Shown: positions 1-64,000 of the stretch, piece by piece
Layout of the letters: every line of letters starts with the position of its first letter
Numbering within the stretch: the first letter of the stretch is position 1
Assembly (NCBI RefSeq): GCF_004010195.1
Contig: NC_057718.1
Coordinates: 102,222,079 to 102,286,078, forward strand
Origin: Chiloscyllium plagiosum
Taxonomy: Eukaryota
Direction: 5' to 3'
DNA length: 64,000 nt
Position numbers and translations under genes: made by a program
Notes under the pieces: model-generated
What the model was told of the DNA's origin: nothing
The model's database searches: none
The model's input: only the letters and a program-made list of their open reading frames with translations

Positions 1-854
1 TTAGAACTTCAACTTTTAGATCTGGTCTATCCTTTTCCATCACTATTTTTAGACTAATAGAATTATGGTCGCTGGCCCCAAAGTGCTCCCCCACTGACAC
101 CTCAGTCACCTCCCCTGCCTTATTTCCCAAGAGTAGGTCAAGTTTTGCACCTTCTCTAGTAGATACATCCACATACTGAATCAGAAAATTTTCTGTACAC
201 ACTTAACAAATTCCTCTCTGTCTAAACCCTTAACACTATGGCAGTCCACGTGTATGTTTGGAAAGTTAAAATCCCCTGCCATAACCCCCCTATTATTCCT
301 ACAGACAGCTGAGATCTCCTTACAAGTTTGTTTCTCAATTTCTCTCTGACTATTAGGGGGTCTATAATACAATCCCAATAAGGTGATCGTCCCTTTGTCA
401 TTTCTCAGTTCCACCCAAATAACTTCCCTGGATGTATTTCTGGGACTATCCTCCCTAAGTACAGCTGTAATGCTGTCCCTTATCAAAAATGCCATTCCTC
501 CCCCTCTCTTGCCACCCTTTCTGTCCTTCCTGTAGCATTTGTATCCTGGAACATTAAGCTGCCAGTCCTGTCCATCCCTGAGCCATGTTTCTGTAATTGT
601 TTTGATATCCCAGTTCCATGTTCCTAACCATGCCCTGAGTTCATCTGCCTTCCCTGTTAGACCCCTTGCATTGAAATAATTGCAGTTTAATTATGAGTCC
701 TACCTTGTTCTCTGCTTTGTCCCTGCCTGCCCTGACTATTTGACTCGTCTTTGTTCTCAACTGTACCAGTCTCAGATTGGTCTCTTTACTCACTATCCAT
801 GGGTCCCAATGCTCCATCTTACCAGTTTAAATCCTCCAGAGCAGCTCTAGCAAA
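1..854 (-). mobile_element. CR1-clade LINE fragment (ORF2 APE endonuclease region), decayed
   Basis: ORF 181..495(-) has WVELRN..G..TLLGLYYRPPNS and MAGDFNFPNI, typical of CR1 APE endonucleases; flanks are disrupted. Confidence 0.9.
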
Positions 855-857
855 AGA

Positions 858-1007
858 TTGGACCACGGGAGGAAACCGGAGCACCTGGAGCAAACCCGCA
901 CAGACACGTGGAGAATGTGCAAACCCCACACAGACAGTCACCCGAAGGTGGAATATAACCTGGGTCCCTGGTGCTGTAAGGCAGCAGTGCTAACCAGTGA
1001 GCCACCT
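858..1007 (-). mobile_element. HE1-type V-SINE fragment
   Basis: Reverse complement matches the tRNA-like head and central domain of the full copies at 19572 and 32552. Confidence 0.85.
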
Positions 1008-2403
1008 AATGAGGATGAATTATTTCTTTTGGAACAATTAATTCACTTGGCAGTTGAATGAAGCCATAAATACCAGAATAAAATTGAATTTGAGTCAGTC
1101 TTTATTGAATGGACTGATCTTCACTGGATTGCTAAAGTTGCTAAAATTGTCCTTCCCTTCAGCACCTCTAAGGGAGAGACCCTAATTCTTGGTTTGGCTA
1201 CCTCCAGGTCTGACTATTCCTGCTTGCTCCTAACCAGCCTGCCATCCAGCACCCTCTGATTCATCAACATCTTTTGCTGCTCCTTATCCTGATTCATGGC
1301 AAACTCCACTCATCCATCATACGCTGTTCTCAAAGATCTCAACTCCTCCAAAGAGCTGTGTTCCCTGACGGAGTGCCACGCTGTTCCTCCTCCTTCCTGA
1401 GATGTGACAGCTGTGACACTTATGACTGCGAGGCGTTTGTCACCCATCCTTCAAAATGGTGACCACTGGTCCATCGAGCTGCTTTGAGTTCAAACGCCTG
1501 AGGAAGAGGAAAGGAAAGGAGGCAAATCCTACTCTCTGGCTCCCTCTGTCGACCAGGATGACCTGACCCACATGCCCAAAGAGCTGCAGGTGGAGGCCAT
1601 GTGATCCTGCCACCCCTAGTCAATATCAACCTCAAATTGAGGACTAGCCAGCACCTTCCAGATCAAAGCAATCCCCTGCATTAAAGAATTTTATAAGGTG
1701 CAGGCGGGAGAATGGTAAGAAGTGGGTTGCTCAGTTGGACAGCTGGTGTAGACCCAATGGGCCAAATGTCCTCCTCCTGAGCTCTAACGATTCTGTGCCA
1801 TCCAGAAGAAGGCAGTTATATACAGGATAGACAGATGGCTAATCAGGAAGGGAATCAAGGGTTAGAGGGAAAAGACAGGGAAGTGCAGTTGAGGATTATC
1901 CAATCTTCTTGAATGGCAGAGCAGATATAATGGACCAGATTTTTTTTTGTTAATTCACTCATGGGTTGTGGACGTTACTGGCTGGCCAGTGTTTATCGTC
2001 AATCCCTAGCTGCCCTTGAATTGAGTGGCTTGCTAGACCATTTCAGTGTCAACCCAGTTGCTTCGGGGCTGGACCACTTCACTCCCAACGATACGCTGGA
2101 GAAGTCAGGTTTCCATGGAGAGGAGATGGCCAAGTGGAGATTTGATTGAAGGATCAAGAACAATGTTTGAAACGATTGGCAAAACAAGCAGAATTGATGC
2201 AGGAAAGTGTCTTTTCTCACAGAGAGTGTGTAGGGTCTAGAATGCAGCGCTTTTTGAGAAGGAAAAAGGTGCAGAGTTCACCTGTGGAAGGCAGGAAGAT
2301 GGCATTGAGTGAGATGCTCAGTCAGAGAGCTAATGTAGACTCAATGGGCTGAATGGCCTCCTTCTGTAATGGTTCTGGATGTGCTATTGCTGTGGACATC
2401 CAA

Positions 2404-2468
<65 letters not shown>

Positions 2469-2650
2469 CTTTCTCTCTTTCTTTCTTTCTCTCTTTCTTT
2501 CTTTCTCTCTTTCTTTCTTTCTCTCTTTCTTTCTTTCTCTCCTTTCTTTCTTTCTCTCTTTCTTTCTTTCTCTCTTTCTTTCTTTCTCTCTTTCTTTCTT
2601 TCTCCCTCCCTTCCTTCCTCTCTTTCTTGTTCCCTCTCTTCCTTCCTTCC
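2404..2650. repeat. Compound microsatellite: (ATCT)n then (CTTT/CT)n polypyrimidine tract
   Basis: Directly visible; explains the SIYL/SFFL/KERK pseudo-ORFs. Confidence 0.97.
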
Positions 2651-3639
2651 TGCCCCAGGAACCAGTCCAGCCCAGCCATCGCCCCTGGCTGTGATGAGAA
2701 GGCAGCTGTATATGGCCCAGCCGCAGGAAATGCAACTGTTCGGCAGAAGTGACAAGGGCACTTGGCGAATTGGGAAATGAGCGGCTGGTCAGAGCAGCAG
2801 TAATTAAATGGAGACCTTCATCATATGCACCAGTGGTTCACCAATGGAAAAGCCTGCTAAAGTAGCACTGGGAGGTACGCAGTGCTATATCGGGCACCAA
2901 TCCTCAGCATTCCCAAAGGATCTGCAGCTTCATTAACCTCGAAACAAGGACAGGTTGTGTTCATCAGAGGACAGACGTGACTGAGGGCAGGGTGATTGAA
3001 ATGTCATCGACACGCTGCCAAATCAATGGATTGTCATCATTCCTCCTCTGTCAGCTTTCTCTGATTGCTTCCTGTTCTGAAGGCATTGCCAGTTGCTTCA
3101 GTGCCAACCTCAGCAGTAACTGGGTGGTCTCACAGCCTGACCAATGATCACAGAAAGGCTAGATTCACACAATGGGCTGAGGGAAGGCAGTTCCCACTTT
3201 GGGAAAGCTGGGGTTAATGGGGTGGTAAAGGTCTGCAAGAAAATTCATTGATTTACCGTCTCATGGTTTGTGATGAAGTTTCCCTTCCCTGAGTATCTTC
3301 TTAGGCCATTTTGGAGGGGAATTAAGAGTACTAAGAACATAGGGAAAAGGAAGGGAATCAGGCTATTTGGCCCCTCGAAACTGTTCCCATATTCAACTAG
3401 ATCATGGCTGACTTTTGACCTCAGCACTATTTTCCTGCACTATCCTCAAATCCCTTGATAACATTATCTGGAAACCATTCCATTTCTATCTGGAACATAC
3501 TCAATGACCGAGAACATACAGCCCTCTGGACCAGAGAATTCCAATATCGACATGGGAGCCAGGAACTCAGCACAATTTCTCAATTGACTGTCCACTTCAG
3601 AATCGAGAACAGATGATAAAATCAGGGTCGTGTGTACTG

Positions 3640-4245
3640 AGTGTGTATGGAATTGTACTTTTGAATGTATATATGTGTGTGAGTTATGTGCACGTAAGTA
3701 CGTACATGTCAGAGTGAGTGTGAGGGCATCAGCGTGCATGAACGAGAGTGTGTTTTTGTGTTTGTGTGTGAATGCATGTGTGAGTGAATGGAAGTGCACG
3801 TGAGCATGAATGTGTGCATGTGTGTTAGTGTGAACAAGTGTGAGAGTGTGTGTGAGCATGAGAGTGTGTTTTTGTCTGTGTGTATGTGTGTGAGTGTGAG
3901 TTTGAGCCAGTGTGAGTGTGAGCAAGTGTGCACAGGTGAGTGTGCAGGTGTGAGTTTGTGCATGTGTGTGTGAGAGCATCAGAATGTGAGTGTTTTTATG
4001 TGAATCTGCATATGAACATGAATAAGTGTGATTACACCTGCATGCATGTCTGAACATGTGCATCAGTATGACTATGTATGTTTTTGTGTGTGACCATATG
4101 TGTGTGTTTGTGTGCATTTGTGCATGCGAGTGTTAGTAGGTGCATGTTGAGTGCGCGTGTGTTTTTGTGTGAGTGCCCATGTGAGGATGAGAGTATGTGA
4201 TTGTGTGTTTTTCTGTCTGAGTGTCTGAGTGTGGGAGTGTGAATA
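3640..4245. repeat. Degenerate (TG)n-derived low-complexity tract
   Basis: TG/GA/GCAT-rich degenerate dinucleotide repeat giving His/Thr-rich pseudo-ORFs. Confidence 0.9.
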
Positions 4246-4717
4246 TATCTGTTCTGGTCGTTAAAATGTATGTGAGAAATTCCCACCCAAATGAGAACAA
4301 AATGTCCCGGCCAACATTCCTGTGACATGCCTGCCTCGGCTAAGTTAACCAAGAGGTCTCAAAATATAGCCCAAATATCAATTATTGTAACATGTGGCTG
4401 AGTTTGAATGTGCTCTTGAACCCTTCACTGTCAAGACCAGCATTTGATTCCCATCCCTATTTACCTGTGAATGAGTGGCTCCCTTGGTCAGCCATTTAGG
4501 AATCAAACCTATTGCTATGGATTTGGTAAGTCAGACTGAGATTCCTTTTCCTGATCCAGATTGTTTTTACATCAATTGATGATCATCATTTAAGGAGTAG
4601 CTTTCTGTTCCCGATTTATTGAATTTAAATTTCGCTAGCTCTGTTCACCTAGTTCTCTGGATTACTAACTCAGTGATATTACCACTCCACCACAACTTTC
4701 CCTTGCTCTTTATATTG

Positions 4718-4890
4718 CCATGATGTGGAGATGCCAGAGTTGGACTGGGGTGGTCAAAAGTCAAACGACACCAGGTTATAGTGCAACAGGTTTATATGAG
4801 ATTGTAAGCTTTTGGCGCGCTGCTCCTTCCTGAGGCGTGGTCTGATAGAGAGGTATAAGACACAGTAGTTATAAGCAAAAAGTTAACAAA
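4718..4890 (-). mobile_element. Penelope-like pLTR 3' fragment with decayed hammerhead motif
   Basis: Reverse complement matches the pLTR end at 37800-37921 (aaacctgttg..ctataacctggtg..ccagtccaac..ggcatctcca..atcatg); core decayed to CTCAGGA-A-GGAGC..AAAAGCTT. Confidence 0.8.
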
Positions 4891-5213
4891 TTTAAAACTA
4901 GCTGCCCTTGTTGAGTCCTTTGATCAGTTCTATCAGTCTTTACATGGCTGGTGCAGGTTGCTGAGGTTTAAATAGGATGTCTGGTAAGTTCAATAGTTCT
5001 GTAACCGAACCAGTGATCCACCCTAAGTTTCACAGGTACAATGTCCACACTAGGTCTTGACTGAAATGATCTGAAGATGCCTCCCTACAGTGTGTCTGCC
5101 TCATGGAAGCTGTCACGTGACTGTAGGAGACTAGGAAGGACACCTACAGACCGAAGGGTCTGTTTCCATGCTGTACACCTCTATGACTCTATGATTGCAT
5201 TCCAATCCACACA

Positions 5214-5880
5214 CAGGTCGTTCTGTTACCACATGCATTTCATCATTGCGAATTAATTGTAGCGTGATTGACGAATTGCAGATGCTGTTTCTAAAGTGCA
5301 AATTTTTAAAACATGTGTTGGCTGTAACATGATTACGTCGCCGACACTTTCAGCGCTGTTTCTGAAGTGCAATTTTTCTAATAATGTGGGTTTGCACAAG
5401 GACGCAACCATCAAGTTATAGAAGAATTACCGGTGTCCCCTTTTTTACACAAAATGAATTATGTGCAAATTTTTATTGACTCATCCACAGATGTGGGCTT
5501 CACTAACTAGAGGGCAATTAGGGATGGGCAATAAATCCTGGCCTAGCCATGATACCCAGAGGGCAATTATCATGCAAATTTTGTGTTACCTGAGCAAATA
5601 TATGAGACTTTTCTCATGCTTTAGCAGGTTGCTATTCCTCAGTCTGTGCACAGCATGCTCACAGGTAGTTCTTCTGTAACACAACCATCACATTCTTGTG
5701 CAACTCTGCGTTATAGAAAAATTGCGCTGAAGAAACTGGGTTTGAAGTGTTGGCGATATAATCGCGTTACAGCCAGCACACGTTTTAAAAGTTTGCGCTT
5801 TGGAAACAGCGTCCCGAATCTGTCAATCGTGTTACAGCGAATTTGCATTGAGGAATGCCATGTAATGGCAGAACGACCTG
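5214..5880. mobile_element. Non-autonomous DNA transposon (MITE) with about 135-bp terminal inverted repeats, Tc1/mariner-pogo-like
   Basis: Starts CAGGTCGTTCTG and ends CAGAACGACCTG; inverted similarity runs through gctgttt..aaa..ttttaaaac..tgtg..ggctgtaac..gatta..tcgcc; no transposase ORF. Confidence 0.85.
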
Positions 5881-6189
5881 CAGTACTGAATCATGCAAAC
5901 CCCCTCATCGTACGAGGGTCCAGTTGTCGTGGCTGTTCCTCTGAATGTTGGTGTTGTCCCAGGGAGTGTCATTCTATTGGCAGTTGCCATGACAGCCACT
6001 GTCATTCCATTTCCATTGCCAGGTTGCTGCCGGCCTCTGGATTGGACGGTTGGTGTGTGTTCCGGGCAGATGATGAATCTCCCTCTTGCTGATTGGCTGA
6101 GGAACAGCTTCTACATATGTGTGTGTGCACCTATACCTGCAGTACTGTATCTCTTCCACCATGTTCCCCCAGAGGGAGGGAGTGGGGTC

Positions 6190-6390
6190 AGTTAGCTTGG
6201 ACAGCTGGTTTGAAAGGTAGAGCAATACCAACACTGGGGTCGCCAGGAAGGACTCTCCTTCTCAACCTCTCCCCTCGCCTGAGGCAAGGTGACCCTCAGG
6301 TGAAACCATCACCAATCGTCTCTCTCTCTCTCTCTCTCTCTCTGTCAAATGAGGAACTGATCCTCTGGGGCAATGGGGATCTCACTTTTA
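6190..6390 (+). mobile_element. Short interspersed repeat (SINE-like) with internal (CT)n
   Basis: Related copy near 42765-43020 shares ctgagg..ggtgaccctca.gt.aaac followed by a CT tract. Confidence 0.55.
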
Positions 6391-6519
6391 TACAATCAAG
6401 GTGACATCTGCACCTCACAGGTCCCACGTTGACACTTGGGCTGGCTTTTGCTTAACGTCTGGACCCTGACTGGTTCTCCAAAACTGAACTCTGGTAATGG
6501 CTTAGCAGTCTGATTGAAA

Positions 6520-6610
6520 TGAAGCTGAAGACACTGGAGGGACTCAGCAGAACAACGGAGAGAGAAACAGAGCGAATGTTTCAAGTCCAGTGACCCTTCT
6601 TCAGAATTGC
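6520..6610 (-). mobile_element. Hammerhead-headed mini-element (family 3), decayed
   Basis: Minus strand reads ttCTGAAGA-A-GGGTC-actg-GACTT-GAAA-CATT then ctctgtttctctctcc, homologous to the copies at 30881 and 45170-45210. Confidence 0.7.
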
Positions 6611-7010
6611 CAACAGGCGCAAGAATGGGGCTGTGTTATTACTGTTGCATGATGCTTCACTCCTCATTAATTGTTACGTAAGCAACATCAAAGGAAAACT
6701 GATGCTCAGAGAAGCAGCTTTCTGTAAATGCTCACAAAAGAACCAAGGACTGTTATTGAATAGATGCTCAGGCTTTCCAAGAAAACCCACTTTCTTAATG
6801 TCACAGTGCAAAACAAATCTTTATTCGACAGCATAAAGATGGGGAACATTGCAATTCTTCCTCATTATGAATCATGCTGATTTATTCATTACTTCAATAT
6901 TTCTGCAATGCCATTAAGATGGAACAGAGCAAAGTGGCTACAAAGAAACCTGAGGGTGAATGAAATGTCAAGTCTTGGATGACAGATTTTGAAGAAAAGC
7001 AAGATAGATT

Positions 7011-8052
7011 CACACCGACAGGAATAGTGAACACTGACAGGGATAGTGAACACTGACAGGGATAGTGAACAATGACAGGAATAGTGAGTACTGACAGGGA
7101 TTGTGAACACCGACAGGGATAGGTAACAGTGGCAGGAATAGTAAACATCTACAGGAATAGTGAACAATGACAGAAATAGTGAACACTGACAGGAATAGAG
7201 AACAATGACAGGAATAGTGAACACTGAGAGGAATAGTGAACACTGAGACGAATAGTGAACACTGACAGGAAGAGCGAACTCCAGCAGGAATAGTGAACAC
7301 CGACAGGAATAGTGAACATCGACAGGAATAGTGAGCACCGACAGGGATAGTGAACATCGACAGGAATAGTGAATACTGACAGGGATGGGGAATACCGACA
7401 GGAATAGTGAACACTGACAGGAATAGTGAATACTGACAGGGATAGTGAATACTGACAGGAATAGTGTACACTTACAGGGATAGTGAACATCGACCGGAAT
7501 AGTGAATGCCGACTGGGATACTGAACACTGACAGAGATAGGGAGCACTGACAGGGATAGAGAATACTGACTGGGATAGTGAATATCAACAGGAATAGTGA
7601 ACACCGACAGGAATAGTGAATACTGACAGGAATAGTGAATACTGACAGGAATAGTGTACACCGACAGGAATAGTGAATACTGACAGGAATAGTGAACACT
7701 GACAGGAATAGTGTACACCGACAGGAATAGTGAACATCGACAGGAATAGTGAACACTGACAGGGATAGTGAACACCGACAGGGATAGTGAAAACTGACAG
7801 GGATAGTGAACACCAACAGGGATAGTGAGTACTGACAGGGATAGTGAACACCGACAGGAATAGTGAATATCGACAGGAATAGTGAACGCTGACAGGAATA
7901 GTGAATAATGGCAGGAATAGTGAACATTGACAGGGATAGTGAACATTGACAGGAATAGTGAACACAGACAGGGATAGTGAACACTGACAGGAATAGTGAA
8001 CAATGGCAGGGAAAGGGAACACTGAACAGGAATAGTGAACAATGACGGGATA
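7011..8052. repeat. 19-bp minisatellite, about 54 variant units (consensus CTGACAGGAATAGTGAACA)
   Basis: Direct tandem repetition; minus-strand ORFs show 19-aa periodicity (3 units). Confidence 0.97.
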
Positions 8053-9029
8053 GTCTCACACCAAGTAGGTAGTATATGAGTTCGTCAGGCATCAGTCTAA
8101 TTTGGGGAAAAGTTCATTTGTGTGAGAACTGCTACTTTCACTTGCACTTGTTTTATTAAAGCTAAGTTTAAACCATAATCCTTTGTTTGTCTCAAACAGT
8201 AAGAGCAGTTGGGTAAATGCAGCTTATGAGTAATAAACTGATCAAAGTGTCTGTATAGAAATTTCACTGGCAACAGGTCCATCTCCAGAAACAGGATAAA
8301 AACAGTCATCGTGAAGAGCACATTTCATCTTCTTGCCCTGTCTCTCAGCTCTCGCTAATCATTGCTCAACCACATTGCTTCTCCAGGATTATCCCCACGG
8401 ATATGGGAATTAGAATGAAGACAGGGAAATAAGAACAGGAACCAGCCAAACAGCCCATCAAGCCTGCTGAACCATTCAAACAGACACTGGCTGATTATCT
8501 CCCTTGAAGCAGTTTGTTGTATTGACAGTGGGTTTATGAAAATGCTTGGGAAGAACAGTGCACACAATTCCCTTGATTGTCTAAGAAATAATTCCATGGG
8601 ATCTTTTATATCTATCAGATAAAACAGACAGGGCTTTGTTTGACAGTTCATCTGAAAACATGCACAGTGAGGTGTAGGAACAGCATTTAGCCCATTGCAT
8701 TCCATGAGATCATTGCTGATCTGATAATCCTCAACACCACTTCCCTGCCTCTTTCCCATAATCCTTGATTCCCTTCCCGATTAAAAATTTGTATCCAATT
8801 CTTGAATGTATTTAATGACCCAGCCTCTACTGCGTTCTGTGGTAAAGAACTCCACAGCTTCATGTGTACAAGACTATGGGCAGGTGCTGGGAAGTGGGAT
8901 TTGAACAGTTCAGTGGTTGCTTTTGACAAGCACAGATAGAATGGGCTGAAGGGCCTTTTTCCATGCTGTAGGTTGGTGTGTGACTCTACACCATACACTC
9001 CTACACTCCCCATTCTTGCTATCAGTGGT

Positions 9030-9480
9030 ATCCAGGAATCTAAAGATGTCGTATCTTGAACCTGTTTAATGGTCCTGCCTCCACAGCGCTTGCAGTAGAG
9101 AATTCCACAGCTTATTGCTCTCTGAGTGAAGTAATTTGTCCTTTTCTCATCTTAAAAACTCCACTGCTTTTTCTGAGACTGTGTTCCCTGGTCCCTGACC
9201 CACAAAACAAGGGAAATATCCTAACTACATCCATTCTGTCATACCCTTCTGTTAGAATTTTGCAAGCTTCAATGAGGTCATCTCTCATTCTTCAACTCTC
9301 TGGTGAATGCGGGCTGAGTTTATTAGATTCGCCTCACGAGACAATCCTGCCATTCCAGGGATTAGTCTGATCAATCTCTTTGCACACTCTTTGGCAGCTT
9401 GGTCATTCCTTAAGCAAGACCTGAACAGCACACTGCACTCTAGAGCTGGTCTCCCTGAGGCGCTATACAATTGCAGGAAG
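9030..9480 (-). mobile_element. CR1 LINE 3' ORF2 fragment, old
   Basis: RLIRLIPGMAGLS..E-type translation and similarity to other CR1 3' pieces in the window. Confidence 0.7.
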
Positions 9481-10156
9481 ACTATTCAATCCTTCAGTGA
9501 AATTGCTGCTTTCCCTTCCGCACTGAACTCTCTCAACTGAAAATTGCAACTGGTTTCCTCGAATTGAAACTGTGCCACTTTATCCCTCCTTGATCTCTCT
9601 GCATCTTAAGATGATATGATGCCTTTTCAGTTTTAGCTGTTGGCCTGCTCTGTGGGGCTGTCTTAACTCACTTCATCACCCAATCTCATTGGAGCTCAAC
9701 CAAGTTTCTCTTCCAGCTCTCACCATGTGGCAGCTGTGGCTCAGTTGGCAGCACTGTCACCTCTGACTGTGATGGTTGTGAGTACAAGCCCCATGTCAGG
9801 TGGTGCTGCAATTTCTTGGCACTGGAGTTACCTCTTGATCCATCTTAAAGCTTATCTTTTGGATCACCTGTCCCAACCGCCTCAATGTGGCAAGCTGTCC
9901 AATTTTAAGACTCTCCTTGTCTTAAACAGGCTTTGCCTGTCCAATAACATCAGGCCAGACTTCAAAGTGCTCCTTCAAGCAACATCTATATATACAAGGA
10001 TCTTGCAACAGGCATCTCTCTGTCCCATGCTTTACTGGTTCCAGTCCTCTAGCAGATTACTGAGGTCATGATTACACTATAGCTCAGAGGCTCATCTGCA
10101 TATTCCTTAAATCCTATCTCTGCACTCCTGCGAAATGTTCTGGGATGTGAAAGATG

Positions 10157-10540
10157 CTACATAGAAACGTACAAATAGCTGGTGTAGGCCATTCGGCCCT
10201 TCAAGCCTGCTCCACATTCAGTATAATCATGGCAGATCATCCAACTCAGAATTCTGTTCCCACTTTCTCCCCCAGACCCTTTCATCCCTTTAGCACTAAG
10301 AACAATATCTAACTCCTTCGTGGAAACATTCAGTGGTTTGGCTTCAATTCCTTTCTGTGGCAGACAATTCCACAGGCTGCCCACTTTCTGGGTGAAGACA
10401 TTTCTCCTCATCTCAGTCCCAAATGGCCGATCCTGTACTGTGATCCGTGTTTCTGGATTCCCCAATCTTTGGGAACATCCTTCCTGTATTTCCCTTCTTT
10501 AGTCCTGCTAGAGTTGTAGATGTTTCTATGAGATACTCTC
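10157..10540 (-). mobile_element. CR1 LINE 3' end
   Basis: TEMRRNVFTQKVGSLWNCLP..KELD C-terminal CR1 ORF2 motif plus 3' tail (gggccgaatggcct). Confidence 0.85.
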
Positions 10541-11797
10541 AACTCATGCATCTGAACTCCACGTTGTAATTAGTTGGACCAACCTCTCTTAGAAATAACT
10601 TACATGAACCTGACACACTGAACCCAAAGCCACACCGAGGTGCGATGACTGGAATTTTTGAAGCGTCAGTGGAAGTATAAGCAGTGATGAATTGTTGCGA
10701 TAAAAGAACACAAATTGATTCACTTGCCTGGTAAACAGCAGCTTCCCTGTCCATTCAAAGACCCTAGTCAAAATATCCATCGCTGTCACTATAACGCTCC
10801 TCAAATTGCAATGGCATCTCATGTCAGGCACATTTCACTTCTTTCAGAGGGAAATCTGCAGTTGCACTGATCGGGTTAGCGGGATAAAGTCGGAACAAAG
10901 TATTGTTGGCATTCTGAGTGGATGGATTTCATCCAAATTCCGTTTAATGTTGTAGATTAGCAGCAAGGCGAGCACCGGGAAATTAGCAATTATTCCTTCA
11001 TCAATTGCACAGTGTATTGACTGATGTGGAGGATACAATTTGCATTTACCATGCCAACGGCATCTCCTGTTGAATTTGATACAGTGACAAAGGCACTCAT
11101 TGGTCTTCTTTTTATTCACTAAATGTTGGGCATTTCCTTTGTTCATTGCTGAGACTGGCTTCTCAGCAGGTTGCCTTTCAAGAATCTTCCCCTCGGTTTC
11201 CTAATAAACAGTCAGTCTTTGATTTAAACATTATCTCACTGTTTAATAAGTGATGCTTGAATACCAAGCGAAAAGCAGAAGTTCTGTTCTATTGGAGAGG
11301 ACACTCACTTCCCTCCTTGAGCAAGTTTAATGGCATTTCATCAGGTGGGAATTATGTGAGTGGGGACCCTGTTCTCACCTCTGCCCCCATTAAGACCCTG
11401 ATGGGAAGATCCTTGGACAGCTAACCTGTCCCACCAACAACTGAAACCTTCGACTGAGAAATTAAAGGTCATGCTGCCCGCGCTGGTATTAGCGCAGTGG
11501 GTGGTGGCGGCATCACCTAGTACACAGCGTGGATGGCAAGCTAACCCTCTGAGGGGTTCCTTGCTGTTTCCCAGGGGTTGGAAATGGGGTTCCCACCTTT
11601 GAGGGTACCCAGTGCCAAATCAAGGAATAAGGAAAGGCACCTCCCTCCCAGTCCTTGCTGCCAAGCCCCTCCCTATTTCCCAGCAACCTTCCTCCTTGCC
11701 CTCACTCACCACACAAGGCTGTGGGTATGGGTGCCATAACAGTAGTCGCCATAGCTCCCTGGTGGCACTTGTCTTCAATTGAGCTGTCAGCCTCTGG

Positions 11798-12020
11798 ATG
11801 TGCGAGGCAGGTTTTCACACAAAAGTGCTGCCAGAGGGGATGGTGGAAGCAGGCACTATAGCATTATTCAAGAAGCACCTGGACAGATGCAGAATAGGAA
11901 GGGAATAGAGGGATACCGATCCTGTAAGTGAAGGCAGTTTTAGTATGGAAGGGCAAAATGGGTCAGCGCAGGCTTGGAGGGCTGAAAGGCCTGTTCCTGT
12001 CCTGTATTGTTCTTTGTTCT
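11798..12020 (+). mobile_element. CR1 LINE 3' end
   Basis: Closely matches 63345-63595, ending in a tgttctttgttct tail. Confidence 0.85.
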
Positions 12021-12829
12021 GGCTGGAAGCTCTATGCAGACGTGATTGTCTTCTTTTGCTATTTGTTCTTTGATATCGGTGTCGCTGGCTAGACCAGCAT
12101 TTATTGTGCATCTCTAATTGCCGAGGGGGCAGTTAAGAGATGTGGCCGGTCACATGTAGTCCAGACTGAGTAAGGATGACAGATTTCCTTCCCTAAAGGG
12201 GACCAGCAAAGCAGATGGGTGTTTAGGACAAGCAGAGTTTACCTGGTTACTGGTTGGATACAAGTTTCACCATATGCTATTGCAAAGCCGTGGAGTCAGG
12301 TCATTAGCCTCAGGTTTAGGATCAATACTATAGTGACATTACCATTACTTTGTTACCTTCTTGTCTCCTGTGGAAGGTTTGTCATTAGTCTGTTAAGCAT
12401 CAGGTCGGGAACTGATTCAGTGAGCTTTCCCTATGAGAGGTGATGTGTTTCTTTTCCCTCCTACATCAACTATGGCTTAGGATTTCAGTTACCTGTCTGC
12501 AATCTATTCACAAGGGAGTAAAGTGAACCACCAAGCAGGATGCATCCAGCCAGCATCAATCACATACACCCTTCACAAAAGCTCACAACAGTGAACAGAT
12601 TTGGCAGAAATGATTACCTGACCCTTCCTTCTGTTAGAGTCTGAGGCAGTGACAGCTGGTGATTGTCCCAAGAGTGTAGAGAGTAAACCCTTTCAATGAT
12701 GGAGCATCACAATGAGTGACCTCAGTTGAATAAATAGGCCTGTTACTGCAAATTAACTTCACATCCTTCACTGCTGATTCTCTCGCTGTCTGTCTGTACA
12801 ATTCTTAGAATAGATTGTTGACTTTTAAG

Positions 12830-13025
12830 ACACGAGCTTGCATTTATGTAGCACCTTCCACAGCCCACCTGATGGCCCAAAGTGTTTTATAGCCAATGGA
12901 TGTTCACTATTGTAAAGCAGGACATGCAGCAGTCAAGCTGTGCACAGCAAGCTCCCAGAAACAGTAACGGGGTGGTAATTTGTTGCCCTGATGTTGACTG
13001 AAGGTAAATATACGCCAGGACACTT
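12830..13025 (-). mobile_element. DeuSINE/SacSINE1-like SINE 3' fragment
   Basis: cacagcaagctccca..aacag and gatgttga.tga.g.taaatat..gccaggaca blocks also occur at 43050-43090 and 43725-43830; family assignment from memory of the Deu domain. Confidence 0.55.
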
Positions 13026-13926
13026 GCTTGGTCGGTTGAATCCAATTCACTGAGCTCCATCGATAGGGCACTCAGGGTCTTCACAACACAAAGGTGGGTC
13101 TGACTCAGACTCTTCATCGGCTGAGGGAATGGCCGCCAGATGTCCCCTCTTATCCCCCTTTCTGAGCACTTCTGGAATGTTCCCTGACTTCAGCCAATAG
13201 GGTCACAGGGCATGGGTCACAGCAGCCAATGAGGTTAGGCCAGGTCATCTTACCCAAGATACGATTACTCCATGGTGCCAAGGTGTCAGTCCGAAACAGG
13301 GGAACACAGGAACGTAATGTCTCCCCCTGTTGTTCTGGCTGAGTACCTGTCAATGGGCTTCGGGACATACCAACTCCCCCATTGTTCGATATACAATCCA
13401 GGTCTGGGCTGGGCCCCGTTGGTTTCTGACCTGCAGTAACCCTGGTCTATTTGCAGTCCATCAGGCCTTGCTTGCAGAAACTCTTCAGCCAATTTAATGT
13501 TGGGCCTAGCTGCTTAGGCCAGTGGCCACACTTGGTTACAGAACCATTTGCTGGGAAGAGGGACAGGAAGGGAAGCTGGGCAACTGGCAGTTTCATAGGA
13601 ATGGGATCGCTGGAATAGGTGCTCGATCCTAGAAGGAGATGGAGGTCAAAGTAGCTGGAAATGGAATCCTCAGGATTCGTGTGGGCAAGACTAATGAAAT
13701 GTTTAACATTAATGGTCATTAAGAAGGAAACAAAGACAGCTAGAAGCCTGATCCCTATCTTAGAGATTAAGTGACACATGCTAGAATTCAAACATGTGAT
13801 TTTTAAAGAGAAATCTTCCAGGGATCATGGGTAATGTAGGCTGGGTCAATGTTTCTTGCTGAGCCTTAATTGCACTTGAGAGGGCAGTAGCGAGCCATCT
13901 TCCTGCAGACAGCTGAGTGGCTTTAA

Positions 13927-14050
13927 GGCTATTGTGGCACAGTGGTAGTGTTCCTACCTCTGAGCCAGGAGGCCTGGGTTCAGGTCCCACTTGTTCCAGA
14001 GGAGTGTCATAACAACTCTGTAACAGGTTTATTTGAAAGTATGAACAACT
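13927..14050 (+). mobile_element. Short tRNA-derived SINE
   Basis: A-box-like gtggcacagtgg and B-box-like ggttcaggtcc; inverted copies at about 39150-39215, 40262-40362 and 60760-60860. Confidence 0.7.
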
Positions 14051-14184
14051 GGTTAGGGCCATCTCAATCACGGGAGTTGGTGTTGGTGACTAGACCCAGC
14101 ATTTATTTCTCACTCCTGGTTGTATTTGCTGGTACAATTTCAGAGGACACTTAGAGTCAATGGTCTGGATGTGCAGTTACCTTT

Positions 14185-14960
14185 CTCTATTTCAAAAGTA
14201 TACTTTATTCATAAATTATCTATAGGTAACATAACAAACACAAAACTGGCCCATACAGACTTTGCATAAAACCTATTGGATGTTTAACATTCCTTGTCAG
14301 AGCTTCAATCCAGTTGCAACAAAAAGGCATTTCCTAAAAAATGAAAGGGAACTATTTACATTCCCATTAAGACTATACCATATCTCGAAACGTAACAGAC
14401 CTTTGTTATACTTTGGCAGAAAGTCCTCAGATGGTGGTCTTTCCCCACTGCGCCTTGTCGGTAGCTGCCCCAAGCTTTAGCGCATCCCTCAGCATGTAGT
14501 CCTAGACCTTGGAATATGCCAGTCTGCAACACCTGGTGAGGTCAACTCCTTGCTCTGGAAGATCAACAGGATTTGAGCAGACCAAGGAGTGCCTTTCATC
14601 AAGGTGATGTTCCTCCAGACCGCAGTCAATGTTGTCTCAGTGTGTGTCCCAGGGAATAGCCTGTAGAGCAGAGTCCCGCATCACGGAGCTGCTTGGGATG
14701 AACCTCGACAAAAGCCACTGCATCTTCCTCCAGACTTCGTTTGTAAAGCCACATTCCAGAAGGAGATGTCTGATAGTTTCTACATCCCCTGCATCCTCTT
14801 GGAGGCACAGACAATCCAGGTGTATATGAAGGATCTGACAGGTAGTGCCCTTCTCACCACCAGCCGAGCGATGGTTTGGTGCTGATTGGAAAGTTCTGGT
14901 GATGAGGCATTCTGCCAAATGACAGTCTACTCAGGGAACAACCTGACAGGATCCATCCTC
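14185..14960 (-). mobile_element. Tx1/L1-clade LINE 3' fragment
   Basis: Minus-strand ETIRHLLLECGFTNEVW zinc-knuckle region of the ORF2 C-terminus; minus-strand AATAAA near 14203-14208. Confidence 0.7.
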
Positions 14961-16723
14961 TCCTTTTACCGTAAGTGTAGAGTCATCAGTAGGCCAGGAA
15001 AGGTGATGGTGTTAGATTCCCTTCCCTAATGGTTCTTACAACAATCCAGTTGTTTTAAGGACACCACAACTGGCAACAGTTTCTCAGTACAGAGTCATTC
15101 AATCAATTAAATTCAATTTACAATAGCTGCCATGATGGGGTTTATACTCATGTTGGTGGACCATTAGTTCAGATGTTTAAACAATCAAAAATATACCCAA
15201 ACTACAGTCTATGCGAGCTGGTGATATCAAGCATGTTGTAACAGTGACATCTGCACTCAAAGGCAAGAGGCTGTTGTGATGAATGTTCATGGTATCACAT
15301 TGTTATTTGGGAACTTAGGTTGCAAAGTGAAAGATAAATGGTCATTAGTTTTCATTTTGACGTTTTTATAGAAGGTAACAGTCATTTTGAACAGCGACCT
15401 TTTTCAAAGTCTTTTTTATTTTCATTTTCCAAATGAATAGCGAGCCACTTTGGGAGATAATTGCTCGGGCTTTTGCAGTTCCAGGGTTTGCAACACAAAG
15501 GGAGACAAAGAGAAGGCAGTCTGAGGGATATTCACTCAGGTAGGAACAACTTAGTTCAGAGGGAAGAGCTCTTCAACAGCAGTGCTGCTGTTAACAACAC
15601 TCCAGGGATAGATCGCTCAGGTAAGGAAGACTACTCAGAGGAAAGCCAGAAACGGACGGCTGTGGATGTGTCAGAGAGAAAAATCTTCTCAAAAGACAGA
15701 TGAAGACATAAGTTTAAGGAGCCCATGTTCAATCATTAAGTGAGTTAACAGTTTGTTTGAGGTCTCATTGATTAAAGAAAATAGCATCAAGTGACAGTAA
15801 AAATTTGCTGAAAACTTACTGATTGCAGCTGTGCCAGCTGTAAAAGGCGATTTAGTACAGAGACTAGGAATCCCCTCATTGAGCTTTGGATAACTGTAGG
15901 GTTGATGTGAATGCAAAATAATCAAGTCCTTCTGATTTATGCAATTCTTTCTTTTTAAAACAGTTACTATGGTGTCGTGTTGCTTTTCTTTTACTTCTAT
16001 GCAACAACCTTTTTTCTTCTTTTGTTTAAAGTACATAGGCAGCCTCTTGATCATTGGCTGATCACTGTGGCAAACAACAATAAGACATAAACAAATGGTC
16101 TATCAAGCCAGGTTTAACTCTGGGATCTGACTTGTCCTGTACTACTATTAGCTGGGATTAAAACGCAGTGAGTAACGGAGGGAATAGTGTGTACTCGAGA
16201 GAGAGATGGACTCACAGAAAACAATATTATGTACACTAGTGTAAAAAACAGGCTTCAGAAACCTACTACAGTCAAATAGCAGTCACTGTAAGGTAAAGGG
16301 AAAGGATTACAGGCTATATTCTACCACAGACTCAAGGATGGCCATTGCAGAAAACAACCATCCATATCAAGAACACAAACATCCTGCAAGCTAACTCTGC
16401 ACTTTCAGAACAATTATTAACATTATTATTAATGTCTTTGAGTCAGTCGATATATAGTTTGGGGCTGGCAATAAAACTTGATTAGTGGATGACAGGAAGT
16501 TTTACTGTAAATAGCAATGTTTCCAATCTGCTGAAATGCATGACAAATTGCTGGCAGGCACCTGGAGTAATTTGAGGTAATGAGTAAATAAAATTAGTCA
16601 AAAGAACAAAGGGAACATGAAAGAAAGATGCTGACAGGGAATATTTCACCTGTTTTAGAGGACTCCAATTCCATAAATGTCATAATAAAAATTGAAATAA
16701 CTGCAGATGTTGTAAATCAGATA

Positions 16724-16875
16724 CAAAAACAGAAACTGCTGGAAAACCTCAGCAGATCTGGCAGCGTCTGTGAAGAGAAATCAGAGTTCAGAGGAAGGGC
16801 CCAAAACGTTAACTCTGATTTTTCTCCACAAATGCTGCCAGACCTGCTGAGCTTTTCCAGCAAGGTTTATTTTTG
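16724..16875. mobile_element. Fold-back (inverted) mini-element with a hammerhead-core remnant in the loop
   Basis: Arms 16724-16788 and 16811-16875 are imperfect reverse complements; loop is cagaggaagggcccaaaacgtt. Confidence 0.8.
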
Positions 16876-17419
16876 TCCAGAAAAGTCTCCCTGTTCGTTC
16901 TTGTTCAATGTAACACTCTGGCGGCAAAATATATATTCCTGCCTCAATCTGGAGTGGCCTCCTTAAAGTCATCTGAATTTGGGGTTTCTTGCACCCCTTT
17001 TATCCAGGAAGAAACAGACTTGGCTGCAAATTGACTGTATTGAGACATAGTTCAGTTTACAGTAGACGAGAAAACAATTCAGGCAGTGATTTCCAGGTTA
17101 TGTACCTGTATCGCGTTTCGGACGGTGGAGTGCATCAATGGTTTCTCTCCACAGCTTTAGCCTTGGAATGACCTAAAATGATCTTCCTTGCAAGTGCAAA
17201 GAATATTTTACATACATTTTCAATCAATATGTCTTTATCACGAGGCTCCAAGTTCTCACCTTGTGTGAGGGAGTGCAGCATTTTAGTCCTGTTTACTTGC
17301 ATTCATAAGTAATCCTCATCTTTGCATTTTTCTGCAATTAACATCTCTTTTTGGAAGAGGTATGATTAATCAGATTCTATTTCCCATCCAATCAGCACCC
17401 TCTTCACATGCAGTATCAT

Positions 17420-18612
17420 TTAGAACATAGAACACAGCATAGTACAGGCCCTTCAGCCCTTGATGTTGTGCCGGCCTTTCATCCTACGCTAAGATCAGAC
17501 TAACCTGCATACCCTTCATTGTATTAACTTCCATGTGTCTAACCAAGAGTCGCTTAAATATCCCGAATGTACTCTACTAACACTGCTGCCAGTGCATTCC
17601 ACCCACCCACCACACTCTGTGTAAAGAACCGACTTCTGACATCTCCCCTAAACCTTCCTACACTCACCTTAACATTATGCCCCCTCATGATAGACATTTC
17701 TGCCCTGGGAAAAGTCTCTGGCTATCCACTCTGTCTACGTCTGTCAGCATCTTGTACACCTCTATCAAGTCACCTCTCATCCTTCTTCATCCAATGAGAA
17801 AAGCCCTAGCTCCCTCAACCTTTCTTCATAAGACATGCCCTCCAGTCCAGGCAGCATCCTGGTATATCTCCTCTGCACCCTCTCTAAAGCTTCCACATGA
17901 GGCAACCAGAACTGAGCACAATATTCCAAGTATGATCTAACCCAGGCTCTATAGAGCTGCAGCATAACCTCGTGGCTCTTAAACAAAATCCCCTGCTAAT
18001 GAGAACTAACACACCATATGCCTTCTTAACAATCCTATCAACTTGGGTGGCAACTTTGAGGGATCTATGCACATGGACTCCAAGATTCCTCTGTTCCTCC
18101 ACACTGCCAAGAATCCTGCCTTTAACCTGTATTCTGTATTCAAATTTGACCTTCCAAAATGAATCACTTCACACTTTTCCATCTGCCATCAGCCCAGCTC
18201 TGCATCCTGTCAATGTCCCATTGCAACCTACAACAGCCCTTCACACTATCCACCACTCCACCAACCTTCATGTCATCAGCAAATCCACCCTTCCACTTCC
18301 TCATCCAAGCCATTTATAAATATCACAAACAGCAAAGGTCCCAGAACCGATCCCTGCGGAACACCACTGGTCACCGAGCTCCAGGCTGAAAACTTTGCAT
18401 CTACCACCACCCTCTGTCTTCCATGGGCCAGCCAATTCTGTATCCAGACAGCCAGATTTCCCTGTATCCCATGCCTCCGTACTTTCTGAATGGACCTACC
18501 ATGGGGCACCTTATCAAGCACCTTGCTAAAATCCATGTACACCACATCTACTGCTCTACCTTCATCAATGTGTTTTGTCACATCCTCAAAGAATTCAGTA
18601 AGGTTTGTGAGG
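17420..18612 (-). mobile_element. CR1 LINE, RT domain to 3' tail, 5'-truncated
   Basis: [49 protein letters not shown]; frameshifted. Confidence 0.95.
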
Positions 18613-19571
18613 CAATTTGTTGTGCCTTGTGACATTGAGCAGTCTTGTGGATGTATGAGGAGAGATTACATCAGTTAGGGCTACATTCACTGAAGTTTAG
18701 GAAGAATGAGCTGGGGCTGAGTGAGACAGAGCAAGTGCAGAAAGGATATTCCCCCTCCCCGGGGAATCCAGAACCAGGGGTCATAGCCTAAGGATATGGG
18801 CCATTTTGGACTGAGATGAGGAGAAATTTCTTCACTCAGAGAGTGATTAGCCTGTGGAATTGATTACCATAGATGCAGCTGAGGCCAAAACAGTGTATAA
18901 TTTCAACAAGGAGTTGGATATAGCACTTAGGGTTTAAGAGTATGGGAGAAGAGCAGGAATAGGCTGATAAATTGGATGACCAACCCTGATCACATTGACT
19001 GGCACACTGGAAGAATTTGCAGATTAATACACACCCTGATTGGTTGTGTTTGAAATACCCCTTCCTTGACCACTGAGTGAAGCAGGACTTGTACACAAAG
19101 CCCCCGGCTCACAGGCTGGGACAGAGCTGCTGCACTATGGGGGTGGGCTCGACACACACCGAGTTGGTGCTGGTTTGTGGATAAATATTATGGGAAATGC
19201 CATCAAACAATCACCAATCTCACTAGCCAAACTAAAAGTGACTTTCTCCATAACAGCATAAGGAATAGGAACAGGAGCAGGCCATTTAGCCCCTCAAGCC
19301 TGCTCCGCCATTCAATAGGCTGTTCCAAGATTCTTCATGTCTAACCTTCTGTCCTATCCCCATAACCCTTCTTTCCCTGACTGATCAAGAATCTCTCAGC
19401 CTTAACTATACACAAGGACTCTACCCCCTCAGCTCCCTGCAGCAAGGAGTTCCAAAGACTCACAACCCTCTGAGAGAAGAAATTCCTCCCCATCTCAGTC
19501 TGAAATTGGTGCCCCTTTATTCTGAGGCTGTACCCTCTGGTCCCAGACCTCTCTTTCCTTCTCTTTCTCCA

Positions 19572-19915
19572 GGGTGGCATGATGGCTCAATGGTTAGCAC
19601 TGCTGCCTCACAGCGCCAGGGACCCAGGTTCGATTCCAGCCTCGGGCGACTGACTGTGTGGAGTTTGCACATTCTCCCCGTGTCGGCGTGGGTTTCCTCC
19701 GGGTGCTCCGGTTTCCTCCCACAGTCCAAAGATTTGCAGGCCAGGTGAATTGGCCGTGCTAAATTGCCTGTAGTGTTAGGTGCGTTAGTCAGGGGTAGAT
19801 ATAGGTTAGGGGAATGGGTCTGTGTGGTTTACTTTTTGGAGGGTCAGTGTGGACTTGCTGGGCCAAATGGCCTGTTTCCACACTGTAGGGATTCTAATCT
19901 AATCTTTAAAAAAAC
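19572..19915 (+). mobile_element. HE1-type V-SINE, near full length
   Basis: tRNA-like head (ggttcgattcc B box), central gtgtggagtttgcacattctccccgtg..ggtttcctcccacagtccaaag domain, CR1-type tail ending in (ctaat)n. Confidence 0.9.
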
Positions 19916-20639
19916 TTCCTGCTTTAGAAGTGGCAGTTCTCCTGTGAAAGATGAGAGGATGAGGGTGGTTTCTTCAGGGCCAGGCTCAAGGCTCAGGTGT
20001 ACCAATGAACATAGGAACAGCTGGAGGCCATTCAGCCCCTCCATTAACATTGAATAAGGTGGTGACTGTTCTGACTGTGGTCTCAGTCCCAGCTGCTTGC
20101 CTGCACATATAGTGATCTGTCTTTGAAAAGTGTAATTCAAAGGTGCAGCCTCATCTACTCCCCAGGAAAGAGGATTCTGTTTTCTAATCATTCCCTGAGG
20201 GAGACAGTGGAAGGGAGTCAAAAGACAGAAATTGCAAGAAAAGCTCAGCAGGTTTTATTGTTTCTGATTTCCAGCAGCCGCAGTGATGTTAAATGGAAGG
20301 GAGACATGGTAGATTTGACTGTGTCTCCTCGTCCTGGTTCTCCCCAGCAAGGGGAATGAGGGATGAGCTCCTCAGGACCCCCTCAGTACCCTCTGTCCTT
20401 CAACGGGAAGAGTCCAGTGTCTGTGTGGGAGGGTTGGGTCTGAGAGATTCCTGGGTTAATGTGAACTGTGCGCTTATGATTCATTGAAGATACAACAGCC
20501 GCAATGGGACAGAGTGGGCTCTCTGGGAGAGGAACTGGAAAGATACTGAAAAATACTGGAAAACTCAGCGGGTCAGGCAGCATCCATGGAGGAAGAGAGA
20601 GAGAGAGCTAACCTTTCCTGGACTCTTCAGCTGTAAAGA

Positions 20640-21107
20640 TAGTTTAACAACGTGGTAGCCCCCCAGCTCGGTTAAAACCCCTTATTTTCCACACGGTTTC
20701 ATTTCAATGTTCTCTCCCTTGTTCCACTTTATTTTTGCAGCCGGGTGCGAAATAGACCGAAGTGGTTCTCGTTGGGGGCAAAAATCCTTTCCGCAGGAAT
20801 CTCCTGGAAGTCGATGAGTCACATCCCCCGCAGTAAGAGAAAGGAACAGCTCTCAGAGCAATGAGGCGCGTGTTGCTGCCGTGGGCTCGCTCAGTCAACT
20901 CTCCACCACCAGTTTGCAAAGAAGCAACAAGCACAGGTACCCTCTCCAGAGCACTCCAACTCTTCTCCAGATCCCAGGTTTGCTGCAGGACCTGCTGATA
21001 ACCTCCTGGTGTCTCCAGGTTGTCCCAGGCTTTGGTGCCAGGGCTGTCTATCAGCAGGCTGACCTTCCATATGTTGTGGGGGGTCTGGGCTTGTTCTGCC
21101 CGGGAGG
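20640..21107 (+). promoter_or_regulatory. CpG-enriched, repeat-free region just upstream of the GPCR start (candidate promoter or 5' UTR)
   Basis: Visible CpG enrichment against the background; strong acceptor-like tract ttctctcccttgttccactttatttttgcag ending at 20740; TSS cannot be determined. Confidence 0.4.
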
Positions 21108-21532
21108 ATGGGGGAAGCCTGTACTGAAGCCTGGCCGGAGCTGAGGAACCTGAGCTGCAGCCTCTTGGACTATGACACCGCCCGCTTGGACAGCCAGGAC
21201 TTCATGACGGACCGGAGCTTCGAGGCGGCTCGGACCGTGGTCGGGGTGACCCTGGTCGGGATCATGTTGGTGTGTGGGCTCGGCAACTTGCTGTTCATTG
21301 TGAGCCTGGTTCGCTGTAGGCAGCGCCGCAGCCTGACCAGCCTCCTGCTCGCTAACCTGGCCGTCTCGGACATGCTGGTGGCTGTGCTCTGCTGCCCCTT
21401 CGAGATGGATTACTATGTGGTCAAGCAACTGTCCTGGGAGCACGGCCACGCTCTGTGTGCCTCGGTCAACTACCTCCGCACCGCTTCCCTGTCTGTCTCC
21501 ACTAACGCGCTGCTAGCCATCGCCATCGACCG
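21108..21532 (+). CDS. prokr: Prokineticin receptor-like GPCR (PROKR1/2 family), coding exon 1 (N-terminus, TM1-TM3)
   Basis: ATG in strong Kozak context (aggATGG); [68 protein letters not shown] match PROKR; donor CG|GTAAGG at 21532/21533. Confidence 0.95.
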
Positions 21533-21557
21533 GTAAGGGAGGGGACTTGGGTTAACT

Positions 21558-23200
21558 ATGGACACACACATAGACACACACACACACACACACAGAGATA
21601 CACACATAGACACACAGAGATACACCCACACTCACACAGACACACGGATACACGCAGAGACACACAAGGGCACAGAGACACATATAGACATACAGAGACA
21701 CACGGAGATACACACACACAGAGACACGGACACACAGATACATGCAGAGACACACAAGGGCACAGAGACACATATAGACATACAGAGACACACGGAGATA
21801 CACACACACAGAGACACGGACACACAGATACATGCAGAGACACACAAGGGCACAGAGACACATATAGACATACAGAGACACACGGAGATACACACACACA
21901 GAGACACGGACACACAGATACATGCAGAGACACACAAGGGCACAGAGACACATATAGACATACAGAGACACACGGAGATACACACACACAGAGACACGGA
22001 CACACAGATACATGCAGAGACACACAAGGGCACAGAGACACATATAGACATACAGAGACACACGGAGATACACACACACAGAGACACGGACACACAGATA
22101 CATGCAGAGACACACAAGGGCACAGAGACACATATAGACATACAGAGACACACGGAGATACACACACACAGAGACACGGACACACAGATACATGCAGAGA
22201 CACACAAGGGCACAGAGACAATTATAGACATACAGAGACACTCAGAGATACACGCACTCACACAGAGATACAGACACACATAGATACACGCAGAGACACA
22301 CAAGGACACAGAGACACACATAGGCATACAGAGACACACACAAAGCATGACACAAAAGACAGGCACAGAGCCAGAGAAAAAAGGATAGGGACAGAGAGAT
22401 CCAGAGGCAGAGAGAGTCAAAGAAAACAAAGAGAGAGAGACAGACAGACAGAGAGGAAGAGAGGGACATGTACAGAGACGGACAGAGTCAGAGAAAGACT
22501 GAGAGAGATACAGACATTAATAGACAGAGAGAGAGAGAGAGACACACACACAAAGTGAGTCAGAGAAAGAGAGAGAGATAGAAAGAGTCAGAGAGAGACA
22601 AGTTCAGATAGAGTCTTACATTTTTATTCAGTTAAGGAATCAAGGCAAGAAAAGGGCGGAAAGGTGGGAAAGGGAGTAAAACATTTTCAAATCAGTTGTG
22701 ATTTCATTGAATTACAGACCTGATGGGCTGAATGGCCTACTACTAAGCTTTGTGGACAGAGGCAGAGAGAGTGACAGGGAGAGATAGGACGGACAGAGAG
22801 AGCACATAGTGAGTGATAGAGTTGGAAGGAAAGAGAAATATCAGAGACTGAGACAGACAATGAGTGTGAGAGAGACAGACAGACAGACCGAGACAGTGAG
22901 AGAGAAAGATGGAGACAAAGAGAGACAGAAAGAGACACAGGAAGAGTGTACCAGGGGTACTTCTTTAATCAGTAAGGGAATGGGGAAATGGCAGGAAAAT
23001 GGAATTGAGGATTATCAGATCAGCCATGACTTCATTGAATGGCAGAGCAGACTTGATGGGCCGAATGGCTCACTTCTGCTCCTATGCTTTATGGGCAGAG
23101 ACAGTGAGAGAAGACAGAGGGAAAGATAAAGACAAAAGAAGTCAGAGGCAGGGAGAGAGAGAGAGAGACAGAAAGTCAGGGACAGAGAAAAAGAAAGTTA
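21558..23200. repeat. CA/GA-rich low-complexity intronic tract containing a perfect 90-bp tandem array (21654-22220)
   Basis: About 6.3 identical 90-bp units; 30-aa periodicity in the ORF track; flanked by degenerate CA and GA repeats. Confidence 0.95.
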
Positions 23201-24479
23201 GTGGCAGATAGGGAATCAGAGACGTCAAACCCTACAAGTAATATTGTAGCAGATTTGCAACTGTGCAGATTTGGATTTATCCAACAATGATTTTAAACAC
23301 CATTCATTTCCCATTTCCAAACCCCTTTAAGTCATTGTCACTGTGGTGTCTAGCTCAGGCCATTTAATGATCTGCTTGTTTCCTTGCCTGGAAATCTCAG
23401 CAAGGAGAAGATGTGAGTGCTATCAGTCACTGGCACATCAGCAAGACTGTCCAGTTTGCAAAGCAGCATCTGACCTCTCCCTCAGATCATGAACCCTTTC
23501 AGGAAACCAAGATCCCCATTCCTCAGCAATACACAGCCTTTTAATTATTAAAATAAAACAAATTCCAGAAAAACAACCTTCCCCATTTTAGGGGGATGGT
23601 CCAGTGCAGTATTAGTCAAAAACTAAAAGTTCTGGAAGTATTCAACAGGTCAGTCAGCCTGCGTGGTGGCAAGGAGAGGACATTAATGTTTCACTGTCTG
23701 TGATCTTTCACCTGAATCATCCCTCTTTCTCTTTCTCTCTCTCCAGAGACAGCTGGACTTATTGAGTGATTTTCCACCATTTTCTGTTTTCCTGTCAGAT
23801 CTTCAACATCTCCAATGTTTTGCATTTTGGTTTTGTTTATTCATTTTGTTAATATTGTCCACACCTGATAGCAAGACTCCAACAAAACAAGATTTGGCCC
23901 TTAGCAACTTTGAAACAGCAACCTGGACTTAATCTGTTTTAGGAGTGAGGTACAGGGATATGTTTTAAGCCCAAATGGGAAACTGTCACTCTTAAAAACT
24001 GATTTCCTTACAAAAGAAACATATTGTTAAATGATCACATGCTGAAGTCTATCAGTAGTGCGTAGTGATGAGTTTGTAATTAATCAAATGGCTGCTTTAC
24101 AGAGTGATGGTCACAGTTTCAAAACTTGTGTGTGTTTTAAACTTGAAATATTTTGAGTGCACATGTGATAGAAACAGACTAAAAACACACAAGGAAATAT
24201 CATTTATCAAGATTTAACACAATAGCCTTCACATTTCTAGGTTTCTAGAAAACCACAATCTAGTGTGACCAATTATTCAAATGGATTTTTCAGAATTCAC
24301 ATTTTACCTTTTACTTCAGCTATTTACAATGGGTTTGTGTCTCACCAACATTGAAAAGGATATGAATGATGTGTTCATACAACTGCTACACTTTGTTTCC
24401 ATCATGGGCAGAATCAACGTTCTTCGTCTAAATTTGCAGATGCACTTTATAAAGCCCTGTGTACAGATATTGTATGTTC

Positions 24480-24845
24480 GTGGTTATATATGAGCATGTG
24501 TTATATGTTTGTGATGTCGTGTATTGTTGGGTGTTGTATGTTGTTGGATGCTTCTACTGGTAGACATTGTATATCAGCGGGTATTGTGTTATTGGTGAAA
24601 TTTGTACAGAGGTGGGTATTGTATGTTATTGGATGTTGTAAAATTGTGAGTTTTGTATACTGATGGGTGTTGTATGCTGTTCGATGTTGTACATTGGCGA
24701 GTTGTTATACTGGTGAGTGTTGTGTATTGGTGATTGGTGGACGTTGTAGATTAGTGAGTTTTGTGTATATCGGTTAAAGTTGCATATTGATGGATGTTGT
24801 AAATCGGTAGGTGTTATATAAAGTATGTGCTGTACAGTGATGCAC
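24480..24845. repeat. Degenerate about 17-bp minisatellite (GRTGGATGTTGTAYAKT-like), block 1
   Basis: Recurring ggatgttgta/gtgttgtat at about 17-bp spacing. Confidence 0.65.
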
Positions 24846-24849
24846 ATTA

Positions 24850-25550
24850 CATTGGAACATGGGTGTTAGGAGCAGGAGTAGGCCATTTGGCCCTTTGAGC
24901 CTACTACATCATAGTTCAATCAGGGCTCAGCTGGTTGTGGTCTCAAATCTACCTTCCTGTCTGTCCCCCATAACCATTGACCCTCTTATTTATCAAAGCT
25001 CTAACTCTGCTTTGAATAAACATAAAGACCCAGCCTTCACTACCTTCTGGGGAAGAGAATTTCACACTCTAATAACCCTCTGACAGAAGAAAAAAGCCTC
25101 ATCGCTCACTTAAAACTGAGACCTTTTGTTTAAACCATATCCCAATTTCAGATTTCCCCACAAGAGGAAACCTCCTCGGTAACAAGTTTCAGTGAGATCA
25201 CTGCTCAACCTTCAAAACCCCAGCAGATATAAGTCTAACCTGTTCATCCTTCCTTCATTGGAATAGGTCCAGTAACCCAGGAATGGGTCAAATAGGACCT
25301 TGACTATATTTTAATAAGGAGACCAAAACTGTACTTCAGGTATGGTCTCACTGATGTCCTATACAGCTACATTAAAACATCCTGATTTTTATATTCCATT
25401 CCTGTGGAAATAACCAACGTTCCATTGACCTTCCTATTCACTTGCTGCAACTGCAGACTAATGGTTTGTGATTCATGTACCAGGATACCCAGATCCCTCT
25501 GTACTTCTGCAATCTCTTTCAGTGTAAATAGTAAGCTGCCTTTCTATTCT
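24850..25550 (-). mobile_element. CR1 LINE 3' fragment (intronic)
   Basis: Tail aggagcaggagtaggccatt..gcc and decayed ORF2 C-terminus. Confidence 0.75.
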
Positions 25551-25781
25551 TCCTGAGCTGAAAATGTGTTGCTGGAAAAGCACAGCAGGTCAGGCAGCAT
25601 CCAGGGAACAGGAGAATCGAAGTACCTGCTGCCCTTCTTCTGGATGGAAGTGGTCATGGGTTTGGAAGCTGCTGTCTGAGGATCTTTGGTGAATTTCTGC
25701 AGTGCATCTTGTAGATAGTTTTCACTGCTACGACTGAGCACCAGTGGTGGAGGAATCAAATGTTTAGATTACTTACAGTGT

Positions 25782-26020
25782 GGAAACAGGCCCTTCGGCC
25801 CACCCAGACCCATTCCCCTACATTTAACCCTTCACCTAACACTACGGGCAATTTAGCATGGCCAATTCACCTAACCTGCACATTTTTGGATTGTGGGAGG
25901 AAACCAGAACACCCAGCGGAAACCCACGCAGACACGGGGAGAAGTCACGGCCTGAGGCGGGAATTGAACCCAGGTCTCTGGCACTGTGAGGCAGTCGTGC
26001 TACCACTGTGCCACCGAGCC
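25782..26020 (-). mobile_element. HE1-type V-SINE (internally deleted)
   Basis: Reverse complement of HE1 head, core and tail. Confidence 0.85.
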
Positions 26021-26024
26021 ATTT

Positions 26025-26700
26025 GTGGATGTGGTGCTAATCAAGCGGTTACTTTGTCCTGGATGGTGTCAAGCTTCTTGAATGTTGCTGGAGCTGCACC
26101 CATCCAGGCAAGTGAGGAGTATTCTATCACACTGCTGACTTGTGCCTTGTAGATTGTGGATAGACTTACAGCAGGTGAGTTACTTGCCACTGTATCCCTA
26201 GTCACTGACCTGCTTTTGTAGCTATTGTGTTTATGTGGTGAGTCCAGTTGAGTTTCTGGTCAATGGTAACCCCAAGAATGTTGACAGTGGTGGCAATACC
26301 GTTGAATGTCAAGAGGCAGTGTTTAGATTGTCTCTTATTGGTGATGGTCATTGTCTGGCATTTGTGCGGCACGAATGTTACTTGGCACTTGTCAGCCCAA
26401 GCCTGGACTTTGTCCCGATCTTGTTGCATTTGAGCATGGACTGCTTCAGTATCTGAGGAGTTGCGAATGTTGCTGAACTCTGTGCAGTCATCGTTGAACA
26501 TTCCCACTTCTGACCTTATGACAGTGGGAAGGTCATTGATGAAGCAGCTGGCAATTGTTGAGCCTAGGAATCTACCCTGAGGGACTCCTGCAGAGATGTC
26601 CTGGAGCTGACATGACTGACCCTCACAACCACAACCACAACCATCTTCCTTTCTGCCAGGTATGACTCTAACCAGTGGAATGTTTGCCCCCTGATACCCT
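26025..26700 (-). mobile_element. CR1/L2-clade LINE RT fragment (second family)
   Basis: ISAGVPQG..LG...CFINDLP..SEVGMF.DDCT, HKCQTMTITNKR, LGVTIDQKLNWTHHIN; related pieces at 27970-28100 and 49750-50330. Confidence 0.85.
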
Positions 26701-26944
26701 GACTCTATGACTGTTGCAATTACAGAACCCCAACTAGACCAGTGAATTAATTGATTTCGACCTTGCTCTCCAGGAGAGAACTGGCTGATCACTACCCAAG
26801 ACAGGAAGAAATGTAAGACGAAATTTCAGTTAAATGATAATTGGTGACTAGAAAGATTTGATTTGGATAAAAAGAACTGAACCTTTCATTTCACTCCCCT
26901 ACTCACCAAACTAGCTCTATACTTGAAAAGGTGTGCTCCATATA

Positions 26945-27188
26945 CAGGAATGGACATTGTGGATTGGCAGAAGTTGTAAAGTGATGGATGTTGTACGGGA
27001 CTGAATGTTGCACTGTGATAGATGTTGCATGTTGATGAATTTTGTATAGTGATCAGGAGTGGATGCGGATGGATGTTGCATGCTGTTGGATGTTGTACAA
27101 GGGTCAGAGTGTATAGTGGTCGGAATGTACATTGGTTGGAGTGTACAGGGGTGGATGTTGTACAGTGCTGTGTATTGTGCAGTGCTGG
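26945..27188. repeat. Degenerate about 17-bp minisatellite, block 2, next to the exon 2 acceptor
   Basis: Units such as gatggatgttgcatgct / gttggatgttgtacaag / ggtggatgttgtacagt. Confidence 0.7.
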
Positions 27189-27217
27189 GTTCTCATTATT
27201 ATTTCCTTTTGCCACAG

Positions 27218-27911
27218 ATATCTAGCCATTGTCCATCCCCTGAAGCCCAGGATGAAGTACCAGACTGCCTATGTGCTGATCGGCCTGGTGTGGGGTGCCT
27301 CTCTGCTCATGGCCATCCCCTCTGCTTACTTCACCACTGAGGTCACCATCCCACACTCCAACTCGCAGAACAAGATCTTCTGTGGGCAGATCTGGCCAAG
27401 AGAGCAGCAGGTCTCTTACAAATCCTACTCCCTCTTCATCTTCGTCCTACAGTTCCTGGGTCCCTCGCTGAGCATGGGTCTCTGCTACGCCCACATCTCC
27501 CGAGAGCTCTGGTTTAAGAGTGTGCCTGGTTTCCAAACCGAGCAGATACGGAGGAGGCTGAAGTGTAGGAGGAAGACTGTGTTGGTGCTCATGGGCATAC
27601 TGACTATTTACATCCTCTGCTGGGCTCCCTATTATACCTTCACCATAATTCGCGATTTCCACCCCACACTGGTTTTGAAGCTGAAACACTACATTACGGT
27701 CTTCTACGTTGTCGAATGCATTGCCATGAGCAACAGTATGATCAACACCATATGTTTTGTCACCGTCAAGAGCAGCACCATGAAATACGTCAAGAAAATG
27801 ATTCTCATAAGGTTTAGATCCACTTCTGGTGGCAGTAGCAGATCAGGCCAAGATCTGAGAACGACTGGGATGCCGGGGTCAGATGAAATCGAGCAAATGC
27901 AACTCCAGTAG
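27218..27911 (+). CDS. prokr: Prokineticin receptor-like GPCR, coding exon 2 (TM4-TM7, C-tail)
   Basis: Acceptor atttccttttgccacag|A completes R of DRY (CG+A); [75 protein letters not shown]; stop TAG at 27909-27911; spliced CDS is 1119 nt = 372 aa. Confidence 0.96.
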
Positions 27912-28202
27912 CACCTTGCGATGATGTCGAGTATCTGTAAGGCTTCCCCATCCCATTGACAGAGAGTTCAGAGGGACTGGCGGTCAAATGCTGCCTTGAT
28001 GTCAAGGCCAATCGCATTCACCTCAGCTTTGGGCTTCAGTTCTCTCGTCCATGTTTGGACCAAGGCTGGAATGAGGTCTCTGTGTAGCTGCCCTGTGAGT
28101 GCTTGACTAAATAATGTGGAGGGATTTACACTCCCTGTGGAAATGGTATTGAACCTGTCCTGCCACAATCCTTTATGCATTCTAGTGAAAGGGAAGAAGA
28201 AT

Positions 28203-28480
28203 CATAGATTCCCTACAGTGTGGAAACAGGCCATTCAGCCCAATAAATCCATACTGACCCCCAAAAGCATCCCATCCAGACCCAGCCCCCAACCCTATCC
28301 CTAGATTCCCGATGGCTAACCCACCTAGCCTGCATATCCCTGGATACTATAGGCATTTTAGCGTGACCAACCCACCTAACCTGCACATCTTTGGACTGTG
28401 GGAAGGAAACCCACGCAGACATGGGGAGAATGTGCAAGCTCCACACAGACATCACCCGAGGCTGGAATTGAACCTGGGTC
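28203..28480 (-). mobile_element. HE1-type V-SINE in the putative 3' UTR
   Basis: Reverse complement of HE1 core and tail. Confidence 0.8.
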
Positions 28481-28794
28481 ATTCAATACTCTTTGTATGT
28501 ACTTGAACAGGAAGTAGCACCAGTTACATGGAAGCAAATGCTGTCTGTAATGTGTTGTGTTGTGTCATTAATCCCTCTATTTCCCATGCATTGCTGTCTC
28601 CAGGTTAAACTGCAATTGTTGTTTATTTGTGTCTTGATGTATTATAAATTCAGAAAAGTGGCTACGTAAACTTACCCCGTGCTTAAGCTTAACAAAGAAT
28701 GAGGTTCCACAATTGCTTTTGTTATCACCTTTGTTTCCAGTAACAGCAAATATTGTACAGGATTGAAGACTAATGTGGTTGAAGCAAAAACATG

Positions 28795-28800
28795 AATAAA
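28795..28800 (+). promoter_or_regulatory. Candidate polyadenylation signal for the GPCR
   Basis: First AATAAA outside a TE downstream of the stop, in AT-rich unique sequence; alternatives exist (about 28242 inside the SINE, 29568). Confidence 0.4.
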
Positions 28801-29228
28801 AGAATTATAATGAAACTGATCCATTTAGTGCATTTACTTAGATTGATTTCTTTCAAAAAAAAGACATGGTTCAGGGAACACATCATGTAACTGTTAGCAG
28901 CAAATGATTATTTAATATTTGAGATAAACTGGTTTGGAAATTAAATGAATGAAAATGGCCAGAGAGAATGCAAGGAGGGAAAGATTTTCCTTGAGGGATG
29001 TTAAAGGATGAACAATGTCCGTAACAAATGCTGAGGATATTTTGTAAGTCTGACAGCTTCTGTAACTAGAGAAGCAGTTGTGGGTGGGTGATCTTCAGAA
29101 GAGAAAAGTTTGAAAACACCAGGTTTTAAGCCAGGGTAAAGTTGTAAAAAGGGACAAAAGGAAAGTCTGTGTTAGTGATTTAAAAAACAATGTTATTCAA
29201 TAGGCTATGGGGATTATCATTATTGCAA

Positions 29229-29545
29229 GGGACAGCACGGTGGCTCAGGGGTTAGCACCGCTGTCTCACAGTGCTGGGGACCCGGGTTCGATTCTAGTCT
29301 TGGGCAACTGTCTGTGTGGAGTTTGCACATTCTCTTGCCCCTGTCAGTGCGGGTTTGTTCCAGTTTCCTCCCACAATCCAAAGATGTGTAGGTTATCGTG
29401 AATTGGCCAGGGAAATTACCCATAGTGTGCAGGCTAGGTGGATTAGCCATGGGAAATGCAGGGATGGAGTGGGATGCTCTTTGGAGGGTTAATGTGGGTT
29501 TGATGGGCCAAATGGTCTGTCCCCACACTGTGGGGATTCTATGAA
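29229..29545 (+). mobile_element. HE1-type V-SINE, diverged
   Basis: Head, core and tail recognisable. Confidence 0.8.
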
Positions 29546-29688
29546 GTTACAACTTGATGTATTGATGAATAAAGGAAACTAACACAAGGACATAGTAATA
29601 GGGAGGGATAGTGAAACTGAGATCATAACCTTAATGAATAGAGGAAGAAAGTATAGGAGCCTTACATTCTAATCCTGCTCCTCTTTCA

Positions 29689-30717
29689 TGTGACATTTAT
29701 GATACTTTTCTTTGGTTTTATCTGGAAACATGATACTGACTCAACTCTATGTGAAGTAAATATATTTGTATGTTTGAATGTTGTTTAGTGCTAGTTTGGA
29801 TTTTTAGTTTGTGAGTTAGTAACGTGGAATTTCTGGCTATCCAAAGTTAATAGTAAACTTGTCAGTATTTCTCAAACCATGTTGATTTAAACCAGGGGGT
29901 TTTGACCTTTAGCTTTAGAATTACTGGGTCTCAGTGGACATTAGGAGAGTTTTATGACCCCCCGCCCCAACAAGACAGACAAGTTCCTACTTAGAAGGTC
30001 AGGAAATGTTTCTTAAAGCCTAAGGGAAACACTCATAGCTCGGAAAGATATAATTATTTAAAGTTCTGTATAATGTTTACAACAGTCCTGTGAAGCCCTG
30101 GGAATTGACTAAATGTATAGAGTTGTATTCCTGAGAAGTAAAGGATATACAGTGAACTCAGTTACCCAAGATTAAACAGGCAACTTTAATCCAAGACTAG
30201 AGATGTTGGAGTAAAACCCTGAAGAGGTTACTTGAAGCTGAGTATATTTAAGTAGGTGTAGATCCTTCCTGGAACTATCTGCAGTTCCAATCAGAAGGTT
30301 GGAGTAATGAGTGACTTAAACCTACTGAAGTGTAGATACAGGAGGGACTCTGGTGTGAGATTTGTACAAGTGGTATTTTGACTGCTATACCAAGAAAGTG
30401 TTTTGGCTACTATACAAAAGCTATTTTGCTTCTTTTCAATTAATAACGGAATGTTTTAGAATTAATGGGGGCATACTTTTACTGGGTGATTAAAAATCTT
30501 TGAATTTGTATTATATGTAGATGGTTTGGTTTATTTTATTTTTTTTGTAATAAATTTCTGTTTAATTGTTAAAGCAAAGCCTGCAGCATTGTGTGCTCAT
30601 GTCGCAACAAGGGACCACTTTTTTAAAATCCCAAACAAGTCAAAACACGATCTATCAAGCCAAGTTCCTATGTGGGATCAGATTTGTCCAGTAATAACCT
30701 CAGTTGGGATCACAACA
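29689..30717 (+). mobile_element. Probable solo LTR (about 1.03 kb)
   Basis: TGTGAC...AACA termini like the element at 43095; internal AATAAA near 30549; flanks TTCA/TTTG fit a decayed 4-bp TSD. Confidence 0.5.
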
Positions 30718-30880
30718 TTTGGATTAAACAAAACGAAAGGTATCATGTGGAATGGTGTCATTTTTTTGCATTTATGTATCATTCTAATCACCGCATGTCC
30801 GCATATTGGGTTGTAATCCTTAAATAAATTTGCCCAAGTTTAAGAGGATTCGCTTGTTAAAACAAGATGCTAAAAATGAC

Positions 30881-30975
30881 AGTTCTGAGGAAGGGTCACT
30901 CGACATGAAACGTGAACTCTGATTTCTCTCCACAGATGCTGCCAGACCTGCTGAGCTTTTCCAGCAATTTCTGCT
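30881..30975 (+). mobile_element. Hammerhead-headed mini-element (family 3)
   Basis: agtt-CTGAGGA-A-GGGTC-actc-GACAT-GAAA-CGTG-aact then ctctccacagatgctgccagacctgctgagc. Confidence 0.75.
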
Positions 30976-31898
30976 TACAAATCCCAGAATGGTTTGGGTG
31001 CAAAAGGAGGCCATTCAGTTCATCATGTCATTTTTTATTCTCTTGTGGAACATGGATGCCAATGTCTGGGCCCAGCATTTATTGCTTGTCTCTAGTTGCC
31101 CCTTGAGAAGGTGATGGTGAGCTGCCTTCTTGAATTGCTGCAGTCCACCTGCTCTGGGTTGACCCACAATGCCCTTAGCGAGGGAATTCCAGGATTTTGA
31201 CCCAGTGACACTGACAGATGGTGATATATTTCCAAGTCAGGATGGTGAGTGACTTGAAGGGGCATTTGCAGAAGGTATATGCTGCCCTTTAGATGGATGT
31301 GGTCATGGGTTTGGAAGGTGCTGTCTGAAGATCTTTGACCGCATTGACCCTCTGAGTGTTTTAACTTTGTGCCGATATGCTATCTTTTTCCTGTAACCCT
31401 ACACATTGTTGCCATGAATACAGACAGTCCCCATGACTTTTGATGGAAAAATAACTTAGAACTAATCGTTTGGAGATAAAATTTTCCATTGAGTACAATC
31501 ATATCAAGAAAAAGGAGTGGTTTATAATTCCCTGAAGACCACCCAAGCCGAAATATTGTATAAACTTATGTCTGGTAAATGTTTCAGCCTTGGGTTTCTG
31601 CTTCTCTATCATGTAGAATCCAGCCAAGGAACTCTATTGCTTTGAAAGCATGTACAACTAACCTCGCTGTAATTGTCTCCCCCCCACTGTTAACATTAGA
31701 ATGAGTTTTATCAAAATTAACTGAGTTTAAATGTTGCAATAAATCGAAACTCTGCACTGTTTATTCCAACAAGCAAACTAAAATAGTTGTAAAACAGAAT
31801 GACCTTTCATCCCCATTGTCATCTCTCCATATGATTCTGACTTGAAGAAATCAGTTTCCATATGTTTCACTGGCTGTCACTGGAATACTGAATCATTC

Positions 31899-31993
31899 CA
31901 GATTAGCGTGGTGCTGGAAAAGCACAGCAGGTCAGGCAGCATCCAAGGAGCAGGAAACTCGACGTTTTGGGCAAAAACCCTTCATCAGGAATC
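31899..31993 (-). mobile_element. 95-bp hammerhead-headed mini-element (family 2) with 12-bp TSD
   Basis: ACTGAATCATTC at 31887-31898 and 31994-32005; minus strand starts gattcCTGATGA-A-GGG..CCC-AAAA-CGTC. Confidence 0.85.
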
Positions 31994-32551
31994 ACTGAAT
32001 CATTCGCTGAGTTCGAACAAAAAACAAATATTCAGTTCCATCCCACTGGAGTAGCACACTGGAAAACACACCTTGCTATTATCAGCATCATCACAAAGCT
32101 AAAGGTTTTATAAAAGCACTTAAAATTCTCCAATTTCGCCTTTTTCTGGACCCAGGTTGATAGAAAGCATGGGCCAGATTTCTGTACTTCACAAGAATGA
32201 CTAGTTATTACAAATAAATAATTTCTAGCTACAGGTAAACATATACGAACAGTTAGCATATAAAACACTAAAACACTAAACCCCTCCCTTTTTCTAAAAT
32301 TTCCCTTACACATAACAAGCAGTCAGACACCAAAAGAAACATTGGTGTTATGGGGGAGGGGAAAACTGGAAAGACAGTCCAGAGGTCACTGTCCATAGGG
32401 TTTGCTGAAATGATCCTTATGGCTTATCAGGACTTGCTGTTGGCAATCTCTTGTTATCTCTCTCCCTTTGCCCAGCAGGAGGTGAAGAGGAATTGGTTCG
32501 CAACTTATAACATCTAAGTACAAAAGAAAAGAACAAAAAAGTAGTACAGCA

Positions 32552-32872
32552 TGGTGGGCGGCATGGTGGCACAGTGGTTAGCACTGCTGCCTCACAGCGC
32601 CTGAGACCAGGGTTCAATTCCTGCCTCAGGCGACTGACTGTGTGGAGTTTGCATGTTCTCCACGTATCTGCGTGGGTTTCCTCCGGGTGCTCTGGTTTCC
32701 TCCCACAGTCCAAAGATGTGCAGGTCAGGTGAATTGGCCATGCTAAATTGCCCGTAGTGTTAGGTAAGGGGTAAATATAGGGGCATGGGTGGGTTGCGCT
32801 TCAGCGGGTCAGTGTGGACTTGTTGGGCCGAAGGGCCTGTTTCCACGCTGTAATGTAATCTAATCTAATCTA
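32552..32872 (+). mobile_element. HE1-type V-SINE, full length, inserted in a CR1 tail
   Basis: Complete head, core and (ctaat)n tail; AGCA on both sides; host CR1 tail continues across it. Confidence 0.92.
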
Positions 32873-33150
32873 AGCACAGGAACAGGCCCTTTGGCCCTAC
32901 GAGCCTGTGCCAACCATCATGCCCCAACTAAACTGAAAAACAAACCTTCTGCTCTTAGTCAGTCCATATCCCTCTATTCCCTCGCTATCCATGTAACTAT
33001 CCAGATGCCTCTTAAATGTTGTCAATGTGCCTGCTTCCACCACCTCTTCAGGCAGTGTGTTCCAGGCTCCTACCACTCTGCATGAAAAGCTCCCTCACTC
33101 AGATCCCTTTAACCCTGGGAAAATACCTCTGACTATCCACCCTCTCTATG

Positions 33151-33630
33151 GGTGAATTTGTACTCGCAGAATTACATTTTATTTTGCTCAAAAACTGCAA
33201 GAATTCATGTAAGATTCTGTAAATCCCTTTTTTAGATTAGAATCAGCCTGAACATTGGGGCACAGACAGCCTCACACAGGGCATCTCACACCTTCAATGC
33301 ATTATCGGAGCTGATATGGCACCTATTGTTACAGTTCACTTGAGAATGTAACTTTAAAAAAGTTCTGAGATTTACATATGATAGAACTGAAGCCAACATG
33401 GTCATTCTAAAACATGAGAGACTTAACAAACAATCCAGGTCTTTTTCAATATATAATTTCAGTTACATCAGACTGCAAACTTTTGCTATAAATCTGTGTC
33501 TTATAATGTTGAGGAAGGACCAGCGCTCCAAAAGCTAGTGCATCCAAATAAACCTGTTGAACTATAACCTGGTGTTGTGCGATTTTTAGCTTTGTCCATC
33601 CCAGTCCAACACTGGCACCTCCAAATCATG
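33151..33630 (+). repeat. Left pseudo-LTR of the PLE
   Basis: Collinear with 37425-37921; ends at the ATG (33628) that appears to open the PLE ORF. Confidence 0.9.
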
Positions 33631-34241
33631 ACCACCATCGACACCACTAGTTAGTGGCGCCTGCTCACAGTGGAGAGGGTCTGCAAGAAGATCACAGATT
33701 TTGACACAGAAATGCAAGAAAGATCCCAAAAGGATTACGGATCACGAACCCACTCAAGTTGACCCATAACACAGATTACGTGGAGAGACGTTGCCATGGC
33801 AAACTCCTCAATCATTTCATGCACCAACTCTAGAGCAGGTGCCACAACCTAGAAATTAAGATGGAGTCCACACTCCCAGGCTGCATTCAGGATATGGCAG
33901 TACAGTTACGGGACATTGCCAAACAGGCAAGGTGACAAAACTACACTACGTACATGCATACCAAGGACAAGAAACTGGAGCAAATTGGCATCACCACCAG
34001 CAGTAGTCAAGCCTGCCCTGGTACCACAATGGAAAACTATATCACCGCGGGAAGTCGATTGCAAACTTATCGGACCACACCCTTCAACCAGAAGAGATTG
34101 AAGTTCTTAGCAGGGGTCTCAATTTCTGCCCCACGACCAAAATGGACATGGGTCTTGCAGCAGACACGGAGGAATTCATCAGACGAATGAGACTCTGGGA
34201 ATTCTTTCAAGAATGCGAGCAGTGATCCCAATGAGCTCACC

Positions 34242-34470
<229 letters not shown>

Positions 34471-34666
34471 TGCCAATTTCATCAGCTGCACCCACAAGGT
34501 AGAGCAAAACATCACCAGATCATAACACAACACCATCCATGCTCTCAAAACCAATCACAACATTGTCATCGAACCAGCAGATAAAGGAGGAGCCATCGTC
34601 ATTCAGAATAGAATAGATTATTGCAAGGAAATGTACGGACAACTGAACAACCAGGAACACTACAGG

Positions 34667-35350
34667 AGTGCAGGTTCATAGCTCCTTGAAAGTGGAGTCG
34701 CAGGTAGATAGGATAGTGAAGAAGGCGTTTGGTATTTTTTTTTTATTGGTCAGAGTATTGAGTACAGGAGTTGGGAGGTCATGTTGTGGCTGTACAGGAC
34801 GTTGGTTAGGCCTCTGTTGGAATACTGTGTGCAATTCAGGTCTCTTTCCTATCAGAAAGATGTTGTGAAACTTGAAAGGGTTCAGAAAAGATTTACAAGG
34901 ATGTTGCCAGGGTTGGAGGATTTGAGCTATAGGGAGAAGCTGAACAGGCTGAGGTTGTTTTCCCTGGAGCATCGGAGGCTGAGGGGTGACCTTATAGAGG
35001 TTTACAAAATTATGAGGGGCATGGATAGGATAAATAGACAAAGTCTTTTCCCTGCTTTCGGGGAGTCCAGAACTAGAGGGCATAGGTTTAGGGTGAGAGG
35101 GGAAAGATATAAAAGGGACCTAGTGGGCAACTTTTTCACGCAGAGGGTGGTACGTGTATGGAATGTGTTGCCGGAGGAAGTGGTGGAGGCTGGTACAACT
35201 GCAACATTTAAGAGGCATCTGGATGGGTATATGAATAGGAAAGGTTTGGAGAGATATGGGCCAGGTGCTGGCAGGTGGGACTAGATTGGACCGGCATGGA
35301 CGAGTTGGACCAAAGGGTCTGTTTCTGTGCTGTCCATCTCTATGACTATA
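34667..35350 (+). mobile_element. CR1 (HER1-like) LINE 3' fragment nested in the PLE RT region
   Basis: LYRTLVRPLLEYCVQF..LERVQKRFTRMLPG..RGDLIEVYKIMRG..FFTQRVV..WN.LP; ends in ctatgactata. Confidence 0.95.
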
Positions 35351-36217
35351 ACTACCTACCCATCTGACCAAAGAGCACACCCGTGAACTAAACACATTGA
35401 TCAGGACTTAGGATCTAGTCCTTCAGAGTTCCCTATGCGCTCTCATCCCATGTACTTCTTACGTAGGTGACTTCTACTGCCTTCTGAAGATACACAAAGC
35501 TAATGCACCAGGATATCCCATCGTATCAGGCATTGGGACACTGAGAGAACCTCTCTGGCTATGTTAAAGATATCTTGAAACCCATTGGACAGGAGACCCC
35601 CAGCTTCTGTCACAACACTACGGATTTCTTACAGAAACTCAGCACCCACGGACCAGTCAAACCGGGAACCTTCCTTATCACAATGGATGTTTCAGCACTC
35701 TACACCAGCATCCCCCACAATGACGGCATCACGGCAACAGCCTCAGTACTCAACACCAATCTCCAGACACCATCCTACAACTCATCCGCTTTATCCTTGA
35801 TCACAACGTCTTCAGCTTTGACAACCAGTTCTTCATCCTGACACATGGAACAACCATGGGGACCAAATTTACACCCCAATATGCCAACATTTTCATGTAC
35901 AAGTTCAAACAAGACTTCTGTACGCAGGAACTCCAACCAACACTATACACCAGGTATATTGACATTTTCTTCGTCTGGACCCATGACGAGGAGTCACTGA
36001 AACAGCTGCACAGTGATATTAACGAGTTTCTTCCCACCATTAAACTCACCATGGACTATTATCTATTATCTGTCTCATTCTTGGACGCATGCATCTCCAT
36101 CAAGGATGGACACCGCAGTACTTCACTCGACTGCAAACCCACGGATAGCCTCACGATGCTACACTTCTCCAGTTTCCACCTGAAACATATTAAAATAGCC
36201 ATCTCCTATGGACAGGC

Positions 36218-36635
36218 AAAAGTGAGGACTGCAGATGCTGGAAACCAGCTTTTGCCTGAAACGTCGATTTTCTTGCTTCTTGGATGCTGCCTGACGTGGT
36301 GTGCTTTTCCAACTCCACTCTGATCTAATCTCCTTATCACAATGGACGTTTCAGCACTCTACACCAGCATCCCCCACAATGACGGCATCGCGGCAACAGC
36401 CTCAGTACTCAACACCAACAACTGCCAATCTCCAGACACCATCCTACAACTCATCCGCTTTATCCTTGATCACAACGTCTTCACCTTTGACAACCAGTTC
36501 TTCATCCTGAAGAAGGGCTTATGCCCGAAACATCGATTCTTGTGTTCCCTGGATGCTGCCTGACCTGCTGCGCTTTTCCAGCAACACATTTTCAGCTCTG
36601 ATCTCCAGCATCTGCAGACCTCACTTTCTCCTCTA
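36218..36635. mobile_element. Composite insertion: mini-element + duplicated PLE RT segment + hammerhead-headed mini-element
   Basis: ATCTCCTATGGACA at 36201-36214 and 36636-36649; 36330-36510 copies 35671-35841. Confidence 0.8.
36504..36537 (+). ncRNA. Minimal hammerhead ribozyme motif (family 2), stem III mismatch
   Basis: atc-CTGAAGA-A-GGGC-ttat-GCCC-GAAA-CATC-gat. Confidence 0.65.
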
Positions 36636-37424
36636 ATCTCCTATGGACAAGCCCAACACATACAGAGACGAGGAGGAATGGGATGGGCACATGGAAGTAC
36701 TCAAGAATGCCCTCATAAGAGCAGGGTATAATGCTTAACTCATCGACCTCCAGTTCTGACGTGCCACAGTGAGAAATCGTAATGAGCTCCTCAGGAGACA
36801 GACACGAGCTGCAACTGACAGGGTACCCTTCATTGTTCAGTATTTCCCAGAAGCCGAAAAACCACGCCATGTTCTTTGCAGCCTGCAACACGTTATCAAT
36901 GAGGATGAGCACCTCGCCAAGACCTTCCCCATGTCTCCACTTCTCACCTTTAAACAATCACCAAACCTCAAACAGCTCATTGTTCGCAGCAAACTGCCCG
37001 GCTTTCAGGACAGCACCGTACAACCCTGTCACGGCAGACGCTCGAAGACATGTCAGAGTGTCGACATGGACACCTCCATTACAAGTGGGGACACCTCCCA
37101 CCATGTACGCGGCAGGTACTCATGTGACTCGGCCAACGTTGTCTATCTCTATCTACAGGTGACCCCACTGCACTACACATACATACACACACAAACTCCT
37201 ACAGGCACAAATACACTCCTACAGATCCATACACTCACGCAGACCCTCTCTCATACTCGAGATCTCTCTCTTACGGTCACACATACACTCCCACAATCAC
37301 ATGCACACACACACCCTCTCACAGATTTATAGCCCTTTACACTCACATGCATACAGATACACACATCCTCTCACAGACACTCATACCTCTTCACACACAC
37401 GTGCACACACATATAAGTTTGTGA

Positions 37425-37921
37425 GGTGAATTTGAACTTGCTGAATTATAGTTTATTTTGCTCCAAAACTGTATGAGTCTATGTAAGATTCTGCAAATCC
37501 CTTTTTTGGATTAGAATCAGTCTGAACATAGGGGCACAGATAGCCTCACACAGGGCACCTCACACCTTCAATGCATTATCGGAGCCGACATGGCACCAAT
37601 TGTAACAGTTCACTTGAGAATATAACTTTAAAAAAGTTCTGGGATTTACATATGATAGATCTGAAACCAACATTATCATTCTAAAGGATGAGAGATTTAG
37701 CAAATAATCCTGGTCTTTTTAATATATGATTTCAGTTACATCACACTGTAAATGTTTGCTATAAATTCCGTGTCTTACAATGCTATACTGCACAACCACC
37801 TGAAGAAGGAGCAGTGCTCTGAAAGCAAGTGCTTCCAGAAAAACCTGTTGGACTATAAGCTGATGTTATGTGACTTTTAACTTTGTACACCCCAGTCCAA
37901 CATCGGCATCTCCAAATTATG
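37425..37921 (+). repeat. Right pseudo-LTR of the PLE, carrying a hammerhead motif at 37797-37831
   Basis: cac-CTGAAGA-A-GGAGC-agt-GCTCT-GAAA-GCAA-gtg (U16.1 mutated); collinear with the left pLTR. Confidence 0.9.
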
Positions 37922-38900
37922 CCTCTTATAGTTTTGCAGACCTCTATCAGGTATCCTTTCAGTCGGCATCTCTGAGTTACTCCTTAAAAGTGAAAGCTTA
38001 CAGCAACTGAGGGAAATCAACTGGCTTTCTTCAGACTTTAAGTGCTTTATTAACTGCTGAGAGAAGGACATCACCTTCTTTTCCAGAGGTCCCACAGCTT
38101 CTGACTAATCATTCGCAACCATAAGCTGGTCAGGAACCTGACAGCCAATCATATAGTCATGAGCAGGCAGAAGGCCTTTGTCATCAGCAACTGGTCATCA
38201 CTCCACAGACCAATCAGCTACTTGTTACCAGCCAGATCTCATTTTGTACCCACTCCGTGGTTCCAACTCATCTGTAGTAATGTTCACCCAATGAATTGAA
38301 CAAATAGTTGTGTGAACAACACTTACAATGAGAGCTGGTCGCTTGCTTTTAAAATGTACAGCAATCCCTTCCACGATCCATGGTTTAAAGTAGTCCTTAT
38401 CCTATTTTAGTCCACAATCAAAAATGCAGAAAATTAAAGAGATATGGTCTTTGGAAATTAAATAACCACAGATCATTTTCTCTTCATCTCTACGGATGTG
38501 GCATTTAGGTGGTAAAATCAACTGGTAGACGCTGTAGAAAATGAACAATTTAATGAATTACCTCAAAAGTACATTCCAGAACATTTAAATCATTTTTTAG
38601 TATGCTTGCAGGTGAACACATAAAAAGGTGTAGTGATCTCATTGTAGAAGTTCATTAAGATTTAATTGTGCTTGTCTAACTTTGCGTTTTCATTCTCAAC
38701 AACAATTCCAAGTGTTACTGTAATTGACTTCTTTTGTCTATCAATGTCAACAATCTTTCTTCTGGGATTCAACTTACATGACGCATAATCATACCCAATA
38801 GCAGTGTGTGTTTAAGAATCTCTGACTGCTGGGAATTATTCCATTAAATGTCTTAAAATCCAATAACAAAACTACAGCTGCAGCATATTGCAAACAAAGT

Positions 38901-40481
38901 TGAAATAACTCCACTAAGGCTGGTATTCCATCATCAAGTCAGCCTTTATTTTCACGTGCACAGTACTTGACATTAGTCCAGCTCCCTCAGAGCCAGCTCT
39001 CTTGAGTGAACAGAACCCCTGACTCTCCTGTTTATAACTTTTTATTTATTAACCTATTTTCCCAATCAACCTGATCAGAAACCTCTGGAGTAGATACATA
39101 AAAATATGTCATTTAATATGATTAGGTTTTTGGGGATACTTATTTTTTCTACTTGAACCTGGGCCTCTTCGTCCAGGGATAGGGACACTACTACTGTGCC
39201 ACAAGAGGACCCTTAAATTATTGAATTCAAATTCCACCATCAGCCACGGTGGGATTTGATTACAGGTCCCCAGAACATTATCTGGGTCTTTGGATTAACA
39301 GGGCAGCAATAATACCACAAGGCTATTGCTTCCCCCTGTGAAGTTTTTCCTTCCCCCCAATTTTACTACTTTTTCCTCAACCTCAGAGGGTTACCTCAGA
39401 TTACAACAGGATGTTGATCAGATGGGCCAATGGGCTGAGGAGTAGCTGTTGGAGTTTAATTTAGATAAATGTGAGGTGCTGTCTTTTGGGAAAGCAAATC
39501 TTAGCAAGACTTATACACTTAATGGTAAGGTCCTTGGGAGTGTTGGTGAACAAAGTGACCTTGGAGTGCAGGTCCATAGCTCCTTGAAATGGAGTCGCAG
39601 GTAGATAGGATAGTGAAGAAGGCATTTAGTATGCTTTCCTTTATTGGTTAGAGTATTGAGTACAGGAGTTGGGAGGTCATGTTGTGGCTGTACAGGACAT
39701 TGGTTAAACCACTTTTGGAATATTGCGTGCAATTCTGGTCTCCTTCCTATCGGAAAGGTGTTGTGAAACTTGAAAGAGTTCAGAAAAGATTTAGAAGGAT
39801 GTTGCCAGGGTTGGAGGGTTTGAGCTATAGGGAGAGGCTGAACAGGCTGGGGCTGTTTTCCCTGGAGCGTCGGAGGCTGAGGGGTGACCTTATAGAGGTT
39901 TACAAAATCATGAGGGGCATGGATAGGGTAAATAGGCAAGGTCTTTTCCCTCAGGTGGGGGAGTCCAGAACTACAGGGCATAGGTTTAGGGTGAGAATGG
40001 AAAGATATAAAAGGGACCTAAGGGGCAACGATTTCACACAGAGGGTGGTACGTGAATTGAATGAGCTGCCAGAGGAAGTGGTGGAGGCTGGTACAATTGC
40101 AACATTTAAAAGGCATCTGGATGGGTATATGAATAGGAAGGGTTTGGAGGGATTGGGCCAGGTGCTGGCAGGTGGGACTAGATTGGGTTGAGATATCTGG
40201 CCGGCATGGACAGGTTGGACCGAAAGGTCTGTTTCTGAGCCGTACATCTCTATGACTCTAATCTGTTCGGAGATGTTATTACACCCCTCTGGAGCAGGTG
40301 GGGCTTGAACCCAGGTCTCTTGATTCAGGGGTAGGGACACTATCACTTTGCCACAAGACAGCCTCACTTTCCTGTCTATACCTGTCAGCCAAGGCTCCCT
40401 GATTGGGGCTGTTAACCTGGTCCAATCAGCCAAACCTATATTCTATGAGTTCCACTGGCTGACCTTGTTACAATCACTTCA
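38901..40481 (-). mobile_element. Probable short solo LTR split by about 1.3 kb of nested insertions
   Basis: Outer pieces 38901-39037 and 40362-40481 join into a TG...CA element with minus-strand AATAAA near 38945; flanks AAAGT/AAATT. Confidence 0.55.
39385..40260 (+). mobile_element. CR1 (HER1-like) LINE 3' portion
   Basis: ORF 39679..40191 is a CR1 ORF2 C-terminus, very similar to 34667-35350; ctatgactcta tail. Confidence 0.95.
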
Positions 40482-41494
40482 AAATTCATAAACTTCCAAA
40501 AAGCACTTTCAGTCTTTTGCAACATTTAAAAGACATCTGGATGGGAATATGAATAAGAAGGGTTTGGAAGGATTGGGGCTGGGTGCTGTCAAATGGGACA
40601 AGGTTGGGTTGGGATATCTGGTTGGCATGGACAAGTTGGACCAAAGGGTCTGCTTCCGTGCTGTATATCTCTATGACTCTATGACTCTTTTTCATACTTA
40701 GCTTGTAAACTAAACCAGTTAAGTTAAAGAATCACTGAAACTGTTTCACAGCAAGATTAATAATAATAGAAGTCCTGTACCTCTGTGCAAGTGTTTGTAA
40801 TATTGACCAGTGCTATTGCACACTGTACAGGTATACAATAAGCATGAAAGTATGTCATTTAATAATTGATTAGGTTTCTGGGTATATTTACTTTTTCTAT
40901 TTGGTATTACATTTCTGTTTAAAATAATTAATCCAGTTATAACATGTCTGCATAATTTTGTTAACAAGGAAAATTTCAAATTTAAAAAAATACAGCTTCG
41001 AGCCACAGTTGCATTATGAAATTTAACATGATCACTTAATGAAAATATTACCACTTCATTTGCTGCATTGGAGCAGACAGACTCTCAAGAGATAATTCTG
41101 AACCATTACAAAGAACTTAGAAAAAAGGGAATAGGTTTATTTCACGTCGTTTTTTTAAATTGTTACACCTCTCTGGGGTAGCACAGTGAAAATCAAGCCT
41201 GGCTAGTTTTTGGAGTTGTCACAAACGTTAAAGGTTTTTAGAAAGAGTGCCAAATTCACCAGTTTCTCTGTCTTTCAGATCCAGGTTGGCAGAGAGCACA
41301 GACCAGATTTCTGTTCTTAACAAGAATGATGATTTATTCCAAATAAATGGATTGTAGCGACAGATAAATGATATGAATCATTGAGATATAACTCCACTAG
41401 TCAAAATCATAACCCACTTAGGCAACCCTATACAGACACAAGAAGCATTGGTAATCTGGATGGAGGGAAAGCAGTTCCATGGTTCTTGTCCACA

Positions 41495-41756
41495 GAATTC
41501 ACAGAATCCCTACAGTGTGGAAGCACGACCCATTGAGTCCGCACCGACCTTCCAAACAGCATTCCACCCAGACCCAACGCCTTACTGATAAACCTACATT
41601 TCCCATGGCCAATTCACCTCATGCACAGCACTTGGCAGAAACCCACGCAGACACAGGGACAACATGCAAACTCCTCACAGACAGTTGCCTGAGGGTGAAA
41701 TCAAACCTAGTTTCGTGGTGCTGTGAGGCAGCAGTGCTAACCACTGAGCCACCATG
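41495..41756 (-). mobile_element. HE1-type V-SINE, diverged and deleted
   Basis: Reverse complement of HE1 head and tail. Confidence 0.8.
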
Positions 41757-43094
41757 ATACCCTTGCTGCTCCTGGATGTTCCTTCTCCAATTGGTAGACA
41801 CTTCTAATGTGGAATAATCTGCACCTTGCTAACTATAAGAGATTCTTCAAGTTAGACCATGAAGCAGTTATCCTTTACCACGCTGGATCTAATGGGTCCT
41901 GTAGCTTCCTGCAGTTAAAGACGATGGAAGATCTTCAGCATGAGCAGCAGGTCATAAAGTGGTGTGAGCTGGTCCTGCTCATCAATGTCGACCTTTAAAT
42001 TCAAGGGAGTCAATGGTCATGGGGCAGGGGTGGAATGGGGTGAGAGGGATGGTGAGGAGAACAGTGCAGTCAAGAAAATGGAGCTGAGACCGTGACCACA
42101 ACCACCATGATCTCACTGAATGGGGAAGCAGGCTTGAGGTACCAAATGGCCTCCTCCTGCTCCTGACTCATATGGTCCTATGAAGAAAAGGGAGATTGAA
42201 AAAAATGACTTTACAGAAGAAATCTTAAATACCATCAGGTACACTTGCAAGGAAAGCTTCTACTGTACTCAAAGTGCATAATTTTTCGGGATGCAGCCCA
42301 AATCTTTTCTGGCATGGATGAGTTGGGCTGAATGGTCTGTTTTCATCCTGTATGACTCTCTGACTCTCTATGACTCTGACTAAGTGAATGTTGAAACCTA
42401 TCATGGTTGGAAATGGAGAGTTTTTCTGGAGTAGACAATTTCATCCTTCTGCCCTCATTTGCCTCACCATTGGCAGATGTGATTTTAACCACAAGGATCT
42501 CAAAGTTTTCCTTTGTGAAACTCTCAGTTTCTCTATCTTCCTTTATCTTTGAATATTTCCCTTTGTTATCCAGCTTCCAGTCATGCCTTTTCATATCACC
42601 TTCCTTCAACCAAATTTTTGCAATTTGCTACATCTCCTTGGACCATTAACAGTCTGATCTATAAATGCAGTGTTAATGCCTGTGTTGAACCATTTTAGAA
42701 TTAAAATAAACTTGCAGTTAAATGTGACTTTCATACCTACAGCATACTCCAAAGCACTTTTGCTGAGTTGGATGAATGGTTGGTTTATGGTGCAGAATGA
42801 TGGTATGGTTCAGTTTGTGTACTTACTGAGGTTCCCATGCAGTAGCTGTCTCTTTCAAATTACCTCTTGTCTGAGGTTGGTGACCCTCATGTTAAACTGA
42901 CCAGCAGCTAGCTAGCTATCTGTCTCTCTTTCACTCTCACTTTCTCCTCCCCGCTCTCTCCGTTACCCCCCCCCCCCCCCCCCCCACCCCCCAGTGAGAT
43001 ATCAGATTCTGGTAATGTTCACGTCAGCCAACAAATTGTAGTCACTGCCCTGGCAACCAATCTGTGCACAACAAGCTTCCACCAGACTGCAATG

Positions 43095-43721
43095 TGTGAC
43101 AATGCTGTCACTTTAAAAACATTATTTTCTCCTGGGTTTTTATTGAAGAGGGGTTGTAAAGGCAGAGGTGCTGACCTGACTATTGGAAACAGCTTAAGTA
43201 AATAACTTAGGAGGCCTATATTTTTTTTTTAAACAGTTAGAACAATGGAAGGGGGTAGCTAGCTCCCACAGACCAGGCTTTCTAGTGTTTTAGCTGTAGC
43301 TTCAGAAGCTGTTTGGGGTCCCAGAATAGTTGGAAGCTTCAGTAAACAATGCTACTTTTTCTGAAATCTCTCTTGAGGTTGTTTCCTCCCTTGGTTTGAG
43401 AACTGCATGTAATAATCTGCATCTGAATTTTTGTCAAGGGGTGTGTTTATGGGATATTACTACATTGGAACAGTTAATTAGTAATAGGTACTGCATTTAT
43501 TATTCAGTTAAGTTTCCCAGTAGTTAAGTTATTCTAAACTCCTCTTCCTCTTGCTTATATTTTAACTACAGTGCCTAAATGAATTGTATGTTGCTCAATG
43601 TTGAGTAGTTTGACCAGTCACATCACATCTGGAACAGACACTTCACATCTACCTTTAAAATAAGAAAAAGTTAGCGGCTAAAATATGAGCCCTTTGAGGG
43701 GGTCTGGTCCAGTCCATAACA
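43095..43721 (+). mobile_element. Probable solo LTR inserted in a DeuSINE-like element
   Basis: TGTGAC...CATAACA termini, flanks AATG/AGTG (4-bp TSD with one change), SINE sequence continues on both sides. Confidence 0.65.
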
Positions 43722-46322
43722 AGTGTAATAATGAGCCCGACATTTTTTTCCTATATATCTTGATTGAGGGATAAATATTGACCAGGACAGGTGAGAGAAT
43801 GCTATTGTACCTCTTTAAAATAGTGCTAAACAATCCTTTAGATCCATTTAAGAAATCAGCTGGGGCCTCACCCAGAGGACAGGGTCTTTGACAGGGCAGC
43901 GCTCCCTTTGTATGCACTGGAGTGGTCAGCACAGATTTTTGTGTATGGTGTTTAGAACTTTCAGATTTACGCACTTGTCACTGTCCTGAATATGTATTGG
44001 CGGTCTTTTCTTTTCAACCAGAAATGCACATTAGAAATCTGATCATTTGCTTTTTCCAGTTAATCAAGCACAATGCATTTCAAAATATCCGACCTGTTCT
44101 TCCAACTGACAAAGCTCTGAACCAAGAAAGCTGAAGGGTCCCTGTGAAATGTAGTTCGAGGTTAAATTGCTGAATTGGTTCACAGCTGCACTTGTACCTC
44201 GACACATTTCATCAGCACTCTGAGTGCCAAAAAGTCTTATGTCATGAGTTCATCTCCATTAAGAGCTGAAACGCGGAGCCAAAAATTAAATTCACAACCA
44301 GTAGAGGATATTGATGAAAGAAATGCCTTATATAACTCACAATAAAGAATCCACTTTCAATTCATTTCATAAACTATTGCCCTAAACCTAAGTGATAATG
44401 TCGCTTTGCACATGGACCCATGCCAACATGGTATATTTTCCATTCTTTACCTGTATGCAGGTTCAGGGTAGTTAGCCGTGTCTCTATCTCTTGGCAGCAT
44501 CCAACTATTCATATTACAAATCATGTGTGGGGGACACCCATTAGAACAAAAATGAGGTTCATCTGCATTTTCTTTTTTTATGTCATAGTCAAACACCAAC
44601 ACAAATGGTTAGCATCAAAAATGGATAATGGCCTGTTAGGCATGCTCCCAAATAACAGTCAGTGTCCATGGAACTGAGATGAGAAGGCAAGATATATACT
44701 TGGCGAGGAATGAAATTAAACACCAGGTTTCCAGGCTATACACGGGTTGGTGATTCCAATCTGTGGACTGCTCTCAGCCCACTGAGAGTGCAGTGAACAA
44801 ACTGCACATACTCTCACCCAAAGCTAATGGGAACGGCAACATGGCCAAAATGTTTAGTTGACCTGCTATAGGAAGGTGAGAGTCTGCAGGAAAGATTTAC
44901 CAGGATGTTGCTAGGGATGGAGGGTCTGAGTGATAAAAATTGGCTGGATAGGCTGGGACCTTTTTCACAGGAGTGTAGGAGGTTGAGGGATGACCTGATA
45001 GAGCTTTATAAATTCATGAGGGACATAGATAAGGCACATATGCTGACACACACACATACACACACACACACAAAGACACACACACACACAATGCTGGAGA
45101 CCTGAAACAAACAAAACAGAAATTGCTGCAGAAACTCAGCAAGTCTGACAGTATCAATGCAGAGAGAATAGAGTTAACGTTTGAAGTCCAGTTACCCTTC
45201 TTCAGACCATTTAGCTCATCATGAGTTCTATTCCCTAGCATCAATCTCCTGCATTTTCCCCCCAAACCTTCATACACCACTTCTATCCAAATAACCACCC
45301 AATGTCTCCCCTGAATGCCTCAACTGATCTGGCCTCCACCACATTTCCAGCCAGTGCATTCACACACCCTGACTACTCGCTGTGAGAAAAAGGTTTCTCT
45401 TATTTCATTTGCATAGCACCTTAATTCATTTGATTCACTAACGTTCTTCAGGAAAAACAGTATGCTGGTCTACATGTGACTCAAGGGTCTGATTCTTAAC
45501 TGCTGTATGACACAGTCCTTAGAGGCAAGGACCAAAGGCAACTGCTGGTCTTTGCAATGATAGCCACAACATATGGAAGAATAACGTATGTTTGATTAAT
45601 TACCTGGAATAGAATATATGCATGTTTTTTCTGTGGGAAAATAAGGTTCCTTGGAGTGTAAGGGAGTGTGCCATGATATGAAGAAGGGGAACTCTGAGTA
45701 ACAGCCCTCAAGACAAGCTGTTTGGGGCCATTGTAATAGCAATGTGAAAAGTGACAAAAGGAAAACACAGAACATTCTGAATGGGAGAAGAGAAATATAA
45801 AGAAGGAAAGTTACTAAAAGTGACTCTTGTTTAAGTATTCCCTGTTCCTCCCTGAATTTTCAGGATACTTGGCTTGATGGGGTGGCAAATTGCTATAGAA
45901 ACAGGTTGTAAGGCAATGTCCTTTGAGGAAGGAAAATTGCCACCACCTCCTGATTCACAAGATAGTAACCCCACCTGAATGTTCTTTGAAGTGATCCACA
46001 AACCCTTAGGTTGTGCCCATTGCCACCTTCTTGGGTTACAAAGCCATATGTGACCCTATCACTTACAGCAAAGAAACTTCAGCAAAGTCAGCTACCCCAA
46101 ATAAATAAGCCCAGAGCAGTTATAACATTGCAAGAGATCAGAACTGTACAGAGGACTCCAAGTGCAGTCACACGAATGTACAGTTGTAGCAAGACTTCCC
46201 AACTCTGATCCTTCATCCCCTCTTGCAATAAAGGTCAACACTCTATTTGCCTGCCTAACTACTTGCTATACTTTTGTTATTCACTCATAGGACGTGGGTG
46301 TTACTTGCTGGGCCAGCATCTA

Positions 46323-46481
46323 CAGAGGGACCTCAATTATCCAGTATTGGATTATCCGAATTTTGGATTATCCAGCAAGATTGCAAGGTTCCGATGCTTG
46401 GATAAACTATGTTACCTGGCATTCGATTAACTGTACGAAATACTCCACACCTGTGCCCTTCGAATAATCGAGGTTTCCTTG
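46323..46481. mobile_element. 159-bp Tc1/mariner (pogo/Tigger-like) MITE with TA TSD
   Basis: TA|CAGAGGGACCTCAATTATCC ... GAATAATCGAGGTTTCCTTG|TA; interrupts a LINE-tail repeat. Confidence 0.85.
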
Positions 46482-49339
46482 TATTGCCCACCTCTAGTAG
46501 TCCCCTTGAGCTGCCTTCTTGAACCCCTGCAGTTCATGCGATTAGGGATATGAGGGAGAGTATTCCAGGATTCCAACCCAACAGCACTGAAGGAACGGCA
46601 ATTTATTTCCAAAAGCCCAGGATGGTGAGTGACTTAGAGGGGTAATTGAAGGGAGGGGTGTTCCCCTGTATCTGCTGCCCTCGTCCTTCTAGGTATGGGG
46701 GCCATTTCCTGATCTGGAATGAGGCCGTGTATACAATGGCCTGGAATTCTATCATAACTGGAAAGTTAAAGCAGTTTTTATAGCTTTACTATTTCATTGG
46801 GTATGGGAGTCATTGGGCAAGACCAGTATTTGTTGCCCATTTCTAACTGCCTTGAACTGAACGATTTACTCGGCTAATTCAGCAGGCAGTTAAGAGTCAA
46901 CCCCATTGCTGTGGGTCTGGAATCACATGTAGGCCAAACCAGGTAAGGATGGCAGGTTCCTTCCCTAAAGGACATTAATGAACCGGATAGGTTTTGCAGA
47001 ACAATTGTCAATGGTTGCATGGTTACTACTACACAGGCGTTGCTTGGATTCCAGATATATTTATTGAGTTCAGGTTTCACCATCTGCCCATGCCCCCACA
47101 GCATTGAGTTGGGCTTTTGGGTTTAGTGATCCCCGGTGAGATTGACACAACACCACCACCTCCCAAAGTGTGCCTGAAATTTCCTGATAATCTGGAGGAA
47201 CATTAAAATTTGGTGTAAAACAAGCAGTGATAATCTGGGATTGGGATAAATGGAAAAGCTACATCATATTCTTTTGCAAAAATAATACTTGGAGCAAGCA
47301 AATAATCATAGCAAGCAAAACATGCTTAAGAAACGCAATTATAGAAGTTTTTCCATTATTAATGGAATTCAGTGTGATATCTTGATAATATTGAGAGCAC
47401 AAGTGTCCGGGGAGGAGAATTGTATTTCTAATTTGTAGAAATGTCAACCTGAAACATCAAATCCTGCTGCTCTCAAAAGGTTAGGTGTAAATTCAGTTCC
47501 ATTCAGGGAATCTACATTCTATTCTTGTGCCATCATTGAAGCCCATAGACAGATTATAGCCACAAGCAGACAACAGATCATTCCACTGTTCCACACTTCT
47601 CTCATTGGGGTATTCAGCCATGGAACATTTCTCTAATGTACAGTAGAGCGTGTAAATGCTGTAGAGCTACATAAAAGGCAAAAATTGTTTGCTTCAAACC
47701 ATTAAATCTCTGATTTATCTTCTGCACATGAAATGTTAGATAAGCTGATAATTTTGGGAGTCTTTCTGCTCACGACATGCTGTCAAACCTTTGATTTGTC
47801 TCCATCTGTGACACAGAAGTGTAATTAACGTCTGTCTGTGCATAATGAAACTGGAATGTTCTCACCAATTAATTTTTTGGACTTTAGTGATTAGGAGGGA
47901 AACATTGTCCTTGTTAAAAAAATGATTTTTGTGGAATGTGGGCATCATTGGCTAGGCCAGCATTTATTACCCTTCCAAAATTATCCTTGAGAGCAGTTAG
48001 GACACACTGCTATGGATCTGGAAGCTAGATCAGGTAAGGACTGCAGATTTCCTTCCATAAAGGATATTAATGAACTGGGATGAGTTCCTACAACAAACAA
48101 TGATAGCTGTGATGCTCACCATCACTTGGATTATAGATTTTTAACATCAAACTTAAAATCACCCCAGCTCAGTTAGTAGAACTTGAAACCATGTCCATCC
48201 CTGATGTCCCCTTCTCTCGCTCCCCCAACCTTCTCCCCCCCTTACTGCTCCTCCTCCTCCCGACCATCTTCCCCCTGCCCCTCCCCTTTTCCCTCTCCCT
48301 CTCTGGGCCCTGTCCAAGGACATTAACATGGGTTTCTGAACCTACAACTACTGCACCACCATCTTCCCATTATCATAACTAGTGTTCATCTCCACATTTT
48401 CTTTTCAATCTATTAACTGAATTTAAATTCCACCAGCTCCCCAGTGGACTTTACAGTTGAGGAACTTGGCTTACAATAATACAAACAGAAAGAGCTGGAG
48501 AAACTGCAGGTCTGGCAGGGCAGAGAGAAACAAAGTTAACGTTCCAAGTCTGGCGACTCTTCTCCAGAACGGAAGGGAGCCAGAAAACTGATATTTTTAA
48601 TGCTGTTGACAAATGAGGAGGAGGAGTGAGTGGGACAGATGCTGAGGATGTTCAGAGTCTTAGAGTCCTGGAGTTTTACAGCATGGAATGAGGGCCTTCA
48701 ACTCATTGTGTCTATACCGGTCAGCTAGTCCCTACCTACACTCGTCCCATTTATGGCCCATAGCCTTGTTTGTTAATGTACTTCCAGTGATCACCTAAAT
48801 ATTTCTGGAATGCTGAGATGGTTCTTACCTGCACCATCTCTTTCTGGTAGTGAGTTCCAGATGCCCACCACAGAATTGTTTCAGGTAAGCGTTCATCAGT
48901 CAACTGAAAATTTCTCACAATACAAAAGCAGTATGTACAAGGTTAGATAAGGCAATTGGCATCCCAGTTGGACCTGAAGTAGAAAATCCAGTCCCCGTTC
49001 TGCCATTCAATACGATAGTGGTTGGTCGGTTTGTGTATGAAGACCCACGCACTTAAATCGAACCCAGGTCCCTGGCGCTGAGAGGCAGCAGTGCTAACCA
49101 CTGAGCAACCATGCTGTGTGGTGTAAGCATGTTCAAGCTAAACCTTATCAATAGTCATTCCCCATAAGCTGGGATTTGAAATGATATTTAAGTCAGGACA
49201 GCATCTGCAATCAATACTTTGACTTAACACAATGATCATCAATCATTATGGAAAACATTCTGGACAAATCTTTTACCCATCATGCATTAGGACTTCCATC
49301 AGGAGTGGCATGTGGCCAGGTTACACTGGGCTGGCCATT

Positions 49340-49680
49340 CGCACTCTCTTGCTCACACACACACACGCACACACATACTCTCACTCTCACACACAAGTGT
49401 TCTCTCTCACTGTCACACACAATCTCACAGATGCATGCTCTCTCTCACACACACATGCTCACTTTGTCTCACACACACTCACTCGCACGTTCACTCTCAC
49501 TCATATGCATGCTCACTCTCACAAGCACACTTTCTCACTCGTGTGCTCACACACATGCTCTCTCACTCTCACAGGCACACCCACACCTATACACACACAC
49601 ACACTTATGCACTCATACATGCTCCTTCACACACAAACAGACTCTCTCTCTCACTCACACACACTCACACACACACTTCT
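49340..49680. repeat. Degenerate (CA/CT)n low-complexity tract
   Basis: Directly visible. Confidence 0.9.
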
Positions 49681-50329
49681 CTGTCGAAGAAGAAGAGGTA
49701 GGGTATTCACGGCAGAGATCAATACATTTCTGGGTGTCGAGATAATCAAGGTATATCGCTGTAACATGGATGTCAGCAGATTCAATGATGGCAATGCCAT
49801 TGAACATTACGAGGTATTGGTTAGATTCCCTTTTGTTGGAGATGGTCACTCTCTGATATTTGTGTAGCATGAATGTTACATGCAACTTCTCAGCCCCAGT
49901 CTGAATGTTGCCCAGATCTGGCTGGATGGGATTATGAACTACTTTAATATCGGAGGAGTTGTGATTAGTTCTGAATATTGTGCATTCAAAACCAAACATG
50001 CCTAGTGTTTGATGGAGAGGAGGTGGAATTGAGTGAGTCTGGCAGAACACAAACTGGCATCAATGAGCAGGTTATTGCTTGATAGCACTATCAATAAACA
50101 CTCTGCTGACGATCAAGAGTAGTAACTGGCCGGGTTGAATTTGTCCTGCTTTTTGCGTACAGGAAATACCCGGGCAATTTTCCACATTGTAGGGCAGATG
50201 CCAGTGTTGTAACTGTACTGGAACAGCTTGGTTAGGGGAGCAGCAAGTTCTCAAGCACAAGTTTTCAGTAGTATTGCCAGAATGTTGTCAGGCCCAAAGC
50301 CTTTGCAGGATCCTGTGACTTCAACTGTC

Positions 50330-51402
50330 TAGATATAGAATTGGCTGGTCCATAGAAGACAGAGGGTGGTAGTAGATAGAAAGTATTCAGCCTGGAGCTC
50401 GGTGACCAGTGGTGTTCCACAGGGATCTCTTCTGGGACCTCTGCTCTTCGTGATTTTTATAAGTGACTTGGATGAGGAAGTGGGAGGGTGGATTAGTAAG
50501 TTTGCTGTTGACATGAAAGCTGGTTGATTTGAGGATAGTGTGGAGGGCCATTGTAGGTTGTAATGGGACATTGACAGGATGTGGAATTGGGCTGAGGAGT
50601 GGCAGATGAAGTTCAACCTGGGAAAGTGTGAAGCGATTCATTTTGGAAGGGCAAATTTGAATGCAGAATACAGGGATACAGGCAGGATTTTTGGCAGTGT
50701 GGAGGAACAGAGGGACCTTGGCATCCACATCCATTGATCCCTCAAAGTTGCCACCCAAGTTGATAGGGTAATTAAGAAGGCATATGGTTTGTTGGCTTTC
50801 ATTAGCAGGGGGATTCACTTTAAGAGTCATGAGGTTATGCTGCAGCTCTATAGAACCCTGATTAGACCACACTCGGAATATTGTGTTCAGTTCTGGTCAT
50901 CTTGTTATAGGAAGGATGAGGAAGCTTTCGAGAGGGTTCAGAGGAGATGTACCAGGATGCTACCTGGAGTGGAGGGCATGTCTTATGAAGAAAGGTTCAG
51001 GGAGCTAGGGATTTTTTCATTGAAGCGAAGAAGGATGAGAGGTGACTTGATAGAGGTGTACAGGATGATGACAGACATAGACAGAGTGGATAGCCAGAGA
51101 CATTTTCCCAGGGTGGAAATGGCTATCATGAGGGGGCATAACGTTAAGGTGATTGGAGAAGGTTTAGGTCGGTTGTCAGAGGTAGGTTCTTTACACAGAG
51201 AGTGTTGTGTGCGTGGAATATTCTGCCTGCAATGGTAGTAGAGTCAGATACATTAGGGACATTGAAGCGACACTTGGATAGGCACATGGATGATAATAAA
51301 CTGAAGGCTATGTAAGTTAGTCTGATTTTAAAGTAGGATCAAAGGTCAGCACAACATCAAGGGCCAAAGGGCCTGTACTATGCTGTACTGTTCTATGTTC
51401 TA
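50330..51402 (+). mobile_element. CR1 LINE RT to 3' tail, same subfamily as 17420-18612
   Basis: FKSHEVMLQLYRTLIRPHSEYCVQFW..ERVQRR..RGDLIEVY; gttctat tail. Confidence 0.93.
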
Positions 51403-51484
51403 TCATATGGAGTGAACTGAATTACTGAATTGGCTGAAAATTGGCACCTGTGACACTGGGGACTCTGTAGGAGGCTGACATGGA

Positions 51485-51970
51485 TCATAGAAACATAGAA
51501 GATATGAGCAGGAGGAGGACATTCGGCCCTTTGAGCTTGCCCTACCATTCATCACGGTCATGGCTGATTGACCAACTTAATAGCTTCATCTTACTTTTTC
51601 CCCATAACCTTTGATCCCATTCACCCCAAGTACTATATATAGACACCTTTAGAATACATTCAATGTTTTGGCATCAACTATTTCCTGTGGTAATGAATTC
51701 CACAGGCTCACCACTCTCTGGATGAAGAAATGTCTCCTCATCTCAGTCCTAAATGGTTCATCCTGAATCCTCAGACTGTGACCCTCTGGTTCTGGACTCA
51801 GCAGCCATTGGGAACATCCACCTTGCATCCATCCTGTCTAGTCCTGTTGAATTTTATAAGTCTGTATGAGGTCCCTCCTTATTTGTCTGAACTCCAGTGA
51901 AAACAATCCTAACTGAGTCAATCTCTCCTCATATGTCAGTCCCACCATCCCCGGAATCAGCCTGGAAACC
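51485..51970 (-). mobile_element. CR1 LINE 3' fragment
   Basis: Homologous to 10157-10540. Confidence 0.8.
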
Positions 51971-54900
51971 TATGCAAACATCTACTTGACACATCTGATT
52001 GACGATGGTTGCAAATGCTACAGCCTTTCATTTTGCACTGATTTGTGAGCAGGGCCCACATCATGGGACATCTTGGAGCCTCCCACTCTGATTAAACTTT
52101 GGAACTGGCACCATGGGACAGGATGGCTGAGCTTCAATCAGGCCTGTGGGCTTCGATATCATTTAGTTCTGTCTGAAGCACAACGATTTCAATTTGTAGT
52201 ATCCACAACGCTGTTAGAAAGGGAGTTAGAGGATCTCAACCCAGTGACACTGAAGGAATGGCGATATATTTCAGAATGATGAGTGACTAAGGGGGAAACT
52301 TGCAGGCGATGATGTTCCCATGTAACTGCTGCCCTTGTCCTTCTAGGTGTTAACATTTTTGGGCTTGGAAGATGCTGTTGGAGGAGCTTTGATGCATCAT
52401 GTGGATAGAGCATGCTATTGTTGCTGAGCGTCAGTGGTGAAAGGAGTGAAGGTTTAAGGTAGTGAATAAGGTGAAAAATCAGCCATTGTTTATGTCTGTG
52501 TTCCCTTAATGCATGAGAGTTTGGGGTCTTATAGAATTTATCTTGTGTTTTCCATTAGCAAAGAATTGTGTATTCTAATATTTTACCTTAAATTACATTG
52601 GCTAATAACACTGACGAAATTTATTCAAACCAAAATTAATTTTGATTTGAAGGAATACCTAAGGGGAAAAGACAAATAATATTTAAGAGGTTTTAGGTAC
52701 ATTCTTTAGGTCACTTCCTACCAATGTAGATTGCTCAACAGATTCTAATTTATTTTTTGTGCCTTTAGAGTTAGCATTAATATTATCATTTCTAGTTAAT
52801 AAAATGTCACGTTTAACTCACAAGAAATGCTATTTTTCATGTGTAATCCATGAGGTAATTACATTCAATTCATCATAGTCATTTCCAGTCATTCAATTTA
52901 GAACTCACTTTTCACGTTCCCAACATGAAATACTGTGGACACTGGAGAGCTGAGATAAAACCAGGAATTGCTGAAGAAACCCAGCAAGTCAGGCAGAATC
53001 TGTGGAGAGAGAAACAGAGCTAATGTTGCTAGTCCAATGACCTTTGGCCAGATTTAAAGGTCAGCTGGTGTTAAAAGTATTGTAGACAGTTGTTTGATAA
53101 TCTCCAGAACTCAGAGTATTGCTGAAAAAAGATACAATTCATTGAAACTTTACATCTTGCAGTCATCAGAACAATTCACAAGCAATATCAAAGTAAAGAA
53201 AAAGTAATATTTATACAGTAAGAGAGGAGAGTGTTCTTTGATTGGCAAGTGAATTCAGATTGGTAGAGGTGTTGTCATGGAGAATGCACTAATTAATGAT
53301 GACCAGTTATAGAGACACAACTATTTGGGACTGCGAAAATTGCAATTTGAAAATTGCTGCCCAGTTTTATTTCAAGGCAACTGATGTAAATGGGAGTGCA
53401 GGGACTTAGCAGAAAAGAGCAAAAGTCATAACGTTGGGCATGCAGCTCTGTATTCCCAAGTCACGACGTTCTGCATTTACCAAACAAGGAAGAAATAATG
53501 AGAGTTTCAAATAGCCTTGATGATGTACTGTGATACTGACATGTTCAAAATTACCTATCCAGGGTGTTGAAGATATACATGCAGAATGACGAACCGTCAA
53601 ACAGAAGTATTACAAATGTGGAGCTTATAATGCAAACACATAAAGCAAACTTACGACTTGAAATAGGGACTGAATCATTAGCATCTTTTGCTCCCAATAC
53701 TCCCCATCACTGAACCTTGCATTACCCTAAAGTCAGTACTGTGCTTTGACTTTCATGTGTGTTGCCACCACTGGTGGAACATTGACTTATAATGAAGTTT
53801 CTAATGATCTTGGATGTAAGAACTTAGCAATGTAACACTAATGTCACTCTTGAGCATATACACTGACGACTTTGGTAAACATTTTCAGCAGGATTGTGCA
53901 CTTTTGATATGCCAAAAAAAAATCCCAATCAATTATGTCTCCAATTATGTGTCTGACTTATTTTTATCTTTACATAATAAATTTGACAGACTGTCGCCAC
54001 CATCAAATTCAGCAAGGCAGAGATTAACTCAGACAATGGCTTCTCCACGTCTCCTCCAGCTTTATCACTCTACTGTTGGTGCTGACACCGTGCTGGCTTG
54101 CCTCCTTGCTTTCTGATTTATTGTTACTCTCTCACTCATATGTATTTTTTTAAAAATACATTTTTATTGAAAAAAAGGGGAATTTTTTTGAATATTACAA
54201 CAAATACAAAACCAAACAATTCAAACCAATGTTAAAAAACAAACCCACTAATTACATAGATAAATAAATACTAATAACTCAGCTAAAAAAAAGAAATCTT
54301 AATAGTAATAATAACAACAACAATAACACAGCTCAATGAAACAAAGCCCTTGAACAACGAGTGCATAAGTTTATACATATTCATATGTTCATAGTTCTTC
54401 CCCTCTGGATACCAGAATCATTACATAGAATTGTCATGGCTATACAAAAGGCTCTTATTAGTATGGCGGACAAATCTATACCCAGATAGTCCAGAAAGGG
54501 CTGCCATGTCTTATAGAAATTCTCAGTTTTATGGTGCACCATATTCGTAAGAAAGTCCAAGGGGATGTGCTCCATGACTAGCTTACGCCAGCCCACCAGC
54601 CCCAGGGGATTTTCCAACAACCACCTTAATAGAATGTGATTTCTTGCACAAAAAGTGAGGATACTGAAAAGGCTTTTTTGTGTGCATCTAATGAAAGTGA
54701 ATTAACAAAGCCAAGAAAGAGAGACATCGGGTTCATCTTCACCTCCGTCCTCAAGGTCTTCTCTATTTCGCCTACCCCAGCGCTCCACTATGCCCACAGT
54801 CTGTGGCAGGACCAAAGACAATGAGTAAGCGTGCCCACGCTCGCTTTACATTTAGGGCACATTGGAGATGGTCTCGCTTTAAATTTAGCGAGGAGGTCTG

Positions 54901-55638
54901 GGGCCAGATGGACCCTGTGGAGAATCTTCAATTACAAGGCATGGGTCCTGTTGCAAATAGAGATCCTTCTTGCATTATCCCAGACATCATCACATATTTC
55001 AGAAGAGATTACAATATCCAGCTCCCTCTCCCATACCTTACAAAGCTGTTCAGCCTCATCCAAGGGATCCTCTCCCAGTCGATGATAAGCGTTGCTAATA
55101 GATAATGTACCCTCAGCACTCAACACCCTCTTTTCCATGGCGGACCTATAAGGATCAGTTAGAAGTGTGGTCTCTTTTCGTATGAAATTTCTAATTTGAA
55201 AAAAAACCAAAATAGGTCACTACTGGGCAATTCATATTTCCTAACCAACTGGTCAAAGGACATTAATATGGCCCCTTCAAATAAATCACCCAGGCAAAGC
55301 ACACTCCTAGCTGCCCACAGTTTAAACCCAGAATCCACAATCATTTGCTGAAAACCCGGCATAACTACTATGGGTGTCAAAAATGATGTTTTGGCAATAT
55401 TGCCCCCACCCTGACGCATTTCCCTCCACGCCTTGACAGTATTGATGACTACTGGGCTATGGCACTGTTCCCATTTTGTCTAAGAACAGCAGGCTAATGA
55501 GGGGGCATCTTGCCTGAGATGCTCCGATGTCCAATAATAGTGATCATGATTTGGAGATGCCGGTGTTGGACTGGGGTGTACAAAGTTAAAAAATCACACC
55601 ACACCAGGTTATAGTCCAACAGGTTTAATTGGAAGCAC

Positions 55639-56090
55639 AGTGGCACAGTGGTTAGCACTGCTGCCTCACAGCGCCTGAGACCTGGGTTCAATTCCCGCCT
55701 CAGGTGACTGACTGTGTGGAGTTTGCACATTCTCCCCGTGTCCGCGTGGGTTTCCTCCGGGTGCTCCGGTTTCCTCCCACAGTCCAAAGATGTGCAGGTC
55801 AGGTTCCTGATGAAGGGCTTTTGCCCGAAACGTCGATTTTGCCTGTCCTCGGATGCTGCCTGAATTGCTGTGCTCTTCCAGCACCACTGATCCAGAATCT
55901 GGTTTCCAGCATCTGCAGTCATTGTTTTTACCTAGGTGAATTGGCCATGCTAAATTGTCCGTAGTGTTAGGTGAAGGGGAAAATATAGGGGTATGGGTGG
56001 GTTGCGCTTCGGCGGGTCGGTGTGGACTTGTTGGGCCGTAGGGCCTGTTTCCACACTGTAAGTAATCTAATCTAATCTAAGCTAAAAAAA
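55639..56090 (+). mobile_element. HE1-type V-SINE nested in the pLTR, itself interrupted at 55805-55933
   Basis: HE1 head and core to 55804, resuming at 55934 (AGGT duplicated), tail (ctaat)n plus A run. Confidence 0.9.
55805..55837 (+). ncRNA. Minimal hammerhead ribozyme motif (family 2), intact core, heading a 129-bp mini-element (55805-55933)
   Basis: tc-CTGATGA-A-GGGC-tttt-GCCC-GAAA-CGTC-ga; palindromic ACGU stem III; predicted cleavage after C55834. Confidence 0.8.
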
Positions 56091-56121
56091 AGCTTTCGGA
56101 GCAACGCTCCTTCATCAGGTG
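56091..56121 (-). ncRNA. Minimal hammerhead ribozyme motif (family 1), 3' stem I displaced by the SINE insertion
   Basis: Minus strand: cac-CTGATGA-A-GGAGC-gtt-GCTCC-GAAA-GCT. Confidence 0.75.
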
Positions 56122-56430
56122 ATTGTGGAGGGCTCGATCGTAACACAGAATTTATAGCAAAAATTTGCAGTGTGATGTAACTGAAATAATACATTGAAAA
56201 ATTGATTGTCTGTTAAGCCTTTCATCTATTAGAATACAGTGATAGTTTCACTTCTTTCATGTGTAAATCACAAAACCTTTTTTTTAAAAGTTGCATTCTC
56301 AGGTTAGCTGTTAACAATGGTGATAGCTAGACAATATGTTGAAGGTGTTAGCCCCCTGTGTTCTCTGTCTATGACCTGATGTTTAGATTGATTCTAATCT
56401 AAAAAGTGAGATAACAGAGCCCTCCACTAT

Positions 56431-56465
56431 CACCTGATGAAGGAGCGTCGCTCCGAAAACTAGTG
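56431..56465 (+). ncRNA. Minimal hammerhead ribozyme motif (family 1)
   Basis: cac-CTGATGA-A-GGAGC-gtc-GCTCC-GAAA-ACTA-gtg; stem I CAC/GUG; one change in the AGCU palindrome. Confidence 0.78.
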
Positions 56466-59400
56466 TGCTTCCAATTAAACCTGTTGGACAATAACCTGGT
56501 GTTGTGTGATTTTTAACAACAATAGTGAGTTAGGGTTCCCCCGGGCCCAGTCATTCACATAAGATAGCAATGAGCTTAACTGATAGTTGTTGATATCTGG
56601 GAGGCCCACTCCTCCCAGTCTGTAAGGGAACTGCAATTTAGTCAGTTTAATTAGGGGCCGCTTGCGATACCAAATGAAAGAACTGAACCAGCCATTCAGT
56701 CTTCTAAATATTTGCTTAGCAAAAAGCAGAGGTAGCATTCATATGGGACACAACAGGTGGGGCAGAATGTTCATTTAAACAAGGGCTATCCGACCTACCC
56801 AAGAGATCGAATGCGCCTCCCATCTATGAAGGTCCTGTCGAATAAATGGACAAAATTGGTTTTAGACAGCTGATTGAAAACAGGGGCAATAAATAGACCA
56901 AAGTAGAGAAAGCCCTCCTGCGTCCATCGAAAGGGGAACCGAGATCCGCCCTCAGGATCAGGCACTCTCGGGAGACCACCCATGGGCATGGCCTCTGATT
57001 TCATACAGTTGATCTTATAACTCAAGAAGCCTCCAAATGGATTAATGTATTGTATCAGGTGTGACACTGAGACTGTTGGGTTTGATAAGAAGACATGAAA
57101 GTCATCTGTATACATTGTGGTCTTATGTGACTTTGTCCCCATTTCTGGAGCTGTTATATTGGGATCCCTGCATATTGCCTCTGCCAGCAGTTCGATCACC
57201 AATGTGAATAGCAATGCTGATAAGGGACAGCCCTGTCGACTGCCCCTACAAACATTGAAATTGCTTAACCACACACCACTGGTGAGTACCGCAGCAAGAG
57301 GGTTACTATACAAAACCTCCACCAACCTGATGAAGGTCTCTCCCAGGGCAAACCGCTTTAAAGTATAAAAAAGATATGGCCACTCGACCCTGTTAAATGC
57401 CTTTTCCACGTTTAAGGAGATTACCAATCCCTGTACCGATCACTGTTGACATACTTAGATCGTGTTAAGTAACCTCCTGACATTATCTGACGATCTGCAA
57501 CCTTTTATGAACCCTGTCTGGTCCTCCTTAATGATAGAGGGCAGTACAGTTTCTAGCCTTAATGTTCGCCTCTCTTAGAGATGGAGGGAGGAGGCCACAA
57601 CTATGTCAGTCATTAAACATACTGAGCATCGGCTCTGACAATATATTGATAAATTCCTTCTAGAACGCACTGGGGAGCCCTTCAGGACCCGGTGCCTTTC
57701 CATTCTGGAGCTGCCTCACAGCCTCCTGCAACTCTTGCTCTGACAACGGGGCATTGAGGAGAAACTCCTGTTCAAGGGTCACTCCCGGCAGGTCCAAATT
57801 CTTTAAAAAAAGACTCCATCCCAACCCACCCACCCTCACAGCTTTCAGATCGGTATAGTTCAGAGTAAAATTTCCAAAATGCTGCACTAATCCTTTTAGA
57901 ATCGCAGGTTAAGTTTCCAGTGTACCCTGTGATCAAGGTAATGGCTTTGGGGGAACTCCTTTTCCTGGCAAGGAATGCTAGGTACTTGCCCGGCTTATCC
58001 CCATGCTCAAACAGCTTTTGGTTTGCAAATGTAAGCTCCCTTTTGGCTCTCTGAGCGCATGCAGTTCAGCAAAGACCGAAGCGCTGTGATCCTCTGCAGT
58101 TTAGCCAGTGAGGGCCTGTCAAAATGTGCCTTTTCAGCTACTTTCAGATGTGGCTCGAGCAAGCATTGCTGCTCACCCAGCTAACGCTTCTTACTGGCTG
58201 AATGGGAAATAACAAACCCCCGAGCATAGGCTTTAGCTGTTTCCCAAAGGTTGGATCGGCTACTGGCCGAGCCTGAATTAATATCTAAAAAAGCCCTGAA
58301 CTCAGCAGAAAAGAATTCAATAAACTTGCTTCCTTGAAGATGAAGGGTGAGCCTACCAAAGTATCCTTATTCTTAACCATTAAACATACTGGGGTGTGAT
58401 CGGAAATAGTAATATTGCCAATTGTACATGACATCACTGAGCCCAGATGTGCTGCAGAGGTCAGAAAAAAATCAATCCTGGTATGGTATGTGGGTTCAAA
58501 AAGAACGCAAGTTCCTGCCAGTAGGGTGAAGGTGCAAACATCTACAAATCCCAATTCAGCACACATATCTCCTAATTGTTTAGATTGCAAAGAAGATATC
58601 GGAGGGCCTTTGGGCAATCTGTCCGTTGTAGGGTCTATTAGACAACTGAAATCCCCTCCTTCAATAATATGCTTAGAAGCAAGGTTAACAAGTCTAGAAA
58701 GTGCTTCTGTCAAGAACTTAAGGGGGTGGGCCGGGGGACAGTAAACATTTACGGTCCTGTATGCTTCCCCATCTATCAAAGCTTTAGGGATTACAAATCT
58801 CCCATGTGTGTCTTTAATGCACTCTAATAACTTAAATGGGAGATTCTTTCTAACTAAAATGGCCACCCTTCTATTCCTCATATTGAAAGATGAAAAATAA
58901 ACCTGGTCATACCCATTCTGTTGCAGCTTCAACTGCTCTGCGTCATCCAACTGTGTTTCTTGTAATAAGGCAACATCCACCCTCTCCTTTTTAAGGCTGG
59001 AAAGTACCTTCTTCCTCTTGACTGGCAAATGACTCCCCTTAATATTCCAGGTACACCACTTAAACACATCCATAGCATTATCCTCTATAGCACTATTTAG
59101 ACTCCAGAGAGGAAGAACCCAAACTACAATTCGCTAAGCTTTAATGCAAAAAAATCCACAAAACCCAAAAACTACATTGACTAAAATAACTACAGCCAAC
59201 ATATCTACAAAACTTAAAAAACTATGCACAGCAAAAACGGTAAAACAAAAGTTCGCTGAAGGCACTGATTGGAGGAATTTACCCCCTCCCCCATTCAAAG
59301 GGGGTACCTACACATCCTACAACCCTGCAAACCATCCCAACTGCCCTCTCAACTCCTACCAGCTAGTGTCGCGCCACATACACCGGCAAACCGGTGGGAA

Positions 59401-60544
59401 AAAAACACCAAGAGCAAGATTAGTACAATAGACAAGTAAATTAAAAAATAAATATGTCACCCATTCCTTAACATAACTTAGAGATTAAAGATAAATACTC
59501 TATCCATCCCAGACATCATTTAACGCAACTTATTACCAGAAAGGAGATGCCACCACATCCTTTTTAAAGAAGAACAAACCTGAACAGCTCTGTCCTCCGT
59601 GCCTATTCAACTTAAGTCAACGCGTCCACAAAATTCTTTCCATTCTCTGGTGAGTTGAACAAATGTACGGATCCATTACGATTGATCCGAAGCACTGCTG
59701 GATATCTTAAAGAACACTTGATCCCAAGCTTCCTCAATCTCTTCTTGATGCCATTGTTGGACTTCCTTTTCCGGATCTCCGCTGCCAAGAAGTGTTGAAA
59801 AAACATGACCCTGGAACCACCACATGCCATTGCCTTTGGATCCTTCTCCTGGGCTCTAGAGGCTTCCATGACCCACTGCTTGTCTTTATAATGATGGAAC
59901 CTTACCACGACAGGGCGGGTGTGCTGATCCATACCTGGCTTTCGTGCCACGGTCTAGTGAGCTCTCTCAGTTCTTATCGTTCCCTTCTCAGCCTCCAAAA
60001 TAAAGAATTCCAGGAAGCACTTCTCAATGTGTTGCTCACCTTCTGTCCCCTCCGGTATGCCAACAATGCACAGGCTCTTTCTTTTGCCCCTGTTTTCGAG
60101 ATGGTCTACCAGATCCAACAGACCTGTGTTTCCAGGTCTTCAATCCGCCTCTTGGAGGAGTCAATCTCTGTCTGTACCCCTGCAGCCCAGTGTACGAGCT
60201 CATCGTTCCTTTTTCCCAGGTCTTGCAGCATAGCAGATACAGGAACCAGCTCCTCTCTGATTTTTTTACTTGATCTACTTCCTCAGGTACAAACCTCGCA
60301 AGATTTGGCCAGTTCCTCAGCCAGGGTCTGGTGAGTAAGCAAGCCTGCTGCTTCAGTGAGTTTGGCTGTGGCCCCTCACCTGGGCGAGCTTCCTCATTCC
60401 TTCGGTATTCTCCAGCTGCAAGAACAAAGGGAAGTTGCTATTTTTCAGGTTTCTAGCTCCTTTACTGTGTTTTTATTCATGGGTTCTCGCACTGTTGGGT
60501 CAGTGTTGTGGCACGGAGCACAGCAAACGTAATCCGAACAGGAT

Positions 60545-60556
60545 GCCGCCATCTTG
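60545..60556 (-). promoter_or_regulatory. YY1-type motif at the L1 5' end
   Basis: Minus strand CAAGATGGCGGC starting 4 nt into the TSD-defined element. Confidence 0.7.
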
Positions 60557-62059
60557 GATTCTCACTCATACTTTTAACAAAGAGCACATCTAAAGAATTT
60601 CAAAAGGTTTTGCAAACCCTTGCAGTGGAAACCAGCCCATGTTCACTGTTGTGTATCTGACAAGAGTTTGACTAAAGGCTGGGAGAGTTTTATGCCTCTG
60701 TTCTATGTCAGTCACTTGTAGTTGTCAATTTACAGACTTGTAGATAATTTTCTAAACAACCTGCCGGTGACGTTACACCACGCCTCTGGAGCAGGTGGGA
60801 CATAAAAACAGGTCTCCTGTCCCCGAGGTGGGACATTGCCACTGCACCACAAGTGCCCTTATTTATAGACTTCTCCCGTTGCCTGACGAGACCTTTTGCT
60901 GGTTTAATTGGTCTGAAATTAACTCAAGTTGACATGGGATACATTAAACTGGAAGGTAAGAAGACAGTCATTGAATGCAGTTTTCAAGAATGAGATAGAA
61001 TGAAGTCGAAATGTTTTTGCCCACCCTTTCAATATGAATGTGAACCAAGACCCCTGACCAAGGAAGTTTCATGAAACATGGTACAATATTAAAAGAAACA
61101 ATAGTGAAGTTGTTATACGTTAATTTCCTCCATATCAGAGAACCGAAGGTGAAACATACCTCTATATGCTCATGTCTGTCATCCCTTTGAGTTTGTTAGC
61201 ACCCTTCTCCTTCTGCGAAAATCCTGAAACATCTCGGGTTTGCTCCGTACGGCAAAATAGATGAATGGATTTGATGTTCTTTGCAGGCAGTAAGAACATG
61301 TACATGCCATGTGCCTGCCTCAACTCAACAACTAGTTGGCAGTCGTTCACTTCTCAGGGCAATGCCTTAACCAGATTCAACCTGCCAGGTATAAATTAAA
61401 ACAAATTAAAACAAACTGTCCTTCATCATCCACTGATGCATTCTCCATGGAAACACTTCCACCAATCAGAGTCAAGTTGCCAACCAGTCAGTATGCAATT
61501 CTCAAGCAGTATAAAAAATATATTTAATAATCAGGCTGCCACTCCAGTAGGGAGCACAGCACTGTCAGAAAGGATGTTAAACTGTGCTGCTATCTATCCT
61601 TATGCTGTGGCTCAATTGGGAGCACACGTGCCTGTAAATCATAAGGTTCTGTGTCCAAGTGCCATTCCAGAGTTCTGAAAAAGTCATACTGGGGCTTAAA
61701 CTGCTAACTTTGTCTCTCCAAAGATGGTGCCGGTGTTGGTTTTTTTTGAAAGGTCACTGTGACACTGGAGTCTTTTTTAACAAGGCTCCTTAGAGATCAC
61801 ACAGCTGGAGAACACTATTTGCTTTGCTGTAGATTTCTACTGGAGCTGTTTTGAATAGTGGTTGATTTGGGGAGATTCTGGTTTTTCCACTGGCCTTTGG
61901 TTGGGCAATGAGAAGCCTAACAGAAAGAGCTGCCCAGCTGATCTCTCCCATTTCAGAAAAAAAGCCTCTTGTTGAGTTCAAAGAGAAACCTATTTGTTCT
62001 TCTGAAAGAGTAATTGAGAGGAATCCTCAAAGGTGTAATTTCCAATCTGTATCTGTAAT

Positions 62060-62630
62060 ATAATGTTGCCAGGAATGGAAGGTTTGAGTTATAAAGATAG
62101 GCTGGGACATTTTCACTGGAGTGTAGGAGGTTGAAGGGTGACCGTTTTGAGGTTTTAAAATCATGAGGGGCATGGACAAGCAAGGGTCTTTTCCTTAAGG
62201 TGGGGGAGTTCAAAACTAGAAGGCACATTTTAAGGTGAGAGGGGAAAGATTTAAAAAGGATGAGGGGCAACTTTTTACACAGAGGTGGCTCGTGTGTAGA
62301 AAGAACTGCTAGAGGAAGGAGTGGATGCAGGTACAGTTACAATGTTTACAAGACATTTGGATAAATTTATGAATAGGCAAGGCTTGAATGGATGAAGCTG
62401 AAAATATGTTGCTCATTGAAGGGCTCATGCCCGAAACATCGATTCTCCTGCTCCTTGGATGCTGCCTGACCTGCTGCGCTTTTCCTGCAACACATTTTCA
62501 GCTCTGATCTCCAGCATCTGCAGTCCTCACTTTCTCCTTGAATGGATGAAAGCCAAACACAGACAAGTGGGACTAACTTGATTTGGGAACATGGTCAACA
62601 TGGACTAGTTGGGCCATGCTGAAAGACTGT
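62060..62630 (+). mobile_element. CR1 3' fragment carrying a nested mini-element (62397-62536, 14-bp TSD)
   Basis: CR1 ORF2 C-terminus similarity; CTTGAATGGATGAA at 62383-62396 and 62537-62550; insert contains GAAGGGC-tcat-GCCC-GAAA-CATC. Confidence 0.85.
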
Positions 62631-62809
62631 GTGCTAGAACATCATAACAGCAGACTGTAGAACATTCTACACTTTACTCTTTTGCTTTTAAGAATAAGCC
62701 ATTGGTGAATTTTTTTCAGAAAGCTAATCTCTGCACAGCAGTCTGCTCTCTCCCCCTTCTTTTCCTGAGGAATGTATTTGTTTGTTTGTGTGTCTGAGGG
62801 AATACCTAG

Positions 62810-63600
62810 AGGGCTAAACATTGATGCATTTTGGGAGGTCAAGTACAGGTGGAAATTATACTGTGAATGTCAGAACCCTTAGGAGTATTGATACTCAGAG
62901 GGATCTGGGCGTGCAGGTCCACAGATCACTGAAGGTGACAGTGCTGTAGATAATGTAGTAAAAAAGGCCTATGGCATGCTTACCTTCATTGGAGGGGACA
63001 CTGAATATAAGGATAGACAGGTTATGCTGCAGCTTTATAGAACTTTATGTTAGGCCACATATAACTTGGGTCATCGCACTACCAGAAGGATGTGGTTGCT
63101 GTGGAGATGGTACAGAAAAGGATGACCAGGATGGTGCGTGGTATGGGGGATTTTAGCGATGAAGAAACATTGGATAGACTGAGTTTGTTTTCACTGGAAC
63201 GCAGGAGATTGAGGGGTGACCTGATAGAAGTTAATCAAATTGTGAATGCCATGGAGAGAGTGGGAAGTGTGAAGCTTTTTCCCAGGGTGGAGGGGTCAAT
63301 TACTAGGGGACACCAGTTCAAGGTGTGGGGCAAGTTTAAAAGAGATGTGCGAGGCAAGGTTTTCACGCAAAGGGTGGTGAGTGCCTGGAACTCGCTGCCA
63401 GAGGTAGTGGTGAAAGCAGATACAATAGCAGCATTCAAGAAACACTTGGACACATACATGAATAGGAAGGGAATAGAGGGATACGGATCCTGTAAGTAAA
63501 GGCAGTTTTAGTGTGGAAGGGTAAAATGTATCAGTGCAGGCTTGGAGGGCCGAAGGGCCTGTTCCTGTGCTGTATTGTTCTTTGTCTTGTTCTTTGTTAC
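62810..63600 (+). mobile_element. CR1 LINE 3' portion
   Basis: VQKRMTRMVRG..FSLERRRLRGDLIEV..TRGH..FTQRVVSAWNSLP. Confidence 0.93.
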
Positions 63601-64000
63601 TTGACTGTATGTTAACCAATTATTGCATCTTTATTCAATAAGCTTAGCATTAACAATAAATAAACAATTTATTAAAAACATGCTTGATAGGTCTTTTTAT
63701 TGTTAAATCCTGATATAGATATTTAATTAGCCGGTTGGTAGCTGGAAGAATAAATTTTATGTTGTGCTGTGATCCATGGATTGGCAGGACTAAAACAACA
63801 GTGCATGCCTCTAGCTTCATTCATTATAAACCCAAAGCTAAACCTGCCACGTTAAATACTGAAATTAGTCGTGGGCCATTACCACTCTGTCCTCATTCAC
63901 AGCATTCCAAATCTGCTTTGAAATTGCAAGTTTCACTAAAATCCAAGCATTATATATTTAATTTTTGGGACTGAAATAGGAATTACATTTTATTCCAATT

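Follow-up and report, generated by a model that had tools for sequence, protein, structure and literature searches.

The window, a 64-kb stretch of shark DNA, carries remnants of Penelope-like elements (PLEs) at several places, the most complex of which is a nest of insertions around 56 kb (Table 1). The SINE that splits the minus-strand copy of the head-to-head family 1 insertion is presumably HE1-like. The family 2a stub inside this SINE is flanked by AGG on both sides (55801-55803 and 55934-55936), and empty SINE sites without the stub were found at 32566+ and 19583+. Loop II of the stub (55819-55822) reads TTTT, which in the host SINE would likely halt Pol III before a complete ribozyme is made. 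In the plus-strand family 1 copy G15.2 is changed to A at 56459 and an ATTAAA is located at 56474-56479. Pieces of an L1/Tx1-type LINE with endonuclease and RT frames adjoin the nest on the minus strand at 56795-59133.

Upstream of the nest lies a decayed full-length family 1 element. Its two pLTRs are identical in 417 of 498 columns, and it is interrupted by a microsatellite, a LINE piece and an inverted pair of family 2 copies. Further features of the window are two exons of a seven-transmembrane receptor (21063-21536 + and 27117-27911 +) with the DRY motif spanning the intron, which resembles a prokineticin receptor, and a 19-bp minisatellite and a CA-rich repeat with a period of 90 bp at 6920-8100 and 21490-22280.

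Table 1. Elements, stubs and hammerhead motifs in the window. Positions count from the first letter of the window; +1 denotes the putative RNA start.
Feature	Position	Strand	Remarks
Family 1 insertion, head-to-head	55545-56517		whole, with 11-bp target duplication
Left target-site duplication of this insertion	55533-55543	+	10 of 11 letters as in 56518-56528
Right target-site duplication of this insertion	56518-56528	+	
Tail of minus-strand family 1 copy	55545-55639	-	stem I 3' remnant; ATTAAA; ends at ORF ATG
tRNA-type SINE	55640-56090	+	splits the minus-strand family 1 hammerhead, with U16.1 on one side and the stem I 3' strand on the other
Family 2a solo pLTR stub, 130 bp	55804-55933	+	inside the SINE; tail ends at +127
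Hammerhead of this stub	C3 55807, G12 55827	+	predicted cut after C55834
Minus-strand family 1 pLTR piece	56091-56405	-	TATAAA 56156-56151; putative +1 A 56126; C3 56118; broken by the SINE
Plus-strand family 1 copy	56417-56517	+	head-to-head with the 56091-56405 piece; putative +1 A 56426; C3 56434
Decayed full-length family 1 PLE	33151-37921	+	two pLTRs, RT, Cys linker, endonuclease start
5' pLTR of this PLE	33151-33630	+	hammerhead remnant at 33510
ORF of this PLE	from ATG 33629	+	broken pieces
RT of this PLE	35724-36209	+	RVT_1, E = 3e-4
Cys linker and endonuclease (GIY-YIG) start of this PLE	36760-37150	+	
3' pLTR of this PLE	37425-37921	+	TATAAA 37760; C3 37800
Family 2 copies within the family 1 RT region	36217-36633		36217-36254 -, 36248-36319 +, 36504-36633 + (C3 36507)
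Family 2a stub	31908-31991	-	starts at putative +1 A with G in front; G12>A
Family 2b stub	62417-62525	+	without 5' core
Family 3 stub	30881-30967	+	starts at AGUU; G17
Family 3 stub pair, head-to-head	16696-16863		damaged core
Family 3 stub	6560-6606	-	broken palindrome and stem I
Family 3 stub, decayed	45114-45206	-	
Family 3-type stub, decayed	48500-48570 (approximate ends)	-	
Family 1 stub, decayed	4719-4835	-	

Hammerhead motifs in the window

A strict descriptor of the motif (CUGANGA, one base, a stem II of at least 4 bp, GAAA) matched the window six times, while 200 dinucleotide shuffles of the window gave a mean of 0.02 matches. The C3 positions of the matches are 36507+, 37800+, 55807+, 56434+, 56118- and 6604-. 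The first-pass annotation had claimed a dozen-odd motif sites. A recognisable copy was present at all 14 places listed, but the motif is complete at only one of them, with C3 at 55807+. For this copy the predicted position of the cut, after C55834, had been numbered correctly. Unlike the string that had been quoted for family 1, the sequence at 56434+ reads GAAAACUA and contains a broken palindrome.

The damage differs from site to site. At 56118- the SINE splits the motif after U16.1 and the 3' strand of stem I is gone, 37800+ lacks U16.1, and both 36507+ and 6604- have ACAU at the palindrome. G12 is missing at 31988-, 33510+, 4833-, 45204- and 16789+, the hammerhead at 30885+ carries G17, the core is missing at 62414+ and two changes are found in the core at 48566-. 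An Rfam scan returned six matches at E<=5, none of them to a hammerhead family. Neither a match to a curated model nor the 6-bp stem I with loop-loop contact of a canonical type I hammerhead was found; stem I has 3-4 bp.

Families, abundance and fold

Exact matches in the whole genome numbered 70,075 for family 2, 12,463 for family 1 and 524 for family 3, and the reversed control patterns had none. A sample of 10-kb stretches, 120 in all and set at even intervals, comprised 1,170,258 bases other than N and held 297 tail copies; the motif was fully intact in 59 of its 118 descriptor matches. A rough extrapolation to the genome yields about 900,000 tails and about 180,000 intact motifs. The proposal of three separate families stood for family 1, which is a distinct lineage with an RT identity of 34% over 121 amino acids, but families 2 and 3 have a common downstream tail. 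Additional families in the genome were designated F4a, F4b and F5. The minimal hammerheads (min-HHRs) of F4a and F4b (L192:9875-9930 +; three copies at L235; L178, L190, L221 and L292) have an extra U and a longer stem II. Their stem I is GCA/UGC or UCA/UGA, and their downstream sequence differs from that of families 1 to 3.

The stems had been said to vary between families yet to stay paired, and matched pair changes in stem I, stem II and the palindrome bear this out. Pair 2.1-1.1 is C-G in families 1 and 2, U-A in family 3 and A-U in family 4, so that even the short stem I covaries between families, and pair 15.2-16.2 is G-C in family 1 and C-G in the other families. The matched changes imply that the master lineages kept the hammerhead fold.

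In the core, CUGANGA and GAAA flank a paired stem II. An extra base between positions 9 and 10.1 was present in 338 of 348 descriptor matches and was A in 318, as determined by a script that tried the extra base first. The commonest 10.1-11.1 pair is G-C in F1, F2 and F4a, while family 3 has G-U via CpG decay. Stem III is a loop-less palindrome with ACGU in 175 and AGCU in 66 of the 348 matches, the remainder being mostly CpG-decayed, and the NUH cleavage triplets GUC, CUA and GUU occur. Core, stem II, palindrome and location in pLTRs all agree with the initial assignment to the minimal type I hammerheads of PLEs. The extra A is indeed present, but comparing it to the tolerance of a viroid hammerhead falls short, as it is a common trait of PLE min-HHRs in the account of PMC4209133. 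We conclude that the motifs are real minimal type I hammerhead sequences of a kind already described in PLE pLTRs.

Relation to endonuclease-bearing Penelope-like elements

Thirty loci were picked by a PLE RT peptide alone, and in 19 of them a family 2a motif lies on the same strand about 1.2-1.4 kb downstream. Family 2a has a readable RT, a CX4CxxC linker that conforms to the CX2-5CxxC linker of Neptune/Nematis, and GIY-YIG. The order of RT followed by a C-terminal GIY-YIG domain with CxxC is that of endonuclease-bearing (EN+) PLEs. Profile searches returned RVT_1 plus weak GIY-YIG matches, and homologues carry PF00078 and PF01541. GIY-YIG pieces lie upstream of families 2a and 3, family 3 being represented by an endonuclease piece only. 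In the decayed family 1 copy of the window one cysteine of the linker is replaced. Direct pLTRs, inverted 5'-truncated copies and the optional 30-40-bp tail were found as well. Judged by this sequence context, the motifs are assigned to the pLTRs of several endonuclease-bearing PLE families.

Among the 120 matches listed, the nearest named proteins belong to sharks, rays and skates (55-89%) and to marine invertebrates (43-49%); named reference PLE proteins were not among them. No intact autonomous ORF was found in 18 RT-picked 10-kb stretches, all of which have N runs. The ray and skate models P0006, P0007 and P0080, which bear the names of host genes (isoforms of DIPK1C, CHID1 and NMRK1), contain this PLE RT, which suggests exonised or mis-annotated insertions.

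Beginnings and ends of the copies

Because copies were detected by the sequence downstream of the cut site, finding them was independent of the ribozyme. Ends were counted in 287 of the 297 copies, those away from a gap or edge. The 5' ends of 110 copies fell within about 9-10 alignment positions at the front of the core and those of another 50 in the following 10 positions inside the core. Just 10 copies started within the 7-position interval at the cut; 41 copies reached more than 100 nt upstream. The stop rate per base was 0.07-0.09 at the core front, 0.0055 at the cut and 0.002-0.004 upstream. The 5' ends were spread over about 20 nt (about -13 to +11) and not confined to a single base. 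A head-to-head partner was found in 114 of the 287 copies. The 3' ends form two clusters, one near +82 to +97 and the other near +118 to +128 counted from C3, with a spacing of about 35-40 nt; the two internal RT starts of the anole element PAc would lead one to expect this. Most genomic copies are stubs of 90-130 bp.

The 5' ends did not pile up where the ribozyme would cut, neither in the 287 sampled copies nor with a genome-wide pattern for family 2b. A or G in front of the cut product was seen in 502 family 2b copies, some of which are mere point changes. The corresponding figure for starts at +1 was about 8,000 (86 of 100 matches listed, applied to 9,327). With a pattern stringency that is not identical, cut-site starts of family 2b are about 16-fold rarer than +1 starts. 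About 8 of 100 family 2b matches listed have the 5' core joined to the cut product with stems II and III deleted at a GA microhomology, possibly by jumps of the RT across the hairpin.

Promoter-like signals and an extra G

Of 99 family 1 copies, 32 have TATAAA at -40/-38 from C3. In family 3 it was seen at -33 from C3 in 2 copies, the TATA of this family being represented by 2-4 copies. The distance between TATAAA and an initiator-like A is 29-32 nt in families 1 and 3. TATAAA is absent from family 2, which has TTTATCT or TTATCT at the same distance. In families 2 and 3 stem I begins with the initiator-like A.

An extra G was tallied by hand in copies whose base before the initiator A differs from the C of the element, with an expectation for G of 26%. 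In family 1 starts at +1 carried the extra G in 66 of 100 matches listed, compared with 26 of 100 one base downstream. The values for family 2b were 52 and 59 of 100 matches listed at +1 and 18 of 100 one base downstream; family 3 had 45 of 100 matches listed at +1. When long copies and partner-templated junctions were subtracted, the hand count was 26 of 39 for family 1 and 36 of 57 for family 2b. A script applied to the collected loci yielded 24 of 40 at the initiator A and 13 of 51 for comparison (Fisher p = 0.0012), a pooled count that leaves out family 2a with its 10 copies at +1. With a pattern allowing one mismatch the scripted result, 29 of 95 vs 17 of 70, was not significant because it took in long copies of family 2a, in which the element itself has T, as well as long copies in which C had changed to T.

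A clear G signal was absent from family 2a, with 18 G, 14 A and 68 C per 100 matches listed and 2 G in 8 copies by script. The junction bases also reflect microhomology with the inverted partner, as seen in the 60 T per 100 matches listed for family 1 one base downstream. Thus part of the G excess may be templated. Among the matches listed for family 3, 23 start with an A foreign to the element, and G precedes this A in 16 of them (G-A-AGUU), perhaps by one-base slippage of the start site. RTs are able to add untemplated bases at uncapped ends, too. In L1, the untemplated 5' G has been read as copying of the cap (PMC9341517).

RNA evidence

RNA was examined in run X21, a poly(A) single-cell library of a related species, in which about 2 in 100 raw reads were sampled; a second run, X22, yielded no aligned reads. 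RNA of family 2b was present from both strands. For families 2b and 1 there was no place in these reads where many molecules begin or end, and none at the cut site. Ninety-five family 2b reads stop matching exactly at the putative +1 and have mixed continuations, as would be expected of passenger transcripts of stubs.

In family 1, 959 and 784 reads turn to A-runs at +55 and +59, which places poly(A) addition 25-30 nt past the cut site. In 48 of 65 copies AATAAA or ATTAAA lies at +38 to +41, 11-15 nt before the poly(A) points, and a genomic A-run at these points was found in 0 of 129 copies. Read depth was flat across the cut site, and 246 reads continue through the tail as read-through. Families 2 and 3 are mostly without a poly(A) hexamer. 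We conclude that the family 1 reads reflect a working poly(A) site and uncut RNA; the reads may stem from host transcripts that end at solo copies. Family 1 stubs, with about 190,000 estimated copies (for example L047:1542-1562), may donate poly(A) sites to host transcripts.

A model for the origin of the stubs

Taken together, the 5' pile-up, the extra G, the small number of cut-site starts and the poly(A) site of family 1 suggest that the stubs are run-off cDNAs. We consider it probable that the 90-130-bp stubs arise when the RT, starting from the tail, reaches the 5' end of an uncleaved, likely capped element RNA and runs off, and that they decay neutrally thereafter. In this model a Pol II promoter would start the RNA 4 nt (families 2 and 3) or 8 nt (family 1) before C3, and the hammerhead would make up the first ~35 nt of the transcript. 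The RT of the element would bind this same RNA, nick both target strands and prime in the tail 90-130 nt downstream, as anole Poseidon does in vitro (PMC11167929). Usually it would run off at the cap, and priming on both strands would generate solo stubs and head-to-head pairs. The ribozyme would cut rarely or late, as a dimer via the ACGU/AGCU palindrome and probably with the help of protein. In master elements cleavage would take off the capped 5' end and shorten the RNA at its 3' end. The stubs would be promoterless and would then decay.

Because polyadenylated family 1 RNA stops before the tail, tailed long copies need read-through, a jump between repeats, or a circle. A retroviral LTR has a U3-R-U5 layout with a strong-stop cDNA. 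We entertain, tentatively, the idea that the pLTR works like such an LTR, with promoter, cap site, ribozyme, poly(A) site and priming tail. The ~900,000 stubs would then be strong-stop-like cDNAs that were target-primed in the tail, close to the 5' end of the RNA, and ended at the cap, and long copies would result solely from crossing from the 5' to the 3' repeat, either by a jump that a palindromic dimer of the hammerhead holds together or along a circle formed when the hammerhead cleaves and ligates. If true, this would give the ribozyme a job and account for the regeneration of pLTRs and tails.

Alternatively, the 5' pile-up might be due to stalling or falling off of the RT at a folded or protein-bound hammerhead, or to a splice junction at helix I, with microhomology setting the junction base. 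The spread of the starts, the strong microhomology at the junctions and the missing G signal of family 2a fit such a view. So do the upstream sequences of families 2 and 3, which contain pyrimidine tracts and AG dinucleotides, and the intron of Drosophila virilis Penelope, which according to PMC4209133 ends at helix I. Yet an RT moving 3'-to-5' meets the 3' side of the fold first, where the stop rate is 0.005-0.009; it is high only at the 5' edge. In addition, the G excess is specific to the initiator A and occurs in lineages with 34%-alike RTs and different offsets, and no common upstream exon is seen in the listed flanks. We therefore regard stalling or splicing as rather unlikely.

It is very improbable that the stubs are SINE-like elements or non-LTR retrozymes that borrow enzymes and are amplified from short masters via self-cleavage and circles. 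The extrapolated number of tails would suit such elements, and pLTR-derived tandem retrozymes are described for vertebrates including one chondrichthyan in a preprint (bioRxiv 10.64898/2026.07.22.740005). However, a same-strand relative within 1 kb was present in only 30 of 297 copies, which is not the picture of tandem arrays. The stubs are letter-for-letter ends of RT-bearing elements, have no upstream TATA, and start before the cut site instead of at it.

Decay and predicted folds of individual copies

Excess conservation of the core had been named as a check, and it was not found among the genomic copies: G12 was changed to A in 20 of 142 and G1.1 to A in 20 of 152 (p = 0.87). In family 1 alone G12 was changed in 12 of 57 and G1.1 in 16 of 57 copies. 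Genomic copies decay neutrally, and the catalytic G12 mutates like any CpG.

The copy at 55805-55837 had been singled out as the best candidate for retained activity. We do not share this view. Some 70,000 young copies are just as intact, the copy has neither a promoter nor a same-strand partner nearby, and its predicted fold of lowest energy pairs the core with the cleavage site. The predicted energies were -11.4 kcal/mol for this misfold and -5.2 kcal/mol for the hammerhead fold, and the pairing of core and cleavage site had a frequency of 0.59-0.63 in the predicted ensemble. Family 3 and 2c copies are predicted to fold as hammerheads. Nearest-neighbour energies, which ignore the core, indicated no advantage for a dimer. 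Individual stubs such as 55804-55933 are without a promoter and most likely inert.

That particular copies have been retained as working self-cleaving RNAs of host transcripts is hardly credible: the copy at 55807 does have a complete core, stem II, palindrome and GUC triplet, and RNA of the family occurs on both strands in a related species, but G12 shows neutral CpG decay, the predicted fold is the wrong one, 13 of the 14 window sites are damaged, lone min-HHRs failed to cleave as reported in PMC4209133, and the hammerhead of the anole required protein according to PMC11167929.

Comparison with known systems

The work of Cervera and de la Pena (2014, PMC4209133) already describes this type of motif with its extra base and palindrome, its dependence on dimers, its multiple families and its dispersal as solo copies. 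There, an extra A, G10.1-C11.1 and a palindromic 15.2-16.2 pair are given as features that metazoan PLE min-HHRs have in common. Genomes are described as holding several covarying families each, with about 9,000 copies in the frog and 4,000 in the coelacanth, and min-HHRs are known from the fish elements Xena, Poseidon and Neptune as well as from coelacanth and frog. The shark motifs resemble these in core, extra base, short stem I, the prevalence of single dispersed motifs and opposite-strand pairs. They differ in number, with at least 83,062 exact matches as compared to about 9,000, the largest vertebrate figure in that account. The passages of PMC4209133 used here name no cartilaginous fish and do not address the RNA start, an extra G or a poly(A) site. 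Searches of open-access literature listed no account of PLE hammerheads in sharks, with the proviso that the supplements of PMC4209133 or of the 2026 preprint could hold examples, and likewise none of an extra cap G or a pLTR poly(A) site in PLEs. What this analysis adds is the evidence from the junctions (extra G) and from the RNA ends (poly(A) site) rather than the motif.

The high copy number makes this genome a large natural experiment on PLE copying. Judging by the junction record, the ribozyme is likely where the RNA begins, and copying mostly uses uncut RNA, in agreement with the one in vitro system, the Poseidon element PAc of Anolis carolinensis, for which uncleaved RNA was reported as the main substrate of insertion (Frangieh et al. 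2024, PMC11167929). As in the PAc report, uncleaved RNA would serve as the main template here and no reads end at the cut site; likewise, two internal RT starts would define the tail, and both target strands would be cut and extended. The ORF of PAc starts in stem II, whereas that of shark family 1 starts ~120 nt after C3, and the shark ORFs have the Cys linker of Neptune/Nematis, unlike PAc. The PAc passages used here are silent on the RNA start and on run-off stubs. The exact start, cut, poly(A) and priming positions named here provide a testable handle on PLE copying.

Like the Neptune-type EN+ PLEs of Craig et al. (2021, PMC8557442), the shark elements have a C-terminal GIY-YIG domain with CxxC and a CX2-5CxxC linker, the clade being a candidate by motif. 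They also share partial tandems, inverted 5'-truncated copies and a 30-40-bp tail with the elements described there. PMC8557442 and PMC3846280 explain head-to-head inversions by self-priming on an antisense template and solo pLTRs as products of deletion, in contrast to the priming on both strands and the run-off proposed above. A putative TATA plus Inr as found here is described for a pLTR of the rotifer Adineta (PMC3846280). For Penelope of D. virilis, on the other hand, an internal promoter without TATA and an intron that ends at helix I are reported (PMC2377424, PMC4209133); the pLTR layout of the shark elements is therefore not universal. The role of the hammerhead in PLEs and the regeneration of pLTRs are called open in PMC8557442 and PMC2377424.

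The short palindromic stem III is shared with the small PLE hammerheads of Lunse, Weinberg and Breaker (2017, as cited in PMC6765202), which cleave as dimers. Non-LTR retrozymes as described in bioRxiv 10.64898/2026.07.22.740005 are similar in being derived from pLTRs, in having a type I hammerhead and in including one chondrichthyan; they are tandem arrays by definition, whereas the copies in this genome are mostly solo or head-to-head. The extra G at the RNA start is a likeness to full-length L1 insertions as reported in PMC9341517. Finally, as in an LTR, family 1 would have its promoter first, followed by the RNA start, the poly(A) signal and the priming site. Unlike LTR elements, however, the shark elements would prime from nicked target DNA and not from a tRNA, they have no integrase, and their strand transfer is putative.
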